In this document: in pieces, positions 1-64,000 of the stretch | Position numbering within the stretch: position 1 is the stretch's first letter | How the letters are laid out: each line of letters starts with the position of its first letter | Source: Candidatus Micrarchaeia archaeon | GTDB taxonomy: Archaea; Micrarchaeota; Micrarchaeia; Burarchaeales; JACRGF01 | Reading direction: 5' to 3' | Length of the DNA stretch: 64,000 bases | Assembly (NCBI GenBank): GCA_038870455.1 | Contig: JAWCPB010000002.1 | Span: 12,452-76,451 of the forward strand | Notes under the pieces: generated by a model | Database searches by the model: none | Told to the model about the DNA's origin: nothing | The model's input: only the letters and a program-made list of their open reading frames with translations | Translations under genes and position numbers: made by a program

Positions 1-420
1 GACGGCACGGACAACTTCGCCGCGCGCTATGCGATAAACGACGCCGCCGTGCTCAACAGGACCCCGCTGTTTCACGCCGCCGTTCTGCAGTACGAGGGAC
101 GCGTCTTCACCGTCATTCCCGGAAAGAGCGCCTGCCTGCGCTGCGCCTTCCCGGTCATCCCGCCAAAGGGAAGCATCCCCACCTGCAGGGAGGCGGGAGT
201 TCTCGGAAGCGTCATAAGCGTGCTGGCAGGCATCCAGGCCACTGAGGCGATCAAGCACCTGGCCGGCCAGGGCGCGCGCCTGACCGACAGGATGCTGGTT
301 TTCGACGGCAGGACCATGTCTTTCGACGAATTCCGCTTCAGGAGGAGGAGGGAGTGCAGCGCGTGCGGCCAAAAGGGCTTCACTTCCTCGCCGGTGTATC
401 AAGAGGTTTGTGACATATGA
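1..420 (+). CDS. ThiF/MoeB/UbaA E1-like adenylyltransferase (5' truncated)
   Basis: Frame open from base 1: DGTDNFAARYAINDA, CLRC, PTCREAGVLG (catalytic Cys), C-terminal CSAC Zn site. Confidence 0.9.
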   Translation, partial: DGTDNFAARYAINDAAVLNRTPLFHAAVLQYEGRVFTVIPGKSACLRCAFPVIPPKGSIPTCREAGVLGSVISVLAGIQATEAIKHLAGQGARLTDRMLVFDGRTMSFDEFRFRRRRECSACGQKGFTSSPVYQEVCDI

Positions 421-656
421 AACAGATCCACGAGCTTGACCTGAGGGGCGAGAGGTGCCCTGACACCTTCACCTACACGAAGATTCGGGCGGAGGAGCTG
501 CGGGAAGAGGGCAGGGCCGGCGACATCCTCAAGGTGATTGTCGACAACGAGCTCAGCGCCAGGGACGTTCCGGCGAGCATGCAGCTCGAGGGGCACAGGG
601 TGATAGAGGTCAGGAAGGCGAACGGGCTGTGGGAGCTTTTTTTCGAGATTAAATAG
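417..656 (+). CDS. tusA: TusA/SirA-family sulfur carrier
   Basis: LDLRGERCP motif, 79 aa, ATGA overlap with the E1 gene. Confidence 0.85.
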   Translation: MKQIHELDLRGERCPDTFTYTKIRAEELREEGRAGDILKVIVDNELSARDVPASMQLEGHRVIEVRKANGLWELFFEIK

Positions 657-1706
657 GTGGTTGAAATCAGGGAATGGGATGATGCTCTTGGCCTGACCCC
701 GCGGCTTGACTGCGGCCTGTGCGGGCTGGACTGCGGCGCGCTGGCCCGCAGGGCGCTCGCAGGAGCGAGCGAGTTCTCGGAGTGCATTCCCGCCAGGCAG
801 AGCCCGCAGGCCGCGCCCGCGTTCGCAGAGCTGAGGCGAAAGCACTCGCCCTCGCGCCTGCCGGAGCCGAGGAAGGACGTGCTTGTCGTGCGCCCATGCA
901 TCGATGTCGCGAACAGGGTGAGCGGCGAGGCGAACATCCGCCACTGGTCGCCATCCCCCTACCCGCCCTTTGACTCGGTGTATCTGGAGCATGCGTTGCG
1001 CACCAGCGGAGCCTTTGGCAACGTCAAGTACTCGCCCTCGCTTGGCATCGCAAACCTTCTGCTCAGCGAAGGGAGAGGAGTTGTCTTCTCCCGCTCCGGA
1101 AAAGCCATCGCGCGCGCCGCTTTCGACCTCAATGACTTGGAGAAAACATTCTCACTCGTTTCCCTGGTCTCCTGGCCCGCCGCGGTCTGCGGCGAATGCG
1201 GTTCTCTCGCAATCGACTGCGCCATAGGCGCGTGCAACGCCTGCGGCGCCTGCCACGCCTCGCGCGTTCCCCCCTCCACAAACCTGCAGTCATCTGTACC
1301 GAGCCGCCGCGCCACCCCAGCCGTTTCCCTCCTCTCGCCCGCGGCGAATCACGCGATTGAAGGGATCGGAGCAGAGCCTGCACTCGAGAGTGCCGAGAAA
1401 AGAGCGTTCGCGCTGCTGCTCGAGGGCGATGCCGGCGCGCTGTTCCTCCTTGGGCTCGCCAAGCAGCTTCGCTTTCTCGCAGACGGGCTGGCCAGGGCAG
1501 GAGGGGGCCGGCAGCTGAAGAAAATCGCCAGGGAGGCCTGGGAGGCTCTCGAGACGGGGGATAAGAAAAAGGCGGAGCACGCTGCCGGAGATGCCGCGCG
1601 GGCTTTAGCCGAGCTCAAGCGCGGCTTTTCAGAAGGCGGGCAGGTTTGGGCCGCCAAGGCCGCAGGGGCATCGCTTAAAATAGCACGCGCTGCAACAAAG
1701 CTCTGA
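657..1706 (+). CDS. Cys-rich putative Fe-S/metal-binding protein
   Basis: N-terminal DCGLCGLDC...EC (FeS-domain-like), central beta-rich segment, CGEC-x5-DC-x3-AC-xx-C-xx-C cluster. Confidence 0.6.
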   Translation: MVEIREWDDALGLTPRLDCGLCGLDCGALARRALAGASEFSECIPARQSPQAAPAFAELRRKHSPSRLPEPRKDVLVVRPCIDVANRVSGEANIRHWSPSPYPPFDSVYLEHALRTSGAFGNVKYSPSLGIANLLLSEGRGVVFSRSGKAIARAAFDLNDLEKTFSLVSLVSWPAAVCGECGSLAIDCAIGACNACGACHASRVPPSTNLQSSVPSRRATPAVSLLSPAANHAIEGIGAEPALESAEKRAFALLLEGDAGALFLLGLAKQLRFLADGLARAGGGRQLKKIAREAWEALETGDKKKAEHAAGDAARALAELKRGFSEGGQVWAAKAAGASLKIARAATKL

Positions 1707-1715
1707 GGTGCGCGA

Positions 1716-3191
1716 ATGGCGCTGCGCGTGCACAACACCCTATCCAAGAGGCTCGAGGAATTTGTTCCGGGCGAGCCGGGCTTGGTGCGCATGTACGTGT
1801 GCGGCCTGACCCCATACGACAGATTCCACCTCGGCCACGCGCGTACTTACGTTGCCTTTGACATCATAAGGCGGTACCTCGAGTTCGTCGGCTATCGCGT
1901 GCTGCACGTTCAAAACATCACTGACGTGGATGACAAGATACTCAACCGTGCAAGGGAGCGCAGCGAGGAGCCTCTGGCGATGGCGGAGCACTTCAGCAAG
2001 CTCGCCATGCAGGAGTCCGACCTCCTCGGCATACGGAGGGCGCACCACTATCCCAAGGTCAGCGAGCACATTCCAGAAATAATCTCCCTCGTCGAACGCA
2101 TTGCCAGCAAGGGCTTTGCCTACGAGACAGAGGACGGCGTGTATTTCGACGTCGAAAAATTCCCTGGCTATGGCAAGCTCAGCGGGCAAAAGCTTGATGA
2201 GATAAAAGCTGGCGCGCGCATCGCCGTGGATGAGAGGAAGAGGCACCCGGCTGACTTCGCGCTTTGGAAGAAGTGGAAGCCCGGCGAGGCGCTCGCCTGG
2301 GACTCGCCCTGGGGGCGGGGCAGGCCGGGCTGGCACATCGAATGCTCCGCCATGAGCGCGAAGTACCTCGGCCAGTCGTTCGACATCCACGGCGGGGGCA
2401 GCGACCTCATCTTTCCCCATCACGAGAACGAAATCGCCCAGAGCGAGGCGGCGAGCGGAAAACAGTTTGCGCGCTACTGGCTTCACACAGGCTGGCTGAC
2501 CGTGAAGAAGCAGAAGATGGCAAAGTCGCTCAAGAACTTCATCACGGTGGAGGGGGCGCTGGCCAAGTGGGAGCCCGAGGTGCTGCGGCTGTTTTTCGCC
2601 TCCACACACTACCGCTCCCCGCTCGACTTCAACGAGGGCTCGCTTGAGGCCGCGCGCGCGGGCTTGGCCACGCTGCGCAGCGCGCTGTACAACGCCGCAG
2701 AGGCAAGGCCCTCGAGGGGCCGCCCGGCAAAGTGGCTCGAGGAGGCTGTTGCCAAGCACAGGGAGGCCTTTCTGGCGGCCATGGACAACGACTTCGACAC
2801 CAGCACCGCGCTCGCCCACCTGTTCGAGATCGCCAAGCACATAAACACGTACATCAACGAGGGGAAAATCGACAGCCACGTGCTCGAGCACGCGGTCGCC
2901 GAGTACAAGAGCCTCGCGGGCATACTCGGCCTGCTCGAGAGCCTTCCCAGGAAAATAGCGAGTGAAGAGGATACCGCCCGGCTCAGGGTGCTTGCGGCCT
3001 CGCTGGGCGTGGACAGTGAAAAAGCAGAGCGCCTCGGCTTCACCGAGCTCATGTCGCTCGTGATCGCCGAGAGGGAGAAGGCGAGGAAGGCAAAGGACTT
3101 CGCGAGGGGCGACGAGATCAGAAAGGCGCTGCGCGGCCTCGGCATAGCCATCGAGGACACTCCAAGGGGAACGGTCTGGCGGTTTGCATGA
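1716..3191 (+). CDS. cysS: cysteine--tRNA ligase
   Basis: MYVCG, HLGH (HIGH), PGWHIECSAM, FPHHENE, KMAKS (KMSKS), DALR-like domain. Confidence 0.98.
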   Translation: MALRVHNTLSKRLEEFVPGEPGLVRMYVCGLTPYDRFHLGHARTYVAFDIIRRYLEFVGYRVLHVQNITDVDDKILNRARERSEEPLAMAEHFSKLAMQESDLLGIRRAHHYPKVSEHIPEIISLVERIASKGFAYETEDGVYFDVEKFPGYGKLSGQKLDEIKAGARIAVDERKRHPADFALWKKWKPGEALAWDSPWGRGRPGWHIECSAMSAKYLGQSFDIHGGGSDLIFPHHENEIAQSEAASGKQFARYWLHTGWLTVKKQKMAKSLKNFITVEGALAKWEPEVLRLFFASTHYRSPLDFNEGSLEAARAGLATLRSALYNAAEARPSRGRPAKWLEEAVAKHREAFLAAMDNDFDTSTALAHLFEIAKHINTYINEGKIDSHVLEHAVAEYKSLAGILGLLESLPRKIASEEDTARLRVLAASLGVDSEKAERLGFTELMSLVIAEREKARKAKDFARGDEIRKALRGLGIAIEDTPRGTVWRFA

Positions 3192-4213
3192 CTGCGCGTG
3201 AGAAGGAAAAGGAGGCTCTCTACTGGCGCGTGCTCAAGGGCGACGCGCTGCAGTGCACGCTGTGCCCTCACTGGTGCACAATTCTCGAGGGAAGAAGGGG
3301 AAGGTGCAGGGTCAGGGAGAACAGGCGCGGCAGGCTCTACTCGCTGGTCTACGGCAAGCCGTCGGCGATTCAGATAGACCCCATTGAGAAAAAACCGAAC
3401 TTTCACTTCCTGCCCGGCTCGCTGTCGTATTCCATTGGCACGGTGGGCTGCAACCTGAGGTGCGCCTTCTGCCAGAACTGGCAGCTTTCGCAGGCGAGCC
3501 CCGGCGACCTGCCGCATTATGATCTCCCACCACAGGCGGTTGTTGACGAGGCGCTGCGGTACGGCTGCGCCTCGATCGCCTATACCTACAACGACCCAGT
3601 GGTGTTCATCGAATACGTCATGGACACGGCCAGGCTCGCCCGTCCGCGAGGGCTGCGGAGCGTTTTCGTCACGGCTGGCTTCATCAACCCGCAGCCGCTC
3701 GACGAACTGTGCGGGCTCATCGACAGCGCGCATGTCGATCTCAAGGGATTCAGCGAGCAGTTTTACAGGGAAGTGAGCGGTGCCCGCCTCGCCCCAGTGC
3801 TTGCCACGCTGAAGACGCTCAAGAAAAGGGGCATCTGGTTCGAGGTCATTCACCTCACCGTGCCGGGCCTCTCGGACGACCCTGATGAGATTCGCATGAT
3901 GTGCGAGTGGATGCGGGAGAACATCGGCACAGAAGTCCCGCTTCACTTCACCCAGTTCCACCCGGAGTACAAGATGCTGACCACGCCCGTCACCCCAGTC
4001 GCATCGCTCGAGCGCGCTCACGCCATCGCGAAAGACGTGGGCCTAGAGTATGTCTATGTCGGCAACGTTCCCGGCCACCCTCTCGAGAACACCTACTGCC
4101 CGAAATGCAACAACCTCCTCATCGAGAGGTGGGGGTTCGAAATACTAAAGAATCTAATACCGGAAGGTATGTGTCCTTACTGCGGCAAAAAACTTGCTGG
4201 AGTATGGCGATAG
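3188..4213 (+). CDS. amrS: AmmeMemoRadiSam-type (PflA-like) radical SAM enzyme
   Basis: CTLCPHWC..C, DPIEKKP.FHFLPG, GCNLRCAFCQNW, YTYNDP, C-terminal CPKC...CPYC. Confidence 0.9.
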   Translation: MTAREKEKEALYWRVLKGDALQCTLCPHWCTILEGRRGRCRVRENRRGRLYSLVYGKPSAIQIDPIEKKPNFHFLPGSLSYSIGTVGCNLRCAFCQNWQLSQASPGDLPHYDLPPQAVVDEALRYGCASIAYTYNDPVVFIEYVMDTARLARPRGLRSVFVTAGFINPQPLDELCGLIDSAHVDLKGFSEQFYREVSGARLAPVLATLKTLKKRGIWFEVIHLTVPGLSDDPDEIRMMCEWMRENIGTEVPLHFTQFHPEYKMLTTPVTPVASLERAHAIAKDVGLEYVYVGNVPGHPLENTYCPKCNNLLIERWGFEILKNLIPEGMCPYCGKKLAGVWR

Positions 4214-4332
4214 GCCAGGGTGGCAGAGCGGCTATGCAGCCGGCTGCAGACAACCTTTTGCCGGCGGTCCGGCAAAAGCGTTGACGGAAAAGCAGTCACC
4301 GGCGCAGGGGAGTTCAACTCTCCCCCCTGGCT
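4214..4332 (+). tRNA. tRNA-Cys(GCA) with a 48-nt intron at 37/38 (4250-4297)
   Basis: Acceptor GCCAGGG/CCCTGGC+U73, anticodon stem GCCGG/CCGGC, CT-GCA-G, T arm GGGAG-TTCAACT-CTCCC; BHB helix CTGC/GCAG with AGA and TCA bulges. Confidence 0.93.
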
Positions 4333-4441
4333 TTTAACTTCGCCAGAGAACGGAGCAGCGCGTGCAGCCTTGCTGAAGAGCGCGCCCTCAGCTTGAGCGG
4401 GCGGCGCATGGAAAAGAACAGGCGCGGCGCGCAGCCCCCTG

Positions 4442-4708
4442 TCAGGCCCATATCACCCTCCCGTAGTAGTTGGCTTCGGCTCTTGTCTTGTAGCAGACAA
4501 AGCACACGGCATAACCGTTCTCGTACATCATCTCGGCATAGCTCGTCTCGAGCCCGCACACCATGCAGCGGTCGCGCGGGATCTCCCAGCGTGGGTTTGG
4601 CGTGGAGGACAGCCTCTTTTCGGCAGGTGCCGTTTCCCTAGGCTCTTCCTCCGCAAGGAGGTTTTTGAGTGCCTGGATGAGGCCCGCGACAGAGACCATG
4701 CTCCACAC
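4442..4708 (-). CDS. small CxxC...CxxC zinc-finger protein
   Basis: CMVC-x17-CFVC; AT-rich promoter region upstream; exact start uncertain. Confidence 0.55.
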   Translation of the reverse strand: MWSMVSVAGLIQALKNLLAEEEPRETAPAEKRLSSTPNPRWEIPRDRCMVCGLETSYAEMMYENGYAVCFVCYKTRAEANYYGRVIWA

Positions 4709-4725
4709 CGCGCTGGCCTGGGCCT

Positions 4726-4804
4726 GCTTTTTATTTAAAAGTTTTCAAGAAAAATTTTGAAAAAAAGAAAAAATTGATAAACCCGACGCAACAATTACAA
4801 AAAC
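4726..4804. promoter_or_regulatory. AT-rich divergent promoter region with imperfect palindrome
   Basis: TTTATTTAAAA TATA-like box; TTTTCAAGA-AAAA-TTTTGAAAA (4742-4763). Confidence 0.5.
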
Positions 4805-5791
4805 ATGCCCGGCTCTCAGATGAAGCTCGATGCGCTCGACCGCCGCATTCTTTTCGAGCTCGACGGAAATTCCCGGATGCCGCTGACGCGCATGGCGAGG
4901 AGGCTGAAGACCTCCCCGCAGCTGGTCGCCTACAGAATCCGCTCGCTCGAGAAGAGAGGCGTCATAAAGGGCTACACCGCGCTCATCGACTACAAGAGCG
5001 CGGGTTACACCTTCTACACAGCCTACTACGCCCTGAAGAACATTTCCCCGCGTGTTGTGGCCAAATTCTGCAGGTTTCTGCTCGCCGAGCCCAAAGTGTG
5101 CATCCTCCTCGAATGCGAGGGGCGGTGGGATGTCATGGTTGGAATACTCGCCCGCGACCCCGTTGAGTTCTACAACATCCTGCTCGGCATCAGAAACCGC
5201 TTCGGCGGCTACATCCTGGAGAGAACCATCGTGACGCACATCGGCGCGCGGCACTGCAGGAGGAAATACCTGTTGAGCAAGGAGTTCTCTGAGGGAGAGT
5301 TTGCCCACATCACGGGAGGAAAGCTTTCGCGCACCAGGCTTGTCAGCGGGGACGAGGAACTCCTGCGCGTGCTCACAAACAATGTCAGGGCCAGCGTGCT
5401 AGAGCTGGCTTCGGCGACAGGCGAGAGCCCTTATGCCGTGAGGAGGAGGCTCAAGCGCCTTGTCAGCGATAGGATTATACTGCGCACGGGTTTTCTGCCA
5501 GACCACGCGCGCTACGGCTATGCCTACAAGCGCGTACTGCTGTCGCTCCACCACACCACAGCCGGAAAGTTCGAGCTGCTGAAGAGCTTTTTCGTCCAGC
5601 ATCCGAACGTGAAGAGGGTAACGAGCGCTTTCGGCAGGTACGACCTGATAGTCGATGGAGAGTTCGAGCACGAGAGGGAGTTCAGGGCTTTCATCACCGA
5701 GCTGAGAACGAGGTTCGGCGGTGTGATTGCTCACTATGACACGCTCGAGGTGCTGAAAGTCCACCGGTTCCGCTTCTTCCCGTGCGCCTAG
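4805..5791 (+). CDS. tandem (double) Lrp/AsnC transcriptional regulator
   Basis: LDALDRRILFELDGNSR wHTH plus RAM domain, repeated in the second half (LLRVLTNNVRASVLELA). Confidence 0.88.
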   Translation: MPGSQMKLDALDRRILFELDGNSRMPLTRMARRLKTSPQLVAYRIRSLEKRGVIKGYTALIDYKSAGYTFYTAYYALKNISPRVVAKFCRFLLAEPKVCILLECEGRWDVMVGILARDPVEFYNILLGIRNRFGGYILERTIVTHIGARHCRRKYLLSKEFSEGEFAHITGGKLSRTRLVSGDEELLRVLTNNVRASVLELASATGESPYAVRRRLKRLVSDRIILRTGFLPDHARYGYAYKRVLLSLHHTTAGKFELLKSFFVQHPNVKRVTSAFGRYDLIVDGEFEHEREFRAFITELRTRFGGVIAHYDTLEVLKVHRFRFFPCA

Positions 5792-5794
5792 CCC

Positions 5795-6004
5795 CTATTT
5801 TCGCTTGCCCGCCCTGCCCGCCTTGGCCTGCTGGTGGAGGGTGTAAAAAGCTGCCCCGATTGCCAGCCATATCACGGCCAGGTCGAGCCCTTTGAAGGTG
5901 TAGGGCGCATTGAGGCTGAACAGCCCGCTCAGCGCGATGACAACGCTGAGCGCCATGAAGCCCACGCGGAGCCACCACAGGTATTTCTCGGCCATGCCCG
6001 GCAT
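5795..6004 (-). CDS. small two-TM membrane protein
   Basis: Two hydrophobic stretches and a basic C-tail. Confidence 0.55.
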   Translation of the reverse strand: MPGMAEKYLWWLRVGFMALSVVIALSGLFSLNAPYTFKGLDLAVIWLAIGAAFYTLHQQAKAGRAGKRK

Positions 6005-6067
6005 TGGAGCGCTGTAAATTTAAACCTTACGCAAAGGGCTTTTAATCTCGGGCCGCGAAATAACGCC

Positions 6068-7060
6068 ATGGTTCTCCTGTCCATCGTGTTGGGCGTGCTC
6101 GCGCTCTACCTCATACTCAAGGGCTCGGAGTGGGTCACGGACTCCAGCGTGCACGTCGCCCAGAGGCTCAGCACCACAAACGTCGCGGTCGGCCTCATCC
6201 TCGTGGCGGCGCTGCTGTCGCTGCCCGAGCTCGTCGTCGCGCTGTCGAGCGTGGCCAAGGGGCACACCGACATGGGCATTGGCGTCACGCTCGGCTCGGT
6301 CATCGTAAACATCGGCCTCATCGTAGGAATAAGCGCGCTCATCAGGCCGCTGCGCGTATCGCGCGTCATGATCACGCGCGACGCGGTGTTCATGGTCGTC
6401 ATCACCATCGTGGTCGCGGCCATCGCGCTCGAGGACCTCGAGCTCACGCGCGTTGACGGCTTCGTCCTCCTCCTGCTCTTCATCCCGTACTTCGTGAATG
6501 TGTACGAGCAGGAGCGCGTGCTCACCGCCAAGCAGAGGGTGGTCGAGACGCATAAGATAGTCAAGAGCCTGCATCTGTTCGGAAAGATGGGCTTCGGCAA
6601 GCTGGTCGTGCACGACGGCCTCAAGGTCTTCCTCGCTGGCGTGGCGCTGCTGCTGGTCGGGGCGGAGTTCTTCACCCAGTCCATGGTCGGCCTAGCGGGC
6701 TTCTTCAGGCTCTCCGATTTCGTGGTCGGCATCACGCTCGGCGCGCTCGGCCCGAGCCTGCCGAGCCTCGCGAGCGCCATTCAGGCTGAAAAGCGGGGTT
6801 ACGAGGAGCTGGCCGTGAGCGAGACGATAGGAAGCAACATCTTCACCCTGCTCATCACGCTCGGGGCGATCGCGCTCGTCACCCCCCAGTCCATCAACTT
6901 CGTCACGGCGGTGGTCACCACGCCGGCCATTCTCCTGCTCAGCTTTCTGCTTCTCTTCTTCATGATAAGGGGCAGGATAGGCAGGCGCGCCGGCGCGGTG
7001 CTGCTGATGATATACCTCGCCGCCACCCTGCTGCAGCTCGTCGTGCCGAACCTCTTCTGA
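6068..7060 (+). CDS. Na+/Ca2+ (CaCA, YrbG-like) antiporter
   Basis: alpha repeats SLPE...GSVIVN and SLPS...GSNIF; ~10 TM; ATG at 6068. Confidence 0.88.
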   Translation: MVLLSIVLGVLALYLILKGSEWVTDSSVHVAQRLSTTNVAVGLILVAALLSLPELVVALSSVAKGHTDMGIGVTLGSVIVNIGLIVGISALIRPLRVSRVMITRDAVFMVVITIVVAAIALEDLELTRVDGFVLLLLFIPYFVNVYEQERVLTAKQRVVETHKIVKSLHLFGKMGFGKLVVHDGLKVFLAGVALLLVGAEFFTQSMVGLAGFFRLSDFVVGITLGALGPSLPSLASAIQAEKRGYEELAVSETIGSNIFTLLITLGAIALVTPQSINFVTAVVTTPAILLLSFLLLFFMIRGRIGRRAGAVLLMIYLAATLLQLVVPNLF

Positions 7061-7069
7061 GGTGCTGCC

Positions 7070-7690
7070 ATGCAGAAAGTCGTCGCGCTTCTCTCGGGCG
7101 GCATCGACTCGCCTGTCGCGGCCTGGCTGGCCGCGCGCGCCGGCCTCGAGCCCGTGCTCGTGCATTTTGACAACAGGCCCTTTTCCTCGGGCGACAGCCT
7201 AGTGTGCGTGCTCAAGGTCGCCGCCAGGCTGCGGGAAAAGCTCGGAAAACTTGAGGGCTATCTCATCCCGCACGGCGGCGATGTCGCCGCCTTCCTGCGC
7301 GCCTGCTCTCCACACAACACGTGCATCCACAGCAGGCGGCATATGCATCGCGTGGCGGCCCTGCTCGCCGCCAGGCTCGGCGCGTCCGCGCTCGTGGCCG
7401 GCGACTTCATCGCCTCGAAGGCCTCCCAGACTCCGCAGAACCTCGCCGTGCTCGACAGCGCCTCGTCCCTGCCTGTTCTCAGGCCGCTTGCCGGGCTCGG
7501 CAAGGAGGAGATAGAGCGCATGGCCAGGCTGCTGGGGACGTTTGAGCTCGCCTCGCTTCACCCGACCTGCACCGCAACGCCCGAAAAGCCAAGCACAGGA
7601 GCGCGGCTGGAGGAGGTTCTTGCGGACGAGGCGAAGCTTGACGTTGGAAAAATGGCAGCGCGCTCTCTCGCGGCCGCGACGCCGTTGTGA
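7070..7690 (+). CDS. ThiI-like PP-loop sulfurtransferase, catalytic domain only
   Basis: LLSGGIDSPVAA, ASQT, VLRPL, K.EI...A...GT; no THUMP domain. Confidence 0.8.
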   Translation: MQKVVALLSGGIDSPVAAWLAARAGLEPVLVHFDNRPFSSGDSLVCVLKVAARLREKLGKLEGYLIPHGGDVAAFLRACSPHNTCIHSRRHMHRVAALLAARLGASALVAGDFIASKASQTPQNLAVLDSASSLPVLRPLAGLGKEEIERMARLLGTFELASLHPTCTATPEKPSTGARLEEVLADEAKLDVGKMAARSLAAATPL

Positions 7691-7968
7691 TGTCCATGGA
7701 GCTTTTTGTACTCAAGCCGTGCAGGACAGGGCGGGACTACGAGCTGCACCCGAGGAAGAAGATGGAGGTGGACCTGAAGGGCGCGGCGGCCCTCCTCTCG
7801 CGCGCTGGTTTTGAAGTCGAGCTCGCCACGCCCCTCGTGCTTTTCCTCAGGCTCGGCGTGGTGGGGCTCGCCCTGTACAAGAGCGGGCGCGTTCTCGTCA
7901 GGGGGGCTGGCAGCGAACAGGCGGCCGGCGAAATAGGCAGGAGGCTGTACTCCTCGCTCGCGGGCTAG
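7687..7968 (+). CDS. small hypothetical protein coupled to the ThiI-like gene
   Basis: GTGA overlap; LKPC motif and LYKSGRVLVRG beta segment. Confidence 0.65.
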   Translation: MMSMELFVLKPCRTGRDYELHPRKKMEVDLKGAAALLSRAGFEVELATPLVLFLRLGVVGLALYKSGRVLVRGAGSEQAAGEIGRRLYSSLAG

Positions 7969-8648
7969 GCTAGCGGGAAGGGCGCGCTCACCAGCTCTGT
8001 CCGCAGCCCACGCGCGTTCATCTCTAGGAGAATCCTCTTTTCGGCATCCACCCAGACCTCGGCTTCCTGGACCGAGGCGTTTGCCGCTGCGGGGCTGGAC
8101 GAGACGAGGATGTGAAAAGCCCTCCTGCCCTTTCTGTCAGCAACTTCTGAAACGGCATACGTCACCACCCGCTCCTCGGCCAGGCCAAGGCCCGCGATCT
8201 CGTTGCGCACTCTCACCCTCCAGCTCCAGTTGGGCGCGAGCGCGAGCATCCACTCCTCGAAGAAACCTCCTGAAAGGTTTCCCCACAGCAGCGAGCCGTT
8301 CGCCGCGAGGCAGCCCTCCCCGTCCGCCGGGGTCGTCTTGACCACGAGGCAGTTTTCAAACGCGCTCTCCACGCTGAACTCCGCGAGCGCGCTCTCCCGG
8401 CCAAACGAGAAATTATAGGCGAACCTCTCGCCCGGCGAGAGGTTGAGTGCAGCGTTCGGCCGCAGCGGCTCTGTGCTCACGCTCGTCCTGACCTCCCTGC
8501 CGGCGGGCCACAGCACGAAGGCTATCATGGCTAGCAGGATGAGCAGGATTAGCGCGAGAAAGAGCTTGGCGTAGTCCCACGGAGTTTCGAGGGAGAGGAA
8601 GGACTGCGCGCGCCGCTCTGCAGCCTTTTCCTTTCTTCTCCCCTTCAT
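7965..8648 (-). CDS. membrane-anchored hypothetical protein
   Basis: One N-terminal TM followed by a beta-rich domain. Confidence 0.7.
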   Translation of the reverse strand: MKGRRKEKAAERRAQSFLSLETPWDYAKLFLALILLILLAMIAFVLWPAGREVRTSVSTEPLRPNAALNLSPGERFAYNFSFGRESALAEFSVESAFENCLVVKTTPADGEGCLAANGSLLWGNLSGGFFEEWMLALAPNWSWRVRVRNEIAGLGLAEERVVTYAVSEVADRKGRRAFHILVSSSPAAANASVQEAEVWVDAEKRILLEMNARGLRTELVSAPFPLA

Positions 8649-10147
8649 CCTCTTCCTCTCCTCATCCTCTGCAGCAGCGCGAGGAGCCTCGCAAGCTCAG
8701 CTCTGCTTGTTTTTCCTTTTTTCCTGGCGGAAAGTGCGCGAATGATTCTGCCCGCTTCAGAAAGCAGCTCTCTCTTCGCATCCTCTTCCCTTCTTTTGGT
8801 TTGAACGCTTTTTTTGACGTCAATCTTTTTTTCTTCAACCGCGCGCTCTACCAGCGCGTGCCGTGGGGTCTGTGCTTCGGTTGTTGCCACTGGCCGGCCG
8901 CTGTCTGCAGGATTTTGTGCGATCTCCTCCGCGGCTTCCAACAGGCCTGTCTCAAAAGCACAGGTGGTCGCGTTTTGCTTTGCTGCCACATTCGTTTTCG
9001 CCTGCGGCAAGGCTGCCGCAGCGCGCGTTTTTTCTGCGGGAGCCAAATGGCGCGCATCCAGCTCGGCGTGCCCGGCCATGTTTGCGAGCATCGCGCTTGT
9101 TTCAACGCTCCTTTCGCTCGAGCGGGCGTGCGTCAGAGCATAGCGCGCGTTTGCCGCGCGTTCGGCCACGCTCGCGCGCTCGCTTGTTTCAACGCGGTTT
9201 TTTTTGTCCGAGCGAATGTGCGTTTGGGCGTTCGAACAGCGCGCCTCTTCCGCGCGTCCGGCCTGGCGGTTTTCCCGGCTCACGGCGACGACCTCTTCTC
9301 TCAGCGGCTGAACGTCCGCGAAAAGCGCGCGGGCGTTTTCGCCTGCTCGCGCCGTTCCCGTGCCATCCCCAAGCGCGCTTTCGGCAAACGCTGGCTCTCT
9401 GGTCGTGCGCTCCTTCTCAGCGAGCTCGTCAGATGCTTCCCTTCGCGCGCTCGAAGTGTCCGCTTCTGCCGCAGCATTTTCCTGCGCGAGGCCAACATTC
9501 GCCGCCCGTGAGTCGCTGTTGCCAAACAGCAGGCCCCGCGCGTCTTCAATTCTTTTCACGGCGTTCGCTCGCGCCCTCTCCATCACCAGGCGGATGCCTC
9601 TGCTCGCGTCGATTTCGACAAGGCGCTGCGTCACTGTGGGATGCGCGAGCATCCTGGCGAGCGCATTCGCCTGCGCGGCCCGCAGCTCTTCAGTGAACGC
9701 CTTGAGCTTGCACGTCCACACCTCTCCCTCAAAGTAGGACTGCGATTTGGGGCAGGCGAGCGTGATGTCGGCGCTGACGCCTTCATCGAATTTCAGCAGT
9801 AGCTCGACGGGTTTGCCTATGCGAATTTTTCCAAGGCCCGGGAACACCGCTCCGGCGGGCGTGTCGATGTATGGAAGGCCAAACGAGCCGTTGTCGCCGC
9901 GTATGTAGCCCTGCCATCCAGCCGCCTCCCGCTCGCGCACCCCATCGACGGCCTCAATCCACTCGCCGAGCGCGTTTTTACGGATTTCGAGGCGGTGCCC
10001 CAGCTCGCGCCTGAGCGCGTCGAGAACAGTCTCGCCTCTGAATGCTTTGAGGAAAAACTCGCTCCTGCCTCCTCCGCTGTCGAGCGTGAGCTTTATGCGC
10101 ACGCTTTCCCGCCGGCCGGCGTTCGCCCGAGCCACTCCCCTAAGCAT
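8645..10147 (-). CDS. hypothetical protein with a DUF4430-like N-terminal domain and a long low-complexity Ala/Glu/Arg region
   Basis: GETVLDAL...GEWIEAVDGV...GWQGY resembles the DUF4430 beta-grasp; 500 aa ORF. Confidence 0.55.
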   Translation of the reverse strand: MLRGVARANAGRRESVRIKLTLDSGGGRSEFFLKAFRGETVLDALRRELGHRLEIRKNALGEWIEAVDGVREREAAGWQGYIRGDNGSFGLPYIDTPAGAVFPGLGKIRIGKPVELLLKFDEGVSADITLACPKSQSYFEGEVWTCKLKAFTEELRAAQANALARMLAHPTVTQRLVEIDASRGIRLVMERARANAVKRIEDARGLLFGNSDSRAANVGLAQENAAAEADTSSARREASDELAEKERTTREPAFAESALGDGTGTARAGENARALFADVQPLREEVVAVSRENRQAGRAEEARCSNAQTHIRSDKKNRVETSERASVAERAANARYALTHARSSERSVETSAMLANMAGHAELDARHLAPAEKTRAAAALPQAKTNVAAKQNATTCAFETGLLEAAEEIAQNPADSGRPVATTEAQTPRHALVERAVEEKKIDVKKSVQTKRREEDAKRELLSEAGRIIRALSARKKGKTSRAELARLLALLQRMRRGRG

Positions 10148-10194
10148 TTTTTTCCTCCCACAAAAGCCAAACGAGTTTTTATGAATGGATTTAA

Positions 10195-10722
10195 ATGCCT
10201 TTGTTCCATCATATCACCATGTTCGCCAGAAAAAACGTTTTCGGTTTTGACTTCACAAGGAAAAACATTCTCGCGCTGCTGTTCCTTGCCGTGCTGCCGA
10301 ACCTGTTCGGCTGGCTCGTGCTGCCCAGCACGCCGTGGGGGGGAAAGTTCCACGTCTTCCAGATAACGATTTTCCTTGCCGCCGCGCTGTTCGGCTGGTT
10401 CGGCGGGGCCGCCGCTGGAGTTTTCGGGGCCGTGGGCACAGCGCTCGCGCTCAACAACCCCTGGATTCTGGCCGGCAACGCAATCCTCGGCGGCGTGACG
10501 GGCTTCCTGCACACGCGCAGGAGCATGCGTCTCCTGTACGCGGTGCTCATCGCGTACGCCGTCCAGCTGCCGTGGCTTTACTGGAGCGACGTATATCTCG
10601 CGCGCATGCCCGTTCCTGTCGTGCAGTCGATAGTCGTCGCGCTTTTCGTCAGCAACCTCGTCATGGCGCTTGCCGCAGAGGCCATTCTCCCTCTGATAAG
10701 GCGCGGCCTCCACTTTCAGTGA
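10195..10722 (+). CDS. ECF transporter S-component-like membrane protein
   Basis: ~5-6 TM; H.FQ...FLAA.LFG..GG...G pattern. Confidence 0.7.
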   Translation: MPLFHHITMFARKNVFGFDFTRKNILALLFLAVLPNLFGWLVLPSTPWGGKFHVFQITIFLAAALFGWFGGAAAGVFGAVGTALALNNPWILAGNAILGGVTGFLHTRRSMRLLYAVLIAYAVQLPWLYWSDVYLARMPVPVVQSIVVALFVSNLVMALAAEAILPLIRRGLHFQ

Positions 10723-10726
10723 GCTC

Positions 10727-11134
10727 ATGAGCACTCCCTCGCTAATTGTAAAAAGGGACGGCAGAATCATTCACCGCTCTCATGCAAGGGGGCTGAGGCC
10801 GCTCGCCCTGCTTTTCTTCAACGGACGAGACATCCTCGAGGGCGCGGACGTTTTCGACAAGGTCGTGGGGGAAGCGGCCGCCAGGCTTTTCGTGCTCGCC
10901 CGGGCCAGAAGTGTCGAGGCCGGCGTGGCGAGCGAGCCCGCGCTGGAGCGCCTCGCCAGGGCAGGGGTAAGGGCAAGCGCGCACAGGGTTGTCGAAGCGA
11001 TTCTCCGCGCCGACGGGCGGGGTCGGTGCTCCATGGAAATTTTGAGCGGCGAGCATCCGGGCGATGACGAATTTGTTGCCGCGCTGTCAAAAATTTTTGC
11101 GGGTGAGGGACACGGAGTTCGAGCGCGCGCCTGA
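10727..11134 (+). CDS. DUF1893 (TM1506-like) protein
   Basis: GLRPL, DKVVGEAAA, SEPA, G.CSME. Confidence 0.85.
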   Translation: MSTPSLIVKRDGRIIHRSHARGLRPLALLFFNGRDILEGADVFDKVVGEAAARLFVLARARSVEAGVASEPALERLARAGVRASAHRVVEAILRADGRGRCSMEILSGEHPGDDEFVAALSKIFAGEGHGVRARA

Positions 11135-11516
11135 CGTGCAGGCCATCCTCGAGAGGCTGCTGCGCGGCCTCGAGCTGCCGCACATCAACGCATACAGGCT
11201 GCTGTGCATGCGCTCAAGGGGCTCGCGGGCCGGCGCGCTCGCGCGCATCTGGTCGCTTCCCCAAGTCTGGCAGAAGGCGCTCGACATCAGGGCGTATTAC
11301 GTCATCGAGGTGCTGGCCGAGAGGTTCGACGCGCTGAGCCAAGAGGAGAAGGAGAAGGTGCTCATTCACGAGCTGCTGCACATTCCCAAGAGCTTCAGCG
11401 GCGCGCTGCTTCCCCACAGCTGCAGGTGGGCCAGGATTGACGACAGGAGGGTGAATGCGCTGTGGAGGCGGTACAGGGAGAACTCGGCGCAGTCGATTGC
11501 GGAGCTGAGGGAGTGA
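11103..11516 (+). CDS. putative HEXXH metallopeptidase
   Basis: RS.GS...ARIW, Y.IEV..E.F, LIHELLHIP. Confidence 0.8.
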   Translation: MRDTEFERAPDVQAILERLLRGLELPHINAYRLLCMRSRGSRAGALARIWSLPQVWQKALDIRAYYVIEVLAERFDALSQEEKEKVLIHELLHIPKSFSGALLPHSCRWARIDDRRVNALWRRYRENSAQSIAELRE

Positions 11517-11627
11517 GCGCGATGCATGAAGCGTGGGCTGTCAGTGACGGGGGCGGGCGGCCGTGCGCGGCTGTTTGTGTGAGCGCGGTGGCAGAGCGCG
11601 CGCCGGCTGGCGTGCGGTGATAGTTTC

Positions 11628-12179
11628 ATGGAAATAGAGTTGAGGAAAGCCGCTTATCTTCTCGCCCCGCGCATTGTCGCGCTCGTCACCACGCTGAGCG
11701 CGGACGGAAAGCCCAACGCGGCGCCGTATTCCTTCGTGGGCCCTATCAGCTTCACCCCACCGCTCGCCTATTTCGCTGCCGCGCCCGACAGGGTTTCGCT
11801 CGCGAACGCGCGCGCGACAGGAGAGTTCATCCTCAACCTGGTGGGCGAGGATTTCGGCCAGCAGGCGGTTTTCTGCGAGGAAAAGCTTGCGGACAGGAGC
11901 AGCCGTGTTGAGAAAAATAACCTCCATTGGGCCGCTGCAAAAGTCGTCCGCGTGCCGCGCATTGCCGAGGCGAAAACATTTCTCGAGTGCGCTGTGCACC
12001 GGATTATCGAAATTCCAGAGTCAGACCATGTGCTGGTTGTCGGCAAAGTCCTGCACGCGGAGTGCGCGCTGGCGAAAAACGGGAGGGCGGACCACGATGC
12101 GCTGCGCTACCTCATGCATGTCGGGGGCAACGAGTTCAGGTCTGTCGGGAAAGGGCTCGTGCTGGAGAGGAGGAAGTAG
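11628..12179 (+). CDS. flavin reductase-like FMN-binding protein
   Basis: PR.VALVTT...PNAAPYS, N..ATGEF.LN, LEC, DH.LVVG.V. Confidence 0.9.
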   Translation: MEIELRKAAYLLAPRIVALVTTLSADGKPNAAPYSFVGPISFTPPLAYFAAAPDRVSLANARATGEFILNLVGEDFGQQAVFCEEKLADRSSRVEKNNLHWAAAKVVRVPRIAEAKTFLECAVHRIIEIPESDHVLVVGKVLHAECALAKNGRADHDALRYLMHVGGNEFRSVGKGLVLERRK

Positions 12180-12887
12180 CTACTTGAAACCCTCATAAAC
12201 GTGTTCCTTCGGGTAGATGGCTATGCCCTCTTTAGTAAACCTCATGGGAATGAGACGCGGCTCGAAGTCGGTTCCGCGCAGCTTTGCCACCTCGAGCGCG
12301 CGCACGCGCGCATCGCCTTTCCTGATCGCGTACAGGTAGATGAGGCCGTCAGCGACAGTCTCTATGCCGAAGCGCGGCTTGGGCATGCCCTGGGGCGTGG
12401 TGGCGCACTCGCTGGTGAGCAGTACGGTGCAGCCCCATTTCCTGAGCTTGGCCAGCAGCCTCGTGACCTCCTGCCGCCTCTTGAAAGCGGTTTCGTACAG
12501 CAGGGCGAAGGATGTTATGCTGTCTATGACAACGCGCCGTATTCCAAGCTCGTCGATGACGTCGTGCACGATGACCTCCTGGGCCATGAAGTGGTCTATC
12601 TCCTGCGGGGGGTACTCGAGGAAAGCGATTTTCTTCTCCTTTTCAAGCTTCTCGAAGTCAAAGCCGAATCCCCTCATGTTCTCGTAGAACAGGCTCTTGG
12701 GCTCCTCGAACGAGATGTACATCCCGGGGTCGCCGTAGCTCCTCGCCCCGGCGTGCAGGAACTGGGCTGCGAAAGTGCTCTTTCCGCTCCCCGAGTCTCC
12801 GCTGACCATGACGATGGACTTTTCCCTGAAGCCTCCCTGGATGAGGTCGTCGAGCCCAACGATTCCGCTGCGCACTCTCTCTGCCAA
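12180..12887 (-). CDS. single-domain KaiC/RAD55 ATPase
   Basis: SGIVGLDDLIQGG, GDSGSGKS, YISFEE, RVVIDS, KLRGT; TTG start after AGGTG. Confidence 0.9.
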   Translation of the reverse strand: MAERVRSGIVGLDDLIQGGFREKSIVMVSGDSGSGKSTFAAQFLHAGARSYGDPGMYISFEEPKSLFYENMRGFGFDFEKLEKEKKIAFLEYPPQEIDHFMAQEVIVHDVIDELGIRRVVIDSITSFALLYETAFKRRQEVTRLLAKLRKWGCTVLLTSECATTPQGMPKPRFGIETVADGLIYLYAIRKGDARVRALEVAKLRGTDFEPRLIPMRFTKEGIAIYPKEHVYEGFK

Positions 12888-12895
12888 GCGAACAC

Positions 12896-14758
12896 CTAAG
12901 CATATTGCAGGGCATTGAATGAAATGGCTTTCGCCTCGCCCGCGTTTCCCGCCCCGTCCCTGCAGACAATCCTGATGGAGTGCGGCCCGACCGCAACATT
13001 CAGCGTGGCGTTGCTCGCGCTTCCGCTCACCACTTCCCCGATGTAGTGCGCCCGGCCGTCCAGCTCGTACTGGCACCACAGCGTCCTGCTGAGCGCGTCG
13101 CTCGCTGAGAAGGCCAGCGGCACGCCCCCGAAGTAACTCGCGCCGGCCACCGGTGAGTAGGCGACCACGCTCGGTGCGTCGGCATCGCTCGTCGCCTCGG
13201 CAGCGTTTCCCTCCAGCCCGAGGCTCCCGGCCCTGTCAAGCGCATAAACCCTGTAGCTGTACCTCTCCCCGTTCACAGCGCTCTCGTCCGAGAAGGCGGT
13301 CGTGTTGGCAAAGCCGATTCTCTCGTAGCTGTAGAATGGCATTCTCGCCCTGTAAATTTCGTAGCCAGCCACGCCGCTTCCCATGCCGTCGATGGGCCCG
13401 TCGCGCACGCTGCTCCACGAGAGCCTGATGCTGCCGCCCGGCGCGGCGCTCGCAATCAAGTCCTGCACCGGCGAAGGCCGCACGGTGTCCACGTAGATGG
13501 CGTCGCTGCCTGCCGGGCTGCTTCCGTAAGCGTTCCTGCACTCTGCGAAGACGGTTTTGAATCCGTCGCCTCCTGTCAGCTGCCAGACCCTGATTGGAAC
13601 AAAAGGCTCCCACGCCGCTTCCGCCTTCGGCTCCCCTTCGTTCCACACCCTGCACTCGGACGCCCCGGCCGCCCTGACGTAGACCGCAACAACAGAGGTG
13701 TTCGCATAGGGCGCGCCGTTGTTTATGATTATCTCTGGCTTGAGCGGAGGCCCGTACCTCGCCGCGGGCGCCGTGGCGTTGAAGCGCACAACCGCCCTGC
13801 CCGCCCAGCCGGCCTCGTCCTGGCATTCGACGACATAGACGTGCTCGCCGTAGCCGGCCCTCACCTCGTGCTGTGTGGCCGCCCCTCTTTCAACCCGCCC
13901 GCTCCAGCCCACCTCGCCGTCCACCGTCGCGTTGCACCACAGCGCGGCGGACACGGCATCGTCAGCGGAGAACGAGGCGTTGAAAACAGCCGGAAAGGCT
14001 TCGCCCGCAACCGGCGAGATGATCGCCACAGAAGGCGCGTTCTCGTCGAGAATTATGCTCGCTGAAGCGGGCGCCGCCTCGTTGCCCGCCTCGTCCACGC
14101 ACTGGAAGAATATCCTCTTCACCCCGTCCCCGGGAGCGAGCTCGAACTCCCTCGAGCCCGCGTACGGCTCGAAGGGCCCCCACACCCCGTTCTGGGAAAG
14201 CCTGCAGGCCGCCGCGCCGCTCGCGTACAGCGAAAGAGTGACTTTTTTGGAGCGCGCGTACGGCTCCCCGCCGTTTATGCTGACCTCGAGCGCTTCGGGC
14301 GGCGTGTAATCGGCCAGGATGCTGGCGTTCGCGCTTGCCGCGCTCTGCCTTCCGAGCGCGTCGAGCGCGAAAACTGCGTAATAGTGCAGCGCGCCCTCGG
14401 CCGTGCTGGCGTCCCTGAACCACGTCTGGTTGGCAGGCACGACGGCAACCCTCGCCCCGAGCTCGCCCACCGCGAGAGAACGATACACGGCATATCCGGC
14501 GGCGCTTTTCGACGGGCTCCAGGCGACGAGAATGCTCTTGTTATCCGCCCTCGCGACCGCGCCGGTCGGAGGCTCCGGCGCGCGCGCCTCTTCAATGCGG
14601 GGCTTGAGCAGGAGGGCGCCCAGCGCGGCAATGGCGACTACTGCGAGCGCGAGCGCAAGCCACGGAAAAACCTTTTCTCTCCTCCTGAAAGCTCGCGTCC
14701 TCCTCGCCCTGCGCGCCTTGTGTACGGCCCTAGCTCTCGCCGCTCGTCTGTGAGCCAA
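12896..14758 (-). CDS. membrane-anchored extracellular FN3/Ig-like repeat protein
   Basis: Basic N-terminus plus TM; repeated W..S..GY.VYR, YYAVFALD..G, INNGA.Y, C.D.AGN units. Confidence 0.8.
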   Translation of the reverse strand: MAHRRAARARAVHKARRARRTRAFRRREKVFPWLALALAVVAIAALGALLLKPRIEEARAPEPPTGAVARADNKSILVAWSPSKSAAGYAVYRSLAVGELGARVAVVPANQTWFRDASTAEGALHYYAVFALDALGRQSAASANASILADYTPPEALEVSINGGEPYARSKKVTLSLYASGAAACRLSQNGVWGPFEPYAGSREFELAPGDGVKRIFFQCVDEAGNEAAPASASIILDENAPSVAIISPVAGEAFPAVFNASFSADDAVSAALWCNATVDGEVGWSGRVERGAATQHEVRAGYGEHVYVVECQDEAGWAGRAVVRFNATAPAARYGPPLKPEIIINNGAPYANTSVVAVYVRAAGASECRVWNEGEPKAEAAWEPFVPIRVWQLTGGDGFKTVFAECRNAYGSSPAGSDAIYVDTVRPSPVQDLIASAAPGGSIRLSWSSVRDGPIDGMGSGVAGYEIYRARMPFYSYERIGFANTTAFSDESAVNGERYSYRVYALDRAGSLGLEGNAAEATSDADAPSVVAYSPVAGASYFGGVPLAFSASDALSRTLWCQYELDGRAHYIGEVVSGSASNATLNVAVGPHSIRIVCRDGAGNAGEAKAISFNALQYA

Positions 14759-14834
14759 AGAAATCGCCTTAATCTCTTTGCCAAGCTTAAAATATGTTTT
14801 GCGCCATATCTAACTGCTTTTCGAAGGTGAGCCT

Positions 14835-17354
14835 TTGGCAGGCGTTGGCATTGAACTCAAGGTCGTCGAGGCGCTCCCGAACGATGTGGGGAGGGGGCTC
14901 GTGCGCATTGACAGCAGGGCGAGGAAGGAAATCGGCGCCACGACGGGCGACATAGTCGAGCTCAAGGGCAAGAGAAACACGGCGGCGGTGGTGTGGCAGG
15001 CGCATCCTCAGGACGAGGGGCTTAACATCATTCGCATGGACGGCTACCTGAGGCAGAACGCCGGCGTGGCCATAGGCGACAAGATTTTCGTGAGGAAGGC
15101 TGAGCTCAAGGAGGCCAAGAAGGTCATCCTGGCGCCCTCCCAGCCCATGAAGTACTCGCCGGGCTTCGACCAGTTCGTGAAGAAGAGGCTCATAGGGCGG
15201 GCGCTGACGAGGGGTGACACGATTTTTGTAGGGGTTTTCGGGACATCGTTCCCGCTCACCGCTGTCGTTGTGCAGCCCCAGGGCATCGTCATCGTCAACG
15301 AGGGCACGGACATCGTGCTCAAGACCGAGCCCATGAAGGAGGGCGGCCGCATTCCCAGCATTTCTTACGAGGACATAGGAGGGCTCAAGGAAGAGATTCA
15401 GAAGATTCGCGAGATGGTGGAGCTTCCCATGCGTCATCCCGAGCTTTTCGAGCGGCTCGGCATCGAGGCGCCCAAGGGCGTGCTGATATACGGGCCTCCG
15501 GGCACGGGCAAGACGCTGCTCGCCAAAGCGGTCGCTTCAGAGAGCGAGGCCAACTTCATCTCCATCGGCGGGCCGGAGCTCGTGTCGAAGTTCGTGGGCG
15601 AGAGCGAGGAGAGGCTGCGCGCGCTGTTCAAGGAGGCTGAGGAGAACGCCCCCACCATCATCTTCATGGACGAGATCGACGCCATCGCGCCCAAGAGGGA
15701 GGAGGTCACGGGCGAGGTCGAGCGGCGTATGGTGAGCCAGCTGCTCTCGCTCATGGATGGTTTGAAAAGCCGCGGGCAAGTGATCGTCATCGGCGCCACC
15801 AACCGCCCCAACGCCATAGACCCTGCCCTGCGCAGGCCCGGGCGATTCGACCGCGAGATCGAAATCGGCGTGCCTGACCGCAATGCGCGCAAGGAAATAC
15901 TGCAGATTCACACGCGCAACATGCCGTTGTACATAAACGACAAGCGCATCGTGCTCGAGAGCACGAAGATTGACGAGCGCAAGAAGGAGCGCCTGCGCGG
16001 GCTGTTCGAGGCCATCCCGGACAGCCTTGTCGACCTCCCAGACCTCAAGGAGCTCATCGAGAAGCACGAGGTTTCTGAGGCTCCCCTGAAGGCCAAGCTT
16101 CTCGAGCTCGTGGGCAGGGCGAAGAGCGACAGCGACATAGAGAAGGCTCTGTACGACATTCTTGGAGAGGGCGAGGGGAAGAAGCTGAGGCAGCTGCTGA
16201 GCGATGTGCTCGAGGCGCGGTACGATGCAGGCGTGGAGAAGGCGCTGCGCGAGGTGCTCAGCGAGGACGAGTACAAGAAGGTCAAGGACGAGCTGCTCGA
16301 CCGTTTCATGGACGAGTTCGCTGCCGCCACACACGGCTACACCGGTGCCGACATCTCCTCGCTGTGCAAGGAGGCCGCCATGAAGGCACTGCGGCGCGTG
16401 CTGCCAAAGATCGACCTTGAGCAGGAGTTCGTTCCACCTAAGGTGCTCGAGGAGCTTAAGGTGACGCGCACGGATTTCACCAACGCCATGCGCGAGGTGC
16501 ATCCAAGCGCGCTGCGCGAGGTTTTTGCCGAGGTCCCGAACGTCAGGTGGGTCGATGTGGGTGGGCTCGAGGAGGTCAAGAGGGAGCTGCGCGAGGCCGT
16601 CGAGCTTCCCATTCGCCACCCGGAGATCTTCTCGCGCATGGGCATCAGGCCGGTCAAGGGCATCCTCATGGTCGGCCTGCCGGGCACGGGCAAGACGCTG
16701 CTCGCCAAAGCGGTCGCTACAGAGAGCGAGGCGAACTTCATCTCGGTCAAGGGGCCCGAATTTCTGTCTAAATGGGTGGGGGAATCGGAAAAGGCGGTGC
16801 GCGAGTTCTTCCGCAAGGCCAGGATGGCCGCGCCCTGCATCCTGTTCATCGACGAGATCGATGCCATCGCGGCCTACAGGGGAGCCGAGGAGGCCAGCTC
16901 GAGGGTCGGCGAGCGCATCGTCAACACGCTGCTCACCGAGATGGACGGCGTGCAGAACATCAAGAACGTCGTGGTGCTGGCGGCAACGAACCGCCCCGAC
17001 ATTCTCGACCCGGCGCTGCTGAGGGCCGGCCGCTTCGACAAGATCATCGAGATTCCGGCTCCGGACGAGCGCACGCGCCTCGAGATTTTCAAAGTTCACA
17101 CGCGCAACATGCCGCTCGGCAAGGATGTCGATCTCAAGGAGCTGGCCAAGAAGACAAACGGCCTGACCGGCGCCGACATAGAGGGGATTTGCCGCGAGGC
17201 GGGCATGAACGCCATTCGCGAGAACATCGCCGCCACGGCGGTCGCGATGCGGCACTTCGAGGCCGCGCTCGCTTCCCTGCGGCCAACCGTCACCAAGGAG
17301 CATCTCGAGAGGATGCAGCGCTTCAAGGCCGGCGTTGAAAGCATGTACAGATGA
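14835..17354 (+). CDS. cdc48: CDC48/VCP AAA ATPase
   Basis: N domain, D1 [20 protein letters not shown]2 [19 protein letters not shown]-terminal MYR; large D1 helical insertion. Confidence 0.97.
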
Positions 17355-17358
17355 TGCG

Positions 17359-17760
17359 ATGCTCGCGCGCCTCGGCATTTTTCTCAAGGCGTTGCTGCTC
17401 ACCGTAGCGTTCGCGCTGCTCGCGTATGCGCTCATTCCCGGCGCGTCGCTCGACACCCTGCTGAAGCTTCTCGCGGCCGCGCTCGGCGCCTCGCTGCTTG
17501 CGCCCCTGCTCTATCCTCACGTGAGGGGGGTGAGGAAAGGCGATGCCGTGCTGGTTTTCGCGGAGGGCGAGAGCATCCCTTTCGTGGGCTTCACCGTCAG
17601 GAACGGCGTGGCGCTCGAGGCCGGTCGGGCGGGCAGCACGATCAAAGTGGGTTTTCCTGACGGTACAGAGATGGCGTGCGAGATAGTCGGCTATCCTGGC
17701 GTCTTCACGCCGGCCAGGGCGCGGGTGGCACAGAAGCCCTTTGAGATAAAGGTGGTGTAG
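17359..17760 (+). CDS. two-TM protein with a soluble beta C-terminal domain
   Basis: Hydrophobic N-half; lies 4 nt after cdc48. Confidence 0.65.
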   Translation: MLARLGIFLKALLLTVAFALLAYALIPGASLDTLLKLLAAALGASLLAPLLYPHVRGVRKGDAVLVFAEGESIPFVGFTVRNGVALEAGRAGSTIKVGFPDGTEMACEIVGYPGVFTPARARVAQKPFEIKVV

Positions 17761-17761
17761 C

Positions 17762-18409
17762 TTGCCCTTTGACTTTGAGGAGCTCCAACACATCGCGGTT
17801 TCTGTCGTTGCAATTTCCGCTGCCATCGCGATGGTTCAGGTCGGCCTACGAGGTTTTCTTTCCCTCTCTGTTGGTGAATCCATCTTTCTCTTCACAATAA
17901 TTTTCTTCACCACGGGGATAGGCTTTATCCTTCATGAGCTGGCCCACAAGTTCGCAGCCCAGCGGTTTGGCATTTACGCGGCCTACCGCGCCTGGCCGGC
18001 GGGCCTGCTGCTCATGCTGCTCTTTCCACTGCTGGGCCTTCGCTTTGTCTTCGCCGCGCCCGGCGCTACGTACATCTTCGCCTACCGCCTTTCGAGGAGG
18101 CAGAATGGCCTCGTCTCTCTCGCCGGCCCGCTGACCAACGCGCTGCTCGCGGCGGCTTTCTTCGTAGCCGCCTTCCTATACTTCGGCCTCGGGCTGCCAA
18201 ACATCCTGCTCGTCCGCCTTCCCGCCCCGCTGGGCGCCTTTTCAGCCGTGGAGTTCTTCCTCACAGGCGCCGCCATCAACATGTGGCTGGGATTTTTCAA
18301 CCTCCTCCCAATCTATCCTCTCGATGGCAGCAAGGTGCTGGCCTGGAACTGGATGGTTTGGGCGGCGCTGACCGGCACGCTTGGAGTTTTTCTATTCTTC
18401 TTGTTCTGA
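17762..18409 (+). CDS. site-2 protease (M50)
   Basis: HELAH, AGPLTN, FNLLPIYPLDG. Confidence 0.93.
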   Translation: MPFDFEELQHIAVSVVAISAAIAMVQVGLRGFLSLSVGESIFLFTIIFFTTGIGFILHELAHKFAAQRFGIYAAYRAWPAGLLLMLLFPLLGLRFVFAAPGATYIFAYRLSRRQNGLVSLAGPLTNALLAAAFFVAAFLYFGLGLPNILLVRLPAPLGAFSAVEFFLTGAAINMWLGFFNLLPIYPLDGSKVLAWNWMVWAALTGTLGVFLFFLF

Positions 18410-18462
18410 CAGACCAGTTAGTTTTTTAAACTCCGGCAGGATAATCCCTGCGCGTGGGGGGC

Positions 18463-18696
18463 ATGAGGGGACAGGTCTCGGCAGAGCTCATCATCGTCAT
18501 CGCGGCGCTTCTCGCGGTCGCGATAATCCTTGTCGTGCAGCTTCAGAAGACGGCGCAGGAGGGAAGCCGGGCGGTGGGCAACCGCACCGCCCAGGTCATC
18601 GGACAGATCTGCGAGCTGGCGAGCTGTGAAAGCGATGCCGACTGTCCCTCCACCATGCGGTGCAATCCCGCCACAAAATGCTGTGAGACGCCGTGA
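18463..18696 (+). CDS. class III signal peptide pilin-like protein
   Basis: MRGQVSAE plus hydrophobic helix; Cys-rich C-terminus. Confidence 0.8.
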   Translation: MRGQVSAELIIVIAALLAVAIILVVQLQKTAQEGSRAVGNRTAQVIGQICELASCESDADCPSTMRCNPATKCCETP

Positions 18697-18700
18697 TTGC

Positions 18701-19087
18701 TTGCGCGCGCAGGCGAGCCTCGAGTTCCTTTTTCTTCTCGCTGCCTTCCTTTCCTTTCTCGCGCTTCTTCTTCCGGCAATAAACGATTTTCAAAAGGCTG
18801 CGAGCGCCCGGCTTGATGCCGAGCTGGCCTTCCTCGCGGCCGGCGACGTCGCGAGCGCGGCGAGCGAGGTGTGTCAGGCAGGCGGGGGAAGTGCGCGGGA
18901 GGTTGAAGTGAAGCTGGGGCGTGAGGCGGAAATATACGGGGATAAAGAGTTTGTTGTTGTAAAGCTTCGGTCAAACAGTTCGTTCTCGCGCGCGGGCTGC
19001 GGTGTGGATGGCTCTGTTTCTGTCAATGGCACCGCGCGCCTGAAAGTCAGGAACGAGGGCGGGATAGCCAAGCTAGGCAATGCCTAG
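18701..19087 (+). CDS. class III signal peptide pilin-like protein
   Basis: RAQASLEFL plus hydrophobic helix; TTG start inferred. Confidence 0.75.
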   Translation: MRAQASLEFLFLLAAFLSFLALLLPAINDFQKAASARLDAELAFLAAGDVASAASEVCQAGGGSAREVEVKLGREAEIYGDKEFVVVKLRSNSSFSRAGCGVDGSVSVNGTARLKVRNEGGIAKLGNA

Positions 19088-19615
19088 CGCCGCCCCGACT
19101 TCCCTGGCGTTGAACGGTGGGGCGTTGATGATGGCCGACACGCCAGGCTGGATGACGAACGACACCGCCAGCAGCACGCCCGCGGTGAGGATGGCGACGG
19201 CCACGTTCCTTCTCTTCAGCTCTCTCACCTCGTCCATGTCGGCGGTTAGCGTGTCAAGCACCTTGAGCGCGAGGAAGAGCGAGGTGAGCGCCACGAGAAG
19301 GCTCCACACCAGTTTTACGAGCGCGAGTACAACCAGCAGGAGGATGAGGGGAGCGCTCAGCCCAGCCTTGAGCTGCGCCTCGAAGTCCATGAACCCTGTC
19401 TGGATGATGCCCGCCAGCGCGATGATGATGGCGGCGACAACGATCGCCACAGCGGCGTTTCCCTTCCTCAGCTCCTCCAGCTCATCGATTTCGGGCGTGA
19501 GGCGGTCGAACAGCTTAATGCCCAGGTAGATGGCCGAGGTGGCGTACACGAGGCCGAAGAAAAGCTCGAGCGCGCCCGCGGCGATCGCGGCGAGCATCCC
19601 GACAGTCGAGGGCAT
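19073..19615 (-). CDS. DUF350 membrane protein (two repeats)
   Basis: FDRLTPEIDELEELRKGNAAVAI and LDTLTADMDEVRELKRRNVAVAI. Confidence 0.8.
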   Translation of the reverse strand: MPSTVGMLAAIAAGALELFFGLVYATSAIYLGIKLFDRLTPEIDELEELRKGNAAVAIVVAAIIIALAGIIQTGFMDFEAQLKAGLSAPLILLLVVLALVKLVWSLLVALTSLFLALKVLDTLTADMDEVRELKRRNVAVAILTAGVLLAVSFVIQPGVSAIINAPPFNAREVGAALGIA

Positions 19616-19665
19616 GCCAACACATGCACGTTGTGTTTTAAAAACGTTCAGCCCAAGTTTCACGC

Positions 19666-20844
19666 ATGCTTCAGATGGGTGTGGTGGGCGCGCCCAACAA
19701 GGGCAAGAGCACTTTCTTCGCAGCGGCGACGCTTGTCGATGTGCCGATCGCGGACTATCCATTCACCACGATAGAGGCGAACAGGGGTGTTACTTTCGTC
19801 AGGGCCGAATGCCCTCACAAGGCGCTGGGGCTGGCGGGCTGCAATGCAAGAAACAGCAGGTGCGTTGATGGCGTGCGCCTCATCCCCACCACGCTCATAG
19901 ACGTTGCCGGCCTCGTGCCGGGCGCGCACCTCGGCCGGGGCATGGGCAACGCCTTTCTCAGCGACGTCGGCAAGGCGAATGCGCTCATCCAGGTTGTCGA
20001 TGCCAGCGGCAGGACAGACCTGGAGGGGCGGCCGTGCGAGCGATGCGACCCCGGCGAGGAGGTGCGCATGCTCGAGGGCGAGGTGGCAGCCTGGATTGCG
20101 AGCATTCTCAGGCGCGCCTGGCCGAAGATACGCGGGAAGGGGGCGGCCGAGCTTGAGGGAACGCTCAGCGGGCTGGGGATCGCGCGCAGCGACATAGAGA
20201 AGGCGGCAGAGGCGTGCCACCTCTCCGTCATGGGCATCAACTGGAGCGAGGCCGACATTCTCGCCTTTGCGGCCGCGCTCAGGCAGGCCAGCAAGCCGGT
20301 CATCATAGCGGCAAACAAGATTGACCTCGATGGCGCCGCCGACAACCTGGCCGGGCTCCGCCGCGCCTTTCCCGATAAGAAAATCTTTCCCTGCTTCGCC
20401 GAGGGCGAGCTCGCCCTGCGCAGGGCCGCAGAAAAGGGGCTCGTCAAGTACGTTCCGGGAGACCCGGACTTTCGCATCACAGGAAGCGCGAGCGAGAGGC
20501 AGGTCGCCGCGCTCGAGAGCATCAGGTCCGTCATGAGGCGGCACGGCGGCACTGGCGTGCAGCCGCTCATCAACGAGGCCGCCTTCTCGCTCCTCAACCT
20601 CATCGTAGTCTATCCTGTCGAGGACGAGCACAAGCTTGCCGACCACTTCGGCAGCATCCTGCCCGACGCCCTGCTGCTGCCACGGGGCTCGACAGTGCTC
20701 GATCTCGCTGGCAAAATACACTCCGACCTCGCCGCTCACTTCATTCATGCGATTGACTGCAGGACACAGATGCGCGTGGGCAGGGAGCACGTGCTGCGCG
20801 ATGGCGACGTTATAAAAATAGTCTCAGGCAAAGCCTCAAAATAG
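19666..20844 (+). CDS. ychF: YchF/Obg-family ATPase/GTPase
   Basis: GAPNKGKST, YPFTTI, DVAGLVPGA, NKID, TGS domain. Confidence 0.93.
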   Translation: MLQMGVVGAPNKGKSTFFAAATLVDVPIADYPFTTIEANRGVTFVRAECPHKALGLAGCNARNSRCVDGVRLIPTTLIDVAGLVPGAHLGRGMGNAFLSDVGKANALIQVVDASGRTDLEGRPCERCDPGEEVRMLEGEVAAWIASILRRAWPKIRGKGAAELEGTLSGLGIARSDIEKAAEACHLSVMGINWSEADILAFAAALRQASKPVIIAANKIDLDGAADNLAGLRRAFPDKKIFPCFAEGELALRRAAEKGLVKYVPGDPDFRITGSASERQVAALESIRSVMRRHGGTGVQPLINEAAFSLLNLIVVYPVEDEHKLADHFGSILPDALLLPRGSTVLDLAGKIHSDLAAHFIHAIDCRTQMRVGREHVLRDGDVIKIVSGKASK

Positions 20845-20877
20845 CTTTTTAAACTCTATACCCGAATAAGGCTGGGG

Positions 20878-21231
20878 GTGGTGTTGATGGCTGTAAGGAA
20901 AGCAGCGAGACCAGCTAAGCCGGTCAAGCCCGAGGTCGATGTCAGGACGATGAGTTTCGTGGCGTACATACTCGGCTGGCTGACAGGGCTTATCGTGTTC
21001 CTCATCGCCAAAGACAATGAGGAGCTGAAGTTCCACGGCATGCAGAGCATCCTGCTCAACGTCGCAACCATCGTGGTGGGCATGGTGCTTTCGATCGTGT
21101 TGATCGGAATACTCGTGTTCCCGCTTGGATGGCTGTACGGCATTTACATCGGCTACAAGGCCTACCAGGGAGAGAGGGTGCTCGTGCCGGTGCTTGGAGA
21201 GTACGCGGAAAAGTTTGCGAAAGGGGGTTAG
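20878..21231 (+). CDS. DUF4870/Tic20-like membrane protein
   Basis: AY.LGW..G, KFHGMQS, KAYQGE...P.LG. Confidence 0.8.
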   Translation: MVLMAVRKAARPAKPVKPEVDVRTMSFVAYILGWLTGLIVFLIAKDNEELKFHGMQSILLNVATIVVGMVLSIVLIGILVFPLGWLYGIYIGYKAYQGERVLVPVLGEYAEKFAKGG

Positions 21232-22013
21232 GCCCCCTTCAGTTTTCTGACGAGCGCGGAGACCTCCCTCAGCCATTTTTTTTCAGTTCTCTCCGCGAGC
21301 GCGAGCTGGATGAAGGCGCTTCCAACGACAGCGCCGTCCGCACCGGCTTTCCTCAGCGCTTCGATGTGCTGTCGCCGGCTTATGCCGAAGCCCACGCACA
21401 GGGGAACGCTCGGCGCGGCGGCCTTGGCGCGCTCGACGGCTTCCACGGTGATGCGCTTCAGGCTGCTCCTGGCTCCCGTCACGCCATAGTGCGCCATGAG
21501 GTACAGGAAGCCGGTCGTGTGCCCGGCAATTTCCTTAATCCTCTCGCTGGGCGTGTTGGGCGCGATGATGAAACACGTCTTCACCCCTTTTTTTGCGCAC
21601 GCGCGCTCTAAAGGCCCGCTCTCGTCTATGGGCAGGTCTGCGACCAACAGCGCCTCAGCGCCCGTCTCACTGGCTTTTGCCGCGAACTCCTCGAGCCCCA
21701 TCTTGTAAATCAGGTTGTAGTATGTGAGCACTAAGCTCGGCGCCTTAATCCGCATTTCCTTCATCGCCCGCAGGCAGGCTCCAGGATTCGCTCCTTTGGA
21801 CAACGCGGCCTGCCCGGCGGCTTGAATGGTGGGCCCGTCGGCGATTGGGTCTGTGAAGGGAATGCCGAACTCGATGATGTCCGCGCCCGCTCTCTCGAGC
21901 GCGGCGATGGCTCTCTTGCTGGCAGGCATGGATGGAAATCCGACCGGCCAGTACGCCACGAGCGCGATGTCGCCCTTCGCCCTTGCTCTCGCGAACGCCT
22001 CTTCCAGGCTCAT
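21228..22013 (-). CDS. trpA: tryptophan synthase alpha
   Basis: [34 protein letters not shown]. Confidence 0.97.
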
Positions 22014-23203
22014 CGCCTCACCAGTCTCTGCATGGCTATGCCCATGTCCTTGTCCCCCCGTCCGCTCAGGCACACGGCAACGATGCCGTCCCTGGGCATG
22101 CCGCGCGCGATGCGGACAGCGTGGGCGAGCGCGTGCGCGCTCTCAAGCGCCGGGATGATGCCCTCCGTTTCTGAGAGCAGGGCGAACGCGGCAAGCGCCT
22201 GCTTGTCAGTGACCGCCACATAGCTCGCCCTGCGGCTTTCGCGGAGCAGGGCGTGCTCGGGCCCCACGCCAGGATAATCCAGTCCCGCGCTGACGCTGTG
22301 CGTGTCGAGAATAAGCCCCCACTTGTCCTGCAGCACGTAGCTGAGCGCGCCGTGCAGCACTCCCTCGCGCCCTGCGCACAGGCTCGCGGCGTGCCGGCCG
22401 CTCGCCAGCCCCTCGCCACCCGCCTCCACGCCGTGCAGCGCCACGCTGCCGTCTTCGATGAATGGATGAAAGAATCCAGCGGCGTTGCTGCCTCCTCCCA
22501 CGCACGCCACGAGCGCGTCAGGCAGCCTTCCCTCCGCCTCGAGAATCTGCTCGCGCGCCTCCCTGCCTATGACGCTCTGGAAGTCCCGCACGATTCTCGG
22601 ATAAGGATGCGGCCCCACCACCGAGCCGAGCAGGTAGTGCGTGTTGCCGATGTTTGTTATCCAGTCCCTGATGGCCTCGTTTATGGCATCCTTGAGCGTG
22701 CGTGCCCCGCTGCCAACGGGCCTCACGGTGGCTCCGAGCAGCTTCATCCTGAACACGTTCAGCTCCTGCCTCTTGACATCCACCTCGCCCATGTAAACGA
22801 CGCACCGCAGGCCCAGCATGGCGGCCGCCGCGGCGGTGGCCACGCCATGCTGTCCGGCGCCCGTCTCGGCTATGACGCGCTGCTTGCCCATGTACTTGGC
22901 CAGCAGCGCCTGGCCTATGCAGTTGTTGGCTTTGTGCGCGCCCAGATGGCACAGGTCCTCCCTCTTCAAGTAGATGCGCGCCCCGCCGACCTTTTTGGTG
23001 AGGTTGGCGGCGTAATAGAGGGGCGTGGGCCTGCCCACCCACTCCCTGAGCGCTGCCTTGAGCGTCCTCTGCTGCGTTTCATCGCGCATGAACTTTGCAT
23101 ACGCTGTCTCAAGCTCCCTGAGCGCTGGAATGAGCACTTCCGGAACGAATTTTCCTCCGTATTTGCCAAATCTTCCCCTGTCGTCAGGCCAGTCGTACGC
23201 CAT
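22010..23203 (-). CDS. trpB: tryptophan synthase beta (TrpB1)
   Basis: [45 protein letters not shown]. Confidence 0.97.
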
Positions 23204-23208
23204 CCAAA

Positions 23209-23502
23209 TCACAGCCGATACACTTGAACGTGCGGCACTCCTTGAATCAGCACAACATCGCTTTTTTTCGCGAGCCCGCTTTCTATAACGAGCGCGACCG
23301 ACTTTTTCCCAACTGCATTCACGCTCGATGCCCTGCCGAGCTCTGCGCGCGCGGCCTTCTCCTCCCCTCTCTTCCCGTAGAAGCCCGCGAACTTCTTGAG
23401 GTCGAGCACCCTCCCCCCTTCCCTGAAAACCATTCCAACAACCTCGTCGTCGCACAGCGCGAGGATGCGCGCTCCTCCCTTTGAATGAACGCGGAAGAGC
23501 AT
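23209..23502 (-). CDS. DUF424 protein
   Basis: ILALCD.E..G, FYG, N.VG..SV, GVPHVQ. Confidence 0.85.
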
Positions 23503-23526
23503 GGGAGGAATTGGCTGGGAGGATGT

Positions 23527-25050
23527 TTAAGCTTTTCGCGCCGGCGCGGTCGCGGCCCTGGCATCTGTGCTCAGGGCGAACACGGCCGCGCTCGAGAAGA
23601 GCCAGCCGTACCAGAAAAGCCAGAACCCACCTATCAGGTCAAGCCTGATGAACGAGATGGCCGCGAATAGCAGCAGCACGCCGGACAGCGCGCTCTCCCA
23701 CTTTGTCTTCGCCACCGCGTCCGCCCAGCTCATGCTGTGCGCCGCCTGCCTCGTCATGACGAACCGCGTGGGCAGGCCGAGCAGCGCGACCGCGATGGCC
23801 CTCGCCCTCGTCAGCGCCACTGCGAAGTTTATGAACATCACCATGAGCCCGAGGCGGTAGCTTCCGAAGTAGAGCTTGGCGCCAGCGACCACCATGGCTA
23901 TGATGGCCACCATGTAGGTGAGCGCGATGAAGTGCGCGAACTCAGGGATGAGCGCGAAGGAAAAGAATATCGTCGTGCTGAGGTTGAGCACCACGAAGGC
24001 GAGCGTCAGCAGCGCGTAGAATATGAAGAGGTAGGAGAGGTAGGCGAAGGAAAAGACCTGCGAGGCGTAGTGCAGCTGCTTGGCCAGCGGAATGCGTGCG
24101 ATGTTTTTGAGGTAAGTCCATACCAGCCAGGTGTTGCCTATCGTGTACCTCCACTGCTGCGCCAGGAAGGTGGCGAAGCTCTCGATGGGCTCGCCGAGCG
24201 CGTACGCGCGCGGGTTGAATGCCCCTCCCATGCCCCGCAGGTCGGCCAGGAAGGAGAAGGCCGTGTCCTCAGTTGGCGAGGCCGGGAACCCGCCTATCTT
24301 CTCCACCGCGCTCTTCCTTATGACGCCCGCGCTTCCGCAGAACATCCCGCTGCGATCGGCGCCCCTCACGGGCTGGACGAAATTATAGAAAAAGCTGTAG
24401 TAGGCGTTCACCGTGTTGGCAAACAGCGAGCCCGGCGCGTACTCCTTCCTCGTCTGCACGCTGGCGAGAGACGGGTCTGCCAGCAGGAAGCCGATGTTCT
24501 CCTTGAGGAAGGCCGGGTTGACCAGCACGTCATCAGCATCGAAAAGCGCGATGAACTCTTCCTTTATGCTCGGAAGGAGTTTGTTGAGCGCGTAGCTCTT
24601 GAGCTTCACGGGATTGTGGATGAATGCATAGCGGATGCCGTGCCTGCGGCAGAAGCCCGCCAGCGCCGTGTCCGGCCTGTCCGAGTTGTCTATGACATAA
24701 TACGCAAGTTTTTCCCTCGGCCAATCCACCGCGAGCAGCGAGCGCAGCGTCTTCTCAACAGTTTCTAACTTCTCGTTTCTCGCCGGAACGACGACCGCCA
24801 CGCGCGGCAGCGAGCGAACGGGCGGGATTCTGACGCGCGCGGCCGAAAAAGAGGCGAGGTAATAATAGCAGCCGGCTATGTTGAACAGCGCATTGACGGC
24901 AAGCAGCAGCACAAACACGCCGCCGAGCACCTTCTCGGCAGGCGAGCCCAGCACGAACAGCACGAGGTAGCACCCATAGCCCACCCCAACTAGTGAGATG
25001 GCCGTTATCAGGGAAGTGAGTGCATACCTTTTCCAAGCCGGGGTCTCCAT
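23527..25050 (-). CDS. processive GT2 glycosyltransferase (cellulose synthase-like)
   Basis: PARNE, IDNSD, FDADD, TED, QQWRY, with N- and C-terminal TMs. Confidence 0.88.
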
Positions 25051-25099
25051 GCCGGTTTTTTGGCAGGCTAATTTTATAAAGAGCCCCCTCAGCACACCA

Positions 25100-25873
25100 T
25101 TACCTTAGCCCGGCCGCCCATCGCAGCGCGCAGGCCAGAAGCCCCGCATACTCCTTCACGCCCGTGAACAGCGAGGAGGTTTTGCTCGCACTCTTCGGCT
25201 CAATGGCGTAACTCACGCTGACCGGCGTGCTCTCAACGCGCAGCCCGCTCTCGAGGGCGTTGAACAGCATGCCCAGATCGGCATCAAAGCCGTCCTCCTC
25301 GAACCTCACCCTGTTTTTTCTGAGCGCGCGAAACCCGCACAGCGGGTCCCTGACGTGCGGCGCCCGCAACCCAACGATTGCGCGGATGAGCGCGTTGGCG
25401 AGCCTCCTGTGGAGCGGCAGCGCCGCCCTTCTGGCGAACCTGTCCCCGACCACAAGGTCAGCGCCATTCAGTTTCTGCAGCAGGGCCGGTATCTCGTAGG
25501 GAGAATGCTGGTTGTCGCCGTCCATGAGCACTATTTTCTCGGTGGGCGCGGTGCGCAGGCCGCTCCTCACCGCGGCTCCTTTTCCGAGGTTCCTCCAGTG
25601 CCTGACCACCCTGAAGCCAAATCGCTTTCCAATTTTTGCCGTCCTGTCGGTCGAGCCGTCGTCCACTATGATGACGTTCCGCGTCACCTTCCTCAGCCTC
25701 TCCAGGAGAAGCGGGAGGTTGGCGCTCTCGTTGTAGGCCGGAATGACCACGGTGTAATCGAAGGGGTCGCTCCTGTCCTCATTCGCCCTCTCCCTGTGCA
25801 GCTCGCTGGGCGGCGCGACAACCACTCTCTCAAGCAGCTCGCCGACAACAGCGCGGGCCCTTTTCCTCCTCAT
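25100..25873 (-). CDS. GT2 polyprenol-phosphate glycosyltransferase-like
   Basis: IPAYNE, VDDGSTD, GKG.A, MDGDNQH, D.LCGFRA. Confidence 0.9.
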   Translation of the reverse strand: MRRKRARAVVGELLERVVVAPPSELHRERANEDRSDPFDYTVVIPAYNESANLPLLLERLRKVTRNVIIVDDGSTDRTAKIGKRFGFRVVRHWRNLGKGAAVRSGLRTAPTEKIVLMDGDNQHSPYEIPALLQKLNGADLVVGDRFARRAALPLHRRLANALIRAIVGLRAPHVRDPLCGFRALRKNRVRFEEDGFDADLGMLFNALESGLRVESTPVSVSYAIEPKSASKTSSLFTGVKEYAGLLACALRWAAGLR

Positions 25874-28048
25874 TCACTCACTTCGAAATGCATGCATGAA
25901 TCCATTGTCGTAAATCCTGTCGAGGCCTGGAAGGTCCCTGCTCTCGTGCAGGTCGTCGAGCACGAGCAGGGTGATGTTGTATGCCGCCAGGGGGCTTATA
26001 TTCTTTTGCTCGTAGTAATCGGTGGCGGCCCGCCACTTCGCGTAGTCAGCCCACTCGACGTACAGGTCCGCCAGCACAGGCCTCTTGCCGTGGTACGCCG
26101 CGAGGTGGCCGAAATAAGGATTGATGGCAACACGCTCATTGCCTGTCGTGTATCGCGCGATGTATCTCATGGGCTGGAGGCAGTAATCATTGGCCTGTCC
26201 CCACGTGCACCACCACTTTGTTCCTGAGCTGATGAGCGGCGTGGTGAGGTAGTTCGCGGCGACTATGGCGAGCACGAGCGCGAGCAGGCCGGGCGTCATG
26301 ATTCTGCGCAGGATGAGGGGCACGCCCGTGGCGATTGCGAAAGCAAACAGCAGGTTCGCCCTGAACGAGATGAACGCGTTCGCGTAGAAGAAGAGGAGTA
26401 TGGCGAGCGCGGGAAGAAAAACACCCCTCCACAACCCGTAAAGCGCCGCGATGAGCGCGAGCACGAGCACGAACTGGAAGTCGAACTGCAGGCCCTCGAG
26501 CCCGAAGGAAAGCAGATAGCCCCACCGCTGGGGGACGATCTCGCTCGGCAGCCCGTTCGCCAGAAAAATGGAGAGCAGGAACGGCGTTGACAGCAGGGCG
26601 GCTACTGCGAGCACAACCGCGCTCCTCCTCGCCCACTTCCAGTCGAACCGGTATTCCCTGCTCATGAAAGAAAAGAACGGAAACAGCACGAGCGAGGTCG
26701 GATGCGCGATGAGGGACAGCGCGAGCGCGCCAGCCGACAGCGCCGCGTTGCGCTCAAGCAGGAAAACGGCGATGTTGAGGAAACCGTAGGCGTACAGGTG
26801 GAGGGTGATGCCTGTCGCGGTGTAGAGCGTCGCCCACTCCGAGAGGAACAGCGCGCTCGCGAGAATCCGCTCGTGCATCCTCCACCTTTCGAACACCGCG
26901 TACAGCGTGAGGGCGAAAAAAGCGGCGACCAGGAGATTGAGCGGCAGCTGGATGTCCGCGATGTCGTGCGCGCCGGAGAGCCTCGCGGCTTGGGCGGCGA
27001 ACTCCATGAAACCCGGCGGGTAGGTGAAGGGCCTTCCCAGGTAGCTGAGCTCGTCGAAGTAGTCCGTCGTGCCGCGCTGCAGCGCGGCCTGCGCCTGCCT
27101 GTAATAATAGGAGCCCCACACGTCCTCTTTCCCTACGAGCGCGGTGAGGATGGCGACATAGAGCGCGAACGCGGCGGCGAAGACAAACGCCTGCTTCAAC
27201 AGGCTCGCCTGCCCGCCCGCGCCCGTTTTTGTTCCCCTCCTCCACTCCCATGCCACGACCGAAAGCGCGGCGCCCGCAGCCACCCACCCGAGCCCCCACC
27301 ATGCGAGGCGGAAGTGTAGCGTCAGCACGGCCGCAAGGAAAATAAAGAACGCGAACGCTTTTTCAACCGGCTCCCGCCTGCTCACGAAAAGGAAAGCGAA
27401 TGCCAGCGCTAAAACTGCAAGAAGCGCATAATCGTATTCTCCCGGCACAGTCACGGCAGCGCGCAGCACTTCCCTCTGCAGCAGTTCGACCCTCACCTCC
27501 CTTCTTCCGGCCGCAACAGGATACACCCTCTCCTTCAAGGCAAAGCTTCCGTTGAGCCTGACGAGCGGCGTCGCAATCTCCCTGTCATCAACAAAAATCC
27601 GCGCGCGCTTCCACCCGTTCGTCCTACCCTCTCCGCTCACCTCAATGAAAATCGTCCCGTTCGCGGCGTACGCGTGCACTTCCCTCACGCTCACCCACTC
27701 GCCCGGCTCCCCCTCCGCCACGGCATAGTCAAAGCGCAGGAGGAGGCTTCCGCACTCCACCTCAACTCTCCCGCCGCATTCCTCATAGGAAACGTTGTTC
27801 TCCCCCTGCCTCAGCACCGCTTCCCTGCCGCACACCGAGCACTCCATGGGCCTTGATGCATACACCGTGAAGTTTCCGCCGCTCACCGCTTCTTTTCTCT
27901 CCAGCAGGAATATCTCCGGAGGGGGCTCGATTCCTGTGGCGAGGTTGAAGTAGATGGAGTGCATTTTCGTGAAGTGATAGGCCGCGAACGCCGCAAAGGA
28001 CAGGAAGAGGATCGCCGCCAGGGCGAGAGCCTCGCGCTCTCTTTTCAT
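25874..28048 (-). CDS. multi-pass membrane protein, GT-C-like
   Basis: >12 TM; D.LSY.GRP.TYPPG loop; C-terminal soluble domain. Confidence 0.6.
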   Translation of the reverse strand: MKREREALALAAILFLSFAAFAAYHFTKMHSIYFNLATGIEPPPEIFLLERKEAVSGGNFTVYASRPMECSVCGREAVLRQGENNVSYEECGGRVEVECGSLLLRFDYAVAEGEPGEWVSVREVHAYAANGTIFIEVSGEGRTNGWKRARIFVDDREIATPLVRLNGSFALKERVYPVAAGRREVRVELLQREVLRAAVTVPGEYDYALLAVLALAFAFLFVSRREPVEKAFAFFIFLAAVLTLHFRLAWWGLGWVAAGAALSVVAWEWRRGTKTGAGGQASLLKQAFVFAAAFALYVAILTALVGKEDVWGSYYYRQAQAALQRGTTDYFDELSYLGRPFTYPPGFMEFAAQAARLSGAHDIADIQLPLNLLVAAFFALTLYAVFERWRMHERILASALFLSEWATLYTATGITLHLYAYGFLNIAVFLLERNAALSAGALALSLIAHPTSLVLFPFFSFMSREYRFDWKWARRSAVVLAVAALLSTPFLLSIFLANGLPSEIVPQRWGYLLSFGLEGLQFDFQFVLVLALIAALYGLWRGVFLPALAILLFFYANAFISFRANLLFAFAIATGVPLILRRIMTPGLLALVLAIVAANYLTTPLISSGTKWWCTWGQANDYCLQPMRYIARYTTGNERVAINPYFGHLAAYHGKRPVLADLYVEWADYAKWRAATDYYEQKNISPLAAYNITLLVLDDLHESRDLPGLDRIYDNGFMHAFRSE

Positions 28049-29247
28049 GCCTTCTCCTCGCTCATGAACTCCCTCAGCAGGCTCGTGGCGTAGCAGCCGG
28101 CCGGGAGGGAAAAGCGGAACTCCACCATTCCCTTTCCTTCCTCGGCCGCAAACCCAGTGTAGGGCGCGAGAACCACCCTGCGCGCTCCTCGGCTGCTTGC
28201 CTCAGGCAGGGAGCGGATGCGGAAGTCGGCCGCGCCCACCCCCTCTTGCTCGAGAATGCTTTTCTCCCTTTCATTTGGCTTGGTGTCAAAGCCTATCACC
28301 TTGCCCACGATGAACTTCCCCCTTGCGGATTTTTTTTCAATCTCCGGAAAGCCCATGCTCCCTTCCCCGCAAAAATATTCGCCTCCTTCCCTCCTCACCT
28401 CGCCCTCGCTTATTCTCTGGCTCAGCGCGAGGTTGAACAGCCAGGCCTGGTATGCGTGCACGAACATGAGCAGGAGCCCGCGGGGAAGCGCGCGCAGCGC
28501 GCCGGCCCAGTCCCTTGGGTTGGAGGCAAGCCTGTGCAGGAGGGCGCGCTCGTACTTGAGGTGGCGGGGAAAATAGGAGAGAGCGCGCGCGAAGTCATTC
28601 TCTGCTGAAAGCGTTTTCCTCGCTTCCCTCGCGGCCGCGTCCTCCTCCTCCCCCTGGAAGCACAGGTAGTTGAGCACAGCAGCGCGCAGATTCCCCTTCA
28701 CGAGCTCCCTGCCGACCAGGTGCGTGTTGCCCCTGAGCGCGCCGAACCTCTGGGCGCCGAAATAGTTTGGGAACAGCCCGCCGAGCTCGTCGTCTATCGC
28801 GCGGGTTTTTTCCAACGCGTTTTTCCCGGTTCCCCTTACGACGATGCGAAAGCGGTTTCCCAGCAGCTCGCCCACGCCCACTTTCTCCCCCTTCCACGCC
28901 CCGAGTATGTCGATGTCCTTGAGCCGCATCCCAACCAGTTTTTCTGGCTCGACGCCCCACACGCTGCACAGCTGCGTGCTCACGGCCACCCTGTCCTTCG
29001 TGCCCGCGCACGAGAAGCGCCGTCTTCCCACACCAAGCCTCCTCGCCATCTCAGCCAGCGCCTGTTCGGTGTTCCAGTTTCTTTTCTGCAGCACGAAGCG
29101 CGTGAATTCCCCGGAGCCGTTTTTTTTCACGCGCTTTCCCTCTTCCAGCACCTTCCCTTCTCGCGTTATCTCCTCCACGACAAAGTCTTCCGGCGCTTCC
29201 TTAATCCTTCCCCCGATTCCAGGGGTTCTTGAGCGGAATGCCCACAC
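28045..29247 (-). CDS. truD: tRNA pseudouridine(13) synthase
   Basis: IK..PEDFVVEE, AGTKDR, GNRF.I, PNYFG.QRFG, F.LPAG.YAT. Confidence 0.96.
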   Translation of the reverse strand: MWAFRSRTPGIGGRIKEAPEDFVVEEITREGKVLEEGKRVKKNGSGEFTRFVLQKRNWNTEQALAEMARRLGVGRRRFSCAGTKDRVAVSTQLCSVWGVEPEKLVGMRLKDIDILGAWKGEKVGVGELLGNRFRIVVRGTGKNALEKTRAIDDELGGLFPNYFGAQRFGALRGNTHLVGRELVKGNLRAAVLNYLCFQGEEEDAAAREARKTLSAENDFARALSYFPRHLKYERALLHRLASNPRDWAGALRALPRGLLLMFVHAYQAWLFNLALSQRISEGEVRREGGEYFCGEGSMGFPEIEKKSARGKFIVGKVIGFDTKPNEREKSILEQEGVGAADFRIRSLPEASSRGARRVVLAPYTGFAAEEGKGMVEFRFSLPAGCYATSLLREFMSEEKA

Positions 29248-29309
29248 GCGCTTCTTTTCTCGCGGGAGTATGAAAAAGCTTTTTATATCCCTCGCTGCAA
29301 GCGCTATGC

Positions 29310-29873
29310 GTGTGGGGGGTTACGCGCGAGCTGCTGGCGGAGAACAAGCTTTTCTTCCTGCGCCTCGTGCTTTCTGTCACTCTCTGTACGGGCGGCGTGC
29401 TCGTGCTCATAGCCTCGTGGTACGCCTCCTCTCAGATAGCCAACGCCTATCCCACCGAGCCCATCTCAGCCCTGCCCATTCCGCAGCTTGTCTATAACGC
29501 CGCGCTGCCCGCCGGCTCCGGCCTCGGCCTCTTCCTGCTCGGGCTCATAGCCCGCTTCGCCACGAGGGGCTCCCTGCCATGGCTGGTCATGGCCGCCCTC
29601 GTGTGGGCTCTCAGCGGATACAACCTGTACTCCATCGGACTCTACCGCCCGCAGGCTCCCTTCAGCGAGTACCTCTCCCAGACCGTCACCTTCCTCCTGC
29701 TCGGCCTCGTGCTCTTCGGCGTGGCGGTGCTCGTGTCGTGGCACGGTGAGGTCGTCGCCCTCGTGGCCCGCCACCGTGCGAGGGAGAAGGAGGCTCCGCG
29801 CAGGAAGGAGGAGAAGCCGAAAGCCTCCGAACGCACGCCCGCGCACGCGCGTTCAGAAGAGGAAAACGAGTAA
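29310..29873 (+). CDS. four-TM hypothetical protein
   Basis: Hydrophobic segments and a charged tail. Confidence 0.65.
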   Translation: MWGVTRELLAENKLFFLRLVLSVTLCTGGVLVLIASWYASSQIANAYPTEPISALPIPQLVYNAALPAGSGLGLFLLGLIARFATRGSLPWLVMAALVWALSGYNLYSIGLYRPQAPFSEYLSQTVTFLLLGLVLFGVAVLVSWHGEVVALVARHRAREKEAPRRKEEKPKASERTPAHARSEEENE

Positions 29874-29900
29874 ATAACTTGTTCTGCAGAACCACTCCTC

Positions 29901-31937
29901 ATGGCCGTCCTGGTCATAACCGAAAAGCCGCGCGTGGCAGAGCGCATGGCGAGCGCGCTCGCCCAAGGCCCCATCCAGAGGAAGAGCCTTGGCGGGCTTT
30001 CCTACTACGTCTGCCGGAGGGGAGGGCAGGAGATCGTCATCGCCCCTGCGGTGGGCCACGTCTATGCGCTGAGGCAGGTCGCGAAGGGCAGCGGCTACCC
30101 CGTGTTCGACATAGAGTGGGCGCCCGCCTTTGAGGTGGAGAAGAAGGCCGCCTACACGAAAAGATACATCGCCCTGCTCTCCTCGCTCGCCAAGAAGGCA
30201 GACTCCTTTGTCGTGGCGTGCGATTATGACATAGAAGGCTCGCTCATCGGCTTTAACGTGCTGCGCTTCGCCTGCGGCACCCAGCAGGGAAGCCGCATGA
30301 AGTTCAGCGCGCTGACTCCCGATGACCTGGTGGCCGCTTGGGAGGGGCGCGGGCCGCTCGACTACCAGAACGCGTGGGCGGGCGAGGCGCGCCACATTCT
30401 CGACTGGCTTTGGGGAATCAACCTGTCGCGCGCGCTCATGCACGCCATGAGGAGCGCCGGCGTCTTCAAAGTGCTCAGCATCGGCCGCGTCCAGGGACCG
30501 GCGCTCGCCATCCTCGCAGCGCGCGAGAGGGAGATCGCAGCTTTCAAGCCCACTCCCTATTGGGAGGTGAGCGCGGTCATCAAGGACGTGCGCTTCCTGC
30601 ACGAGCGAGGCCGTTTTATGAGTCTCGAGGAGGCCGAGGGCGCGCTTGAGAGAAGCGACCGCAGCGGGGCGATCACCTCAATCTCGAAAAAAGAGTTTTC
30701 CGTTCCGCCCGAGCCGCCGTTCGACCTCACTTCCCTGCAGCTCGCCGCCTATTCCGCATTCGGCTTCGCGCCCGCCCAGACGCTCGAGCTCGCCCAGTCG
30801 CTTTACGAGGCCTCGCTCATCTCCTACCCGCGCACGTCCTCGCAGAAGCTTCCGCCGAAGCTCAACCTCCAAAAAATAATGGGGGAGCTTGCCAAACAAC
30901 CGGCCTACTCCCGGCTCGCGGCCTCCCTCATTCAACAAAAGCGCTTCGTCCCGAGGGAGGGAAAGAAGAGCGACCCGGCTCACCCGGCAATCTATCCCAC
31001 CGGGCTGGCTCCGGGAAAGCTCGCCGAGCGCGAGGCCAGGCTGTACGACCTCATAGTCAAGCGTTTTCTCGCGTGCTTCGCAGAGCCTGCGGTGCGCGAG
31101 AGCCAGAGGATAACCGCGAGGCTGGGAAGCGAGTGCTTCAACGCGGCCGGCACGCGGACTGTTCAAGAGGGCTGGCTTGCGTTCTACGCGCCTTACGCGA
31201 AGCTGGAGGAAGCTTCCTTGCCCGAGTTCAAGGAAGGCGAGGCCGTGCAGGCAGAGGGCGTTTCCCTTCAGGAGAAGGCCACGCAGCCGCCCAGGCGTTT
31301 CACTCCCGCGAGCATCATCGAGGTGCTCGAGAGGAGGAACCTGGGCACCAAGGCGACGCGCGCGGGCATCATCGAGACGCTGTACGCGCGTGGCTACACT
31401 GAGGAAAAGAACATCCGCGTCACTCCGTTCGGCCTCGCCGTGGCGGACGCGCTTGCCAAGAACTGCCCGGAGATTCTCGACGAGAAGCTCACGCGCGGGC
31501 TCGAGGAGAAGATGAGCGCCATTCAGGAGGGGAAGGCGAGCGGGGAGGAGGTGATCGCCGAAGGCAAGTCGCTCCTGCGGCACATTCTCGTCGAGTTCAA
31601 GGCGCGTGAGGCCGACATCGGCAGGGAGCTCTTCGCCGCGCTCAAGCAGACCGAGGAGCAGCAGAGCCTGCTCGGTCCTTGCCTGGCGTGCAGGGCCGGC
31701 AGCCTGCGCGTGCTGCGCTCGCGGGCTGGAAAAATGTTCGTGGGCTGCTCGCGCTATCCCGCCTGCAGGAACGCTTATCCGCTTCCCCAGGGCGCGCGCA
31801 TCAAGCCCCTCGGCAGGGCGTGCGAGCACTGCGGCACGCCGCTGATAAGGGTTTTCAGAAAGGGAAGGCGGCCTTTCGAGATGTGCCTCCTCCCGACTTG
31901 CGAGAGCAAGCAGGGCTGGGGGAAGAAAAGCGAGTGA
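29901..31937 (+). CDS. topA: type IA DNA topoisomerase
   Basis: TEKP, D.D.EG, S.GRVQ, ISYPRT, GT.ATRA, C-terminal Zn ribbons. Confidence 0.96.
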   Translation: MAVLVITEKPRVAERMASALAQGPIQRKSLGGLSYYVCRRGGQEIVIAPAVGHVYALRQVAKGSGYPVFDIEWAPAFEVEKKAAYTKRYIALLSSLAKKADSFVVACDYDIEGSLIGFNVLRFACGTQQGSRMKFSALTPDDLVAAWEGRGPLDYQNAWAGEARHILDWLWGINLSRALMHAMRSAGVFKVLSIGRVQGPALAILAAREREIAAFKPTPYWEVSAVIKDVRFLHERGRFMSLEEAEGALERSDRSGAITSISKKEFSVPPEPPFDLTSLQLAAYSAFGFAPAQTLELAQSLYEASLISYPRTSSQKLPPKLNLQKIMGELAKQPAYSRLAASLIQQKRFVPREGKKSDPAHPAIYPTGLAPGKLAEREARLYDLIVKRFLACFAEPAVRESQRITARLGSECFNAAGTRTVQEGWLAFYAPYAKLEEASLPEFKEGEAVQAEGVSLQEKATQPPRRFTPASIIEVLERRNLGTKATRAGIIETLYARGYTEEKNIRVTPFGLAVADALAKNCPEILDEKLTRGLEEKMSAIQEGKASGEEVIAEGKSLLRHILVEFKAREADIGRELFAALKQTEEQQSLLGPCLACRAGSLRVLRSRAGKMFVGCSRYPACRNAYPLPQGARIKPLGRACEHCGTPLIRVFRKGRRPFEMCLLPTCESKQGWGKKSE

Positions 31938-31942
31938 ATGGG

Positions 31943-33196
31943 ATGGTGTACAAGCGCATCAGAAGTTTTTTCCTCAGCGGCTTCTTTGTCGCTAACGCCA
32001 TCGCCCTGACCGGCACGGCCGCGTTCATGTTCCTCTCCTACCTCTATCACTTCGCTATGGTGAGGCTGCTCGAGCCGGCGACTTACGGCGAGCTCAGCGT
32101 GCTCGTGGGCGTCATATCCATTCTCCTCATGCCCGCCCAGACCATTCAGACGGTCTTCGCGCGCGAGGTGGCAAAGCTGGACGCCCAGAGGAGGTTCGCT
32201 GAAGGCTTTGCCGTGGCGCGCGCGCACATGCGTGATGTTTTTGTGTGGGGCGCCGCTGCCGCGCTCGCCGGCATCATCCTTTTGGAGCTCGCCAAGCCTT
32301 TTTTCGCGAGCGGCTTCGTTTTTTTCCTTCAGCTCATCCTGCTATTCGTTCCCGTGTGGTACGCGCTGTACGTGGCGCGAGGCTTTCTGCAGGGAAAGGA
32401 GTGGGTGCTGGCCGTCTCGTCGGTCCTGGTAGCCGAGCCCTTCCTCAAGGTGCTGCTTGCCGTCGTGTTCGTGTGGCTCGGCTGGGGGCTGTTGGGCGCG
32501 CTCGTGCCCATCGAGCTCGCGGCGCTCATCCTGCTGCTTCCGCTCGCCTGGTACTTTCTCGCCAGCCATCCGCGCGCCAAGCCCGTTCCCATCCGCTTCG
32601 GGCCTTCCTTCAAGCCCGTGCTCGCCACGAACGTCCTGCTCATGAGCCTGCTCTACCTCGACCTCTTCGCGGTCGCCTTTTTCAGGGGAAGCGCCGATGC
32701 CGGCTACTATAACGTGGCCGGCATCACCTCGCGCATCCTCTATTTCGTGGCCGGCGGCCTTCTTCTCGTATTCCTGCCCAAGTCCAGCAAGCTCGGCCTT
32801 GGCCAGGCCCGCGAGCTCGGCTGGCTCCTGCTCAAGACGCTGGCCTTCCTCGTCCCGGCCTTTCTCGTGTTCATTCTCTTCCCGCAGGAGTTCATTTTCC
32901 TCTTTTACACCCCCAAGTACCACCCCGCCGTGCTTCCGTTCGTCATTCTGTCGGTGGGCCTCTTCCTTTTCTCCTCTTTCTATCTCGTGCTCAACCTCCT
33001 GTGGAGCCAGCACAGGGAACGCTTCGCTCTTCTCCTGAGCGCCGCCGCCCTGCTCATCGACGCGCTGCTCCTCGGCCTGCTCGTTCCCCCGCTCGGCATG
33101 GCCGGCGCAGCCCTCTCGACAACCATAGCCAGCGCCCTGCTCTTCGTTTCCGGCGCGCTGTATCTCGCCGGCCACCTCAGGCAAGGAAAAAACTAA
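31943..33196 (+). CDS. Wzx/MATE-like oligosaccharide flippase
   Basis: ~12 TM; RLL.P..YG, AGYY.VA, P.LG..GAA. Confidence 0.85.
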   Translation: MVYKRIRSFFLSGFFVANAIALTGTAAFMFLSYLYHFAMVRLLEPATYGELSVLVGVISILLMPAQTIQTVFAREVAKLDAQRRFAEGFAVARAHMRDVFVWGAAAALAGIILLELAKPFFASGFVFFLQLILLFVPVWYALYVARGFLQGKEWVLAVSSVLVAEPFLKVLLAVVFVWLGWGLLGALVPIELAALILLLPLAWYFLASHPRAKPVPIRFGPSFKPVLATNVLLMSLLYLDLFAVAFFRGSADAGYYNVAGITSRILYFVAGGLLLVFLPKSSKLGLGQARELGWLLLKTLAFLVPAFLVFILFPQEFIFLFYTPKYHPAVLPFVILSVGLFLFSSFYLVLNLLWSQHRERFALLLSAAALLIDALLLGLLVPPLGMAGAALSTTIASALLFVSGALYLAGHLRQGKN

Positions 33197-33221
33197 TTAA
33201 TCCCCCGCCCGATACTCACGC

Positions 33222-34073
33222 ATGGCAGAGCTCTTCCTCGCCTTTTCGAACGCGAAGGACCTGCTCCCTCGCGCGAAGTCCATAGACTTCAAGCTCTTCC
33301 CGGACGGCGAGAGTTACGTGCGCATTCCGGTAAAGGTTTCTGGGAGGGATGTTCTTCTTGCAGAACGCTGCTGGCCCGAGCAGGACGCCGCCCTCATCCG
33401 CCTTCTCCTCGCCCTTTCGCAGCTCAAGGCGATGGGCGCGCGCCGCATCCGCTGCCTCGTTCCCTATCTTCCTTACGCCAGACAGGACAAGCGTTTTCTC
33501 GAAGGAGAGGCGCTGAGCGCGCAGACGATCTGCAGGCTCCTCAGGCTCGCCGGCTGCAGCGAGCTCGTCACGTTCGACTGCCACTTCCTGAAAAAAGAGG
33601 GGACGTTCGCCTTTGCGGGCCTGCGCATCCGAAACATCTCGCTCGCCAAGCCCCTGCTCGCCCTTTTGAGGAGGAAGGCGGGCAGGCCGGTTGTCATCTC
33701 GCCTGACGTGGGCGCGTCCTACATGGTCGAGGAGGAAAAAGAAAAGAGCGTGATGGAAAAAGTTAGAGGGGGCTACACGAAAGGGAGGCTGGCCTACAGG
33801 CGGATCGCGCGCATGGAGGCAAAGTCTGATGTGCGCGGGCGCGACGTCATCCTCATCGACGACATGGTAAGCACGGGCAGCACGATGGTCAAGGCCGTGC
33901 GGGCGCTCAGGAAAGCCGGCGCCGGGCGCGTGCTCTGCGCAGCCTCGCACGGGCTGTTTTTGGGCGGCTCGCTGCGCAGGCTGCGCGCGGCGGGCGCGGC
34001 CGAGGTTGTCGTCAGCGACAGCATCCCGGGCCCTGCGGCGCGGCTGCGCCTGCGGGAGGTGTGGTCTCCATGA
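33222..34073 (+). CDS. prs: ribose-phosphate pyrophosphokinase
   Basis: FPDGE.YVR, PYLPYARQDK, SPD.GA, IDDMVSTGST. Confidence 0.93.
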   Translation: MAELFLAFSNAKDLLPRAKSIDFKLFPDGESYVRIPVKVSGRDVLLAERCWPEQDAALIRLLLALSQLKAMGARRIRCLVPYLPYARQDKRFLEGEALSAQTICRLLRLAGCSELVTFDCHFLKKEGTFAFAGLRIRNISLAKPLLALLRRKAGRPVVISPDVGASYMVEEEKEKSVMEKVRGGYTKGRLAYRRIARMEAKSDVRGRDVILIDDMVSTGSTMVKAVRALRKAGAGRVLCAASHGLFLGGSLRRLRAAGAAEVVVSDSIPGPAARLRLREVWSP

Positions 34074-34651
34074 CAATACATGCCAAGGTAGATGGGCTCA
34101 TCCAGAAGATTTCAGAGAAATGCAGGAGGATCAGCGCGGAGAGCATGGAGGAGTTCGTCGCGGCGGTCGTCGGCGCGAAACGCGTTTTCGTCATGGGCAT
34201 GGGCAGGAGCGGGCTCGTGGCGCGTGCTTTCGCCATGCGCCTCATGCACCTGCGCCTCACCGTCTTCGTGGTTGGCGAGACGACCACGCCCGCAATTGGA
34301 AAAGGCGACCTGCTGGTCGTTGTCAGTGGCTCGGGCAGCACCAGCAGCGTGGTGGCGATAGCGAAGAAGGCCAGGGAGCTTGGGGCGCGTATCGCCTCCC
34401 TAACCTCCTACCCGGATTCTGCGGTGGGCAGGCTGAGCGATGTCATTGTGAAGATAGAGGGCAGGCTTCCCGAAAAACGGCACGACTATCCCTCGCGCCA
34501 GCTTGCGGGCGAGCACGAGCCGCTCACTCCCATGGGCACGCTGTTCGAGCTGGCGGCAATGGTTTTCCTGGACACCGTCGTAGAGGAGCTCATGCTCAGG
34601 CTGGGAAGAAGCGAGGAGGAAATGAGGCGGACGCACACCCAGCTCGAGTGA
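34070..34651 (+). CDS. hxlB: 6-phospho-3-hexuloisomerase
   Basis: G.GRSG, FAMRL.HL, GETTTP, SGSG.T, PMGTLFE. Confidence 0.93.
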   Translation: MTIHAKVDGLIQKISEKCRRISAESMEEFVAAVVGAKRVFVMGMGRSGLVARAFAMRLMHLRLTVFVVGETTTPAIGKGDLLVVVSGSGSTSSVVAIAKKARELGARIASLTSYPDSAVGRLSDVIVKIEGRLPEKRHDYPSRQLAGEHEPLTPMGTLFELAAMVFLDTVVEELMLRLGRSEEEMRRTHTQLE

Positions 34652-34654
34652 AAG

Positions 34655-35218
34655 GTGCTTCTCTTGCTCGAGCAGTTTGCGGTTGTTTTCCTCACGGTCG
34701 CTCTCGCGGAGTTCGGGGACAAGACGCAGCTCGCCGCGCTCGCGCTCGCGGCAAAATACAGGAAGCCCCTTCAAATCGCAGCGGGCTCCGCGCTCGCTTT
34801 TCTTGCCGCAACCGCGCTCGCCGTCGCGATAGGCGGGAGCTGGGGCGCCAACCTGCCAGCGCACATCATCAAAAGCGTTTCGGGCCTCGCGTTCATCGCC
34901 TTCGGCGTTCATTCCCTGCTGAGCAGGGAGAGGGAGGAGAGGGCAAGCGTTCATGCGGGCGGGAGCGCTTTCCTCGCCTCGCTCTTCCTGATCTTCACCA
35001 TGGAGATCGGCGACAAGACGAACATCGCCAACATTTTCTTCGCCTCGCTCTACAATCCCATCGTTGTTCTCGCTGCTGCGCTCACCGCGGAAGTCTTCCT
35101 CACGCTGCTCGCCGTCTTCCTCGCTCACGCTCTCTCCAAGAAAATCAGCCGCGAAAAGACGCGCGTCGCATCCGCGCTTCTCTTCATTCTCATCGGAGCC
35201 GCCGTGCTTATCTTCTAG
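34655..35218 (+). CDS. GDT1/TMEM165 (UPF0016) cation transporter
   Basis: EFGDKT and EIGDKT motifs. Confidence 0.92.
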   Translation: MLLLLEQFAVVFLTVALAEFGDKTQLAALALAAKYRKPLQIAAGSALAFLAATALAVAIGGSWGANLPAHIIKSVSGLAFIAFGVHSLLSREREERASVHAGGSAFLASLFLIFTMEIGDKTNIANIFFASLYNPIVVLAAALTAEVFLTLLAVFLAHALSKKISREKTRVASALLFILIGAAVLIF

Positions 35219-35237
35219 CCGAACTCGCTGCGCGCGC

Positions 35238-36860
35238 TCAGCCTTTCGCTTTTTTCATCGCTTCCTTCAAAAACGCGACGAACAGCGGCGCGGGCCTCTC
35301 GAGCCTGCTCTTGAACTCGGGGTGCGCCTGCGTGGCGACCCCCCACCCGCTCGGCCATTCAACGAGCTCGACTATGTCCGACTTGCCCTCGTGCGTTCCG
35401 CTCACCACGAGCCCGCTCTCCTCCAGCACCCTGACGTAGGCGGGGTTCACCTCGTAGCGATGGCGGTGCCTTTCGGTTATGAGTTCCTTGCCGTATGCCG
35501 CGAACGCCCTCGTCCCCCTCTTGAGCCTGCACGGATAGCTGCCGAGGCGCATGGTCGCGCCCTTCTCCGTGATCCGCCTCTGCTCGGGCAGGAGATCGAT
35601 GACTGGATGCTTCGTGCTGGCATCGAACTCGGTCGAGTTCGCGCCCCGCAGGCCGGCCACGTTCCTCGCCCACTCGACCACGGCGAGCTGGAGCCCCAGG
35701 CACAGGCCGAGGAAGGGAAGCCCCTTTTCCCTGGCATAGCGGATGCACTCGATTTTCCCCTCAACGCCCCTCTCGCCGAACCCCCCCGGGACGATAATCC
35801 CGTGCGCGTCGTCAAGCGCGTTCAGCCCAATCTTCTTTTCCTCAATGTCCGTGGTCTCCACCCACTTAATCCTCACTCCGCAGTCGAGGTGCGCGCCCGC
35901 ATGCACGAGCGCTTCCTTGACGCTCACGTACGCGTCGCGCAGCGCGGTGTATTTCCCCGTGAGCGCGACGGTCACGCTCGCCTTCGGCCTGCTTATCCTC
36001 TCGGTGAGAGCGCTCCATGCCTTGAGGTCGCTTTCCTTCAGCTTGAGCCCGAGCCTGTCCGCGATGAGCTTCGACACGCCCTGCTTTTCGAACAGCAGCG
36101 GCACCTCATAGACCCCCTCCACATCCGCGTCGTCTATGATCGCCTCGGGCGGCACCCCGCAGAAGAGGGATAATTTTTTCCTCGACTCCGCCGTGAGTGG
36201 CTGCACTTCCCTGCAGATTATCATCTGCGGGATGATCCCCATGCTGGCCAGCAGCTTGTTGGCGTGCTGCGTTGGCTTTGTCTTCTGCTCACCGAGCGCC
36301 TCTATGGTCGGGACGTAGGTGAGCTGGACGAACAGCACCTCCTCCTCGCCCGCGAGCTGCCTCATCGCCTCCAGGAAATAGCCGTTCTCGAGGTCGCCGA
36401 CCGTGCCCCCCACCTCGACGAGCACCACGTCAGCGTCGAAAGCGTCGCCGACGTCCCTCACCCACTTTTTAATCTCGTTGGTGAGGTGTGGCACGAACTG
36501 CACGTCGTACCCGAGGTAGCCGCCTCTCCGCTCCTTCTCGATCACCAGCTTGAATATCTTTCCTCCCGTGAGGTTGTTGCTGTTGTTCAGGTCGATGTTG
36601 AGGAACCTCTCGTAAGTCCCCAGGTCCATGTCGCACTCCGTGCCGTCATCGAGCACGAACACCTCGCCGTGCCTGTACGGGTTCATCGTGCCGCAATCCA
36701 CGTTCAGGTAGCCGTCGAACTTGACGGGCGCGACCCTGAGGCCCTTGCTCTGGAGGATGCGCCCGATGGAGGAGGTGACGATGCCTTTGCCGAGCCCGCT
36801 GAGCAGCGAGCCCACGACAACAATGTACTTGCGCTTTTTCGACCCCCCATCGGTCTGCAT
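35238..36860 (-). CDS. pyrG: CTP synthase
   Basis: SGLGKG, GEVFV.DDG.E.D.DLG, KTKPTQ, GLCLG, ERHRHRYE, HPEF. Confidence 0.98.
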   Translation of the reverse strand: MQTDGGSKKRKYIVVVGSLLSGLGKGIVTSSIGRILQSKGLRVAPVKFDGYLNVDCGTMNPYRHGEVFVLDDGTECDMDLGTYERFLNIDLNNSNNLTGGKIFKLVIEKERRGGYLGYDVQFVPHLTNEIKKWVRDVGDAFDADVVLVEVGGTVGDLENGYFLEAMRQLAGEEEVLFVQLTYVPTIEALGEQKTKPTQHANKLLASMGIIPQMIICREVQPLTAESRKKLSLFCGVPPEAIIDDADVEGVYEVPLLFEKQGVSKLIADRLGLKLKESDLKAWSALTERISRPKASVTVALTGKYTALRDAYVSVKEALVHAGAHLDCGVRIKWVETTDIEEKKIGLNALDDAHGIIVPGGFGERGVEGKIECIRYAREKGLPFLGLCLGLQLAVVEWARNVAGLRGANSTEFDASTKHPVIDLLPEQRRITEKGATMRLGSYPCRLKRGTRAFAAYGKELITERHRHRYEVNPAYVRVLEESGLVVSGTHEGKSDIVELVEWPSGWGVATQAHPEFKSRLERPAPLFVAFLKEAMKKAKG

Positions 36861-36914
36861 AGGGGTTTTTATTACAAAGTCCTTAATAAGCTTGTTCGTT
36901 CACGTCGTGGTGCG

Positions 36915-37628
36915 ATGGCCGAGGTCTGTCTCTTCGTGTGCCAGAAGAAGAAAAATCCCGCGCTCAGGCTCAAGAAGTTTCCGTTCATCAAGCTCAGCCG
37001 CTCGACGCTCGTCTTCCCGGCGGAGGCGAGGAGCGAGCTCGCCGCGCTCTCCTCGCAGGGCTCCTGGGTGCTCGAGGGGAGCTTTCCGGACGAGAAGCTG
37101 GAGGAGGCGAACGCGCGGTGGCTGGCCGAGAAGTGCATCACCCTCGAGCTCGAGGGCGAGAGGTTCGTCTCCCCGCTGCTTAAGGAGCTCGCCACGCTCG
37201 AGGCCTGGCGCGCGCACGGTGTTGCCGAGGGCGAGGAGCGCGAGTACGCGGCCCGCAGAGCCGGTTTCCTCAGCGAGTGGTCTTCCCTCTCAAAGAGGCT
37301 TTTTTCAACAAAATCAGTCGAGCAGCTCTCCTCTCGTGTGAGCTCACTGGCCGAGTTCAGGCCCTCGCCCTCTCCTTTCGCCGGAAAGCGCGACAACCTC
37401 ACCCACACGATCAGCGAGAGGTTCGAGCGCTTTCGCGAGGAGGCGCTCGCCCTCCTGCGCAGGCCACGCGAGCTGGCTGAAGTCGCTTCGCTGGCGGGGA
37501 TGAGCAAGAGCAGCGTCAGGCGGTGGCTCAAGCGCATGGAGAGGGCGGGCCTCATCGCGCGGACGAGGAGGCGCCACGGCGTCGGCCGCCCGCGCGACGT
37601 CTATTACCGCTCGATGCACATTGTTTAA
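36915..37628 (+). CDS. hypothetical protein with C-terminal winged HTH
   Basis: EVASLAGMSKSSVRRWLKRMERAGLI...GRPRDVYY. Confidence 0.7.
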   Translation: MAEVCLFVCQKKKNPALRLKKFPFIKLSRSTLVFPAEARSELAALSSQGSWVLEGSFPDEKLEEANARWLAEKCITLELEGERFVSPLLKELATLEAWRAHGVAEGEEREYAARRAGFLSEWSSLSKRLFSTKSVEQLSSRVSSLAEFRPSPSPFAGKRDNLTHTISERFERFREEALALLRRPRELAEVASLAGMSKSSVRRWLKRMERAGLIARTRRRHGVGRPRDVYYRSMHIV

Positions 37629-37654
37629 AAATCATTGGCCACTAATCTGCTTCG

Positions 37655-37855
37655 ATGGGCGAGACCACCAAAATGCTCGTGAACGCCGCACGCGTGCTCG
37701 TCGCGATAGGCGCGGGCATCCTGCTGGCCTGGTCGTGGCAGGAGTACCGCCCCATGGACAGGGAGAACTGGGGCATGCTCTTTGTGGTCTGGCTCGTGGC
37801 AACCATCGTGGTCTATCTGCTTCTGCACAAGCTGGCGAAAACCGGCCCTGACTAG
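37655..37855 (+). CDS. small two-TM protein
   Basis: Two hydrophobic helices. Confidence 0.6.
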   Translation: MGETTKMLVNAARVLVAIGAGILLAWSWQEYRPMDRENWGMLFVVWLVATIVVYLLLHKLAKTGPD

Positions 37856-38379
37856 ACCTCCTCGCATTCGGCGAGCCAGCCCAGCGCCTTCGCCCTCATC
37901 GCCGCATTCACTTCAACGAGCACCACGCCCTCGTTGGGCTGGCCGTAAATCACAATGGTCTCATCGGGCGCGCGCGCGAGCGCGACGAGCGCGGCCAAGT
38001 CCTCCTCCCCCTTCACGAAAATATTCCCCCTCCTATCTTTGAGCGCGGAAAGCAGCGCCCTCTCCATCTCCCCGCTTATCGTGCCCGCCTCGTTCCTCAC
38101 CCGCTTTGCCTTCCTCACGTGCCTCTCGATTTCCCCCCTCACCTCCTCGCTGACCGGCACGCGCAGGTTCTTGTAGTCGTAGACAAAAACGTCAGGCCGC
38201 AGGCCGTTCTTGAACAGCATGTAGCCCACGGTGTCCCCAACGGCGACAACCAGTTTGGGCTTTCTCGCCCTGAGCCTCTCCAGTGCTGCCCTTTCTGTCA
38301 GCAGCTCGCCCACTGGTTTGTGCAGCAGCTCCCTAAGGCTCTCGGGAAGCTTCTTTGCCTTCACGCGTGCCTTTCTCAA
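37852..38379 (-). CDS. GTP-dependent dephospho-CoA kinase (DUF359)
   Basis: LR..L..P.G, VGD, N.AG.I, GEEDL, YGQP.EG.V. Confidence 0.9.
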   Translation of the reverse strand: MRKARVKAKKLPESLRELLHKPVGELLTERAALERLRARKPKLVVAVGDTVGYMLFKNGLRPDVFVYDYKNLRVPVSEEVRGEIERHVRKAKRVRNEAGTISGEMERALLSALKDRRGNIFVKGEEDLAALVALARAPDETIVIYGQPNEGVVLVEVNAAMRAKALGWLAECEEV

Positions 38380-38400
38380 CCCGATTAAATAGCTTTTGTC

Positions 38401-39912
38401 TTACAGGAAATCGGAGAGCTTTGCCTGTCCCCTCTTCACCGGCCTTGCTTCCCTCGCCGCGCCCGCCTGCAGCCTCCTCATTATTCTCCTCATTTTTCTT
38501 TCCTTGCTTCGCGCGCTCCACCAGAACGCCTCGTCCCTCGTCCCCTTGGTCAGCAGCACGATCACCTCGCCCGCCTTCGCCCTGCCGGCTCTTCCCCTCC
38601 TCTGAATGCTTCTTATCTCGCTGGGGATGGGTTCGTAGAACACGACCGCATCGACGCTCGGGATGTCCAGCCCCTCCTCTCCGATCGAGCTCGCCACCAG
38701 CACACTGTGCTCGCCCGCCCTGAACCGCTCGATGGTTTCCCGCTGCTCTTTTTCGCCGACCCCCTCGCGCTTTCCCACAAAAGGCGCGGCATTCACCCCA
38801 ACCCCGCGCAGTTCCTCGACTATCCTCTTCACCTGGTCTCTGTACTGCGTGAACACGATGAGCGTCTTTCCCTGCCCGGCCCTGTCTGCAACAATTTCCT
38901 TGAGCCTGGCCATCTTCGGGTGCTCGCCGAGCTCTCCGGCCCTCTCGACCGCCCTCCTCACCCTGGCGTCGGCGAGCAGCCTGGCCACGGCCTTGCTCTT
39001 GCTCTCCCGCTCGGCCATTTTCCTGAAGAATTCCTTGAACGCGAAAGGGCTCTGCGTCTCGAGCAGCTCGAGCGCGAGCACGAGGTTGAACAGCATCGCC
39101 ACCGCAGACAGCGCCTGGAACCTCCGCCCGCTGTCGTCCTTAAGTATTTTTTCCCGCAGCTCGAGCAGCTCTTTTTTCGAAGGGCATTTTTTCCTCGCGT
39201 GCCAGTAGCCGAGCCTCTTGAGCTTGGCCACGCCTTCAGCGACAACCCCCTCGAGATCCTCCCTCGCGGCCTCGAACGCTTTGGGCAGCTCCACCTCGAC
39301 CACGCTCACCTCAAGCGGCTTCACGTAAGGCGCGACATCAGCGTCCGCCTCCGTTCTTATTTCAAAGTGCTCCGCCCCGAGCGCGGCCGCCACCTCCCTT
39401 ATCTTCTCCTCCCGTCCGCCTGGCGATGCCGTGAGCCCGAGCGCGCGCACTCCCGCTCTCCTGCACTCCTGGGCCAGCGTGGTGTATGCATAGTCGCCCA
39501 CCGTCCTGTGCGCCTCATCAAACACCACGATGGCAAAATCCTCCACCCTCATCCTGCCCGCCCGTAGGTCGTTGTGGGCCGTCTGCGGAGTCGCGGCGAT
39601 GACCCTCCCGCTCTCCCAGCTTCTCTTCTCAGCCCCTTTTTCCCCAGTCAGCAGCACAACCTCGTCCTGCCCGAGCGTGGTCAGCTCCAGCATTGTCCTC
39701 GCATGCTGCTCGGCCAGCGGCCGCGTGGGCGCAAGGATGAGCGCCCGCCCTCTCTCCCCCAAAACCTTTTCCATAACCAGAATGGCTATCAGCGTCTTTC
39801 CCAATCCGGTGGGCAGCACGACGAGCGAGCTTCCCCTCTCAGCCACTTTTCCCGCAATCGCCCGCTGGTACTCCCTGGGCTCGATTTTGTCTCTTCTCAA
39901 GAGCCACGCCAC
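38401..39912 (-). CDS. Hef/FANCM-like SF2 helicase without nuclease domain
   Basis: [34 protein letters not shown]-terminal PIP-like QAKLSDF. Confidence 0.92.
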
Positions 39913-40018
39913 GCTCTTCTTTTCCCTTCCTCCCCTATTTATTCCCAGCCCCTCGGGTGCAGCAAGCTATTTAAATGTGCGGAACCCAAGGAGAGAACCT
40001 TTTTCGTGGGTGGTGTGT

Positions 40019-40216
40019 ATGCCTGAACTCCCCTTAGCTCCCGTAGAACGCCTGATCAGGAAGGCCGGCGCCGACAGGGTTTCCGAGGATGCCGCGGCCG
40101 CACTCGCCAGCATTCTCGAGGACTATGCCGCGGTCATCAGCGCGCGCGCCGTAAAGCTCTGCAAGCACGCAGGCCGCAAGACAGTCACGGCGGACGACAT
40201 CAAGCTCGCCAAGTGA
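40019..40216 (+). CDS. archaeal histone (HMf-type)
   Basis: [20 protein letters not shown]...[24 protein letters not shown] upstream. Confidence 0.95.
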
Positions 40217-40217
40217 G

Positions 40218-41603
40218 TCAAAAGAAAAGGTCCCTCTCGCCCGCCTCAATGCGCTTGAGCCTTTTCAAAAACTCTTCCCGCTTCGTCTCTTCCACCTCTG
40301 AGGTCATCCTCCTGATGAGTTCCTCGCCCTCTTCCTTCAGCTCTGGCGTGGCGTAGTCCATCAGGAATTCTTTGAAAGTCAGCAGCGCGTTGGGCGTGCA
40401 CAGCCTGTTTATCTGGCCTGTCTTGGCGAGTTTCATGAAAGCCTGTCCTGTTCTCTTGCTCCTGTAGCACGCCGTGCAGAAGGAGGGCAGAAAGCCCTTG
40501 GCGCACACATCGGCCAGCACCTCGTGCAGGCTGCGGTGGTCGCTCAATGCAAACTGCTCGCCCACCATGCTCTTCTTACTGTAGCCGCCTGGCGATGTCC
40601 TCGAGCCGGCGCTCGCCTGGCTTATGCCAATCGCAAAAGCCTTCTCCCTGACCTCAGGCCTCTCTCTCGTGGAGATGATCATGCCGGTGTAGGGCACGGC
40701 GATGCGGTACACAGCGATGATCTTCAGGAAATCTCTGTCGCTCACCGGAAAAGGCGGTTCGAAAGAGATTCCTGCGGCCGGCCTTATCCTCGGCACGCTT
40801 ATGGTGTGCGGCCCCACACCGTACTTCTCATCCATCCACTGCGCGTGCGCGATGAGCGCGAGCACATCAAACTTGTAGTCGTACAGCCCGAGCAGCACGC
40901 CCACACCATAGTCGTCTATGCCGGCCTCGAACGCCCTGCAGTGTGCGGTGAGCTGCCTCTCATAGTCCCTCTTCAATCCCTTGTGCACTCTCTCATAAGT
41001 CGGCCGGTGGTATGTCTCCTGAAAGAGCTGGTATGTGCCAATGCCGGCCGCCTTCAGCTTTCTGTAATTCTCTGTTGTCGTGGCCGCGATGTTCACGTTC
41101 ACCCTGCGTATCTCCCCCTTCCTTTCCTTCGTTGCATAAACCGTTCGAATCGCATCCACGATGTAGTCGATAGGTGCTTTCTCGGCGTCCTCGCCAGACT
41201 CGAGCAGGAGCCTTTTGTGCCCCATGCGGATGAGCGCGCGCGTTTCCTCGGCGATTTCCTCTAGCGACAGCCGCTTTCTCTCAATGCTGGTGTTCAACGC
41301 GCTGAATCCGCAGTACGCGCACGCGTTCTTGCAGTAGTTGCTGAGATAGAGCGGAGCAAACCACACCAGCCTGTTGCCATAAATCCCGCGCTTTATTTTT
41401 GAGGACAACGCGAACATCTTGGCAAGCCCGGCCTCGCTCTCTACATTGAGCAGCCTGGCCACCTCATACAGCTCCAGGCCATTTTTCTCAGCCCCTTTTG
41501 CCAGTATTTCCTGCAGCTCGCGCTCGCTGGGCTCGCCCGCAGCCTCCTCCAGTATTCCGGTTATTCTCTGCTCGCTCACAGCCTCAAACAAATTCATGGC
41601 CAT
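40218..41603 (-). CDS. hydG: [FeFe]-hydrogenase maturase HydG
   Basis: FAPLYLSNYC.N.C.YC, GIGTYQLFQETY, GPHTISVPR, C-terminal CTAC-x22-C. Confidence 0.92.
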   Translation of the reverse strand: MAMNLFEAVSEQRITGILEEAAGEPSERELQEILAKGAEKNGLELYEVARLLNVESEAGLAKMFALSSKIKRGIYGNRLVWFAPLYLSNYCKNACAYCGFSALNTSIERKRLSLEEIAEETRALIRMGHKRLLLESGEDAEKAPIDYIVDAIRTVYATKERKGEIRRVNVNIAATTTENYRKLKAAGIGTYQLFQETYHRPTYERVHKGLKRDYERQLTAHCRAFEAGIDDYGVGVLLGLYDYKFDVLALIAHAQWMDEKYGVGPHTISVPRIRPAAGISFEPPFPVSDRDFLKIIAVYRIAVPYTGMIISTRERPEVREKAFAIGISQASAGSRTSPGGYSKKSMVGEQFALSDHRSLHEVLADVCAKGFLPSFCTACYRSKRTGQAFMKLAKTGQINRLCTPNALLTFKEFLMDYATPELKEEGEELIRRMTSEVEETKREEFLKRLKRIEAGERDLFF

Positions 41604-42661
41604 CACGCGCACACTGGCGCGGCGAACTTCGGCATCAGGTCTTTGGCGTATCCCCGGCACACCCTGCGCCCGATCCGCTCAACAAAAGCGAGCGCCTCGC
41701 CCGTCAACCTTTCGATATCTTCCTGCGCCCCAAACCTGTTGGGGTAAATCGCGTAGTCCGCGCTGTATTCCCTCGGGGTTATGTTTATCATCAGAGAGTT
41801 CGCCCCAGCGAACAGCGCCTTTCTCCTCGCGCCCGCATCCAGCGTCTCGAACGCGGTGGTCACGGGAATCCTCACCCTCTTGTAGAGCAGCCTTGCCACG
41901 GCAATCGTCCTCAGTGCCAGCCCAACATCCCCGCCCCGCTCGCCGGCCAGCGGGGTTGGCGGCGATGGCACGAAAGGCCCCACGCTCACCATGTTTGCCC
42001 CGAATTCGCCGAGCGCCAGCACATCGCGCGCCAGCCCGCCAATGCTCTGGCCGGGCAGCCCGATCATGAATCCCGTCGCAATCAGGTAGCGCAGTCGCCT
42101 CATGAACTTCAGATGCTCAATCCTCCTATCAAAGCTCGTTCCCGGCCTCATCTTTTCGAAAAGCGCGCGCGCCGTTGTCTCGAACCTGTACAGCACGCCG
42201 GCAGCGCCCGCCCGCTTGAGCTCGGCGTACTCGCTCTCGCTCCTGTCCCCGATGCTGTAGAAAAGGATGACGTTGCAGCGTTTTTTTATCCCATGCGCGA
42301 TGTCGCACAGCGTGCCGATGTCATAGCTCGGGTCCTCGCCCGACTGCAGCACGACCATCTTGTACCCGAGTTCCTTGACGGCCCAAACGACGTGCTCAAT
42401 GATGTCCTCGGCTTTCATGCGATACCTTCTCACGCGCGACTCCCTCCTTATGCCGCAGTAGAGGCAGTTGTTCCTGCACCAGTTGCTGAACTCGAGCACT
42501 CCATGCACGCACGTGGCCTTACCGACGAACTTTTCTCTCGCCGCGTCAGCGCGCGCGAACAGCTCGCCAGCCTCGCGCTCGTCGGCAGCGAGCAGCCTTG
42601 CCACAGCCTCCGGGCTCCGTTCCCCGCGCTCGAGCGACTCGAGGGCTTCGAGAAAACGCAT
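41603..42661 (-). CDS. hydE: [FeFe]-hydrogenase maturase HydE (BioB-like radical SAM)
   Basis: EFSNWCRNNCLYCGIR, VLQSGED, GANS.M.N.TP..Y...YAIY; TGATG coupled to hydG. Confidence 0.85.
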   Translation of the reverse strand: MRFLEALESLERGERSPEAVARLLAADEREAGELFARADAAREKFVGKATCVHGVLEFSNWCRNNCLYCGIRRESRVRRYRMKAEDIIEHVVWAVKELGYKMVVLQSGEDPSYDIGTLCDIAHGIKKRCNVILFYSIGDRSESEYAELKRAGAAGVLYRFETTARALFEKMRPGTSFDRRIEHLKFMRRLRYLIATGFMIGLPGQSIGGLARDVLALGEFGANMVSVGPFVPSPPTPLAGERGGDVGLALRTIAVARLLYKRVRIPVTTAFETLDAGARRKALFAGANSLMINITPREYSADYAIYPNRFGAQEDIERLTGEALAFVERIGRRVCRGYAKDLMPKFAAPVCA

Positions 42662-42706
42662 GCAGCTACAATGGCACAGCGCCTATAAAACTCTTTCTCG
42701 CCCAGT

Positions 42707-43193
42707 TCATTTTTGCCGGCTTTTCTCCAGCAGAATCCGAAACGATTTCCATGCCTTTGCGTGCGGGCAGGAGAACAGCACGACCTCATCCTCGCGCTCG
42801 ACCCGCATCAGCCTTTTCACCGCATTCACCTCCTTTTCGGAAAACCCGTAGCGGGGCGCGTTTTTGAGAAGCATGAAGCTCGTCATCCCGGTTTTTTCGC
42901 GCACGACTTCCAGCAACGCCTTCCAAGATTCTTCGTCCAACCTTCTGGCTCCCGCAAGCACCCAGCGTAAGCCACCCATTATTGCCCTTGATGATTCTGC
43001 ACCTTGTTCCGTTGAACTCGAGCTTTTCGAGCCCGCGCACCGTAACCCCGCGCACGAGCGAACACGTTTTGTACGCCGCCGGCCTGCTTCTCCTCTCGTG
43101 CTCCCTCATGAACGTCCTTTGCTGCTCGAGCCACCGTTCCCCCACCGCGCGGGCGTCCACGCAGTGTTTTGGTCTCAGCCAAAGCGTTTTCAC
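42707..43193 (-). pseudogene. frameshifted GatE GAD-insertion-like gene
   Basis: High-GC3 frame switches near 42985-42987; joined text FNGTRCRIIK-AIMGG..WVLAG...PRYGFSEKEV...EDEVVLF resembles the GatE insertion. Confidence 0.5.
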
Positions 43194-43227
43194 AATCGTT
43201 TTTTGTCCCCGTTTATTAAATCATGCC

Positions 43228-43848
43228 TTACTCGGCGTTCTTCACCACAAACCAGATGCGCTGGAGCACGGTGATGCACGCCAGCAGCGATGCGGCAGCC
43301 AACGCATACGTGAGATAGATCGGCTGCACGAACCATGCAGCCATTCCAGCAAAAACCAGAATCAGCCTCTCGGGCCTCTCGAGCACGCCACCCATCCTCC
43401 CCAGCTTTTTCTCATCCGTGACCGCCCTTCGGTGGTGCGCGTAAGCCCGCACATAGCTCGTCATGGCAGTTCCAGCAAAAAGGAGGATGGCAATCCATGC
43501 ATGCGCCGGCAGCATCCAATCGGCCACGAGGTTGGAGAACATCAATCCAAAAAGCAAGAGGGCCTCAACCACCCTGTCCATGAGCCCATCCAGAAATGCG
43601 CCCAGCCTTGTGACCGCACCGCTCATGCGCGCCACCCCGCCGTCAATCGCATCGATGACTGCAGAAAGAGCAAACAGCACGATGCCTGCGGCCAGCTGGC
43701 CATAGACCAGCGCAATAAAGCCCGCCAGCGCAGGCACCACACTCAGCAGCGTCCACTGGTTTGGCGTGAGCGGCCAGCCCGCAAAGAATATGCCCAGCCT
43801 GTTTGAAATGCGTTCAACGAAGTCAGGCAGTTCTGTTTTCACACCCAC
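43228..43848 (-). CDS. CDP-alcohol phosphatidyltransferase (archaetidylinositol-phosphate synthase-like)
   Basis: TPN, DAIDGGVAR...GAFLD..MDR, SYVRA, ER.ER. Confidence 0.9.
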   Translation of the reverse strand: MGVKTELPDFVERISNRLGIFFAGWPLTPNQWTLLSVVPALAGFIALVYGQLAAGIVLFALSAVIDAIDGGVARMSGAVTRLGAFLDGLMDRVVEALLLFGLMFSNLVADWMLPAHAWIAILLFAGTAMTSYVRAYAHHRRAVTDEKKLGRMGGVLERPERLILVFAGMAAWFVQPIYLTYALAAASLLACITVLQRIWFVVKNAE

Positions 43849-43857
43849 ACAATCGCC

Positions 43858-44952
43858 TCATCGCTCGCGCAGGCCGGCGATGAACTCCTCAAGCCTCTCC
43901 CTCGCCTCTGTGTCAGTGAATTGCTGCGGGGGATGTTTCATGAAGTAAGAAGAGGCCGAAATGAGAGCGCCGCCTATTCCCCTCTCAAGCGCCAGCTTTG
44001 CGCACCTTATCGCATCAACAACGATTCCCGCGCTGTTCGGCGAATCCTCCACGTCGAGCCTGCACTCGAGGCTGATGGGCACGTCTCCAAACTTTCTTCC
44101 CTCAATGCGAATAAAAGCCAATTTCTTGTCCTTGAGCCAAGGCACGTAATCGCTGGGGCCGATGTGAATGTCCTCGGAGTCAAGAGGCACTGGAAACTGG
44201 CTCTGCACCGCGCTTGTCTTGCTTATCTTCTTGCTCTTCAGCCTCTGCCTCTCTAGCATGTTGAGGAAGTCGGTGTTGCCCCCCACATTCAGCTGGTAGG
44301 TGCGTTCAACTTTCACGCCCCTCTCAAGGAAGAGGCGAGCGAGCGTGCGATGCAGGATTGTCGCACCCACCTGGCTCTTAATGTCGTCGCCAACAACCGG
44401 CAGCCCTTTTTCCTCAAACCTCTTCGCCCACGCCTCATCGCTTGCTATAAACACGGGCATGCAGTTGATGAACGCGCACCCTGCATCCAGTGCGGCCCGC
44501 GCATAGTACCGCACGGCCTCCTCACTGCCCACAGGCAGGTAATTGATGAGCATGTCGGCTTCAGCCTCGCGCAGCGCCTCGGCCACATCAACGGGCTTCT
44601 GGGCCGGGTCGACCAAGAAGCTGCCTCTCGTTGTTTCCGCAACGCCATCCAGCACGGGCCCCTTCTGCACAATCACGCCAGTCTTTGGGATGTTTTTGCA
44701 GAAGATCTGCGTGCAGTTCGGGGGAGAAAAAATCGCCTCACTCACGTCCCTGCCGACCTTCCGCTTGTCCACATCGAAAGCCGCCACAACCCGTATGTCG
44801 CCTATGCGGTACCCCCCGAGCACATTGTGCATGAGGCCCGGCACGCTCTCGTCGTTGCTGCTCACGTGCCTGTAATAGGTCAGCCCCTGCACGAGCGAGC
44901 TCGCGCAGTTCCCCAGACCCGCAATGGCTATCCTGATATTCCTCCTTGTCAT
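43858..44952 (-). CDS. ino1: myo-inositol-1-phosphate synthase
   Basis: [44 protein letters not shown]. Confidence 0.96.
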
Positions 44953-44993
44953 ATTTAATCCCTGTTAAACATTATTTAATAAGAATTAAATAA
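44951..44993. promoter_or_regulatory. tandem 9-4-9 palindromic operators between ino1 and padR
   Basis: TTATTTAAT-AAGA-ATTAAATAA perfect (44972-44993); ATATTTAAT-CCCT-GTTAAACAT 7/9 (44951-44972). Confidence 0.65.
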
Positions 44994-45003
44994 AAAGCTT
45001 TGC

Positions 45004-45315
45004 ATGGCAGACAAAACGCTCCCTGAGAAAAGGCTGGCGCGCGCCCTGACCACGGAGAACCTTTGGCTTTACGTGCTCTCCCTCCTGCGAAGGCGGGAGA
45101 GGTACGCCTATACCCTGAGGGACGACATCGAAAGCGAGTTCGGCTGGAAGCCGGGCCTCATTCTGAGCTATGTTGTTCTCTACAAGCTGCAGGCAGAGGG
45201 GCTCATCGCGGGCAGGCAGAGGGGCAGGAGGAAGTATTACATGATTACGGAAAAGGGACGGGCTGCACTCTCGCGCGCAAAGCGCGCGCTCTCATCACTT
45301 TCAAAAGGCTTATAA
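45004..45315 (+). CDS. PadR-family regulator
   Basis: L.LL....YAY.L, Y.VLYKL..EGLI, RKYY.ITEKG. Confidence 0.9.
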   Translation: MADKTLPEKRLARALTTENLWLYVLSLLRRRERYAYTLRDDIESEFGWKPGLILSYVVLYKLQAEGLIAGRQRGRRKYYMITEKGRAALSRAKRALSSLSKGL

Positions 45316-45337
45316 TTCATTCCGCCGAAAGCGCTTC

Positions 45338-45832
45338 ATGAAGGCGCAGGCGGCCATGGAGTACCTCATGTCCTATGGCTGGGCCATCGTCATCATTGTC
45401 GTCGCGCTGGCCGTGCTCGTCTATCTCGGCGTTTTCAGCGCGGGCGGAAAGACGCCCGACATCTGCTCTTTTCCGCCGGGCATTCAGTGCAGGAGCTTCA
45501 GGCTCGAGGTGGATGGTTCGCTCAACACAACAATCTACAATGGCCTCAGCGACAAAATCATCGTCACGGGCGTGGCCTGCACGGCCGAGCAGCCCACCGC
45601 CCAGGGCGAGCCACCGGTCTGGGAGAGCACCAATGCGAGCATCGATGCCGGCTACGCCGGCCCTGTGAATTTCGCTGCCTGCAGACTCGGCGACGGCACG
45701 ACAGCGACAGGCAAGCTGGGCGATACCTATAGAGGGCGGCTTTACATCCGCTACCATCTCCAAAGCGAGGGAAGCGCCTCCCCCCGGGTGATTAGGGGCG
45801 ACATCAGCGCGGGCATGCAGCCGGCGACCTAG
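45338..45832 (+). CDS. class III signal peptide pilin
   Basis: MKAQAAMEYLMSYGWAI..., C.FP.G..C. Confidence 0.85.
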   Translation: MKAQAAMEYLMSYGWAIVIIVVALAVLVYLGVFSAGGKTPDICSFPPGIQCRSFRLEVDGSLNTTIYNGLSDKIIVTGVACTAEQPTAQGEPPVWESTNASIDAGYAGPVNFAACRLGDGTTATGKLGDTYRGRLYIRYHLQSEGSASPRVIRGDISAGMQPAT

Positions 45833-46425
45833 CCTCTGGTGCGCGTCAGGCATCCTCTCGCTATCTCCTCATACTTGCTCTTGGGAGCCACGCGCGCGAT
45901 GGTTGCGGCCGCCTCTTCAAGAAACCGCTTGAGGAAAGCATCCTTCTCAGCGTCCATGCCGATTTTTGTGGCGGCGATGACGCACTCGAGCGCGAGCGCG
46001 GGCGCGCGCGAGAGCAGGGTGGGCTTGCCAACGCCATCCACAACGTCTGCCGTTATCGTTCCCCGTCCGCTGCCGTCCTCCTTGAACGCGAGCACCTTGC
46101 ACTGCCAGTAGGATGGCGCGCAGGAGAGCGCGGGCGCGTCGATGTCTGTCTTGCGGAATCGCTCTTTCCCGGCCTTGTCCGTGTCGAAAATGTGCGTATA
46201 GAATTCCTCAACGTCTTCGACAAAATTCAGCACGAAACATCTTCTTGCTTGAATGTTGGCGTAGGTCTGCGTCTCCCTGTAGGGGCGCACGACTATCGTC
46301 TTCAAGTCGCTCGAGTGAAAGCCCATGGGCGCGGCGTTCGCCAGCCCTTCTGGCGAGTAGGTGCTCACAATTCCCTCATAAATCCAGTCCCTTTCCATGC
46401 CGGCTTGCTTGAGGTCAACCCTCAT
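45829..46425 (-). CDS. DUF447 family protein
   Basis: YE.IVST....NAAPMG, TQTY.N, RA....LE..IAATK. Confidence 0.8.
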   Translation of the reverse strand: MRVDLKQAGMERDWIYEGIVSTYSPEGLANAAPMGFHSSDLKTIVVRPYRETQTYANIQARRCFVLNFVEDVEEFYTHIFDTDKAGKERFRKTDIDAPALSCAPSYWQCKVLAFKEDGSGRGTITADVVDGVGKPTLLSRAPALALECVIAATKIGMDAEKDAFLKRFLEEAAATIARVAPKSKYEEIARGCLTRTRG

Positions 46426-47750
46426 CCACTCTTCCTCACGAACTTCACTGCCTCACGCATTTTTCTCCTCGCCTCTTCCGCTGCCCGCAGCACGCGCGCC
46501 TCCATCGCGCTCTTCTCCCCCGGCTCTTCTTCTCCAGCCAATTTTTTAATTTTCGTATAGGCGCTTTCGCGGAACCTCGGCAGAAGAGGAACCGCGCGCC
46601 CGTCAAGCAGGAGCCGGCATTCTTTTCCCGCCGCTTTTCCAACAACAGCCGCCTTCACCCCGGCCCGCTTGAGCCTTTCGAGCGCAAGCTCCGGCTTTCG
46701 CGTAAATGCAAGAAGCGAGTCCAGCGACACACCAAGGTAATCAATGCCCTGTTCCTCCAAAAGGGCGAGCACCCGCGCGTTCACCATTTCCCTCACCTGC
46801 TTCTCTTCCAACATAAGCCCCACGCCGCTCGCCCTGCACACCTCAGCCGCATCGCCCCTCAGCCCCCCGTTCGTCACATCGAGCATGGCGTGAATGCCGG
46901 GACAGCCGGCGAGCGCTCTGCAGGCCCTGATGAAGTTGATGTTGAGCGTCTTGGCGACAACATCGTGGTGCCCCGAGAAAATCGCCGCCGTGCACACCGT
47001 GCCGCCACCCGCGCCCTCCGTCATCACAATGGCATCGCCGGGCTTCACGTTTGCTCTCGCAAACAGGTTTCTGCCCGCCACCCCAACCGCCCCCACGCAC
47101 GACACCATCCTGTCTCCTATGACCATGTCGCCGCCAACGCGGAGCGTGCTGCCCGCAACGAGCGGCACGCCCGTCAGCTCGCTCACCGTCCCGATGCCTG
47201 CTGAAAAATCGAACAGCTTGCCGACATCGCCGTCATCGGCCAGATGCAGGTCTGTGAAGAGCGCGACCGGCCTTGCCCCCTTCACGAGCACATCGCGCAG
47301 GGCGGCCCTCGTGACGTGAAAGCCTGCCAGAAAGGGCCATTCGCTGAGGCGCGAGTGCGTTCCATCCACCGACACGACAATCGTGTTGCGGCCGGCCTTC
47401 ACCGCTCCCGCGTCATCCAGCGCGCCCGGTCCGAGCGCCGTTTTTCCGCTGGCGAATCCAGCGAGCAGCCTGTGCACGAAAAAATCGCCCGTTCCCCTGC
47501 TGCCCACGCCCATCGCGCCCATGCTGACTCCGCTCCTCGGGCAGGAGAGCAGGCGTGCGAGCCAGGAGCTGCGCGGTTTTTTGTTCGACAGCACCACTTC
47601 GTCAAACACGGCCGCCGCAATGGCACTCGCCCGCGCGCGGTCGATGCCCTTTATCGCTGCGATGAGCCTGGCCATGCCGGCCTCCGCCTTCGCCCTCTCC
47701 TCCCCTTTCGCGAGGGCCCTTCTCGCAAAACCCTCAAGATCCACGCACAC
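46422..47750 (-). CDS. AIR synthase (PurM/HypE-like) archaeal protein
   Basis: GVGSRG.GDFFVH, DDAG, DGTHSRLS, DVTNGGLRGDA, P.FRES.YT. Confidence 0.85.
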   Translation of the reverse strand: MCVDLEGFARRALAKGEERAKAEAGMARLIAAIKGIDRARASAIAAAVFDEVVLSNKKPRSSWLARLLSCPRSGVSMGAMGVGSRGTGDFFVHRLLAGFASGKTALGPGALDDAGAVKAGRNTIVVSVDGTHSRLSEWPFLAGFHVTRAALRDVLVKGARPVALFTDLHLADDGDVGKLFDFSAGIGTVSELTGVPLVAGSTLRVGGDMVIGDRMVSCVGAVGVAGRNLFARANVKPGDAIVMTEGAGGGTVCTAAIFSGHHDVVAKTLNINFIRACRALAGCPGIHAMLDVTNGGLRGDAAEVCRASGVGLMLEEKQVREMVNARVLALLEEQGIDYLGVSLDSLLAFTRKPELALERLKRAGVKAAVVGKAAGKECRLLLDGRAVPLLPRFRESAYTKIKKLAGEEEPGEKSAMEARVLRAAEEARRKMREAVKFVRKSG

Positions 47751-48405
47751 ACCTCACAAAACCCTTCCACCCGCGCCGCGTTGCCAGATTGAATACATCA
47801 GCCCTCTCCCTTCTCAGCAGGCCGATGAGCCTCCTCGCCACGCCGTGCTTTGTGCCCCTGAAGTCAATCCCGACAAAACCGATGGGGCTCGCGCCAAAAG
47901 CCCGTGCCAGGAAGACGCACCTGTCCCCGTCAGTGAATCCACCAAAGTTGTACACGCGCCCTTTTGGTTCCACCTGCGTTGTGCCGATGAGCTTGCACCC
48001 TCGCAATAACCGCAGCGCCCCACTCAGTTTGCCGATGTTGTCACCGTGTGCGTGAATCACTATAACAGCGCCTCTCTCGCCCGCCTCCCTTATTGCCTCC
48101 ATCCTTCCGTCCAAGTCCGTGCATACAACATCTGGAACAATGCCATTTTCCAGCAGCGTTTGGGTCGCGCCGTCCGCGGCAATCACCACGCAGGGATGGA
48201 CGAGCATTATGCTGTTTCTCATTCCGCGCGCGTTCCCAAAAACGATTGCCGGCTTGCCTTGAAGGAACAGCAACAACTCCTTCCCACCTCTCACCATCTT
48301 TGTAAGCGCATCGCGCGCCCTCTCATCCCTATCGAAATTCAGGCGAAGGGGAGCGAGCTGCCTCTTTATCCTCTCATATTCCTTCATCCATGCACCGAGC
48401 TCCAT
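47734..48405 (-). CDS. mptE: 6-hydroxymethyl-7,8-dihydropterin pyrophosphokinase (MptE-like)
   Basis: AADGA, PD.V.TDLDG, HAHGDN, GTTQ, NFGGFTDGDR. Confidence 0.9.
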   Translation of the reverse strand: MELGAWMKEYERIKRQLAPLRLNFDRDERARDALTKMVRGGKELLLFLQGKPAIVFGNARGMRNSIMLVHPCVVIAADGATQTLLENGIVPDVVCTDLDGRMEAIREAGERGAVIVIHAHGDNIGKLSGALRLLRGCKLIGTTQVEPKGRVYNFGGFTDGDRCVFLARAFGASPIGFVGIDFRGTKHGVARRLIGLLRRERADVFNLATRRGWKGFVRCVRGS

Positions 48406-49870
48406 AGATTCCCCACTCCATCGGCTCGTCCTGCACATAGCTCTTGCGCAGCAGGAGACACAGCTCCGCCTTCGCCAGCTCCCTGCCAAGATAAACCGCG
48501 TGTTCTTTGGAGATTTTCACCCTCCCGTCCCTAGCGATTGCGATTCCAACCTCCCTCGCGTTTTTCCCAGTAAAGAGAATCCTCCGCCCGCCTTCTTCCC
48601 ACACCGCGTTTATTCTGTCCGAGAGGAATATTCTGAAGCTTCCTCTGTCGTACTTCGGCCTGGCCTCCTCCGCCTCGACAACTTCGTCGGCGGAAATCGC
48701 CACGCTCGGCAGCTCTCTCTTTTCCTTGAGCGCCAGCACGCTGAACCCCAAGTCTTTCGGAACCGCTCTTCTCTCCCTCGCCACGCACAGCAGCCTCGCC
48801 GCAGCAGCCAGCTCCCTCACACTCCCTCTTGCCTTTGGGCTTTTCTCAGGCGCAAACAGAAACTCAACGCCAATCTCGCTGGCAAAGCCCGCAAGCAGCG
48901 CGTTCATCCCCACGCTGTCCGCATCGAATAGTTCAACGACATTTCCAACGCCCATCATGAGCGGCACGCCCGGATTCCTCTGTCTGAAATGATGATAGGC
49001 GAGCAGCGAGTCGGCAAAGCCCGCGCCCACGGGCTCGAGAATGGAGTCGGCGATGAACTTCTCGAAACCCATCTTCTTCAGCTTCTGCCCGGCCTCCTCA
49101 AGCCACTCCACTTTTTCCCAAATTCCTTTCGCAATCCTCCCGCCTTTTCCCGGAATCACCACGCACGGGATGCCGAGCGAGGGCGCGAGCTCTATGCTGT
49201 CGAGCGTGAGGCTGAGGAGAAGGTCCGCCCCCGCATCCGCCGCAGCCGCAAGCTCCTTCTCGTGCATCGAATCCACGCTCACCGGAAGCCCGCTTTTCCC
49301 AGCCGCTTTCACCAGCCTTTCAATCTCCCCGGAATTATCCTCGTTGGCAACCATCCCGATGTCTATCACGCTCGCGCCCTCCCGTTTGAAGTACTCGGCC
49401 CGCGCGGCCACCTCCTCATCGCTCATTCTCGGGGCGTCGACGATCTCGCCGATCACGCGCATTGTTCCTCCAATCCGCAGCCTGCCCCACACATTCCCTT
49501 TTCTCTCGGCCTCTGCGACAACCCGCGCGGCTTCCTCGGCCATCTCCCTTGCGTGCAGCTTCTCTGCCGGAACATCTTTGGACAGCGCGAGCCCTCTCGC
49601 AATCACCCACGGCAGGTCGCCGATGTGTGTGGGACCACGGAAGCATGGAATTCCCACGCGCCTCTCAAGCTCGCGCACATCAAAATTCACTCCGCCCGGC
49701 AGAATCACGCGCTCGTAGTTACTCAAATCAATCAGTCTGAGCTGTTCCTCAACGAGCGCCAGCGGAAGCAGCGCCGCCACTCCCCACTCGCACACAAGGT
49801 AATCAACGCCCGGAACGGGCCTGGCCGCGCGCGCGGCGTCCCTGGCGGTCACGGCGAGCGTCCTTCCCAT
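48374..49870 (-). CDS. dihydropteroate synthase-like protein (archaeal type, DUF4346 C-terminus)
   Basis: EIVDAP, GA..IDIG, SVDS, G.GNV.EL.DADS.G.N, PKDLG, HAVYLGREL.KAE. Confidence 0.85.
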   Translation of the reverse strand: MGRTLAVTARDAARAARPVPGVDYLVCEWGVAALLPLALVEEQLRLIDLSNYERVILPGGVNFDVRELERRVGIPCFRGPTHIGDLPWVIARGLALSKDVPAEKLHAREMAEEAARVVAEAERKGNVWGRLRIGGTMRVIGEIVDAPRMSDEEVAARAEYFKREGASVIDIGMVANEDNSGEIERLVKAAGKSGLPVSVDSMHEKELAAAADAGADLLLSLTLDSIELAPSLGIPCVVIPGKGGRIAKGIWEKVEWLEEAGQKLKKMGFEKFIADSILEPVGAGFADSLLAYHHFRQRNPGVPLMMGVGNVVELFDADSVGMNALLAGFASEIGVEFLFAPEKSPKARGSVRELAAAARLLCVARERRAVPKDLGFSVLALKEKRELPSVAISADEVVEAEEARPKYDRGSFRIFLSDRINAVWEEGGRRILFTGKNAREVGIAIARDGRVKISKEHAVYLGRELAKAELCLLLRKSYVQDEPMEWGIYGARCMDEGI

Positions 49871-49914
49871 GCCCCCCCACAAACTCTTTATTCGTGCTTT
49901 ATTCTATTAATCTT

Positions 49915-50841
49915 GTGGGAGTGGTTGTCAGGACCGGCAGCAGGCTGCACTTCGGCTTGTTTGACCTGAACGGCGAGCGCGGGCGCTGCGACGGCGGCGC
50001 GGGCGTTTATCTGGAGAAGCCTGGGGTGGAGGTTGAGGCCGAGGAAAGCAAGCGCACCGAAGTCATTGCGGAGGAAAGGGTTGCAGAGATACTCGCGGCC
50101 GCACGCGCATTTGCCCCTCACCGCATCATCGTCCGCCGCTCCATTCCTCCTCACGTCGGCCTCGGCTCAACCACTCAGCTCCTGCTCGCTGTGGCAAAAG
50201 CCTGCGCGCCACACAGGCGCGCGCCAGAGCTTGCGCGAGTGGTCGGCAGGGGGGGCACGAGCGGCATCGGCACATGGGGCTTTGCCAAAGGAGGCCTCAT
50301 TTTCGATGCCGGCCATGCCTTTCCAAGTGAAAAAAAGTCGTTTCTACCCTCGGCCGCCTCGCGCGCCCCTCCTCCCCCCCTGCTGGCGCGCATTCCCCTT
50401 CCCCGAAACTGGCTTTTTGTATGCAGCGTTCCTTCACCAAAACGCATTCACGGGAAGCTGGAGAAAAAAATTTTCGCGCGCTACTGCCCGATTCCAAGCA
50501 GGGAGGTTGAGCGCGCTTTTGCAGCCGCTTTTTCCCAAATTGCTCCAGGCGCGCTCGAGCGAGACATCAGTTTGTTCGGCGAAGGCATCGTCGCGCTTCA
50601 ATCCATCGGCTTCAAGAAAATAGAGTGGAGGTTTCAAGAGAAAGCAACACGCGAAGCTTTTACCTTGCTGCAGAAAGAATGCGCGGGCGCAGGCCTCTCC
50701 TCCTTCGGCCCCCTCGTTTTCGGCGTGACCGACTCGGCGAAGCAGGCCAGAGGGCTTGCTTCTTTCCTGCCAAACGCCTTCGTCTCGAGGGTGAGGAACA
50801 AGGGCGCATCCATCGCACACTTCAGCAGCTCTCCTGCTTAA
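49915..50841 (+). CDS. mptG: beta-ribofuranosylaminobenzene 5'-phosphate (RFAP) synthase
   Basis: SRLHFGL.DL, H.GLGSTTQ, GRGGTSGIG, GGL..D.GH, SSFGP. Confidence 0.9.
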   Translation: MGVVVRTGSRLHFGLFDLNGERGRCDGGAGVYLEKPGVEVEAEESKRTEVIAEERVAEILAAARAFAPHRIIVRRSIPPHVGLGSTTQLLLAVAKACAPHRRAPELARVVGRGGTSGIGTWGFAKGGLIFDAGHAFPSEKKSFLPSAASRAPPPPLLARIPLPRNWLFVCSVPSPKRIHGKLEKKIFARYCPIPSREVERAFAAAFSQIAPGALERDISLFGEGIVALQSIGFKKIEWRFQEKATREAFTLLQKECAGAGLSSFGPLVFGVTDSAKQARGLASFLPNAFVSRVRNKGASIAHFSSSPA

Positions 50842-51272
50842 GCCAACCCGCTCTCTGCGAGAAGGCGCTCGATGCGCTCGGCCAGCGCGCGCAGTGCCTT
50901 CGCCTTCGGTTCCAGCCCAATCCTCTCCACCGCACCCTGCGCCTCGATGGAGCCGAGCGCTGTGCGCGCATCGTAATACAGCGCGCGCATCAGCTCGTAT
51001 GCTTTCTCGCCAACCTCATCCTCCCTGCCGAGAAATTGCGAGGCTTCGTCTGCAACCCTCTCCATGAGCGCCGCATCCTCCTTGTAATCAACTTTGGCGA
51101 GTGCGTCGAGAATGTGGAAAGGGGAGCGGGACAGCCCCTGGAGGAGAGCCTCCACAGAGCTTTTGTGCGCGCTCTTGGCCACCTGCAGGCCGAGGACGGT
51201 TTTGCCTCTCTCCAGTATGCTGGGAAATTCTGCCGGCCGTCCGCCCCCCAGCCTCTGCACACCTTTCTTCAT
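50838..51272 (-). CDS. hypothetical helical protein
   Basis: 144 aa ORF lying 3 nt downstream of the DUF1464 gene. Confidence 0.55.
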   Translation of the reverse strand: MKKGVQRLGGGRPAEFPSILERGKTVLGLQVAKSAHKSSVEALLQGLSRSPFHILDALAKVDYKEDAALMERVADEASQFLGREDEVGEKAYELMRALYYDARTALGSIEAQGAVERIGLEPKAKALRALAERIERLLAESGLA

Positions 51273-51275
51273 CTT

Positions 51276-52247
51276 TCACACCACAAAATCAAGTATGCTG
51301 CCGCTCGCGCCATCAATCTCCATGCAATCAAATAATGGATGGAATTCCCCACCGGCGATGCCGTCCGCCAGCATGGCCGCACCGATCGCCGCAGGCTTTC
51401 TTCCATGCCAATAACCTTGGAGGTCGAAGAAGGAAAAGCCTGCCCCAAGCACCTCGAGCTTCTCCTTTGCTTTGCCCGCGAGCGCGCCTGAGAGAACGAC
51501 TTCCTTTGCATCGAGGGCAACGCGCAATCTCGCAAGGTCCTTGAGCACCCCCTCCCAGTAGGCCCTCTCTGCATCGCGGCAGGCTCGCCTCGCATCAATC
51601 ACGCCGCCGGAGAAAACAAATCGTTTGCCCGCCATCCGCCCGCCAGCCATTTTCCCAACCAGCTCCGAATCAACCGCGCCCCTCGCTCGCCAGCCCATGC
51701 TCGCGCAACTTCCTCCAACCCCGTCGATTATCCTGCCTTCCTCCACCGTAAGAAACGCGTTGAAAAAGCTCCCGAGCTCGGCGAAAAGGAAAGTCGTCTC
51801 GTCGAATCTGATGCTTTTTTTGCGGGCAAGGGTAGCGATCGCACAAGCGCACGCCGCCACCTTGTCCGGCGTCCCCAAGTCGAGCTTGTTTATTTTCCTC
51901 CAATCGGGCACTGTGGGGAGATGCTTGGCCCCCGGCAGCACGTATGCATTGATCCCTCTCTGCTTCAGCTCGCGCAACAGCGCGGTGAGCCCGAGAATGC
52001 TCTCGCGCTCTCTCTTGAAGGCGAGGAGGCGAAAGTCGCGGGCGGTGAGCTTGCTCACATGGGTGAGGGGAAGCCCATAACCGGAAGGGGCAGCAACGAC
52101 ATCAGCAGCGGCAACGAGGTCAGCGATTCGTCGTGTTCTCCTCTTTGCCTCGGCGCTCCCCATCTCCCTATAGGCAGATAGTTTGCCATCTGTGAGGAAA
52201 GCAATCGACCACCGCGAGCTTCCGGCATCAATGCCTGCCGACAACAC
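51276..52247 (-). CDS. DUF1464 (ASKHA/butyrate kinase-like) protein
   Basis: GID.G, PSGYGLP, HLPTVP.WRK.N..D.GT.DK, IIDG.GG, GAA..ADG.AGG. Confidence 0.82.
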   Translation of the reverse strand: MLSAGIDAGSSRWSIAFLTDGKLSAYREMGSAEAKRRTRRIADLVAAADVVAAPSGYGLPLTHVSKLTARDFRLLAFKRERESILGLTALLRELKQRGINAYVLPGAKHLPTVPDWRKINKLDLGTPDKVAACACAIATLARKKSIRFDETTFLFAELGSFFNAFLTVEEGRIIDGVGGSCASMGWRARGAVDSELVGKMAGGRMAGKRFVFSGGVIDARRACRDAERAYWEGVLKDLARLRVALDAKEVVLSGALAGKAKEKLEVLGAGFSFFDLQGYWHGRKPAAIGAAMLADGIAGGEFHPLFDCMEIDGASGSILDFVV

Positions 52248-52281
52248 GGTTTAAGTAATTGCGCTCCCGATTTAAATACCT

Positions 52282-53229
52282 GTGAGAGACACAGAGTCCA
52301 TGCAGGCGTTGCCCGATATTCACGCTTGGCCCCCTGCCTTCAGGGTGCCGCTCACGCGCGCCGGCGTGACGGGCATAAAGAAGGCGCTCGTGCAGGAGAA
52401 CGAGGAAGGGAAAAAAACAGTTCTGTACGCCAGCATCGACGCTTTTGTCGACGTGGTGGGCGGGCAGAGGGGCGCGCACTTCAGCCGGCACAACGAGGTC
52501 ATCAACGAGTGCGTCGAGCGCGCAGCTTCGGAGAATGTCGCCGATGTTGAGACGCTGTGCTCCGAGATATCAAAGAGGCTGTTGGAGAGGAACGAGCACG
52601 CCACGCGCGCCGAAGTGCGCCTGGCCGCCGACCTCATCCTGCCGAGGCAGGCGCCGGCCAGCGGCTCACCCGTCCAGGAGAACTACCGCATTCTCGCGAA
52701 AGCCGTTTCGTGGGCGGAGGACGGGGCAGTCAGGACGAGGAAATCAATCGGCATAGAAGCCACCGGCATGACCGTGTGCCCGTGCGGCCTCGAGCTGGCC
52801 AGAGAGCACGCGCGCGGCAAGCTCCTCAAGGAGGGTTTTGATGAGAAACAAGCGGAGCTGGCGCTCGCGTCCATCCCGCTCGCGAGCCACAACCAGAGGT
52901 GCAGGGCGACGCTCATCGTTGAGACGGGCGAGGGCGAGCGCGTTGATGCCCAAGACCTCGTGGAAATCGCCGAGGCCAGCATGTCTTCGCCCGCGTTCGA
53001 CGTGCTCAAGAGGGAGGACGAGCTCAAGGTCATAGTCGAGGCGCACGCCAGGCCTGCCTTTGTTGAAGATGTTGTTCGCAACATGCTCAGCGGCCTGCTC
53101 GCGGCCTATCCGAACCTGGCGCCTGACGCGCTGGTCACAGCCCGGTGCGAGAGCGCCGAGAGCATTCACGCGCACAACGCGTTTGCAGAAAAAATCGTTT
53201 CGCTCGGAGAGCTGAGGGAAGGGACGTGA
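52282..53229 (+). CDS. mptA: GTP cyclohydrolase MptA/FolE2
   Basis: RGAHFSR, GMTVCPC, SHNQR, LKREDE, FVEDVVR, ESIHAHNA. Confidence 0.93.
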   Translation: MRDTESMQALPDIHAWPPAFRVPLTRAGVTGIKKALVQENEEGKKTVLYASIDAFVDVVGGQRGAHFSRHNEVINECVERAASENVADVETLCSEISKRLLERNEHATRAEVRLAADLILPRQAPASGSPVQENYRILAKAVSWAEDGAVRTRKSIGIEATGMTVCPCGLELAREHARGKLLKEGFDEKQAELALASIPLASHNQRCRATLIVETGEGERVDAQDLVEIAEASMSSPAFDVLKREDELKVIVEAHARPAFVEDVVRNMLSGLLAAYPNLAPDALVTARCESAESIHAHNAFAEKIVSLGELREGT

Positions 53230-53663
53230 GGGTTGTCGTCTCAGGCGTTTATTTCAGCGCGGCGCACTTCGTGATGACGGCCGGCGAGCGCGAGGCCATC
53301 CACGGGCACAACTATGAAATAGAGGCGGAAGTCGAGGGGAAAATGGGCAGAGAGGGTTACGTCGTTGACTTCCGCGAGCTCAGGCGCCTGCTGCGCGAGG
53401 CCGCAGCGCCGCTCGACCACAAGTTCCTGCTGCCGGAGAAAAGCAGGAGCGTAAAGGCGAGGAGGAAAAGCGGCGAGGTTGAGGTGGCCGCGTGCGGAAA
53501 AAGATTCGTTTTCCCAGAGGGTGACGTGGCCTTCCTGCCGCTCAGCGCGATCACTGCCGAGCAGCTCGCGAGGTTTTTTTACGGGAGAATAAAGGGGAAG
53601 GTGGGCGGGGCGCTCTCAATCCGCGTCTTCGAAAGCCCTCACGCGAGCGCAGTCTATCCATAG
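53226..53663 (+). CDS. PTPS/QueD-family protein (xExxHGH type)
   Basis: FSAAH, REAIHGHNY, DF..L, DHK.L, TAE.LA; GTGA overlap with mptA. Confidence 0.88.
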   Translation: MRVVVSGVYFSAAHFVMTAGEREAIHGHNYEIEAEVEGKMGREGYVVDFRELRRLLREAAAPLDHKFLLPEKSRSVKARRKSGEVEVAACGKRFVFPEGDVAFLPLSAITAEQLARFFYGRIKGKVGGALSIRVFESPHASAVYP

Positions 53664-53678
53664 CCTTAAATACCGCCT

Positions 53679-54410
53679 TTGCCAAAAGAACACTATGGTG
53701 CTCTCTTGCTGCAATCCGGTATTAAAAAAGAGAAGTTCCGCGCGCTGTGCGTGAGGTTGGGCCTCACGCACACCCGCCACAAGGAAACGTCTCTGTGGTC
53801 TCCTTTCGAAAAATACCTTCTAGAGGACATCAGCCTCCCCCCTGCCGCTGCGGTTTTCGCGCCGCTCGGAAGCAAAGCCGTTGAAAAAGCGGCGAAGGAA
53901 AACCACCGCCGCGGAGTGATTCTCCTGCGCGAGGACACCACGCGCGTGCTCGCCGTGCACACCCACGGGGTTGTGGAGGAAAACCTCCTCTTGGCGCGCG
54001 GCAGGAGCGTGCCGTACATTCAGCATCGCGCGCTCGCCTGCTCCGTGCTGGAGCACCACGCGGTCCTCCAGCGCGCGCACAGGTGGCTTCTCGCCCGCTC
54101 GATGGCAAAGCGCACTGCCGTGCCGCCGGAGTTCTGCAACGAGCTCATCACCGGCTCGGGCACACTCTACTCCTACGGGCTTCTGATCCTCGGCAACAAG
54201 GCCAGCGTTTTGCTTGAAGAGGGGCTGGCGGAATTCTCCACCGAGCTGCGGCACCTCGCGCTCGTCAAGCTCGTGGCGAAAATTGTCGGAGAGCGGACGG
54301 CGGGCGAGCCGGTCGCTGCGCGCTTGTGGTGGCGCAAGAAGGATACGATAACCGACCTCGACTACATGGGAAAGGAAACGGATGCCTTCCTCGCAGGCGC
54401 TAGCCCCTGA
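53679..54410 (+). CDS. hypothetical protein
   Basis: 243 aa ORF with no recognisable motif. Confidence 0.55.
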   Translation: MPKEHYGALLLQSGIKKEKFRALCVRLGLTHTRHKETSLWSPFEKYLLEDISLPPAAAVFAPLGSKAVEKAAKENHRRGVILLREDTTRVLAVHTHGVVEENLLLARGRSVPYIQHRALACSVLEHHAVLQRAHRWLLARSMAKRTAVPPEFCNELITGSGTLYSYGLLILGNKASVLLEEGLAEFSTELRHLALVKLVAKIVGERTAGEPVAARLWWRKKDTITDLDYMGKETDAFLAGASP

Positions 54411-54948
54411 GAATCTTCTCGAGCACCCCCCTCAGCCTCTTTATGACAGGCGTCTCCTCTTCCTCGACGACCACGGGCGGAGCCCTCTCTTCCCTGAGCG
54501 CCTCGGCGACGAGCGCAGAGCACGGGGGGCAGTAAACCTCGCCCTTTTCCGTCACGAACCGCGCCACCGTGCTCTTGCCGCACCTCACGCACACTTTCGC
54601 CGCCAGCCGCATGGCGCCCATTTCCTTGTGATAGCACTCGACGCACATGGCCTCGCCGGTTGGCGTGATGCGCTTTTCGTTCGGGTCTATTATCCAGCGG
54701 CCGCACACCTTGCACATGGCCTCGCGCCTCCTCGCCTCCTCTTTCTGGGCGCAGGACGCGCACAGCGTGCGCCCAAAGCGCGTGCTCACCTCGCTCTTCT
54801 TAAAGTGTCCGTAGCAGCTTGTGCATATCTCGCTGCGCTCCCTCTCCTTCATCTTCTCTCCGTAGCAGTAAGAGCACAGGAAGGAGCCGTAGTAGAGCCC
54901 CATCTCCCAGGGCTCGATGGCACGCCCGCACCGTATGCAGTTAGGCAT
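54400..54948 (-). CDS. multi zinc-finger protein (8 CxxC)
   Basis: CIRC, CSYC, CTSC, CASC, CKVC, CVEC, CVRC, CPPC. Confidence 0.8.
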   Translation of the reverse strand: MPNCIRCGRAIEPWEMGLYYGSFLCSYCYGEKMKERERSEICTSCYGHFKKSEVSTRFGRTLCASCAQKEEARRREAMCKVCGRWIIDPNEKRITPTGEAMCVECYHKEMGAMRLAAKVCVRCGKSTVARFVTEKGEVYCPPCSALVAEALREERAPPVVVEEEETPVIKRLRGVLEKILRG

Positions 54949-55448
54949 CAGAATCCAGCCCTCTCTATCCTGTAATAAGATACGCCGCCTCGCCTCACGA
55001 GCGCCCACACCAGCCTCTTGCGCGCGTTGTGAGCTCTCTCCGCCTCCCCGACGACTTCCTTCGCGCTCGCCCTCTCGCCTTCCCTCACCACCCTGACAAG
55101 AAACTTGGAGGGCGCCTCACCAGGCCTCTTTCCCCTTTCATAAACGCGCAGCCAGCGCTCGCCCTCGGCGATGCGCACGGCACACCCTTTCCTCCTCAGG
55201 TCGGCCAGCACGGCGTATTTTTCAAGGGCAAGCGCATCGCTCTTTTTTGCAAGAGCGAGCAGCTCGCGCTCGCCCAGTTTTCTTCCCCTGCTCACCACCT
55301 TTATCTTGTCGATGGAGACGAGGTAAGCCGCCTCGAGTGGATGAAGCAATACGCTCTCGCCAAACATTCTGCCGAATCCCCTCTTGAAAATCCCGTCCGC
55401 CAGCGCGGGGTTTTCCTCGACGATTTTTCCGGCGTGCAGCGTGGCCAT
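54948..55448 (-). CDS. tRNA-intron endonuclease (EndA)-like subunit
   Basis: GFG, L...EA.YL, Y.V..DLR.KG, RVYERG..PG, AH..RK. Confidence 0.8.
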   Translation of the reverse strand: MATLHAGKIVEENPALADGIFKRGFGRMFGESVLLHPLEAAYLVSIDKIKVVSRGRKLGERELLALAKKSDALALEKYAVLADLRRKGCAVRIAEGERWLRVYERGKRPGEAPSKFLVRVVREGERASAKEVVGEAERAHNARKRLVWALVRRGGVSYYRIERAGF

Positions 55449-55496
55449 CAGCATGTATTTAAAATACAACAACTTAAAGGCTTGCAAGGTGTTGCG

Positions 55497-55877
55497 GTGG
55501 CTGAAGAAGAGAAGGTGGCGGCCGAGGAGGCTGCGGGCGAGGAGATTCCTGAAGAGGAGGAGGCCAAGCTGCCTTTTCCAACCGCCCGCGTTGTCAGAAT
55601 AATAAAGGAGAACCTGCAGAAGGAGCATCAGCTGAAGAGCGACGTCAAGATTGCCGCGAACAAGCTCCTCGGAGACATACTGACCGACATCGCGCGGGCG
55701 ATGGACAAGGAGGAGTTTTACACGCTCTCCATAGAGCACTTCAACAAAGCCGCACGCAAATACAGGGCGGTCGACCTGCAGGCCAAGCGCATCGAGCGCA
55801 TTCGAAAGCTTCTGGAAAAACAGAGGAGCGAGCTCGAGGAGGCGCTGCTCCAGCTCGAGCTCAGCGAGGAATACTGA
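55497..55877 (+). CDS. histone-fold protein with acidic N-tail and C-terminal coiled coil
   Basis: LPFPTARVVRIIK histone-fold start; EEEE-rich N-terminus; heptad-like C-terminus. Confidence 0.75.
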   Translation: MAEEEKVAAEEAAGEEIPEEEEAKLPFPTARVVRIIKENLQKEHQLKSDVKIAANKLLGDILTDIARAMDKEEFYTLSIEHFNKAARKYRAVDLQAKRIERIRKLLEKQRSELEEALLQLELSEEY

Positions 55878-57051
55878 CCGCCGTTTTCCCTCCCGTGAGC
55901 TCGGCAGCCGTTTTTTCGAGCGCTGCTTTTTTTGCCTCGATTTCTTTTTCAATTTCCTTCGCTCTCGCCCGCGCCCGCTCAGCCTCTCCCTCCGCGCTCG
56001 CGACATCGGCGCGCGCCCGCTCGAGCCTCCTCTGCGCTTCTGCGAGAGGGCCGATCGCGGCCTCGGCCTCTGCGGCCTCCTCCTCGGCCTGTCTCACCGC
56101 GGACCACATGGCGTCCGACTGTCGGGCGAGCTCCCTCAGTCCGGCGGCCACCCGCTCCTTCCCGGCAGCCCGCGCGGCCTCTGCCGCCACGCGCGCCACG
56201 ATCGCTCTTTTTTCCACGTTCGCGAAAACTCCCGTGGGATCGGCGAGAAACTCCTCCACCGCGGCCAAGTCTTTTTTGGCTCCGGCGTGCGCGGCCTTGC
56301 GCAGTTCCCTGGCGGCGAGCGCGGCGAGGCGCGCTATCCTCCCGCGCGCGGCCTCAAGAGCCGCGGCGGCCTGCGCGGCTCTTTCCCTCGCCCTCTCCGC
56401 CTCTTCCTTCCTGTGGCTTGCGGCGAGCGCCGCGAGCGCTTCCCTCGCCCGCCCGGCCTTCTCGGCCGCCGCCGCGGCCCTGTCCTCCGCTCTCTTCTTT
56501 TCCTCGTGGAGTGCCGCGAGCGCGCCGCACGCCCGCGCGAGCGCCTCCCACTTCCCGCCCGCTTCCCTCGCCCGCGCGAGCGCGTCCTCCATGCGCTTCA
56601 GCGCGCCGAATGCCGCCTTCATCTCTCCAGCGATTCGCTCCATCTCGGCCTTGTGGAGCGCGAACAGGTACCTGTTGTCGTTGTTCGCCTTGTGGATGCC
56701 GGCCAGCCTGGCCGCGAGCTCGGCGCGCGCTGCCTCGAGGCCTTCGAACGAACCGTCCTGCCCGCCAGCCTCAACGAGCTTTTTTACCCTCTGAATGTAG
56801 TTGGCCTTCATCTCCCTGGCTATCCTCGCCGCCACTTCGCCTTCCCTGTCCGGCGCGCGCTCGAGCTCGGCGAGCGCGCCCTCAATCGCCGCGAGGGCGG
56901 CGCGCGCGGCCCCCAAGGCGCTTGCCGCGCCCGGCAGGAAAGGCTCGCGCGCCCTCGCCACGCCTTCTTCAGCAGTTTTTTCCAGCTCTGCGAGAGTCAC
57001 CTCCCTGCTTCCTCTTTCGAAAAGCGCGCGCACGCTCTCGATGAAACCCAT
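55861..57051 (-). CDS. Ala/Glu/Arg-rich coiled-coil protein
   Basis: Long helical ORF. Confidence 0.7.
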   Translation of the reverse strand: MGFIESVRALFERGSREVTLAELEKTAEEGVARAREPFLPGAASALGAARAALAAIEGALAELERAPDREGEVAARIAREMKANYIQRVKKLVEAGGQDGSFEGLEAARAELAARLAGIHKANNDNRYLFALHKAEMERIAGEMKAAFGALKRMEDALARAREAGGKWEALARACGALAALHEEKKRAEDRAAAAAEKAGRAREALAALAASHRKEEAERARERAAQAAAALEAARGRIARLAALAARELRKAAHAGAKKDLAAVEEFLADPTGVFANVEKRAIVARVAAEAARAAGKERVAAGLRELARQSDAMWSAVRQAEEEAAEAEAAIGPLAEAQRRLERARADVASAEGEAERARARAKEIEKEIEAKKAALEKTAAELTGGKTAVSIPR

Positions 57052-57092
57052 GCAAAACAACCGCTATTATTTAATAGGGGAATATTTATAGC

Positions 57093-59999
57093 ATGGCGAC
57101 CTATGGCATGACCCTGCGCGTGTTTTTTGTGAGCTTGCTTCTCCACTTAGCTGCGGCTGCGGAAGTCGCTTTCAACTATACCGAGGAGGTGCCCGGCTTT
57201 GCGCTCTATTCGTCGTGCTCCCCGCGCAGCATGGGTTCCTATCCCTGCTCCTATTTGGACAATGCGGTGAAGGTCTTCACTTCGGGCAGAGTGTGTTCTA
57301 AGGATGTGTACGACAACATCTTCCTCGTGACCAGGCCAGCCTTCACCTTCACCCTCCCATCGCCTGCTGATGGCACGATATCGCTCTCCATCCTCGAATG
57401 CTATTACGGGATTCCAAAAGTTACCGTTTCGATAAACGGCAGGTGTGCGGCCGACATTCAGAATTCCTGTTACCACAAATGCGCGGGTGGCCAGCACGGG
57501 AAAAGCGTCTCCTTCCCTGCGAGCTGCTTCAATGCCGGTGCCAACACCCTGTCCATAACCGGGGAGAGCGGCGCTTTCCTGGCTCAAGGGAGCGGCGGTT
57601 GCCCAGCTCTCTCCTGCAGGTCAGTCCCGCTGTATGCTCGCATGAGCTTTTCCCCCACAACAGCGCTCGCGCAGGCTTGGGCCTCATTCGAGCTGCTGGC
57701 GGATAGCGTGCGCTACACCCTGCCCTTGCTCGGCAGCTCGAACGCAAGCGTGCTGCGCGTCAGCCTGCCCGCGCGCGCTAGCAACGTCTCATGCGGCAAC
57801 TGCTCGCTTGAGAACGGCGTGCTGCGCGTGGCCGGCGCCTCCAACGTCTCCTACCTCACTCCAGCCATCGCCCTCACACCCTCCCTCCTCGACGGCCACC
57901 CGCGCGACGCCTACTTTCCGGGGGAGATGGCGCGCGTTCTCGCCAGCGCGAGCATAAACGGCACCGCGTCCGCCGGCATCACCATCTCGGAGACAAACGG
58001 CTCGTCCTCCTGCCTAACAGCAGACAACGGCTCCTGCGTCCTCGAACTGCCGATTGCTGACAGCGAGCCTCTCGGCCTCAAGACGCTCTTGCTGAGCGCG
58101 TTTGAATCCCCGTTGGGAAGCAGGGGGGCAGCCAGCGTGGCCATACTCATTGAAGCCAACACTACCGACATGCAGAACGCTGAGGGGATTGAAGAGAACA
58201 CGCTCACGGTCTTCTTTACTGCGATAAACAACAAGCACACGCCCTTCAGTGGCACGATAAGTTATTCCCTGCCCGCCGACTTCGACGGCTCGCTCGAGGC
58301 CGAGGCCGGCGGCTCTCCTGTCCCGGTCTCGCTGAACGGCTCGCTGGCAGCCTTCAACGCCTCGTGCCCCGAGTACGCCAACTGTTCCTTTTCCCTGCGC
58401 TTCAGGGTAAAAGGCATTGACAAAGCCCTGCTGGAAGAGCTTCTGCCTGAAGAGGCGCGCGTGGGCCAGCCGCTGCGCGCCACCCTCAAATTCATTTTCA
58501 ACAACACCAATCCCGTCAGGAGGATCAGGCAGACCTTCGCGAACGCGAGCGAGGGCGCGTGGATTCTGGATGCGGCCTTCGGGGTTGTCGAGCTCGAGCC
58601 AAACGCCTCCTCGCTTCTCTCCGCTAACGCCTCGATGCCGGGCCCGAGCGAGTGCGCGGCCCCGGCCTTTTCCGCGCCGTCCCAGACTCGCAGGGAGCTG
58701 CGCGCGTGCATCCGCGTGCCTGAGAACAACCTCACCCCGAGCCTGCGCATCCGCTATGCTTTCGCCAAAGACCTCTTGGCGGACTGGGCGAGCGCGGTGG
58801 GCGGAAGCGCCGGAGTGGCCATCGACGGAAGTAGCCGGGATGTGGCGTGGTCTGAAAACGCGAGCGCGATTGAAATCGTTGTGGGGACAAACCACACGAA
58901 CTCCTCGCTTCACGAGGGCGACCACCGGGTTGTTTTCTACTACGACGTTCCGGCCCCGCCCGCGGGAGGCGGCGGTGGTGGCGGAGGCAGCGGGGGAGGC
59001 GGCTCTTACTACGGCTCGGACAGCGGCTCCGGCGACTCAGGCTCTTACTACTCCAGCCCCCCTCCCAGCACTTTCATTCCAGAGACCACGCCCCAAGCGG
59101 CGCCAACGCAATCTCAGCTCGCAGAGCCGGATGCGACGCCTGCGGGCGGTGAGCAGTCGACGCCCCAAGCGGCGCCAACGCAATCTCAGCTCGCAGAGCC
59201 GGATGCGACGCCTGCTGGCGGTGTGCAGTCGAATCAATCGCAAGCGTCCGAGGGCGGGCCTGCTGTCGAGCTGTTCTTTCCAGCAACCGCGCTCATCAAC
59301 GAGCCGGTTTCGATTGCCGTGCTGAGGCAAGGCGCTCCTGTCGGAGGATGGCTGTCGATAACCTCGCCGGCCGGAAGGGTTTTCGTCAAGCAGCTGTCGG
59401 GCGGCCGTGTCTCGTTCGTTTTTGACGAGGTTGGTGATTGGAGCGTTTCCTACGGCAACGTCTCGAAGGCGATAAGCGTGGCCGAGCCAGAGGATGCCCT
59501 GTCCCAGGCAACGAAGCCGCTCTCGAACACGCTGTCCCAGCGGTTCTCGCTGCCGGACTATGCCTGGATTCTCGCGCTCGCCCTGCTGCTGCCTCTTCCG
59601 GTGCTCGCGCTGCTGATTTACGCTGTGGCTTTCAAGCCCAGGCTCGAGCTCGTCAAGAGCGTTGAGGGCGATACAGTGAGGCTGCGGCTCGAGAACGCCG
59701 GCCTAGAGCTGTGGAACGCCGCGCTGCTCGACATCGTCCAGGAGGGCGAGCTTCTTGACGCCGGTGAGGCGAAAGTCTCTGACACGATTTTCGGCAGGGT
59801 GCTGCGGTGGGAGCGCGGCATCGTGCGGGCCGGCGAGGGCTGGGAGGTCTCCTACCGCATTAGCGGGGTGGCGAATCACGCGGCCGCCGAGCTCAACGCG
59901 AGGACGGAAAAGGGGGAAATAAAACTTAAGAGCCGCCTCGCCCATGTGGCCACCAAGCCGGGCTCAGGCGCGCCAGCGCCCGCATCGCAATCTATTTAA
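57093..59999 (+). CDS. large secreted/membrane-anchored surface protein
   Basis: Signal peptide, Cys-rich N-domain, many N-x-S/T sequons, poly-Gly linker, TM near the C-terminus. Confidence 0.8.
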   Translation: MATYGMTLRVFFVSLLLHLAAAAEVAFNYTEEVPGFALYSSCSPRSMGSYPCSYLDNAVKVFTSGRVCSKDVYDNIFLVTRPAFTFTLPSPADGTISLSILECYYGIPKVTVSINGRCAADIQNSCYHKCAGGQHGKSVSFPASCFNAGANTLSITGESGAFLAQGSGGCPALSCRSVPLYARMSFSPTTALAQAWASFELLADSVRYTLPLLGSSNASVLRVSLPARASNVSCGNCSLENGVLRVAGASNVSYLTPAIALTPSLLDGHPRDAYFPGEMARVLASASINGTASAGITISETNGSSSCLTADNGSCVLELPIADSEPLGLKTLLLSAFESPLGSRGAASVAILIEANTTDMQNAEGIEENTLTVFFTAINNKHTPFSGTISYSLPADFDGSLEAEAGGSPVPVSLNGSLAAFNASCPEYANCSFSLRFRVKGIDKALLEELLPEEARVGQPLRATLKFIFNNTNPVRRIRQTFANASEGAWILDAAFGVVELEPNASSLLSANASMPGPSECAAPAFSAPSQTRRELRACIRVPENNLTPSLRIRYAFAKDLLADWASAVGGSAGVAIDGSSRDVAWSENASAIEIVVGTNHTNSSLHEGDHRVVFYYDVPAPPAGGGGGGGGSGGGGSYYGSDSGSGDSGSYYSSPPPSTFIPETTPQAAPTQSQLAEPDATPAGGEQSTPQAAPTQSQLAEPDATPAGGVQSNQSQASEGGPAVELFFPATALINEPVSIAVLRQGAPVGGWLSITSPAGRVFVKQLSGGRVSFVFDEVGDWSVSYGNVSKAISVAEPEDALSQATKPLSNTLSQRFSLPDYAWILALALLLPLPVLALLIYAVAFKPRLELVKSVEGDTVRLRLENAGLELWNAALLDIVQEGELLDAGEAKVSDTIFGRVLRWERGIVRAGEGWEVSYRISGVANHAAAELNARTEKGEIKLKSRLAHVATKPGSGAPAPASQSI
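59088..59231 (+). repeat. 72-bp tandem duplication (24 aa linker repeat)
   Basis: 59088-59159 and 59160-59231 nearly identical (TPQAAPTQSQLAEPDATPAGG[E/V]QS). Confidence 0.95.
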
Positions 60000-60021
60000 C
60001 CCGCGCCGCTGTTTTTTCTGC

Positions 60022-60528
60022 ATGCGCTTTCTTTTACTGCTCGCGCTGGTCTTCCTGCTCGGCTGCGCGGGCGGGGGCCCGCAGCCCGACGTCCTTGCGC
60101 GTGCGTCCTCGCTCGCGGATGGCACGAGGGATGCGGCTTTCCTCCAGCGGTTCGACAGGCTTTATGCCAGAGCCGCGAACTGTTCGGCTGACGAGCTCGC
60201 CGCGCTTCCCCTGCCGGCCGGGGCGAACCGCTCTTTCATCTCCGGCCAGATTCAGGCCATCAACGCGTGCGGGCAGAGGCTTGAAAAGAGCGTGAGGCCG
60301 CTGGGCACCGACTCCGCGCTCGTCACCTACTCCTTCTCCTACAGGAACCCCTCGTGCGGCGCGCCGTACGAGGCGCTGCGCGTGAGCTTCAACGCCACAA
60401 CCGGCGCGCTGTCGAGCGCGTGGGTGGACGTCAGCCTCACGCGAGGCGACCTCAACAGGCTTTCGAGCCTGCTCGCGCAGGCAGAGGCCGCCGGGGACTG
60501 CGGCCTGGCGCTGTTCTTCTTTGCTTGA
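60022..60528 (+). CDS. putative lipoprotein
   Basis: MRFLLLLALVFLLGC lipobox-like. Confidence 0.7.
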   Translation: MRFLLLLALVFLLGCAGGGPQPDVLARASSLADGTRDAAFLQRFDRLYARAANCSADELAALPLPAGANRSFISGQIQAINACGQRLEKSVRPLGTDSALVTYSFSYRNPSCGAPYEALRVSFNATTGALSSAWVDVSLTRGDLNRLSSLLAQAEAAGDCGLALFFFA

Positions 60529-60537
60529 GTTGGTCGC

Positions 60538-61737
60538 ATGCTCTGGTGCATCAAACACGCGCCCACGCTTGAAGAGTTCGCCGGAAACCGCGAGGCAGTC
60601 GAGGCGGCGAGAAAATGGGCGCTGGGCTGGAAGAGGAGCCAGCGGGCGAGGCCGCTTCTCTTCCACGGGCCGGCAGGGTGCGGGAAGACCGCGCTCGCGC
60701 ACGCGCTGGCAGCGGCCATGGGCTGGGAAGTGCTTGAGCTGAACGCCAGCGACCTTCGGACGAGAGAGCAGATTGAGAAGAGGGCTGGCTTGGCCGGCGC
60801 GGCCGGCACGCTCGCCGCGTCGGAGCGCCTCATCCTCATCGACGAGATCGACGGCTTGCAGAGCGCGGACAGGGGAGGGGCGGCCGCCGCGCTCGCCCTC
60901 GCCAACACCGCGCGCCATCCCGTCGTCTTCGCCGCAAACGACTTGTGGAGCCCGGTGCTCTCCCACCTGAGGACCGCCTGCACCGAAATAGAATTCAAGC
61001 GGGTGAATGCGGCCGACATCACCAGGGCGCTCAAGCGCATTGCCGAAAAAGAGGGTGCCGAGGTCAGCGCGGACGTCATCGCTTCCATAGCGCGCGAGGC
61101 CGGCGGCGACCTGCGCGCCGCCATCAACGACCTGCAGGCCGCGTGCGAGGGAGGCGCGCCCTCGGCCGCCCCTCTCGGCCAGCGGGACAGGGAAAAGAAG
61201 GTGTTCGGCGCGCTGCGCGAGCTTTTCAAGAGCACTTCGTTCGCCGAAGCGCGCCGGGCGGCTGACGGGCTGGACATCGACCACGACCTTTTCAAGAAGT
61301 GGGTCGAGGAGAACATTCCTGTCGAGTACGAGGACGCCGGCGACGTGGCGCGCGCGCTCGACCGCCTTTCGCGCGCCGACGTTTTCGACGGGAGGATCAT
61401 CCGCAGGCAGCACTGGGGCTTCCTGCGCTATTCGAACGACCTGCTCACGGCCGGCGTGGCGCTCGCCAAGAGCAGGCCCTACCACAAGTTCGCGGCCTAC
61501 TCTTTTCCGCGCTTCATCCGCGCGCTGTCTGCGAGCAAGCGCGAGCGGAGCCTGGCCAAGCGCGTTGGGCTGAAGGTGGCGCGCGCCCTCCACTGCTCCT
61601 CCAAGGACGCAGCCGAGTATTTCCCGCTGCTTCGCGCGCTGGCCGGAAAAAAAGGGACCGCCGCGGTCGCCGCGCTCTTCGGCCTTGACGAGGAAGAGGC
61701 AGCATTTTTCGCCGAAGAAAAGAGGAGGAGAAAATGA
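60538..61737 (+). CDS. rfcL: replication factor C large subunit
   Basis: W..K..P, GPAGCGKT, ELNASD.R, IDEIDG, GDLRAAINDLQ, W.EEN, LSRAD. Confidence 0.93.
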   Translation: MLWCIKHAPTLEEFAGNREAVEAARKWALGWKRSQRARPLLFHGPAGCGKTALAHALAAAMGWEVLELNASDLRTREQIEKRAGLAGAAGTLAASERLILIDEIDGLQSADRGGAAAALALANTARHPVVFAANDLWSPVLSHLRTACTEIEFKRVNAADITRALKRIAEKEGAEVSADVIASIAREAGGDLRAAINDLQAACEGGAPSAAPLGQRDREKKVFGALRELFKSTSFAEARRAADGLDIDHDLFKKWVEENIPVEYEDAGDVARALDRLSRADVFDGRIIRRQHWGFLRYSNDLLTAGVALAKSRPYHKFAAYSFPRFIRALSASKRERSLAKRVGLKVARALHCSSKDAAEYFPLLRALAGKKGTAAVAALFGLDEEEAAFFAEEKRRRK

Positions 61738-62132
61738 GGCCGGCCACGGCCGATGCCGTCGTCATCCACGCGGGAAGCGTGCTGCTGGTGCGCAGGGCGC
61801 GCCCTCCTTTCGCCGGGCGGTGGGCGCTGCCGGGCGGCTTCGTTGACGAGGGCGAAACCGCCGAGCAGGCGGCCGCCAGGGAGTGCCTTGAAGAGACGGG
61901 CGTGAGGGTCAGGGCAGCGCGCCTCATCGGAGTGTACTCCTCCCCGGCGCGCGACCCGAGGAAGACCGTCACTGCGGCCTTTCTCTGCAGGCCCGCCGGG
62001 CCGCTCGAGCCCAGGGGAGGGGACGACGCTGCCGCCGCGAGATGGTTTCCGCTCGTCCGCCTTCCGCCGCTCGCTTTCGACCACCGCGAGATACTCGCCG
62101 ACGCAATAAGGCTGTCTCGGAAACGACGATAG
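61734..62132 (+). CDS. NUDIX hydrolase
   Basis: GG..DEGE..EQAAARECLEETG, RDPR, LAFDH. Confidence 0.93.
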   Translation: MRPATADAVVIHAGSVLLVRRARPPFAGRWALPGGFVDEGETAEQAAARECLEETGVRVRAARLIGVYSSPARDPRKTVTAAFLCRPAGPLEPRGGDDAAAARWFPLVRLPPLAFDHREILADAIRLSRKRR

Positions 62133-62145
62133 CTTCCTCCCACCC

Positions 62146-62255
62146 GGAAGGAAAGTCACGCAGCCCTCCTCGGAAATTTTTTGCCAGCGTCGGAAGCGAA
62201 AAGGGCGCGACAAAAGCCTTAAAAAAAAATTGCGGGCTGCCGGAACTTTCTTTCC
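62146..62255. other. long imperfect intergenic inverted repeat/hairpin
   Basis: Nested complementary segments GGAAGGAAAGT/ACTTTCTTTCC, GCAGCCC/GGGCTGC, AATTTTTT/AAAAAATT, GTCG/CGAC. Confidence 0.6.
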
Positions 62256-62381
62256 TGAAAAAAAAGGCCGCGCGCGCCCGCCCGGTTTTTTTTTACGACG
62301 GAACCGGACAAGTTTTAAATAAGTTGTTTTTCCACCCATTCCCGCGCGTGTGGGAGCGCGCTTTTTTGAGGCGAGGAGGTT

Positions 62382-62621
62382 ATGGCCGTACTTCCGCGAG
62401 TGGAGCTGGAGAGGATAATCAGGAGGGCGGGCGCGGACAGAGTGGGCCTCGACGCGCCCGACGCCATGGCCGAGATTCTCGAGGACAAGGCGATAGCGAT
62501 TGTCGAGCGCGCGCTCGCCATAGCCAGGCACGCGAGGGGAAACGGCAGGAAAAAAAACGGGAAGAGGCGCCGTACCCCGCTCGTTCTAAAGAAGGAAGAC
62601 ATCCTTCTCGCGGTCTCGTGA
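62382..62621 (+). CDS. archaeal histone variant with basic loop insertion
   Basis: LP...LERIIRRAGADRV...ARHA-RGNGRKKNGKRRRTP-LVLKKEDI; strong GAGGAGGT RBS. Confidence 0.85.
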   Translation: MAVLPRVELERIIRRAGADRVGLDAPDAMAEILEDKAIAIVERALAIARHARGNGRKKNGKRRRTPLVLKKEDILLAVS

Positions 62622-62674
62622 AGCCCGCGCCCCAAAACCCGCATTTTTTAAATCAGTAATCCAATCTCATTCCC

Positions 62675-64000
62675 GTGCCAGGGGAAAAGCTCGCCGAGGG
62701 GGTGAAGGCGGCCGAGGCCAAGGCAAAGCCGCAGCCCAAGCCGCCCGAGCCCAGGCCGCGCTCGCTGAGGGGGGAGAAGCTCAAGGCTCTGCTGCTGAGC
62801 CTGCAACAGAACGAGTCACTGCTTGCGGCGCTGCTCGTGGCCGCGGGCGCGCTGTTTCTGTTCCTCGCGTTCAGGTTCTACCCCATTTACGTAGTTCCGC
62901 TGCTCGTGCTCGGCGTTTTCGCCGTCGCCTACCGCACGCCTCCCTTCGGCACGATTGCGGGCGTGCTGCTCGCCTTTCCGGCCGTGCTGCACCAGTCGCC
63001 CGTCCTCGCGTGGTTCTTCCTGCTCATCGTCACCGCCACGCTGTTCGAGGCCTTTGCCTACTGGTACATCATCGCGTTCCTCGAGATCGTCGTGCTCGCG
63101 CCCTTCGCCCCGGAGCCCGTGCGCCCGGTGGGCGGCGTCGTCATCCCGCTGCTGACGCTCGCCGCGCTCATGCTCGGCAGCAGGCGCAGCACGCTCATGA
63201 CCCTTCCCTGCGTCTTCCTCATCCTCCTCCTATCTGCCCTGTGGCAGACGCCAAACGGCGCGTTCATGCCGCTCAAGGGCCCCGCGGGCGTTTACGCCAG
63301 CGCGCCCTACCTGCAGCCGGGCGCTCCCGAGGTCGGGCTGTTCGAAGTCGTCCCATCGATGACGGCGGGCTTTTCCGCCCTGCTCGGCGGCGACACAGTC
63401 AGGAACATGAACGAGGGCATCGGCCTCATGGCCGGCGCCACGCTGCAGCTCTTGTTTGCGGACTCTGGCCTCATCCAGATTCTCGCCTGGACTCTCATCG
63501 TGTATGCGGTCGGGTTCGTGCCCGGAGCGATCCGCCACCGCTACGAGCAGACCATCGCCAGCGCGGTGTTCGTCCTGGTCATTCCCGCGTATTACCTCGC
63601 CGCTGTGGTCAGCGAGGCGGCCTTCGACCCGCTCATCCTCCTCTTCGTTGGCTTGAACACCGGCTTCCTCCTCCTCCTCGACCGCTTCGGCATCTACGTC
63701 GCTGGCGAGGAACGCGTGCGGACCGAGGAGCGCATGGCCAAGTTCGGAAAGTTCGGCATACAGGACCTGAGCCTCAGCGCAGGCGTCAGCGGCCTGGCCG
63801 ACATCGGCGGCTACGAGGATGTCAAAAAGGAGCTCTACGAGGCTATCGTGTGGCCGCTCAGGCAGAAGGAGCTGGCCATCGCCTACGGCATAAGGCCGCC
63901 CACGGGCGTGCTGCTGTTCGGCCCTCCTGGAACGGGCAAGACCATGCTCATGCGCGGCCTCGCCAAGGAGCTCGGCTTCGGCGTGTATTACGTCAAGTGC
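62675..64000 (+). CDS. polytopic membrane protein fused to a CDC48-like AAA domain (3' truncated)
   Basis: Open frame from GTG 62675 with ~9-10 hydrophobic segments, then DIGGYEDVKKELYEAIVWPL...[13 protein letters not shown]. Confidence 0.8.
   Translation, partial: MPGEKLAEGVKAAEAKAKPQPKPPEPRPRSLRGEKLKALLLSLQQNESLLAALLVAAGALFLFLAFRFYPIYVVPLLVLGVFAVAYRTPPFGTIAGVLLAFPAVLHQSPVLAWFFLLIVTATLFEAFAYWYIIAFLEIVVLAPFAPEPVRPVGGVVIPLLTLAALMLGSRRSTLMTLPCVFLILLLSALWQTPNGAFMPLKGPAGVYASAPYLQPGAPEVGLFEVVPSMTAGFSALLGGDTVRNMNEGIGLMAGATLQLLFADSGLIQILAWTLIVYAVGFVPGAIRHRYEQTIASAVFVLVIPAYYLAAVVSEAAFDPLILLFVGLNTGFLLLLDRFGIYVAGEERVRTEERMAKFGKFGIQDLSLSAGVSGLADIGGYEDVKKELYEAIVWPLRQKELAIAYGIRPPTGVLLFGPPGTGKTMLMRGLAKELGFGVYYVKC

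Follow-up and report, generated by a model that had tools for sequence, protein, structure and literature searches.

Among described systems, the closest counterparts of the locus reported here concern sulfur carriers that are activated by E1 enzymes. The CysO–CysM–MoeZ(–Mec) system of Mycobacterium tuberculosis makes cysteine by a protein-thiocarboxylate route, in which a JAMM hydrolase is needed to release cysteine. Both that system and ours cluster the genes of a ThiS/MoaD-fold carrier ending in Gly-Gly, an E1 and a CysM-type PLP sulfhydrylase. Unlike MoeZ, the E1 studied here (E1b) has no rhodanese domain, and in its stead there are a separately encoded, translationally coupled TusA and X, an Fe-S protein. 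The cluster also lacks a JAMM/Mec hydrolase, holds two carrier/E1 pairs, and comes from an archaeon whose operon includes cysS and tRNA-Cys.

A ubiquitin-like carrier and a rhodanese-less E1 are likewise found in the SAMP/UbaA/NcsA pathway and in the Thermus TtuB/TtuC/TtuD/TtuA system (PMC5372739). In its account of the archaeal SAMP2/UbaA/NcsA route, that 2017 review gives the sulfur donor as unknown. Our locus differs in having TusA in place of the rhodanese protein TtuD, in being co-regulated with cysteine-biosynthesis genes, and in that the TtuA/NcsA-like PP-loop enzyme, although present in the genome, is unlinked to the operon (contig C23). With E. coli IscS–TusA it shares the TusA fold and conserved Cys, and a cysteine desulfurase gene is present (contig C22), and in a sister genus one adjoins the operon; there are no TusBCD, TusE or MnmA partners here, however, and TusA is coupled to an E1. 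The AmmeMemoRadiSam genes (TIGR04335–04337) are also all present, as AmrS, AMMECR1 and Memo, but dispersed, with amrS embedded in the cysteine operon in one genus.

The window analysed is a 64,000-nt stretch of contig C2 from a small (about 1 Mb), gene-dense hot-spring archaeon (assembly 1.04 Mb, 90% complete; G000). Comparisons were made with a congener (G001), a sister genus (G002) and a wider set of 41 related genomes. In the reading we prefer, the run at the start of the window belongs to a cysteine regulon with four promoters, of which it is the distal operon, activating sulfur for cysteine, with amrS as a passenger; we regard this reading as about equally likely to hold or to fail.

Architecture of the operon

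Five open reading frames lie on the + strand at the start of the window, namely the C-terminal end of an E1, TusA, X, CysS and AmrS, followed by tRNA-Cys (Table 1). A sequence-only reading had described them as one tightly coupled run beginning at the E1, and the spacing agrees with such a unit. Its open reading frames, ATGA overlaps and 0-nt and 9-nt gaps were borne out by ORF coordinates and junction sequences: from E1b onwards the junctions measure −4, 0, 9, −4 and 0 nt, with the overlaps formed by the E1b stop (420) and TusA start (417) and by the CysS stop (3191) and AmrS start (3188). While the units of the run stand, its starting point does not. The window cuts the E1b gene, and a ThiS/CysO-like carrier gene, Ubl2, precedes it, with the GTG start of E1b 5 nt past the Ubl2 TGA; this is the kind of upstream SAMP/ThiS gene that the same reading had suggested looking for. 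The full order is Ubl2–E1b–TusA–X–CysRS–AmrS–tRNA-Cys, and this operon closes a cysteine cluster of ~13 kb whose genes lie on the same strand.

Table 1 Coordinates of the features in window positions, or in contig positions where marked C2.
Feature	Position	Strand	Evidence or remark
E1b, C-terminal 139 codons, ThiF/MoeB/UbaA-type adenylyltransferase	1..420	+	ThiF 112 bits
E1b, whole gene, 264 aa	C2:12077-12871		Gene start 375 nt ahead of the window
TusA-family sulfur carrier, 79 aa	417..656	+	PF01206 57.4 bits, cut-off 28.6
X, 349 aa ('FeS protein' of the sequence-only reading)	657..1706	+	GTG start at 657
CysRS, class I cysteine-tRNA ligase	1716..3191	+	TIGR00435 519 bits, cut-off 340
AmrS, AmmeMemoRadiSam radical SAM enzyme	3188..4213	+	TIGR04337 392.7 bits, cut-off 220
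tRNA-Cys(GCA)	4214..4332	+	Discriminator U73, no encoded CCA; ARAGORN with introns allowed, and fold
48-nt intron at position 37/38, bulge-helix-bulge junction	4250..4297	+	ARAGORN, fold

Comparison of G000 with its congener indicates purifying selection on all genes. The operon is probably co-transcribed, and no operator/TATA composite was found inside the run; internal promoters may nevertheless exist within it. Three features leave room for them: AT-rich codons 61–74 nt 5′ of the tRNA, seven consecutive codons at −45 to −23 that are unchanged between G000 and G001, and a T7 run at the 3′ end of tusA.

An operator shared with cysteine-biosynthesis genes

The palindrome TATTC-N6-GAATA occurs at three sites in the 1.04-Mb assembly, all of them on C2, before TauE, a ThrC-like gene and Ubl2. 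Each lies exactly 30 nt 5′ of a TATA box (TTATTTA). A fourth site, with the variant AATTC, precedes an ATP-grasp/CysM unit; a relaxed scan of the genome returned these four sites only, and the expected number of matches, from 200 shuffles, was 0. Composite operator/TATA sites number four in G000, three in G001 and three in G002, with none in the reversed control. The three sites of the sister genus precede CysE-like, ThrC-like and CysK genes, and its carrier operon has a CATTC variant (one mismatch) at unchanged spacing to the TATA box. Its cysteine synthase gene is on a different contig from the carrier operon, yet behind the same operator.

The carrier operon of G000 shares its operator with three cysteine-biosynthesis units. 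CysM (TIGR01136, 376.6 bits, cut-off 344.15) lies 540 nt upstream of Ubl2, and CysK and CysE are inside the same cluster. Together with a conserved neighbouring CBS-domain HTH gene, the TATA-phased operator makes this a compact, testable archaeal cysteine regulon.

Gene order in relatives, which the sequence-only reading had named as the observation that could overturn it, separates that reading into two parts. The carrier, E1, TusA, X, CysS and tRNA-Cys are kept together in all three family genomes, behind a conserved promoter and operator, as had been expected for sulfur-relay genes forming a unit with cysS and tRNA-Cys. G001 is colinear across the entire cluster, and G002 keeps Ubl–E1–TusA–X–CysS–tRNA-Cys. 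The amrS part did not survive the comparison, its adjacency to cysS being confined to 2 of 30 loci.

It could be argued that none of this reflects a functional link, the packing being due to genome compaction and the palindrome being a repeat without a regulatory role. The host genome is indeed small (about 1 Mb) and densely packed with genes, a setting in which overlaps are frequent, and amrS shows that unrelated genes get packed in. We nonetheless consider this explanation improbable: the order is kept across two genera in which CysRS is only 57–58% identical and DNA composition differs (44% G+C in the tRNA-Cys region of G002, against 56–63% in G000 contigs), and the 30-nt phase between operator and TATA box is exact at 4 + 3 + 3 sites, with 0 in the control and 0 expected.

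Carrier, E1 and TusA

Ubl2 is a member of the ThiS family (PF02597, 38.9 bits, cut-off 22.5) whose C-terminus (...AVSGG) ends in Gly-Gly. Its closest solved relatives are 4n6e_B (E 5e-9) and 3dwg_C (E 1.4e-8), which we take to be CysO carriers. Only two ThiS-family genes are present in the genome, both inside the cysteine cluster, where each forms a carrier/E1 pair; the second pair accompanies the ThrC-like, CysK and CysE genes. ThiF is the sole domain of E1b, and alignment with the G001 and G002 orthologues shows the catalytic-loop Cys (PTCREAG) and two CxxC pairs. The TusA match is unique in the genome, and its Cys, in an RCPD motif, is invariant among the three orthologues. No rhodanese domain was found across the whole 90%-complete assembly, and no MoaE in the same genome.

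On the cysteine-regulon reading, E1b would adenylate the C-terminal glycine of Ubl2. Because E1b carries no rhodanese domain, we propose that the translationally coupled TusA brings persulfide sulfur in its place, possibly assisted in this delivery by X, an Fe-S protein with desulfurase-linked relatives. The product would be a Ubl2-thiocarboxylate, which could donate sulfur to the regulon's CysM/CysK-type sulfhydrylases in the manner of the CysO/CysM route, and may also serve the TtuA/NcsA-like tRNA thiolase. CysRS and the single tRNA-Cys gene would share the promoter, coupling a rise in cysteine supply to a rise in charging. The overlap of the E1b stop with the tusA start, in a genome in which no rhodanese domain was found, provides a concrete pair for testing carrier sulfur delivery.

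Some observations run against a role in cysteine biosynthesis. The cluster holds no JAMM hydrolase gene, one (Prok-JAB; C4:31983-32609) being located elsewhere, the operon neighbours in G002 are not CysM, and the G002 operator has one mismatch. In addition, IscS, IscU and ThiI, the partners of X, draw sulfur from cysteine, and making cysteine from cysteine would be futile; an inorganic sulfur source is therefore assumed.

Protein X

No curated family was found that covers X or its domain combination. The N-terminus is a 4-Cys Fe-S domain of the type shared with the CFeSP large subunit and RnfB (4djd_C, E 1e-10; PF04060, 19.3 bits, below the cut-off of 23). The middle holds one putative TBP-like repeat, whose Pro-Cys is invariant, and a Cys-rich stretch (C178, C181, C188 and further residues); the C-terminal part is predicted to form a PhoU-like helical bundle. 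The predicted model reached a pLDDT of 92.4 and a pTM of 0.92. Its best Foldseek matches are all TBP, over about 93 columns at an rmsd of 2.6–3.3 and with a weak E of about 0.06, and VIA likewise suggested TBP (Z 7.9, for 5fur_A, and 7.8). A PDB profile also matched TBP (E 3e-4), a fold likeness that alone shows no function. The modelled similarity to PhoU 1t72_A (Z 9.9) is below the tool's own safe level for helical bundles.

The gene context of the family sets X apart from both TBP and PhoU, being that of cysteine desulfurase and IscU and not of transcription or phosphate transport. Homologues, found in Hodarchaeota, Thermoplasmata and Atabeyarchaeia, adjoin a cysteine desulfurase (class-V aminotransferase) in 6 of 7 loci, IscU in 4 and ThiI in 3. 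The G002 protein has 140 aa. X defines an uncharacterised archaeal family of about 74 cluster representatives, for which no curated model was found. In Asgard archaea and Thermoplasmata its members neighbour cysteine desulfurase and IscU, which offers a lead on archaeal Fe-S and sulfur trafficking well beyond the present host.

These features led us to a tentative proposal, which we hold to be possible but on balance doubtful: TusA and the X family would supply the missing sulfur-delivery step for rhodanese-less archaeal E1s, X, as a new Fe-S partner of cysteine desulfurase with its TBP-like and PhoU-like parts, passing or gating persulfide sulfur to TusA, and TusA loading the E1-bound carrier adenylate. 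If true, this would fill the open 'S-donor?' entry for archaeal SAMP/UbaA pathways, and a complete channel from sulfur to Cys-tRNA would stand under a single operator in a genome-reduced archaeon.

RNA thiolation as a possible alternative destination of sulfur

The same genes may instead constitute a general sulfur relay for RNA thiolation, running from cysteine desulfurase through X/TusA and E1b-activated Ubl2 to TtuA/NcsA-like, perhaps ThiI-like, thiolases, with cysS and tRNA-Cys linked to it via cysteine as common substrate only. The G002 operon adjoins a cysteine desulfurase and a PP-loop/NFACT-R RNA-binding protein, the X family keeps the desulfurase, IscU and ThiI neighbours counted above, and in G000 a ThiI gene lies 2.7 kb downstream of the operon (window 7073-7660). 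The donor entry given as unknown for SAMP2/UbaA/NcsA in the 2017 review (PMC5372739) also leaves room for such a relay.

The distribution of the genes cuts both ways. A ThiF-type E1 was found in 14 of the 41 related genomes and TusA in 4. G000 has a TtuA/NcsA-like gene, as does every one of the 14 relatives with an E1, and 8 of these 14 have no cysteine synthase above the cut-off; the E1s of the host's class may therefore serve mainly tRNA thiolation, which counts against the cysteine-biosynthesis reading. Conversely, 17 of the 31 relatives with a TtuA-like gene have no E1 match, so the TtuA-like enzyme needs no E1 in this class. The operator, moreover, is common only to cysteine-biosynthesis promoters, and the genome scan found none before the TtuA-like, ThiI or desulfurase genes. 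The nearest solved relatives of Ubl2 are presumably of the CysO type, which also argues against the thiolation relay. Taken with the evidence on both sides, we judge this relay unlikely, though a serious contender, and retain the cysteine regulon as the preferred reading.

CysRS within the carrier operon

E. coli and mammalian CysRS are reported to form cysteine persulfide by means of lysines in the KIIK and KMSK motifs (PMC5660078). Cysteine-persulfide synthesis by CysRS could in principle feed TusA, and would explain why cysS resides in a sulfur-carrier operon. In line with this idea, cysS stays in the operon in 3/3 family genomes, KMAK is kept in the window CysRS, and G000 encodes a second, shorter CysRS paralogue (C5:24742-25971). 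The KIIK motif, however, reads KILN here, one of the four Lys being lost. The cluster enzyme is full length, with DALR_2 and CysS_C anticodon-binding domains, has orthologues in 40 of the 41 related genomes and is followed, past amrS, by the only tRNA-Cys gene, which fits plain housekeeping. We therefore consider a persulfide-producing role very improbable.

AmrS as a probable passenger

AmrS had been read from the sequence as a working partner, acting with the persulfide relay and CysRS to modify tRNA-Cys, or in a thio- or Fe-S-linked modification. In two genomes the translation of amrS is coupled to that of cysS and the gene directly adjoins the tRNA, and it is under purifying selection (of 341 codons compared between G000 and G001, 132 differ synonymously and 28 non-synonymously). 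Among six papers using the term AmmeMemoRadiSam, none is function-focused by its title and the start of its abstract. Burroughs 2019 is cited in one passage for 'Memo-Ammecr1 systems'.

The comparative evidence speaks against a partnership. Of 30 AmrS loci examined, amrS adjoins cysS in two, those of the window genome and its congener, and so in one genus only. In the sister genus, cysS is followed by tRNA-Cys and amrS is on another contig. The AMMECR1 (two copies, on C29 and C20) and Memo (C6) genes of G000 are on other contigs than amrS, and both flank amrS in 3 of the 30 loci. AmrS is found in 38 of the 41 related genomes, in unrelated contexts, against 4 for TusA and 14 for the E1, and therefore works without the relay. 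The suggested partnership is accordingly not supported, and a joint modification of tRNA-Cys, or a thio- or Fe-S-linked one, appears highly improbable. In all likelihood amrS is a recent passenger that entered the space between cysS and tRNA-Cys in a single genus, and is probably a functional housekeeping gene riding on the operon transcript. For the AmmeMemoRadiSam question this is a negative but useful result: the neighbourhood ought not to be cited in support of AmrS acting on tRNA or sulfur.

tRNA-Cys and its intron

The tRNA begins directly after the amrS stop (TAG at 4211–4213), just as the sequence-only reading placed it; nothing was found, in contrast, that points towards its suggested modification of tRNA-Cys. 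ARAGORN with default settings (0 genes) and Rfam at its gathering threshold (0 matches) both miss this tRNA because of the 48-nt intron. With introns allowed, the features expected of an archaeal intron-bearing tRNA are seen: a cloverleaf, a GCA anticodon, U73 and an intron at 37/38 with a bulge-helix-bulge. Read by eye, the 7-bp acceptor stem pairs 4214–4220 with 4325–4331, and the discriminator T is at 4332. The pre-tRNA fold places two 3-nt bulges around a 4-bp helix at the exon–intron junctions (z = −4.07). No other convincing tRNA-Cys was found in the assembly.

The intron body repeats a hairpin module that is dispersed over the genome at dozens of sites and is also found in other tRNA introns. 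The orthologous tRNA-Cys of the congener also abuts the amrS stop and has an intron of 17 nt. Between the two genomes, the 5′ exon and the T-arm/acceptor end are identical, with one C/T difference in the variable region.

The predicted operon and its tRNA gene

An ORF call and the junction sequences bore out the five plus-strand frames and the spacing given by the sequence-only reading, the junctions being ATGA, 0 nt, 9 nt and ATGA in the order E1b (the window's ThiF-type E1), TusA, X (its 'FeS protein'), CysS and AmrS, the radical SAM enzyme of the AmmeMemoRadiSam system. The coordinates are collected in the table. A scan for promoters and terminators of bacterial type returned no promoter, and its best plus-strand terminator-like match was the tRNA T-arm itself. 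T7 runs are scarce in this G+C-rich DNA, two in 17 kb. One of them is a coding-strand run at the tusA 3′ end and may serve as a partial archaeal terminator between the tusA and X genes.

Default ARAGORN found no tRNA in the window and Rfam at its gathering threshold gave no match. With introns allowed, ARAGORN called a tRNA-Cys(GCA) interrupted at position 37/38 by a 48-nt intron. The acceptor stem, read from the sequence, places the first base of this gene directly after the amrS stop codon, just as had been noticed at the outset. In the folded pre-tRNA a 4-bp helix lies between two 3-nt bulges, the bulge-helix-bulge of archaea, and the source organism is therefore an archaeon. Its assembly (G000; 1.04 Mb in 51 contigs, contig G+C 56–63%) is 90% complete, and DNA of window 1–4400 occurs in four runs, all of them DNA and none RNA, every one from a single hot-springs metagenome study.

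Features of the operon, the cysteine cluster upstream of it on contig C2 (= L001), and the dispersed intron module
Feature	Position	Strand	Remark
CBS-domain HTH gene	C2:2865-3425	-	adjoins first palindrome site
Four palindrome sites	C2 3464-3479, 5219-5234, 9058-9073, 11724-11739		upstream of window
TauE/SafE-family permease		+	first of the upstream genes, which follow in order
289-aa unknown protein		+	
ThrC-like PLP enzyme		+	
Ubl1 carrier		+	ends GG
E1a		+	
CysK		+	
CysE		+	
ATP-grasp enzyme		+	
CysM		+	
145-aa unknown protein		+	
Ubl2 carrier		+	ends GG; followed by E1b
E1b C-terminus	stop at window 420	+	ThiF family match
TusA	window 417-656	+	57.4 bits, cut-off 28.6
T7 run	window 641-647 = C2:13088-13094	+	tusA 3′ end
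X, Cys-rich protein	window 657-1706	+	PF04060 at 19.3 bits only, below cut-off 23
CysS	window 1716-3191	+	TIGR00435, 519 bits, cut-off 340
AmrS, AmmeMemoRadiSam radical SAM	window 3188-4213	+	TIGR04337, 392.7 bits, cut-off 220
tRNA-Cys acceptor stem	window 4214-4220/4325-4331		discriminator U at 4332
tRNA-Cys intron	window 4250-4297		48 nt
Small Cys-rich ORF	window 4442-4708	-	downstream of tRNA; colinear in G001
Tandem Lrp/AsnC-type regulator	window 4805-5791	+	downstream of tRNA; colinear in G001
Na+/Ca2+ exchanger-family membrane protein	window 5834-7060	+	downstream of tRNA; colinear in G001
ThiI-type PP-loop enzyme	window 7073-7660	+	downstream of tRNA; colinear in G001
Example module sites in G000	C43:4978-5123, C39:4098-4232, C33:9135-9213, C44:68-190, C1:57289-57444		

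A conserved core and the place of amrS

The comparison covered 41 related genomes, with 30 loci each for AmrS and CysS (1.5-kb flanks); eight further genomes with AmrS matches but no locus are left out of the AmrS count. The congener G001 is colinear with G000 over the whole cysteine cluster. Its tRNA-Cys, which ARAGORN mis-splits as 'Arg', has an identical 5′ exon and T-arm/acceptor end with one C/T change in the variable region, likewise abuts the amrS stop, and has an intron of only 17 nt. In G002, from a sister genus of the same family, the order is carrier, E1, TusA, 140-aa protein, CysS, 176-nt spacer and tRNA-Cys, the 140-aa protein being the counterpart of the middle domain of X; the tRNA-Cys intron is 95 nt long there, and amrS lies on another contig than the carrier operon. 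Of the 30 CysS loci, only those of these three genomes have E1, TusA and X next to cysS, so the conserved core is carrier–E1–TusA–X–CysS–tRNA-Cys. Among the 41 relatives, 4 have TusA, 14 have ThiF and 15 have a cysteine synthase that scores above cut-off. G003 and G038 also have E1 genes in the vicinity of cysS, but these were rejected as the same unit: they are ~30% identical and 6–8 kb away, and the other genes are absent.

The tRNA gene adjoins cysS in ten of the 30 CysS loci. It lies downstream in G000, G001 and G002, and immediately upstream on the same strand, at 12–17 nt, in seven genomes of another family within the order of G000 (L061–L067; G008, G019, G022, G026, G028, G027, G024), so the pairing of tRNA and synthetase genes recurs in a second arrangement. 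The G002 spacer between cysS and tRNA-Cys is AT-rich and holds a partial duplicate of the tRNA-Cys 5′ end (GCCAGGATGGTAGA..., L039 (G002:C57) 11600–11753), which may be the scar of a rearrangement or of integration at the tRNA.

The sequence-only reading proposed that cysteine/Cys-tRNA supply, a persulfide relay and a radical SAM enzyme act together, possibly on tRNA-Cys or in Fe-S/thio-modification. Its sulfur relay, cysS and tRNA-Cys part is right, the core being kept in G000, G001 and G002; its AmrS part, on the present evidence, is wrong. AmrS is present in 38 of the 41 genomes, and cysS stands beside amrS in the window and G001 alone among the 30 AmrS loci. The partner genes AMMECR1 and Memo flank amrS in three of the 30, and in G000 both (AMMECR1 as two genes) are on other contigs. 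These positions mark amrS as an insertion confined to one genus. The inserted gene is still a working one there: G000 and G001 differ at 132 synonymous against 28 non-synonymous codons, and the other operon genes are under purifying selection much as amrS is. An account centred on AmrS appears highly improbable.

Split AmrS matches within one open frame were seen in G021:C71, G004:C12, G009:C6 and G034:C19. The G021 frame encodes 805 aa, with ~1.3 kb separating the two halves, perhaps by a large insertion or an intein; in G004, G009 and G034 the insertions are short and lie close to residue 105.

The upstream cysteine cluster and its putative operator

All genes in the 9 kb of C2 before the window lie on the same strand as the run. 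Two of them, Ubl1 and Ubl2, encode ThiS-family carriers (both above cut-off, 51% identical to each other) that end in GG, so the suggested look upstream for a SAMP/ThiS gene was positive. E1b starts with GTG, 5 nt past the Ubl2 stop. Ubl1 and Ubl2 are the only ThiS-family genes in G000, which has one TusA gene and, outside the cluster, one Prok-JAB gene and one TtuA/NcsA-like PP-loop gene; its cysteine desulfurase is on C22 and its IscU on C11. Neither a rhodanese domain nor MoaE was found in the 90%-complete assembly.

A search for archaeal promoter signals placed the AT-rich islands of the C2 cluster in the longer intergenic gaps only. The palindrome TATTC-N6-GAATA has three exact copies in the whole assembly, all within the cysteine cluster, preceding TauE, the ThrC-like gene and Ubl2, and every copy is followed by the TATA box TTATTTA at a distance of exactly 30 nt. 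The ATP-grasp/CysM unit has a fourth site in front of it, which differs at one base (AATTC) and keeps the 30-nt spacing. A relaxed genome-wide scan returned the same four sites and nothing more, and 200 shuffles of the 17-kb locus gave 0 expected matches. The palindrome/TATA composite occurs four times in G000, three times in G001 (C13) and three times in G002 (C60), with no match for the reversed control in any of the three. In both of the other genomes the composites stand before cysteine genes. In G002, which belongs to a different genus, these are CysK, a CysE-like and a ThrC-like gene, on a different contig from its carrier operon; the variant upstream of that operon reads CATTC, with the spacing unchanged.

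The interval from Ubl2 to the tRNA is free of the composite. With a shared operator outside and no composite inside, the stretch from Ubl2 to the tRNA, behind a TATA box at C2:11753, is, by sequence, predicted to be one transcription unit and part of a cysteine regulon, with the carrier operon under a small, sharply defined putative operator. The obvious candidate for its regulator is the CBS-domain HTH protein, whose gene stands divergently beside an operator-bearing promoter in both G000 and G002 (60% identical) and is also present in G001 (81% identity); X is a second candidate.

Two oddities were seen among the cysteine genes. At the position of the ATG start in the G001 orthologue, the G000 CysK gene reads ACG (L001, 7567–7600), its frame runs on directly past the E1a TGA stop, and the first standard start codon would remove ~43 residues, including the PLP-binding lysine region; the gene may be damaged, use an unusual start codon or depend on read-through of the stop. 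A second CysRS paralogue (C5:24742–25971; 409 aa, ~40% identity) aligns to query residues 3–390 only and therefore goes without the C-terminal anticodon-binding part; paralogues resembling it are also present in several relatives.

Protein X

A word-index protein search with X returned X itself and one 70%-identical protein only, and metagenome scans with X and this relative (P0002) as queries found no relative. HMMER against 1.8 billion cluster representatives gave 74 matches (23 at E ≤ 1e-10), mostly of 330–430 aa and aligning over residues 1–210. The alignments keep four N-terminal Cys, an invariant Pro-Cys (P80, C81), S126, G130, G148 and C178/C181/C188. Of 24 family members 22 have PF04060, the nearest ESM Atlas cluster is an archaeal hypothetical family with PF04060, and no NCBIfam model covers X beyond a PF04060-type domain. 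Source annotations read 'hypothetical', '(Fe-S)-binding' or 'ArsR family metal-binding regulator'. The X profile matches the Fe-S domains of the corrinoid Fe-S protein 4djd_C (E 1e-10) and RnfB, and TBP weakly.

The AlphaFold model of X, built from 63 sequences, is a confident one, with a pLDDT of 92.4 and a pTM of 0.92. Its top Foldseek rows are all TBP (~93 columns, rmsd 2.6–3.3, E ~0.06). Residues 67–179 resemble TBP (Z 7.8–7.9) and residues 217–349 PhoU (1t72_A, Z 9.9), both scores being under the safe level for fold alone and saying nothing on function.

Within the phylum of the window, 11 of 401 genomes match X, and beyond the N-terminal Fe-S domain only the family's three genomes do. 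Seven distant loci were taken from a 9-sequence sub-alignment (four Thermoplasmata and one each of Hodarchaeota, Bathyarchaeia and Atabeyarchaeia). A class-V aminotransferase (cysteine desulfurase) adjoins the X homologue in six, IscU is present in four, ThiI in three, and a small HTH gene lies upstream in four; none has a carrier, E1, TusA or CysS within 6 kb. The desulfurase directly upstream of the G002 carrier operon is 42% identical to those in the distant loci. These neighbours associate X with sulfur mobilisation, in which it may accept sulfur, donate electrons or sense Fe-S status.

What the relay may supply

Three lines of evidence point to a CysO-like role for Ubl2. Among solved structures it is closest to 4n6e_B and 3dwg_C, which we take to be CysO carriers, and 3dwg_A is cysteine synthase B; CysM, CysK and CysE lie in the same cluster; and the operator ties the carrier operon to cysteine genes only. 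A relay that serves the cysteine regulon, and that may also feed tRNA thiolation, is the reading we favour, at evenly balanced confidence. That tRNA thiolation is the sole role seems rather unlikely. It would fit the TtuA-like gene found in all 14 relatives with E1, the lack of a cysteine synthase above cut-off in eight of those 14, the desulfurase and PP-loop/NFACT-R protein beside the G002 carrier operon, and the IscS, IscU and ThiI partners of X elsewhere; however, 17 of the 31 relatives with a TtuA-like gene have no E1 match.

Compared with protein-thiocarboxylate sulfur-carrier systems, TusA and X here stand where a rhodanese domain would, and cysS and tRNA-Cys are also in the operon. In the regulon reading TusA and X would replace the rhodanese domain in sulfur delivery, a mechanism of which we infer every step. 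The bolder idea that CysRS supplies cysteine persulfide (PMC5660078) is weakly supported here, because KIIK reads KILN, while KMSK reads KMAK, in the window protein. A search of one literature library found no paper joining TusA, thiocarboxylate and CysO, and one on CysO/CysM thiocarboxylate in archaea returned coral papers only. The E1–TusA pair in a rhodanese-free genome is worth testing, because the sulfur donor of the archaeal SAMP2/UbaA/NcsA route is given as unknown in a 2017 review (PMC5372739).

A dispersed tRNA-intron module

One copy of a dispersed, oriented hairpin module, laid out as CAACC(C)-UUUU-stem-loop-stem-AAAAG-CGUUGACGGAAAAG, forms the body of the tRNA-Cys intron. The 18-nt 3′ motif of the module, with one mismatch allowed, occurs 45 times in G000 and 8 times in G001, and is found in 12 of the 41 relatives; a reversed control gave one match. 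Module copies with 92–97.5% identity over 36–40 nt lie at 15 other sites, tandem units, often found at contig ends, measure 58–61 nt and 83 nt, and the orthologous G001 tRNA-Cys intron is without the module. Covariation in the hairpin is modest (compensatory changes at 2 pairs across 17 units), and no Rfam family matched. The module looks like a possible mobile tRNA-intron element; transposition of tRNA introns is an idea already known (PMC4090602).

The module also fills the introns of tRNA-Val(CAC), of a mis-called 'tRNA-Pyl' and of another tRNA. ARAGORN called the second of these, at C1:79819–79941, as tRNA-Pyl(CUA) with a 50-nt intron at 36/37. We reject this call as a probable mis-split, since placing the intron at 37/38 gives a tRNA-Gln(CUG); the intron is homologous to that of tRNA-Cys, with 90% identity over 40 nt.

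Follow-up and report, generated by a model that had tools for sequence, protein, structure and literature searches.

The paired hydG and hydE-like genes described here probably form a two-gene maturation module that would make an Fe-CO/CN unit for the [NiFe] hydrogenase of their own genome, not for an [FeFe] hydrogenase. They lie on contig C2 of G000, a Micrarchaeota MAG (1.04 Mb, 90% complete), within the 64,000-nucleotide stretch of DNA that we analysed (the window). HydA and HydF were not found in this genome, and its [NiFe] hydrogenase occurs without the usual assembly genes. Thus, the pair probably builds the Fe-CO/CN centre of that enzyme. To our knowledge, HydG and HydE together are known only for building iron-iron hydrogenases. 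Literature searches, judged mainly from search entries, returned no paper describing HydG or HydE acting on [NiFe] hydrogenases, and this maturation route has probably not yet been described. Table S3 of PMC11216029 lists archaeal maturase matches that may already include these Micrarchaeota genes.

The hydE-hydG locus and its two enzymes

Both genes are encoded on the reverse strand, and the hydE stop codon overlaps the hydG ATG (...GCGCGTGATGGCCAT; Table 1). The hydG ORF extends over 40218..41660(-) and would encode 480 aa from a GTG start; the in-frame ATG gives the shorter protein listed. As references for [FeFe] maturation we used TIGR03956 (HydE), TIGR03918 (HydF) and TIGR03955 (HydG), together with the solved structures of HydG (4WCX) and HydE (7O1O/3CIX).

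Table 1. Features of the hydE-hydG locus in window coordinates; those of the HydG radical-SAM cluster motif were computed from residue numbers.
Feature	Position	Strand	Evidence or detail
hydG, radical-SAM tyrosine lyase	40218..41603	-	461 aa from ATG 41603; TIGR03955, 4WCX alignment, conserved columns, dN/dS
HydG radical-SAM cluster motif C91-X3-C95-X2-C98 (CKNACAYC)	41310..41333	-	regex on translation
HydG G264-P-H266 segment	40806..40814	-	aligned with GVGPHTISVPR of 4WCX
HydG C-terminal auxiliary-cluster motif C376-X2-C379-X22-C402	40398..40478	-	kept in 4WCX alignment
hydE-like radical-SAM gene, [NiFe]-associated HydE type, without N-terminal HypC domain	41603..42661	-	352 aa
HydE radical-SAM motif C62-X3-C66-X2-C69 (CRNNCLYC)	42455..42478	-	
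HydE Cys51-Val-His53, signature of the [NiFe]-associated HydE clade	42503..42511	-	alignment columns
HydE C-terminal tail with Cys335 and Cys351 (VCRGY...APVC), unfused lineage only	41609..41659	-	
TGATG overlap, hydE stop codon and hydG start codon (translational coupling)	41601..41605	-	ORF list and sequence
Archaeal histone	40022-40216	+	PF00808, 65.9 bits
Orphan ORF directly upstream of hydE	42707..43193	-	frameshift-split: 42786-43193, 42707-42979
CDP-alcohol phosphatidyltransferase	43228-43848	-	
myo-Inositol-1-phosphate synthase	43858-44952	-	
High-identity block, 90-98% nucleotide identity to congener L020 (flanks about 69-88%)	40250..43000	.	sliding identity, 250-base steps

Judged by score, motifs and alignment, the first enzyme is a textbook HydG and a full member of that maturase family. 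It reaches 540.2 bits on TIGR03955 (cut-off 312.15), which places it within the equivalog, carries the Pfam domains Radical_SAM and BATS, and aligns end to end with 4WCX (532.7 bits, residues 8-461). In an alignment of 81 HydGs, 125 columns show conservation of 95% or more, and the window HydG keeps every one of them. The SAM motif, the GPH segment and the C-terminal CX2CX22C named in the initial annotation are all in place; in HydG, the GPH segment carries the dangler-iron histidine. A radical-SAM tyrosine-lyase core is common to this protein and the ThiH/NosL-type tyrosine or tryptophan lyases, and the solved ThiH 7PD1 (2-iminoacetate synthase) matches it at 193.8 bits. The grouping with ThiH that the initial annotation had wanted checked is not what we see, since the score on TIGR02351 (309 bits) is below the cut-off of 380 and the HydG-specific C-terminal domain is present. 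A search for residues that could separate [FeFe]-context from [NiFe]-context HydGs gave 0 diagnostic columns, and 150 conserved columns are common to both.

The second enzyme is HydE-like, although it departs from the canonical form. Its score on TIGR03956 (233.8 bits) is slightly below the cut-off of 254.6 and is still its best family match; PylB (139.6 bits, cut-off 348.2), BioB (81.4 bits, cut-off 225) and HmdB (69.4 bits, cut-off 320.9) were rejected. Thermotoga maritima HydE (7O1O) aligns with it over the length of the fold (residues 5-337, 245.7 bits), and R159, E161, T268, T269, A270, M291, Y303 and Y306 are kept. The last two form the C-terminal YxxY already recognized in the initial annotation, together with the TGATG coupling.

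Four positions that are invariant in canonical HydE (Arg53, Arg155, Gly226 and Val289) are His, Gly, Ser and Ser in the window HydE, which thus has the residue of the HypC-fused clade at 4/4 diagnostic columns, plus a new Cys51. This cysteine occurs in 46 of 47 HydEs of the fused clade and in all three of the window trio, and in none of 11 canonical sequences, which have His, Tyr or Trp there. Position 53 is His in 46/47 and 3/3 of the same groups and Arg in all 11 canonical HydEs. The tail cysteines have a narrower distribution: Cys335 and Cys351 are both present in 3/3 of the trio and in 0/47 fused HydEs, and the tail recurs in each of P0003-P0010, the 8 unfused relatives in the database that are closest. 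In the tree, the window HydE falls outside the 11-sequence canonical clade and groups with the HypC-fused clade (split SH-aLRT 100; 95 when rooted on HydG); the branch that leads to the window trio is long (0.64-0.77), and trees that join the window HydE to canonical HydE are not rejected (AU test, p 0.42). On residues and tree placement, the window HydE thus groups with the [NiFe]-associated type and not with the canonical [FeFe] type, although its position in the tree is not decisive. It begins MRFLEALESLE and has no HypC domain; 41 of 80 HydEs next to hydG begin MC..IP, and the HypC domain is carried by 104 of the best 120 database relatives of the window HydE. Database names on these fused forms are those of [FeFe] maturases.

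Both genes are under strong purifying selection (dN/dS against congener L020 of 0.05 for hydG and 0.09 for hydE). They lie between a histone gene and two lipid genes, as the initial annotation had it. The segment is not a chimeric assembly: contigs of run X1, made with another assembler, span the joints histone|hydG, hydG|hydE and hydE|upstream, and their depth is even (8.5-9.8). L020, another MAG of this genus, is colinear with window positions 32154-50146. These comparisons settle the concern over contig integrity that had been voiced from the start.

The orphan ORF that precedes hydE is one frame of 157 aa in L020, but a frameshift breaks it in the window. It matched no Pfam or NCBIfam family, its dN/dS is 0.73 over 84 codons, and its atlas model (pLDDT 0.46) gave no credible relative. 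Its membership of the module is doubtful, and on the same grounds (no family, no credible atlas relative, weak constraint, a frameshift) we rejected it as a hidden HypC or carrier. The hydE-hydG cassette falls in a block of high identity to L020, with dS of 0.15-0.22 for the two genes compared with 0.55-0.82 for neighbouring genes. The stretch with the hydrogenase genes, on contig C18, is 88% identical between G000 and G001 where its neighbours are at 82-93%, so the block, at 93-98% around hydEG, has no counterpart there; we rejected a 'sweep' that would have taken hydEG together with the hydrogenase genes, and draw no conclusion from the block.

Hydrogenase and maturation genes of the source genome

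Contig C18 encodes an intact minimal [NiFe] hydrogenase consisting of a large subunit, a small subunit and a short protease. The large subunit has the motifs RICGTCSIAH and DPCMSCASH with their four conserved cysteines, as well as a C-terminal extension. It is of the same hydrogenase type as the large subunits encoded beside HypC-HydE and HydG in L063, L085 and L041, to which it is 54, 49 and 46% identical, respectively. The hydE-hydG pair, being on C2, is neither in nor beside this operon.

Textbook assembly of [NiFe] hydrogenases needs HypC, HypD, HypE and HypF, of which HypC is the iron chaperone. HypD and HypB were not detected in G000, and HypC was found neither fused nor free with PF01455. 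A search of all six-frame pieces of at least 25 aa of this genome, with an HMM built from 13 fused HypC domains, gave a best E of 0.54. HypE and HypF have only weak superfamily matches in G000, at 51 bits for HypE (cut-off 252) and 32 bits for HypF (cut-off 466). A HypE candidate in the window, an AIR-synthase-like ORF at 46422-47750, was rejected, with 50.6 bits for HypE (cut-off 251.6) and 59 bits for ThiL. The one HypA-like ORF of the genome is Cys-less and comprises the N-domain only.

The [FeFe] system is likewise missing. The initial annotation had seen no hydF or hydA in the window, and a search of the whole 90%-complete genome is also negative: HydA (PF02906) was not found, and HydF (TIGR03918) had no match above the cut-off, in the window, in G000, in G001 (same genus, 95% complete) or in G002 (same family, 89% complete). 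In G000 and G011, the proteins that match TIGR03918 best do so at 34-49 bits and over the GTPase domain only; they are FeoB, preceded by a gene of the DtxR/FeoA type, and were rejected as HydF.

Linkage of HydG to [NiFe] genes in other genomes

We scored the [NiFe] large subunit, HydA and HypD in the 50 closest-HydG genomes and found matches in 41, 7 and 1, respectively. Six of the seven HydA genomes have no [NiFe] match, and 47 of the 50 have a hydrogenase of one kind or the other. Within 8 kb of 80 HydG loci we found the [NiFe] large subunit 21 times, the small subunit 20 times, HycI 11 times and HypA 8 times; none of HypC, D, E or F is among the recurrent neighbour clusters of these loci. 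In L041, the genes for HypC-HydE, HydG, the small subunit and the large subunit are contiguous and co-directional. The window HydG belongs to a well-supported clade of 11 Micrarchaeota sequences, and among the eight members outside the window trio, HypC-HydE adjoins HydG in seven and HydA occurs in none of the genomes. An orthologous module is thus linked to [NiFe] genes elsewhere.

The maturases had been described as rare in archaea, which agrees with the presence of HydG in 12 of 201 Micrarchaeota genomes sampled. The [NiFe] large subunit is matched in 11 of these 12, compared with 58 of the 189 genomes without HydG (Fisher p = 4e-5, uncorrected for kinship); the twelfth, G146, has HydA. HypD was found in 0/201 of this sample. 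A two-part large-subunit match is present in about 60 of the 201 genomes and HydG in only 10 of those, so that the hydrogenase occurs without HydG or HypD in about 50. The C18 cassette, made up of small subunit, large subunit and short protease, is also found in two genomes without HydG, G004 and G227, and the large subunit of G004 is 55% identical to that of G000.

A possible maturation route and its alternatives

The chemical steps and the client of the pair are what we infer. By analogy with established HydG, the window enzyme would use a SAM radical to cleave tyrosine and assemble an Fe-CO/CN unit, the Fe(Cys)(CO)2(CN) synthon, on its C-terminal cluster. HydE, with a substrate pocket that is probably altered by Arg53 to His, Arg155 to Gly and the new Cys51, would take up this synthon, remove the cysteine, and transfer the remaining mononuclear Fe(CO)x(CN)y to the C18 large subunit in its apo form. 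The large subunit would then receive nickel and be cleaved at its C-terminus by the short, HycI-like protease. As a speculation, the C-terminal Cys pair of HydE could substitute for the missing HypC in the hand-off. The most specific form of this proposal, to which we hold tentatively as a possibility, is that two radical-SAM enzymes alone build the Fe(CO)(CN)2 of an archaeal [NiFe] hydrogenase: HydG would supply iron-bound CO and CN from tyrosine, HydE (with Cys51/His53 and the Cys pair) would deliver this fragment directly to the large subunit, and HypC, D, E and F would not take part.

Some observations count against an [NiFe] client. The carrier that makes the link to [NiFe] hydrogenases convincing in other lineages is absent here, there being no HypC in G000. 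HydG is also not necessary for this type of hydrogenase, given that roughly 50 of about 60 [NiFe]-bearing Micrarchaeota sampled lack both HydG and HypD. Furthermore, the HydG product has two CO and one CN and the [NiFe] site has one CO and two CN, a difference that no proposed step explains and that counts against the reading.

The initial annotation had offered H-cluster maturation with dispersed hydA and hydF genes, which would now require these genes either to fall in the 10% of the genome that is not assembled or to be too divergent to detect. This is improbable, although the window HydG is indistinguishable from those of [FeFe] contexts, and five other Micrarchaeota (G011, G003, G057, G058 and G146) have HydA together with HydG; incomplete maturase sets are moreover the case in most archaeal [FeFe]-hydrogenase genomes according to a published survey (PMC11216029). 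The same Pfam model that found those five HydAs finds none in the three genomes of the family, at 90, 95 and 89% completeness, and HydF was not found in them either; HydA is absent from 43 of the 50 closest-HydG genomes, and the window HydE is not of the canonical type. Least probable is a decaying remnant that has no function now, HypC and perhaps an earlier [FeFe] system having been lost. The lost domain, the frameshift in the ORF upstream and the long HydE branch would fit it, but both reading frames are intact with all catalytic motifs, both genes have the low dN/dS given above, and conservation is higher in the cassette than in the housekeeping genes around it.

The initial annotation had also suggested a HydF-independent use of Fe(CO)2(CN)-Cys chemistry. 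Its direction agrees with our results; it named no client, and the evidence now points to the C18 [NiFe] hydrogenase without HypC, D, E and F. We consider it rather unlikely, if less so than an H-cluster role, that the pair instead makes an Fe-CO/CN species, free CO and CN or tyrosine-cleavage products for something other than the [NiFe] enzyme, such as another metalloenzyme, the cell on which this archaeon presumably depends as its host, or another function. The separation of the pair from the hydrogenase genes in G000, the absence of HypC, the occurrence of the same hydrogenase without HydG in most Micrarchaeota that have it, and the fast evolution of the unfused HydE lineage with its new Cys-pair tail all favour such a client. 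Against it, no alternative client is visible, the clade of both genes is tied to [NiFe] genes by the HypC fusion and by operon position, and nearly all of the closest-HydG genomes (47/50) have an [NiFe] or [FeFe] hydrogenase. A role in maturing the genome's own [NiFe] hydrogenase is the reading that we prefer.

If two enzymes suffice without HypC, D, E and F, no smaller maturation system would be known for a hydrogenase. Where [NiFe] hydrogenases obtain their CO ligand under anoxia has long been unsettled, and the pair would give a tyrosine-based answer to its origin in anaerobic enzymes. If HydG and this type of HydE feed [NiFe] hydrogenases, a ligand-making chemistry would be common to both great hydrogenase families, many 'orphan' HydG and HydE entries named as [FeFe] maturases in databases would be mis-assigned, and a real maturation route would underlie the hydrogen metabolism that has been inferred for archaea and bacteria with small genomes. 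The window pair is the most stripped-down version of the module, two genes without a carrier domain, and is thus a convenient test case for reconstitution. A second puzzle is posed by the majority of Micrarchaeota with this hydrogenase, which show no known maturation genes.

According to PMC9431212, the canonical pathway builds Fe(CN)2CO by HypC, HypD, HypE and HypF, and nickel is inserted by HypA and HypB. Its presumed end product and client would be the same as here, namely the Fe(CN)2(CO) of a large subunit with four cysteines and a C-terminal extension that a protease removes. G000 differs from this pathway in lacking HypC, HypD and HypB, in having only weak superfamily matches to HypE and HypF and a reduced HypA-like ORF, and in that cyanide would come from tyrosine instead of carbamoyl phosphate. 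From the [FeFe] system it differs in having neither HydF nor HydA, and in its sub-cut-off HydE.

The closest parallel is the module of a HypC-HydE fusion and HydG in [NiFe] operons, which is not a curated family. The clade and signature residues of HydE, HydG as the immediate neighbour, an [NiFe] genome and the lack of HypD, HypE and HypF are all common to it and the window pair. The window pair differs in lacking HypC, in its tail with Cys335 and Cys351, in the order hydE then hydG with the TGATG overlap, in having the hydrogenase on another contig, and in its archaeal host; it is an archaeal, unfused and dispersed variant of this module. The fused module is present in G002, of the same family, but the HydGs of G002 and the window share only 51% identity, so that this module is not a direct ancestor of the window pair.

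Identity and setting of the hydG-hydE pair

The initial annotation had described two open reading frames coupled by TGATG, one of them a HydG with the SAM, GPH and C-terminal CX2CX22C motifs, and the ORF listing, motif inspection and family profile agree with it. The HydG protein scores 540.2 bits with TIGR03955 (cut-off 312.15) and 309 bits with the ThiH profile, under the cut-off of 380 for that family. It consists of Radical_SAM and BATS domains (Pfam), aligns end to end with the solved HydG 4WCX, and carries C91-X3-C-X2-C98, G264-P-H266 and C376-X2-C-X22-C402. Of the alignment columns conserved to 95% or more across 81 HydGs, it matches all 125. By every sequence criterion applied, this gene is hydG. 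The stop codon of the upstream, hydE-like gene overlaps its start. The best family of that upstream product is TIGR03956 (233.8 bits, below the 254.6 cut-off); Thermotoga maritima HydE aligns with it over residues 5-337 at 245.7 bits, and PylB scores 98.

Features of the pair, its surroundings and the hydrogenase genes of the same genome (G000)
Feature	Position	Strand	Remarks
hydG	40218-41603	-	461 aa from ATG at 41603; downstream ORF of the pair
hydE-like gene	41603-42661	-	352 aa; upstream ORF of the pair
Orphan ORF upstream of hydE	42707-43193	-	one 157-aa frame in the congener locus L020; split by a frameshift in the window
Flanks of the pair			archaeal histone; CDP-alcohol phosphatidyltransferase; inositol-1-phosphate synthase
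Minimal [NiFe] hydrogenase cassette	contig C18:8192-10504 (L104/L105)		outside the window

The placement between a histone and lipid genes, also noted at the outset, is upheld by the flanking annotation. A chimeric assembly was ruled out, since contigs from another assembler (run X1) span all three junctions at even depth, and L020, from a second metagenome-assembled genome of the genus, is colinear with this segment over 18 kb. In comparison with L020, hydG has a dN/dS of 0.05 and hydE one of 0.09; neighbouring genes range from 0.04 to 0.16. Nucleotide identity is 93-98% in the cassette (40250-43000) and about 69-88% in the flanks, with dS of 0.15-0.22 for hydG-hydE and 0.55-0.82 in the flanks. 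Possible causes are that the two lineages recently exchanged this stretch, or that synonymous positions are under constraint. The orphan ORF is not counted in the module because it is frameshifted here, has no family that we could find (its atlas model is of low confidence) and evolves almost neutrally. About 4 kb from the pair, within 45829-47750(-), lies a 442-aa AIR-synthase-like protein with weak matches to ThiL, HypE and SelD (46-59 bits), adjoined by a DUF447 flavin-reductase-like protein; neither gene recurs at other HydG loci.

[FeFe] partners and [NiFe] hydrogenases

The initial annotation reported no hydF or hydA in the window, and this is borne out across G000 (1.04 Mb, 51 contigs, 90% complete): no HydA was found, and the best HydF matches are FeoB, hence not HydF. 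Likewise, we identified no HydA or genuine HydF in a same-genus genome (G001, 95% complete) or a same-family genome (G002, 89%). These absences argue against one of the two roles originally proposed, H-cluster maturation with dispersed genes. HydA and HydF occur together in only 2 of 18 DPANN genomes with close HydG relatives, and of the 50 genomes whose HydGs are closest to that of the window, 7 have HydA. We conclude that the pair is very probably not an H-cluster system. According to the available sections of a survey in which archaeal genomes were screened for HydE, HydF and HydG (Cell 2024, PMC11216029), the full set is present in only five of 130 archaeal genomes with [FeFe] hydrogenases, and an alternative [FeFe] pathway is discussed; those sections hold no mention that we found of maturases in archaea lacking hydrogenase A.

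The genomic company of HydG points to [NiFe] hydrogenases. When all ORFs of 80 HydG loci, including 8-kb flanks, were clustered and the clusters named by Pfam, a [NiFe] large subunit was found near HydG in 21 loci, a small subunit in 20, an FAD/NAD gamma subunit in 14, a 4Fe-4S beta subunit in 11, HycI protease in 11, HypA in 8 and HydF in 15; HypC, HypD, HypE and HypF were not among the recurrent neighbour clusters. In one locus (L041), HypC-HydE, HydG, small subunit and large subunit follow one another on one strand. Of the same 50 closest-HydG genomes, 41 have a [NiFe] large-subunit match and one has HypD, and six of the seven HydA genomes fall among the nine without a [NiFe] match.

G000 agrees with this pattern in having a [NiFe] hydrogenase and HydG without HypD. 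Its large subunit (430 aa) has intact L1 and L2 motifs (RICGTCSIAH, DPCMSCASH) and a short C-terminal extension, and is 54%, 49% and 46% identical to HydG-adjacent large subunits at L063, L085 and L041, respectively. The small subunit is short, with a NuoB-like Oxidored_q6 domain as its sole match, and a short, convergent HycI-like protease (147 aa) accompanies it. Profile searches of G000 did not find HypB, HypC or HypD and gave only weak superfamily matches for HypE and HypF. A HypA-like ORF (contig C14:5688-5891; L124:1450-1743) just reaches the Pfam cut-off of 28.9 bits, starts with MRE rather than MHE, and comprises only the N-terminal domain, without the zinc-site cysteines.

An unfused HydE, probably of the HypC-fused clade

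The specialised part of the pair is HydE. The HypC signature MC..IP opens HydE in 41 of 80 HydG loci, 104 of the 120 database proteins that best match the window HydE carry PF01455 (HypC), and G002 carries a fused HydE of 426 aa. The HydEs of the window, L020 and L021 (the trio) are without this domain. Phylogenetic analysis separates 11 canonical HydEs, all with HydF or HydA adjacent or in the genome, from a 50-sequence clade of fused forms plus the trio (SH-aLRT 100), and with HydG as outgroup the trio and fused forms make a clade at 95. A careful tree keeps the trio and the canonical group as separate units. However, this placement is not decisive: the trio branch is long, and an AU test does not reject a grouping of the trio with the canonical forms (p 0.42). 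Residue signatures, independent of the tree, support membership in the fused-type clade. At the four columns with fixed canonical/fused differences (Arg/His 53, Arg/Gly 155, Gly/Ser 226, Val/Ser 289) the window HydE has the fused-clade residue each time, and Cys51 occurs in 46 of 47 fused HydEs and in the trio versus none of 11 canonical ones. A C-terminal tail, VCRG(Y/W)...AP(V/A)C, is found in 8/8 closest relatives of the unfused window HydE and is missing from all 47 fused HydEs.

Comparison of HydG between the [FeFe] and [NiFe] contexts found no differing columns and 150 shared conserved ones, and the contexts are intermixed in the HydG tree. There the window HydG falls inside a well-supported Micrarchaeota clade of 11 sequences; eight of these do not belong to the trio, and seven of those eight adjoin fused HydEs. 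In NCBI records, HypC-fused HydEs (P0011-P0122) go by '[FeFe] hydrogenase H-cluster radical SAM maturase HydE' or 'biotin synthase'; despite the [FeFe] maturase names, HydA is missing from most sampled genomes having this HydE type.

Proposed role and distribution in Micrarchaeota

From tyrosine, enzymes of the HydG family produce an Fe(Cys)(CO)2(CN) synthon, on which HydE then works. By family, the window HydG would catalyse the same step. HydE of this type may then release iron-carbonyl-cyanide as a mononuclear fragment, with the [NiFe] large subunit as recipient and no di-iron precursor formed; this is suggested by the changed HydE pocket and by the fact that the type is usually fused to HypC, an iron chaperone. 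In the HypC-less genus the hand-off could be direct or via the new HydE Cys pair. The mechanism accounts neither for the mismatch between 2 CO/1 CN and 1 CO/2 CN nor for the nickel step. The second role originally proposed, a HydF-independent use of Fe(CO)2CN-Cys chemistry, was on the right track, and with moderate confidence we take G000's own [NiFe] hydrogenase as the most likely client. The window holds an archaeal, HypC-less, dispersed variant of the module, with its own HydE tail. Our literature search found nothing assigning HydG/HydE to [NiFe] maturation.

Among 201 sampled Micrarchaeota, HydG is present in 12 and a large-subunit match in 69 (in about 60 of these the match covers both halves), and no genome has HypD; among the 41 nearest relatives, HypD is confined to one family (6/6 of its sampled genomes). 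Large-subunit matches occur in 11 of 12 genomes with HydG versus 58 of 189 without (Fisher p = 4e-5, uncorrected for kinship), and the twelfth HydG genome, G146, carries HydA. However, most Micrarchaeota with the same hydrogenase carry no known maturation system. About 50 of the 201 have a two-part large-subunit match and neither HydG nor HypD, so HydG/HydE cannot be called necessary. The very same hydrogenase cassette is found in two of these roughly 50 genomes, G004 (L122) and G227 (L129), and part of it in G017 (L123). Such organisms either have a third way of maturation or rely on a partner, or else the hydrogenase has fewer requirements than thought. Directly after the G227 cassette, a membrane protein of 214 aa (L129:10624-11268; motif HSFDADH) looks by eye like a nickel permease, without a Pfam match.

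Single matches of about 390 aa, possible NuoD look-alikes, are true large subunits of the group-4 type in at least two genomes, G043 and G048; RTCGICSQCH and DPCISCMER are present there. The NuoB-like small subunit of this group-4-type membrane [NiFe] hydrogenase in G043 (L126:1229-3295; 688 aa) contains an intein with a LAGLIDADG endonuclease (Pfam), and its G048 homologue (L127:1303-3162; 619 aa) looks similar.
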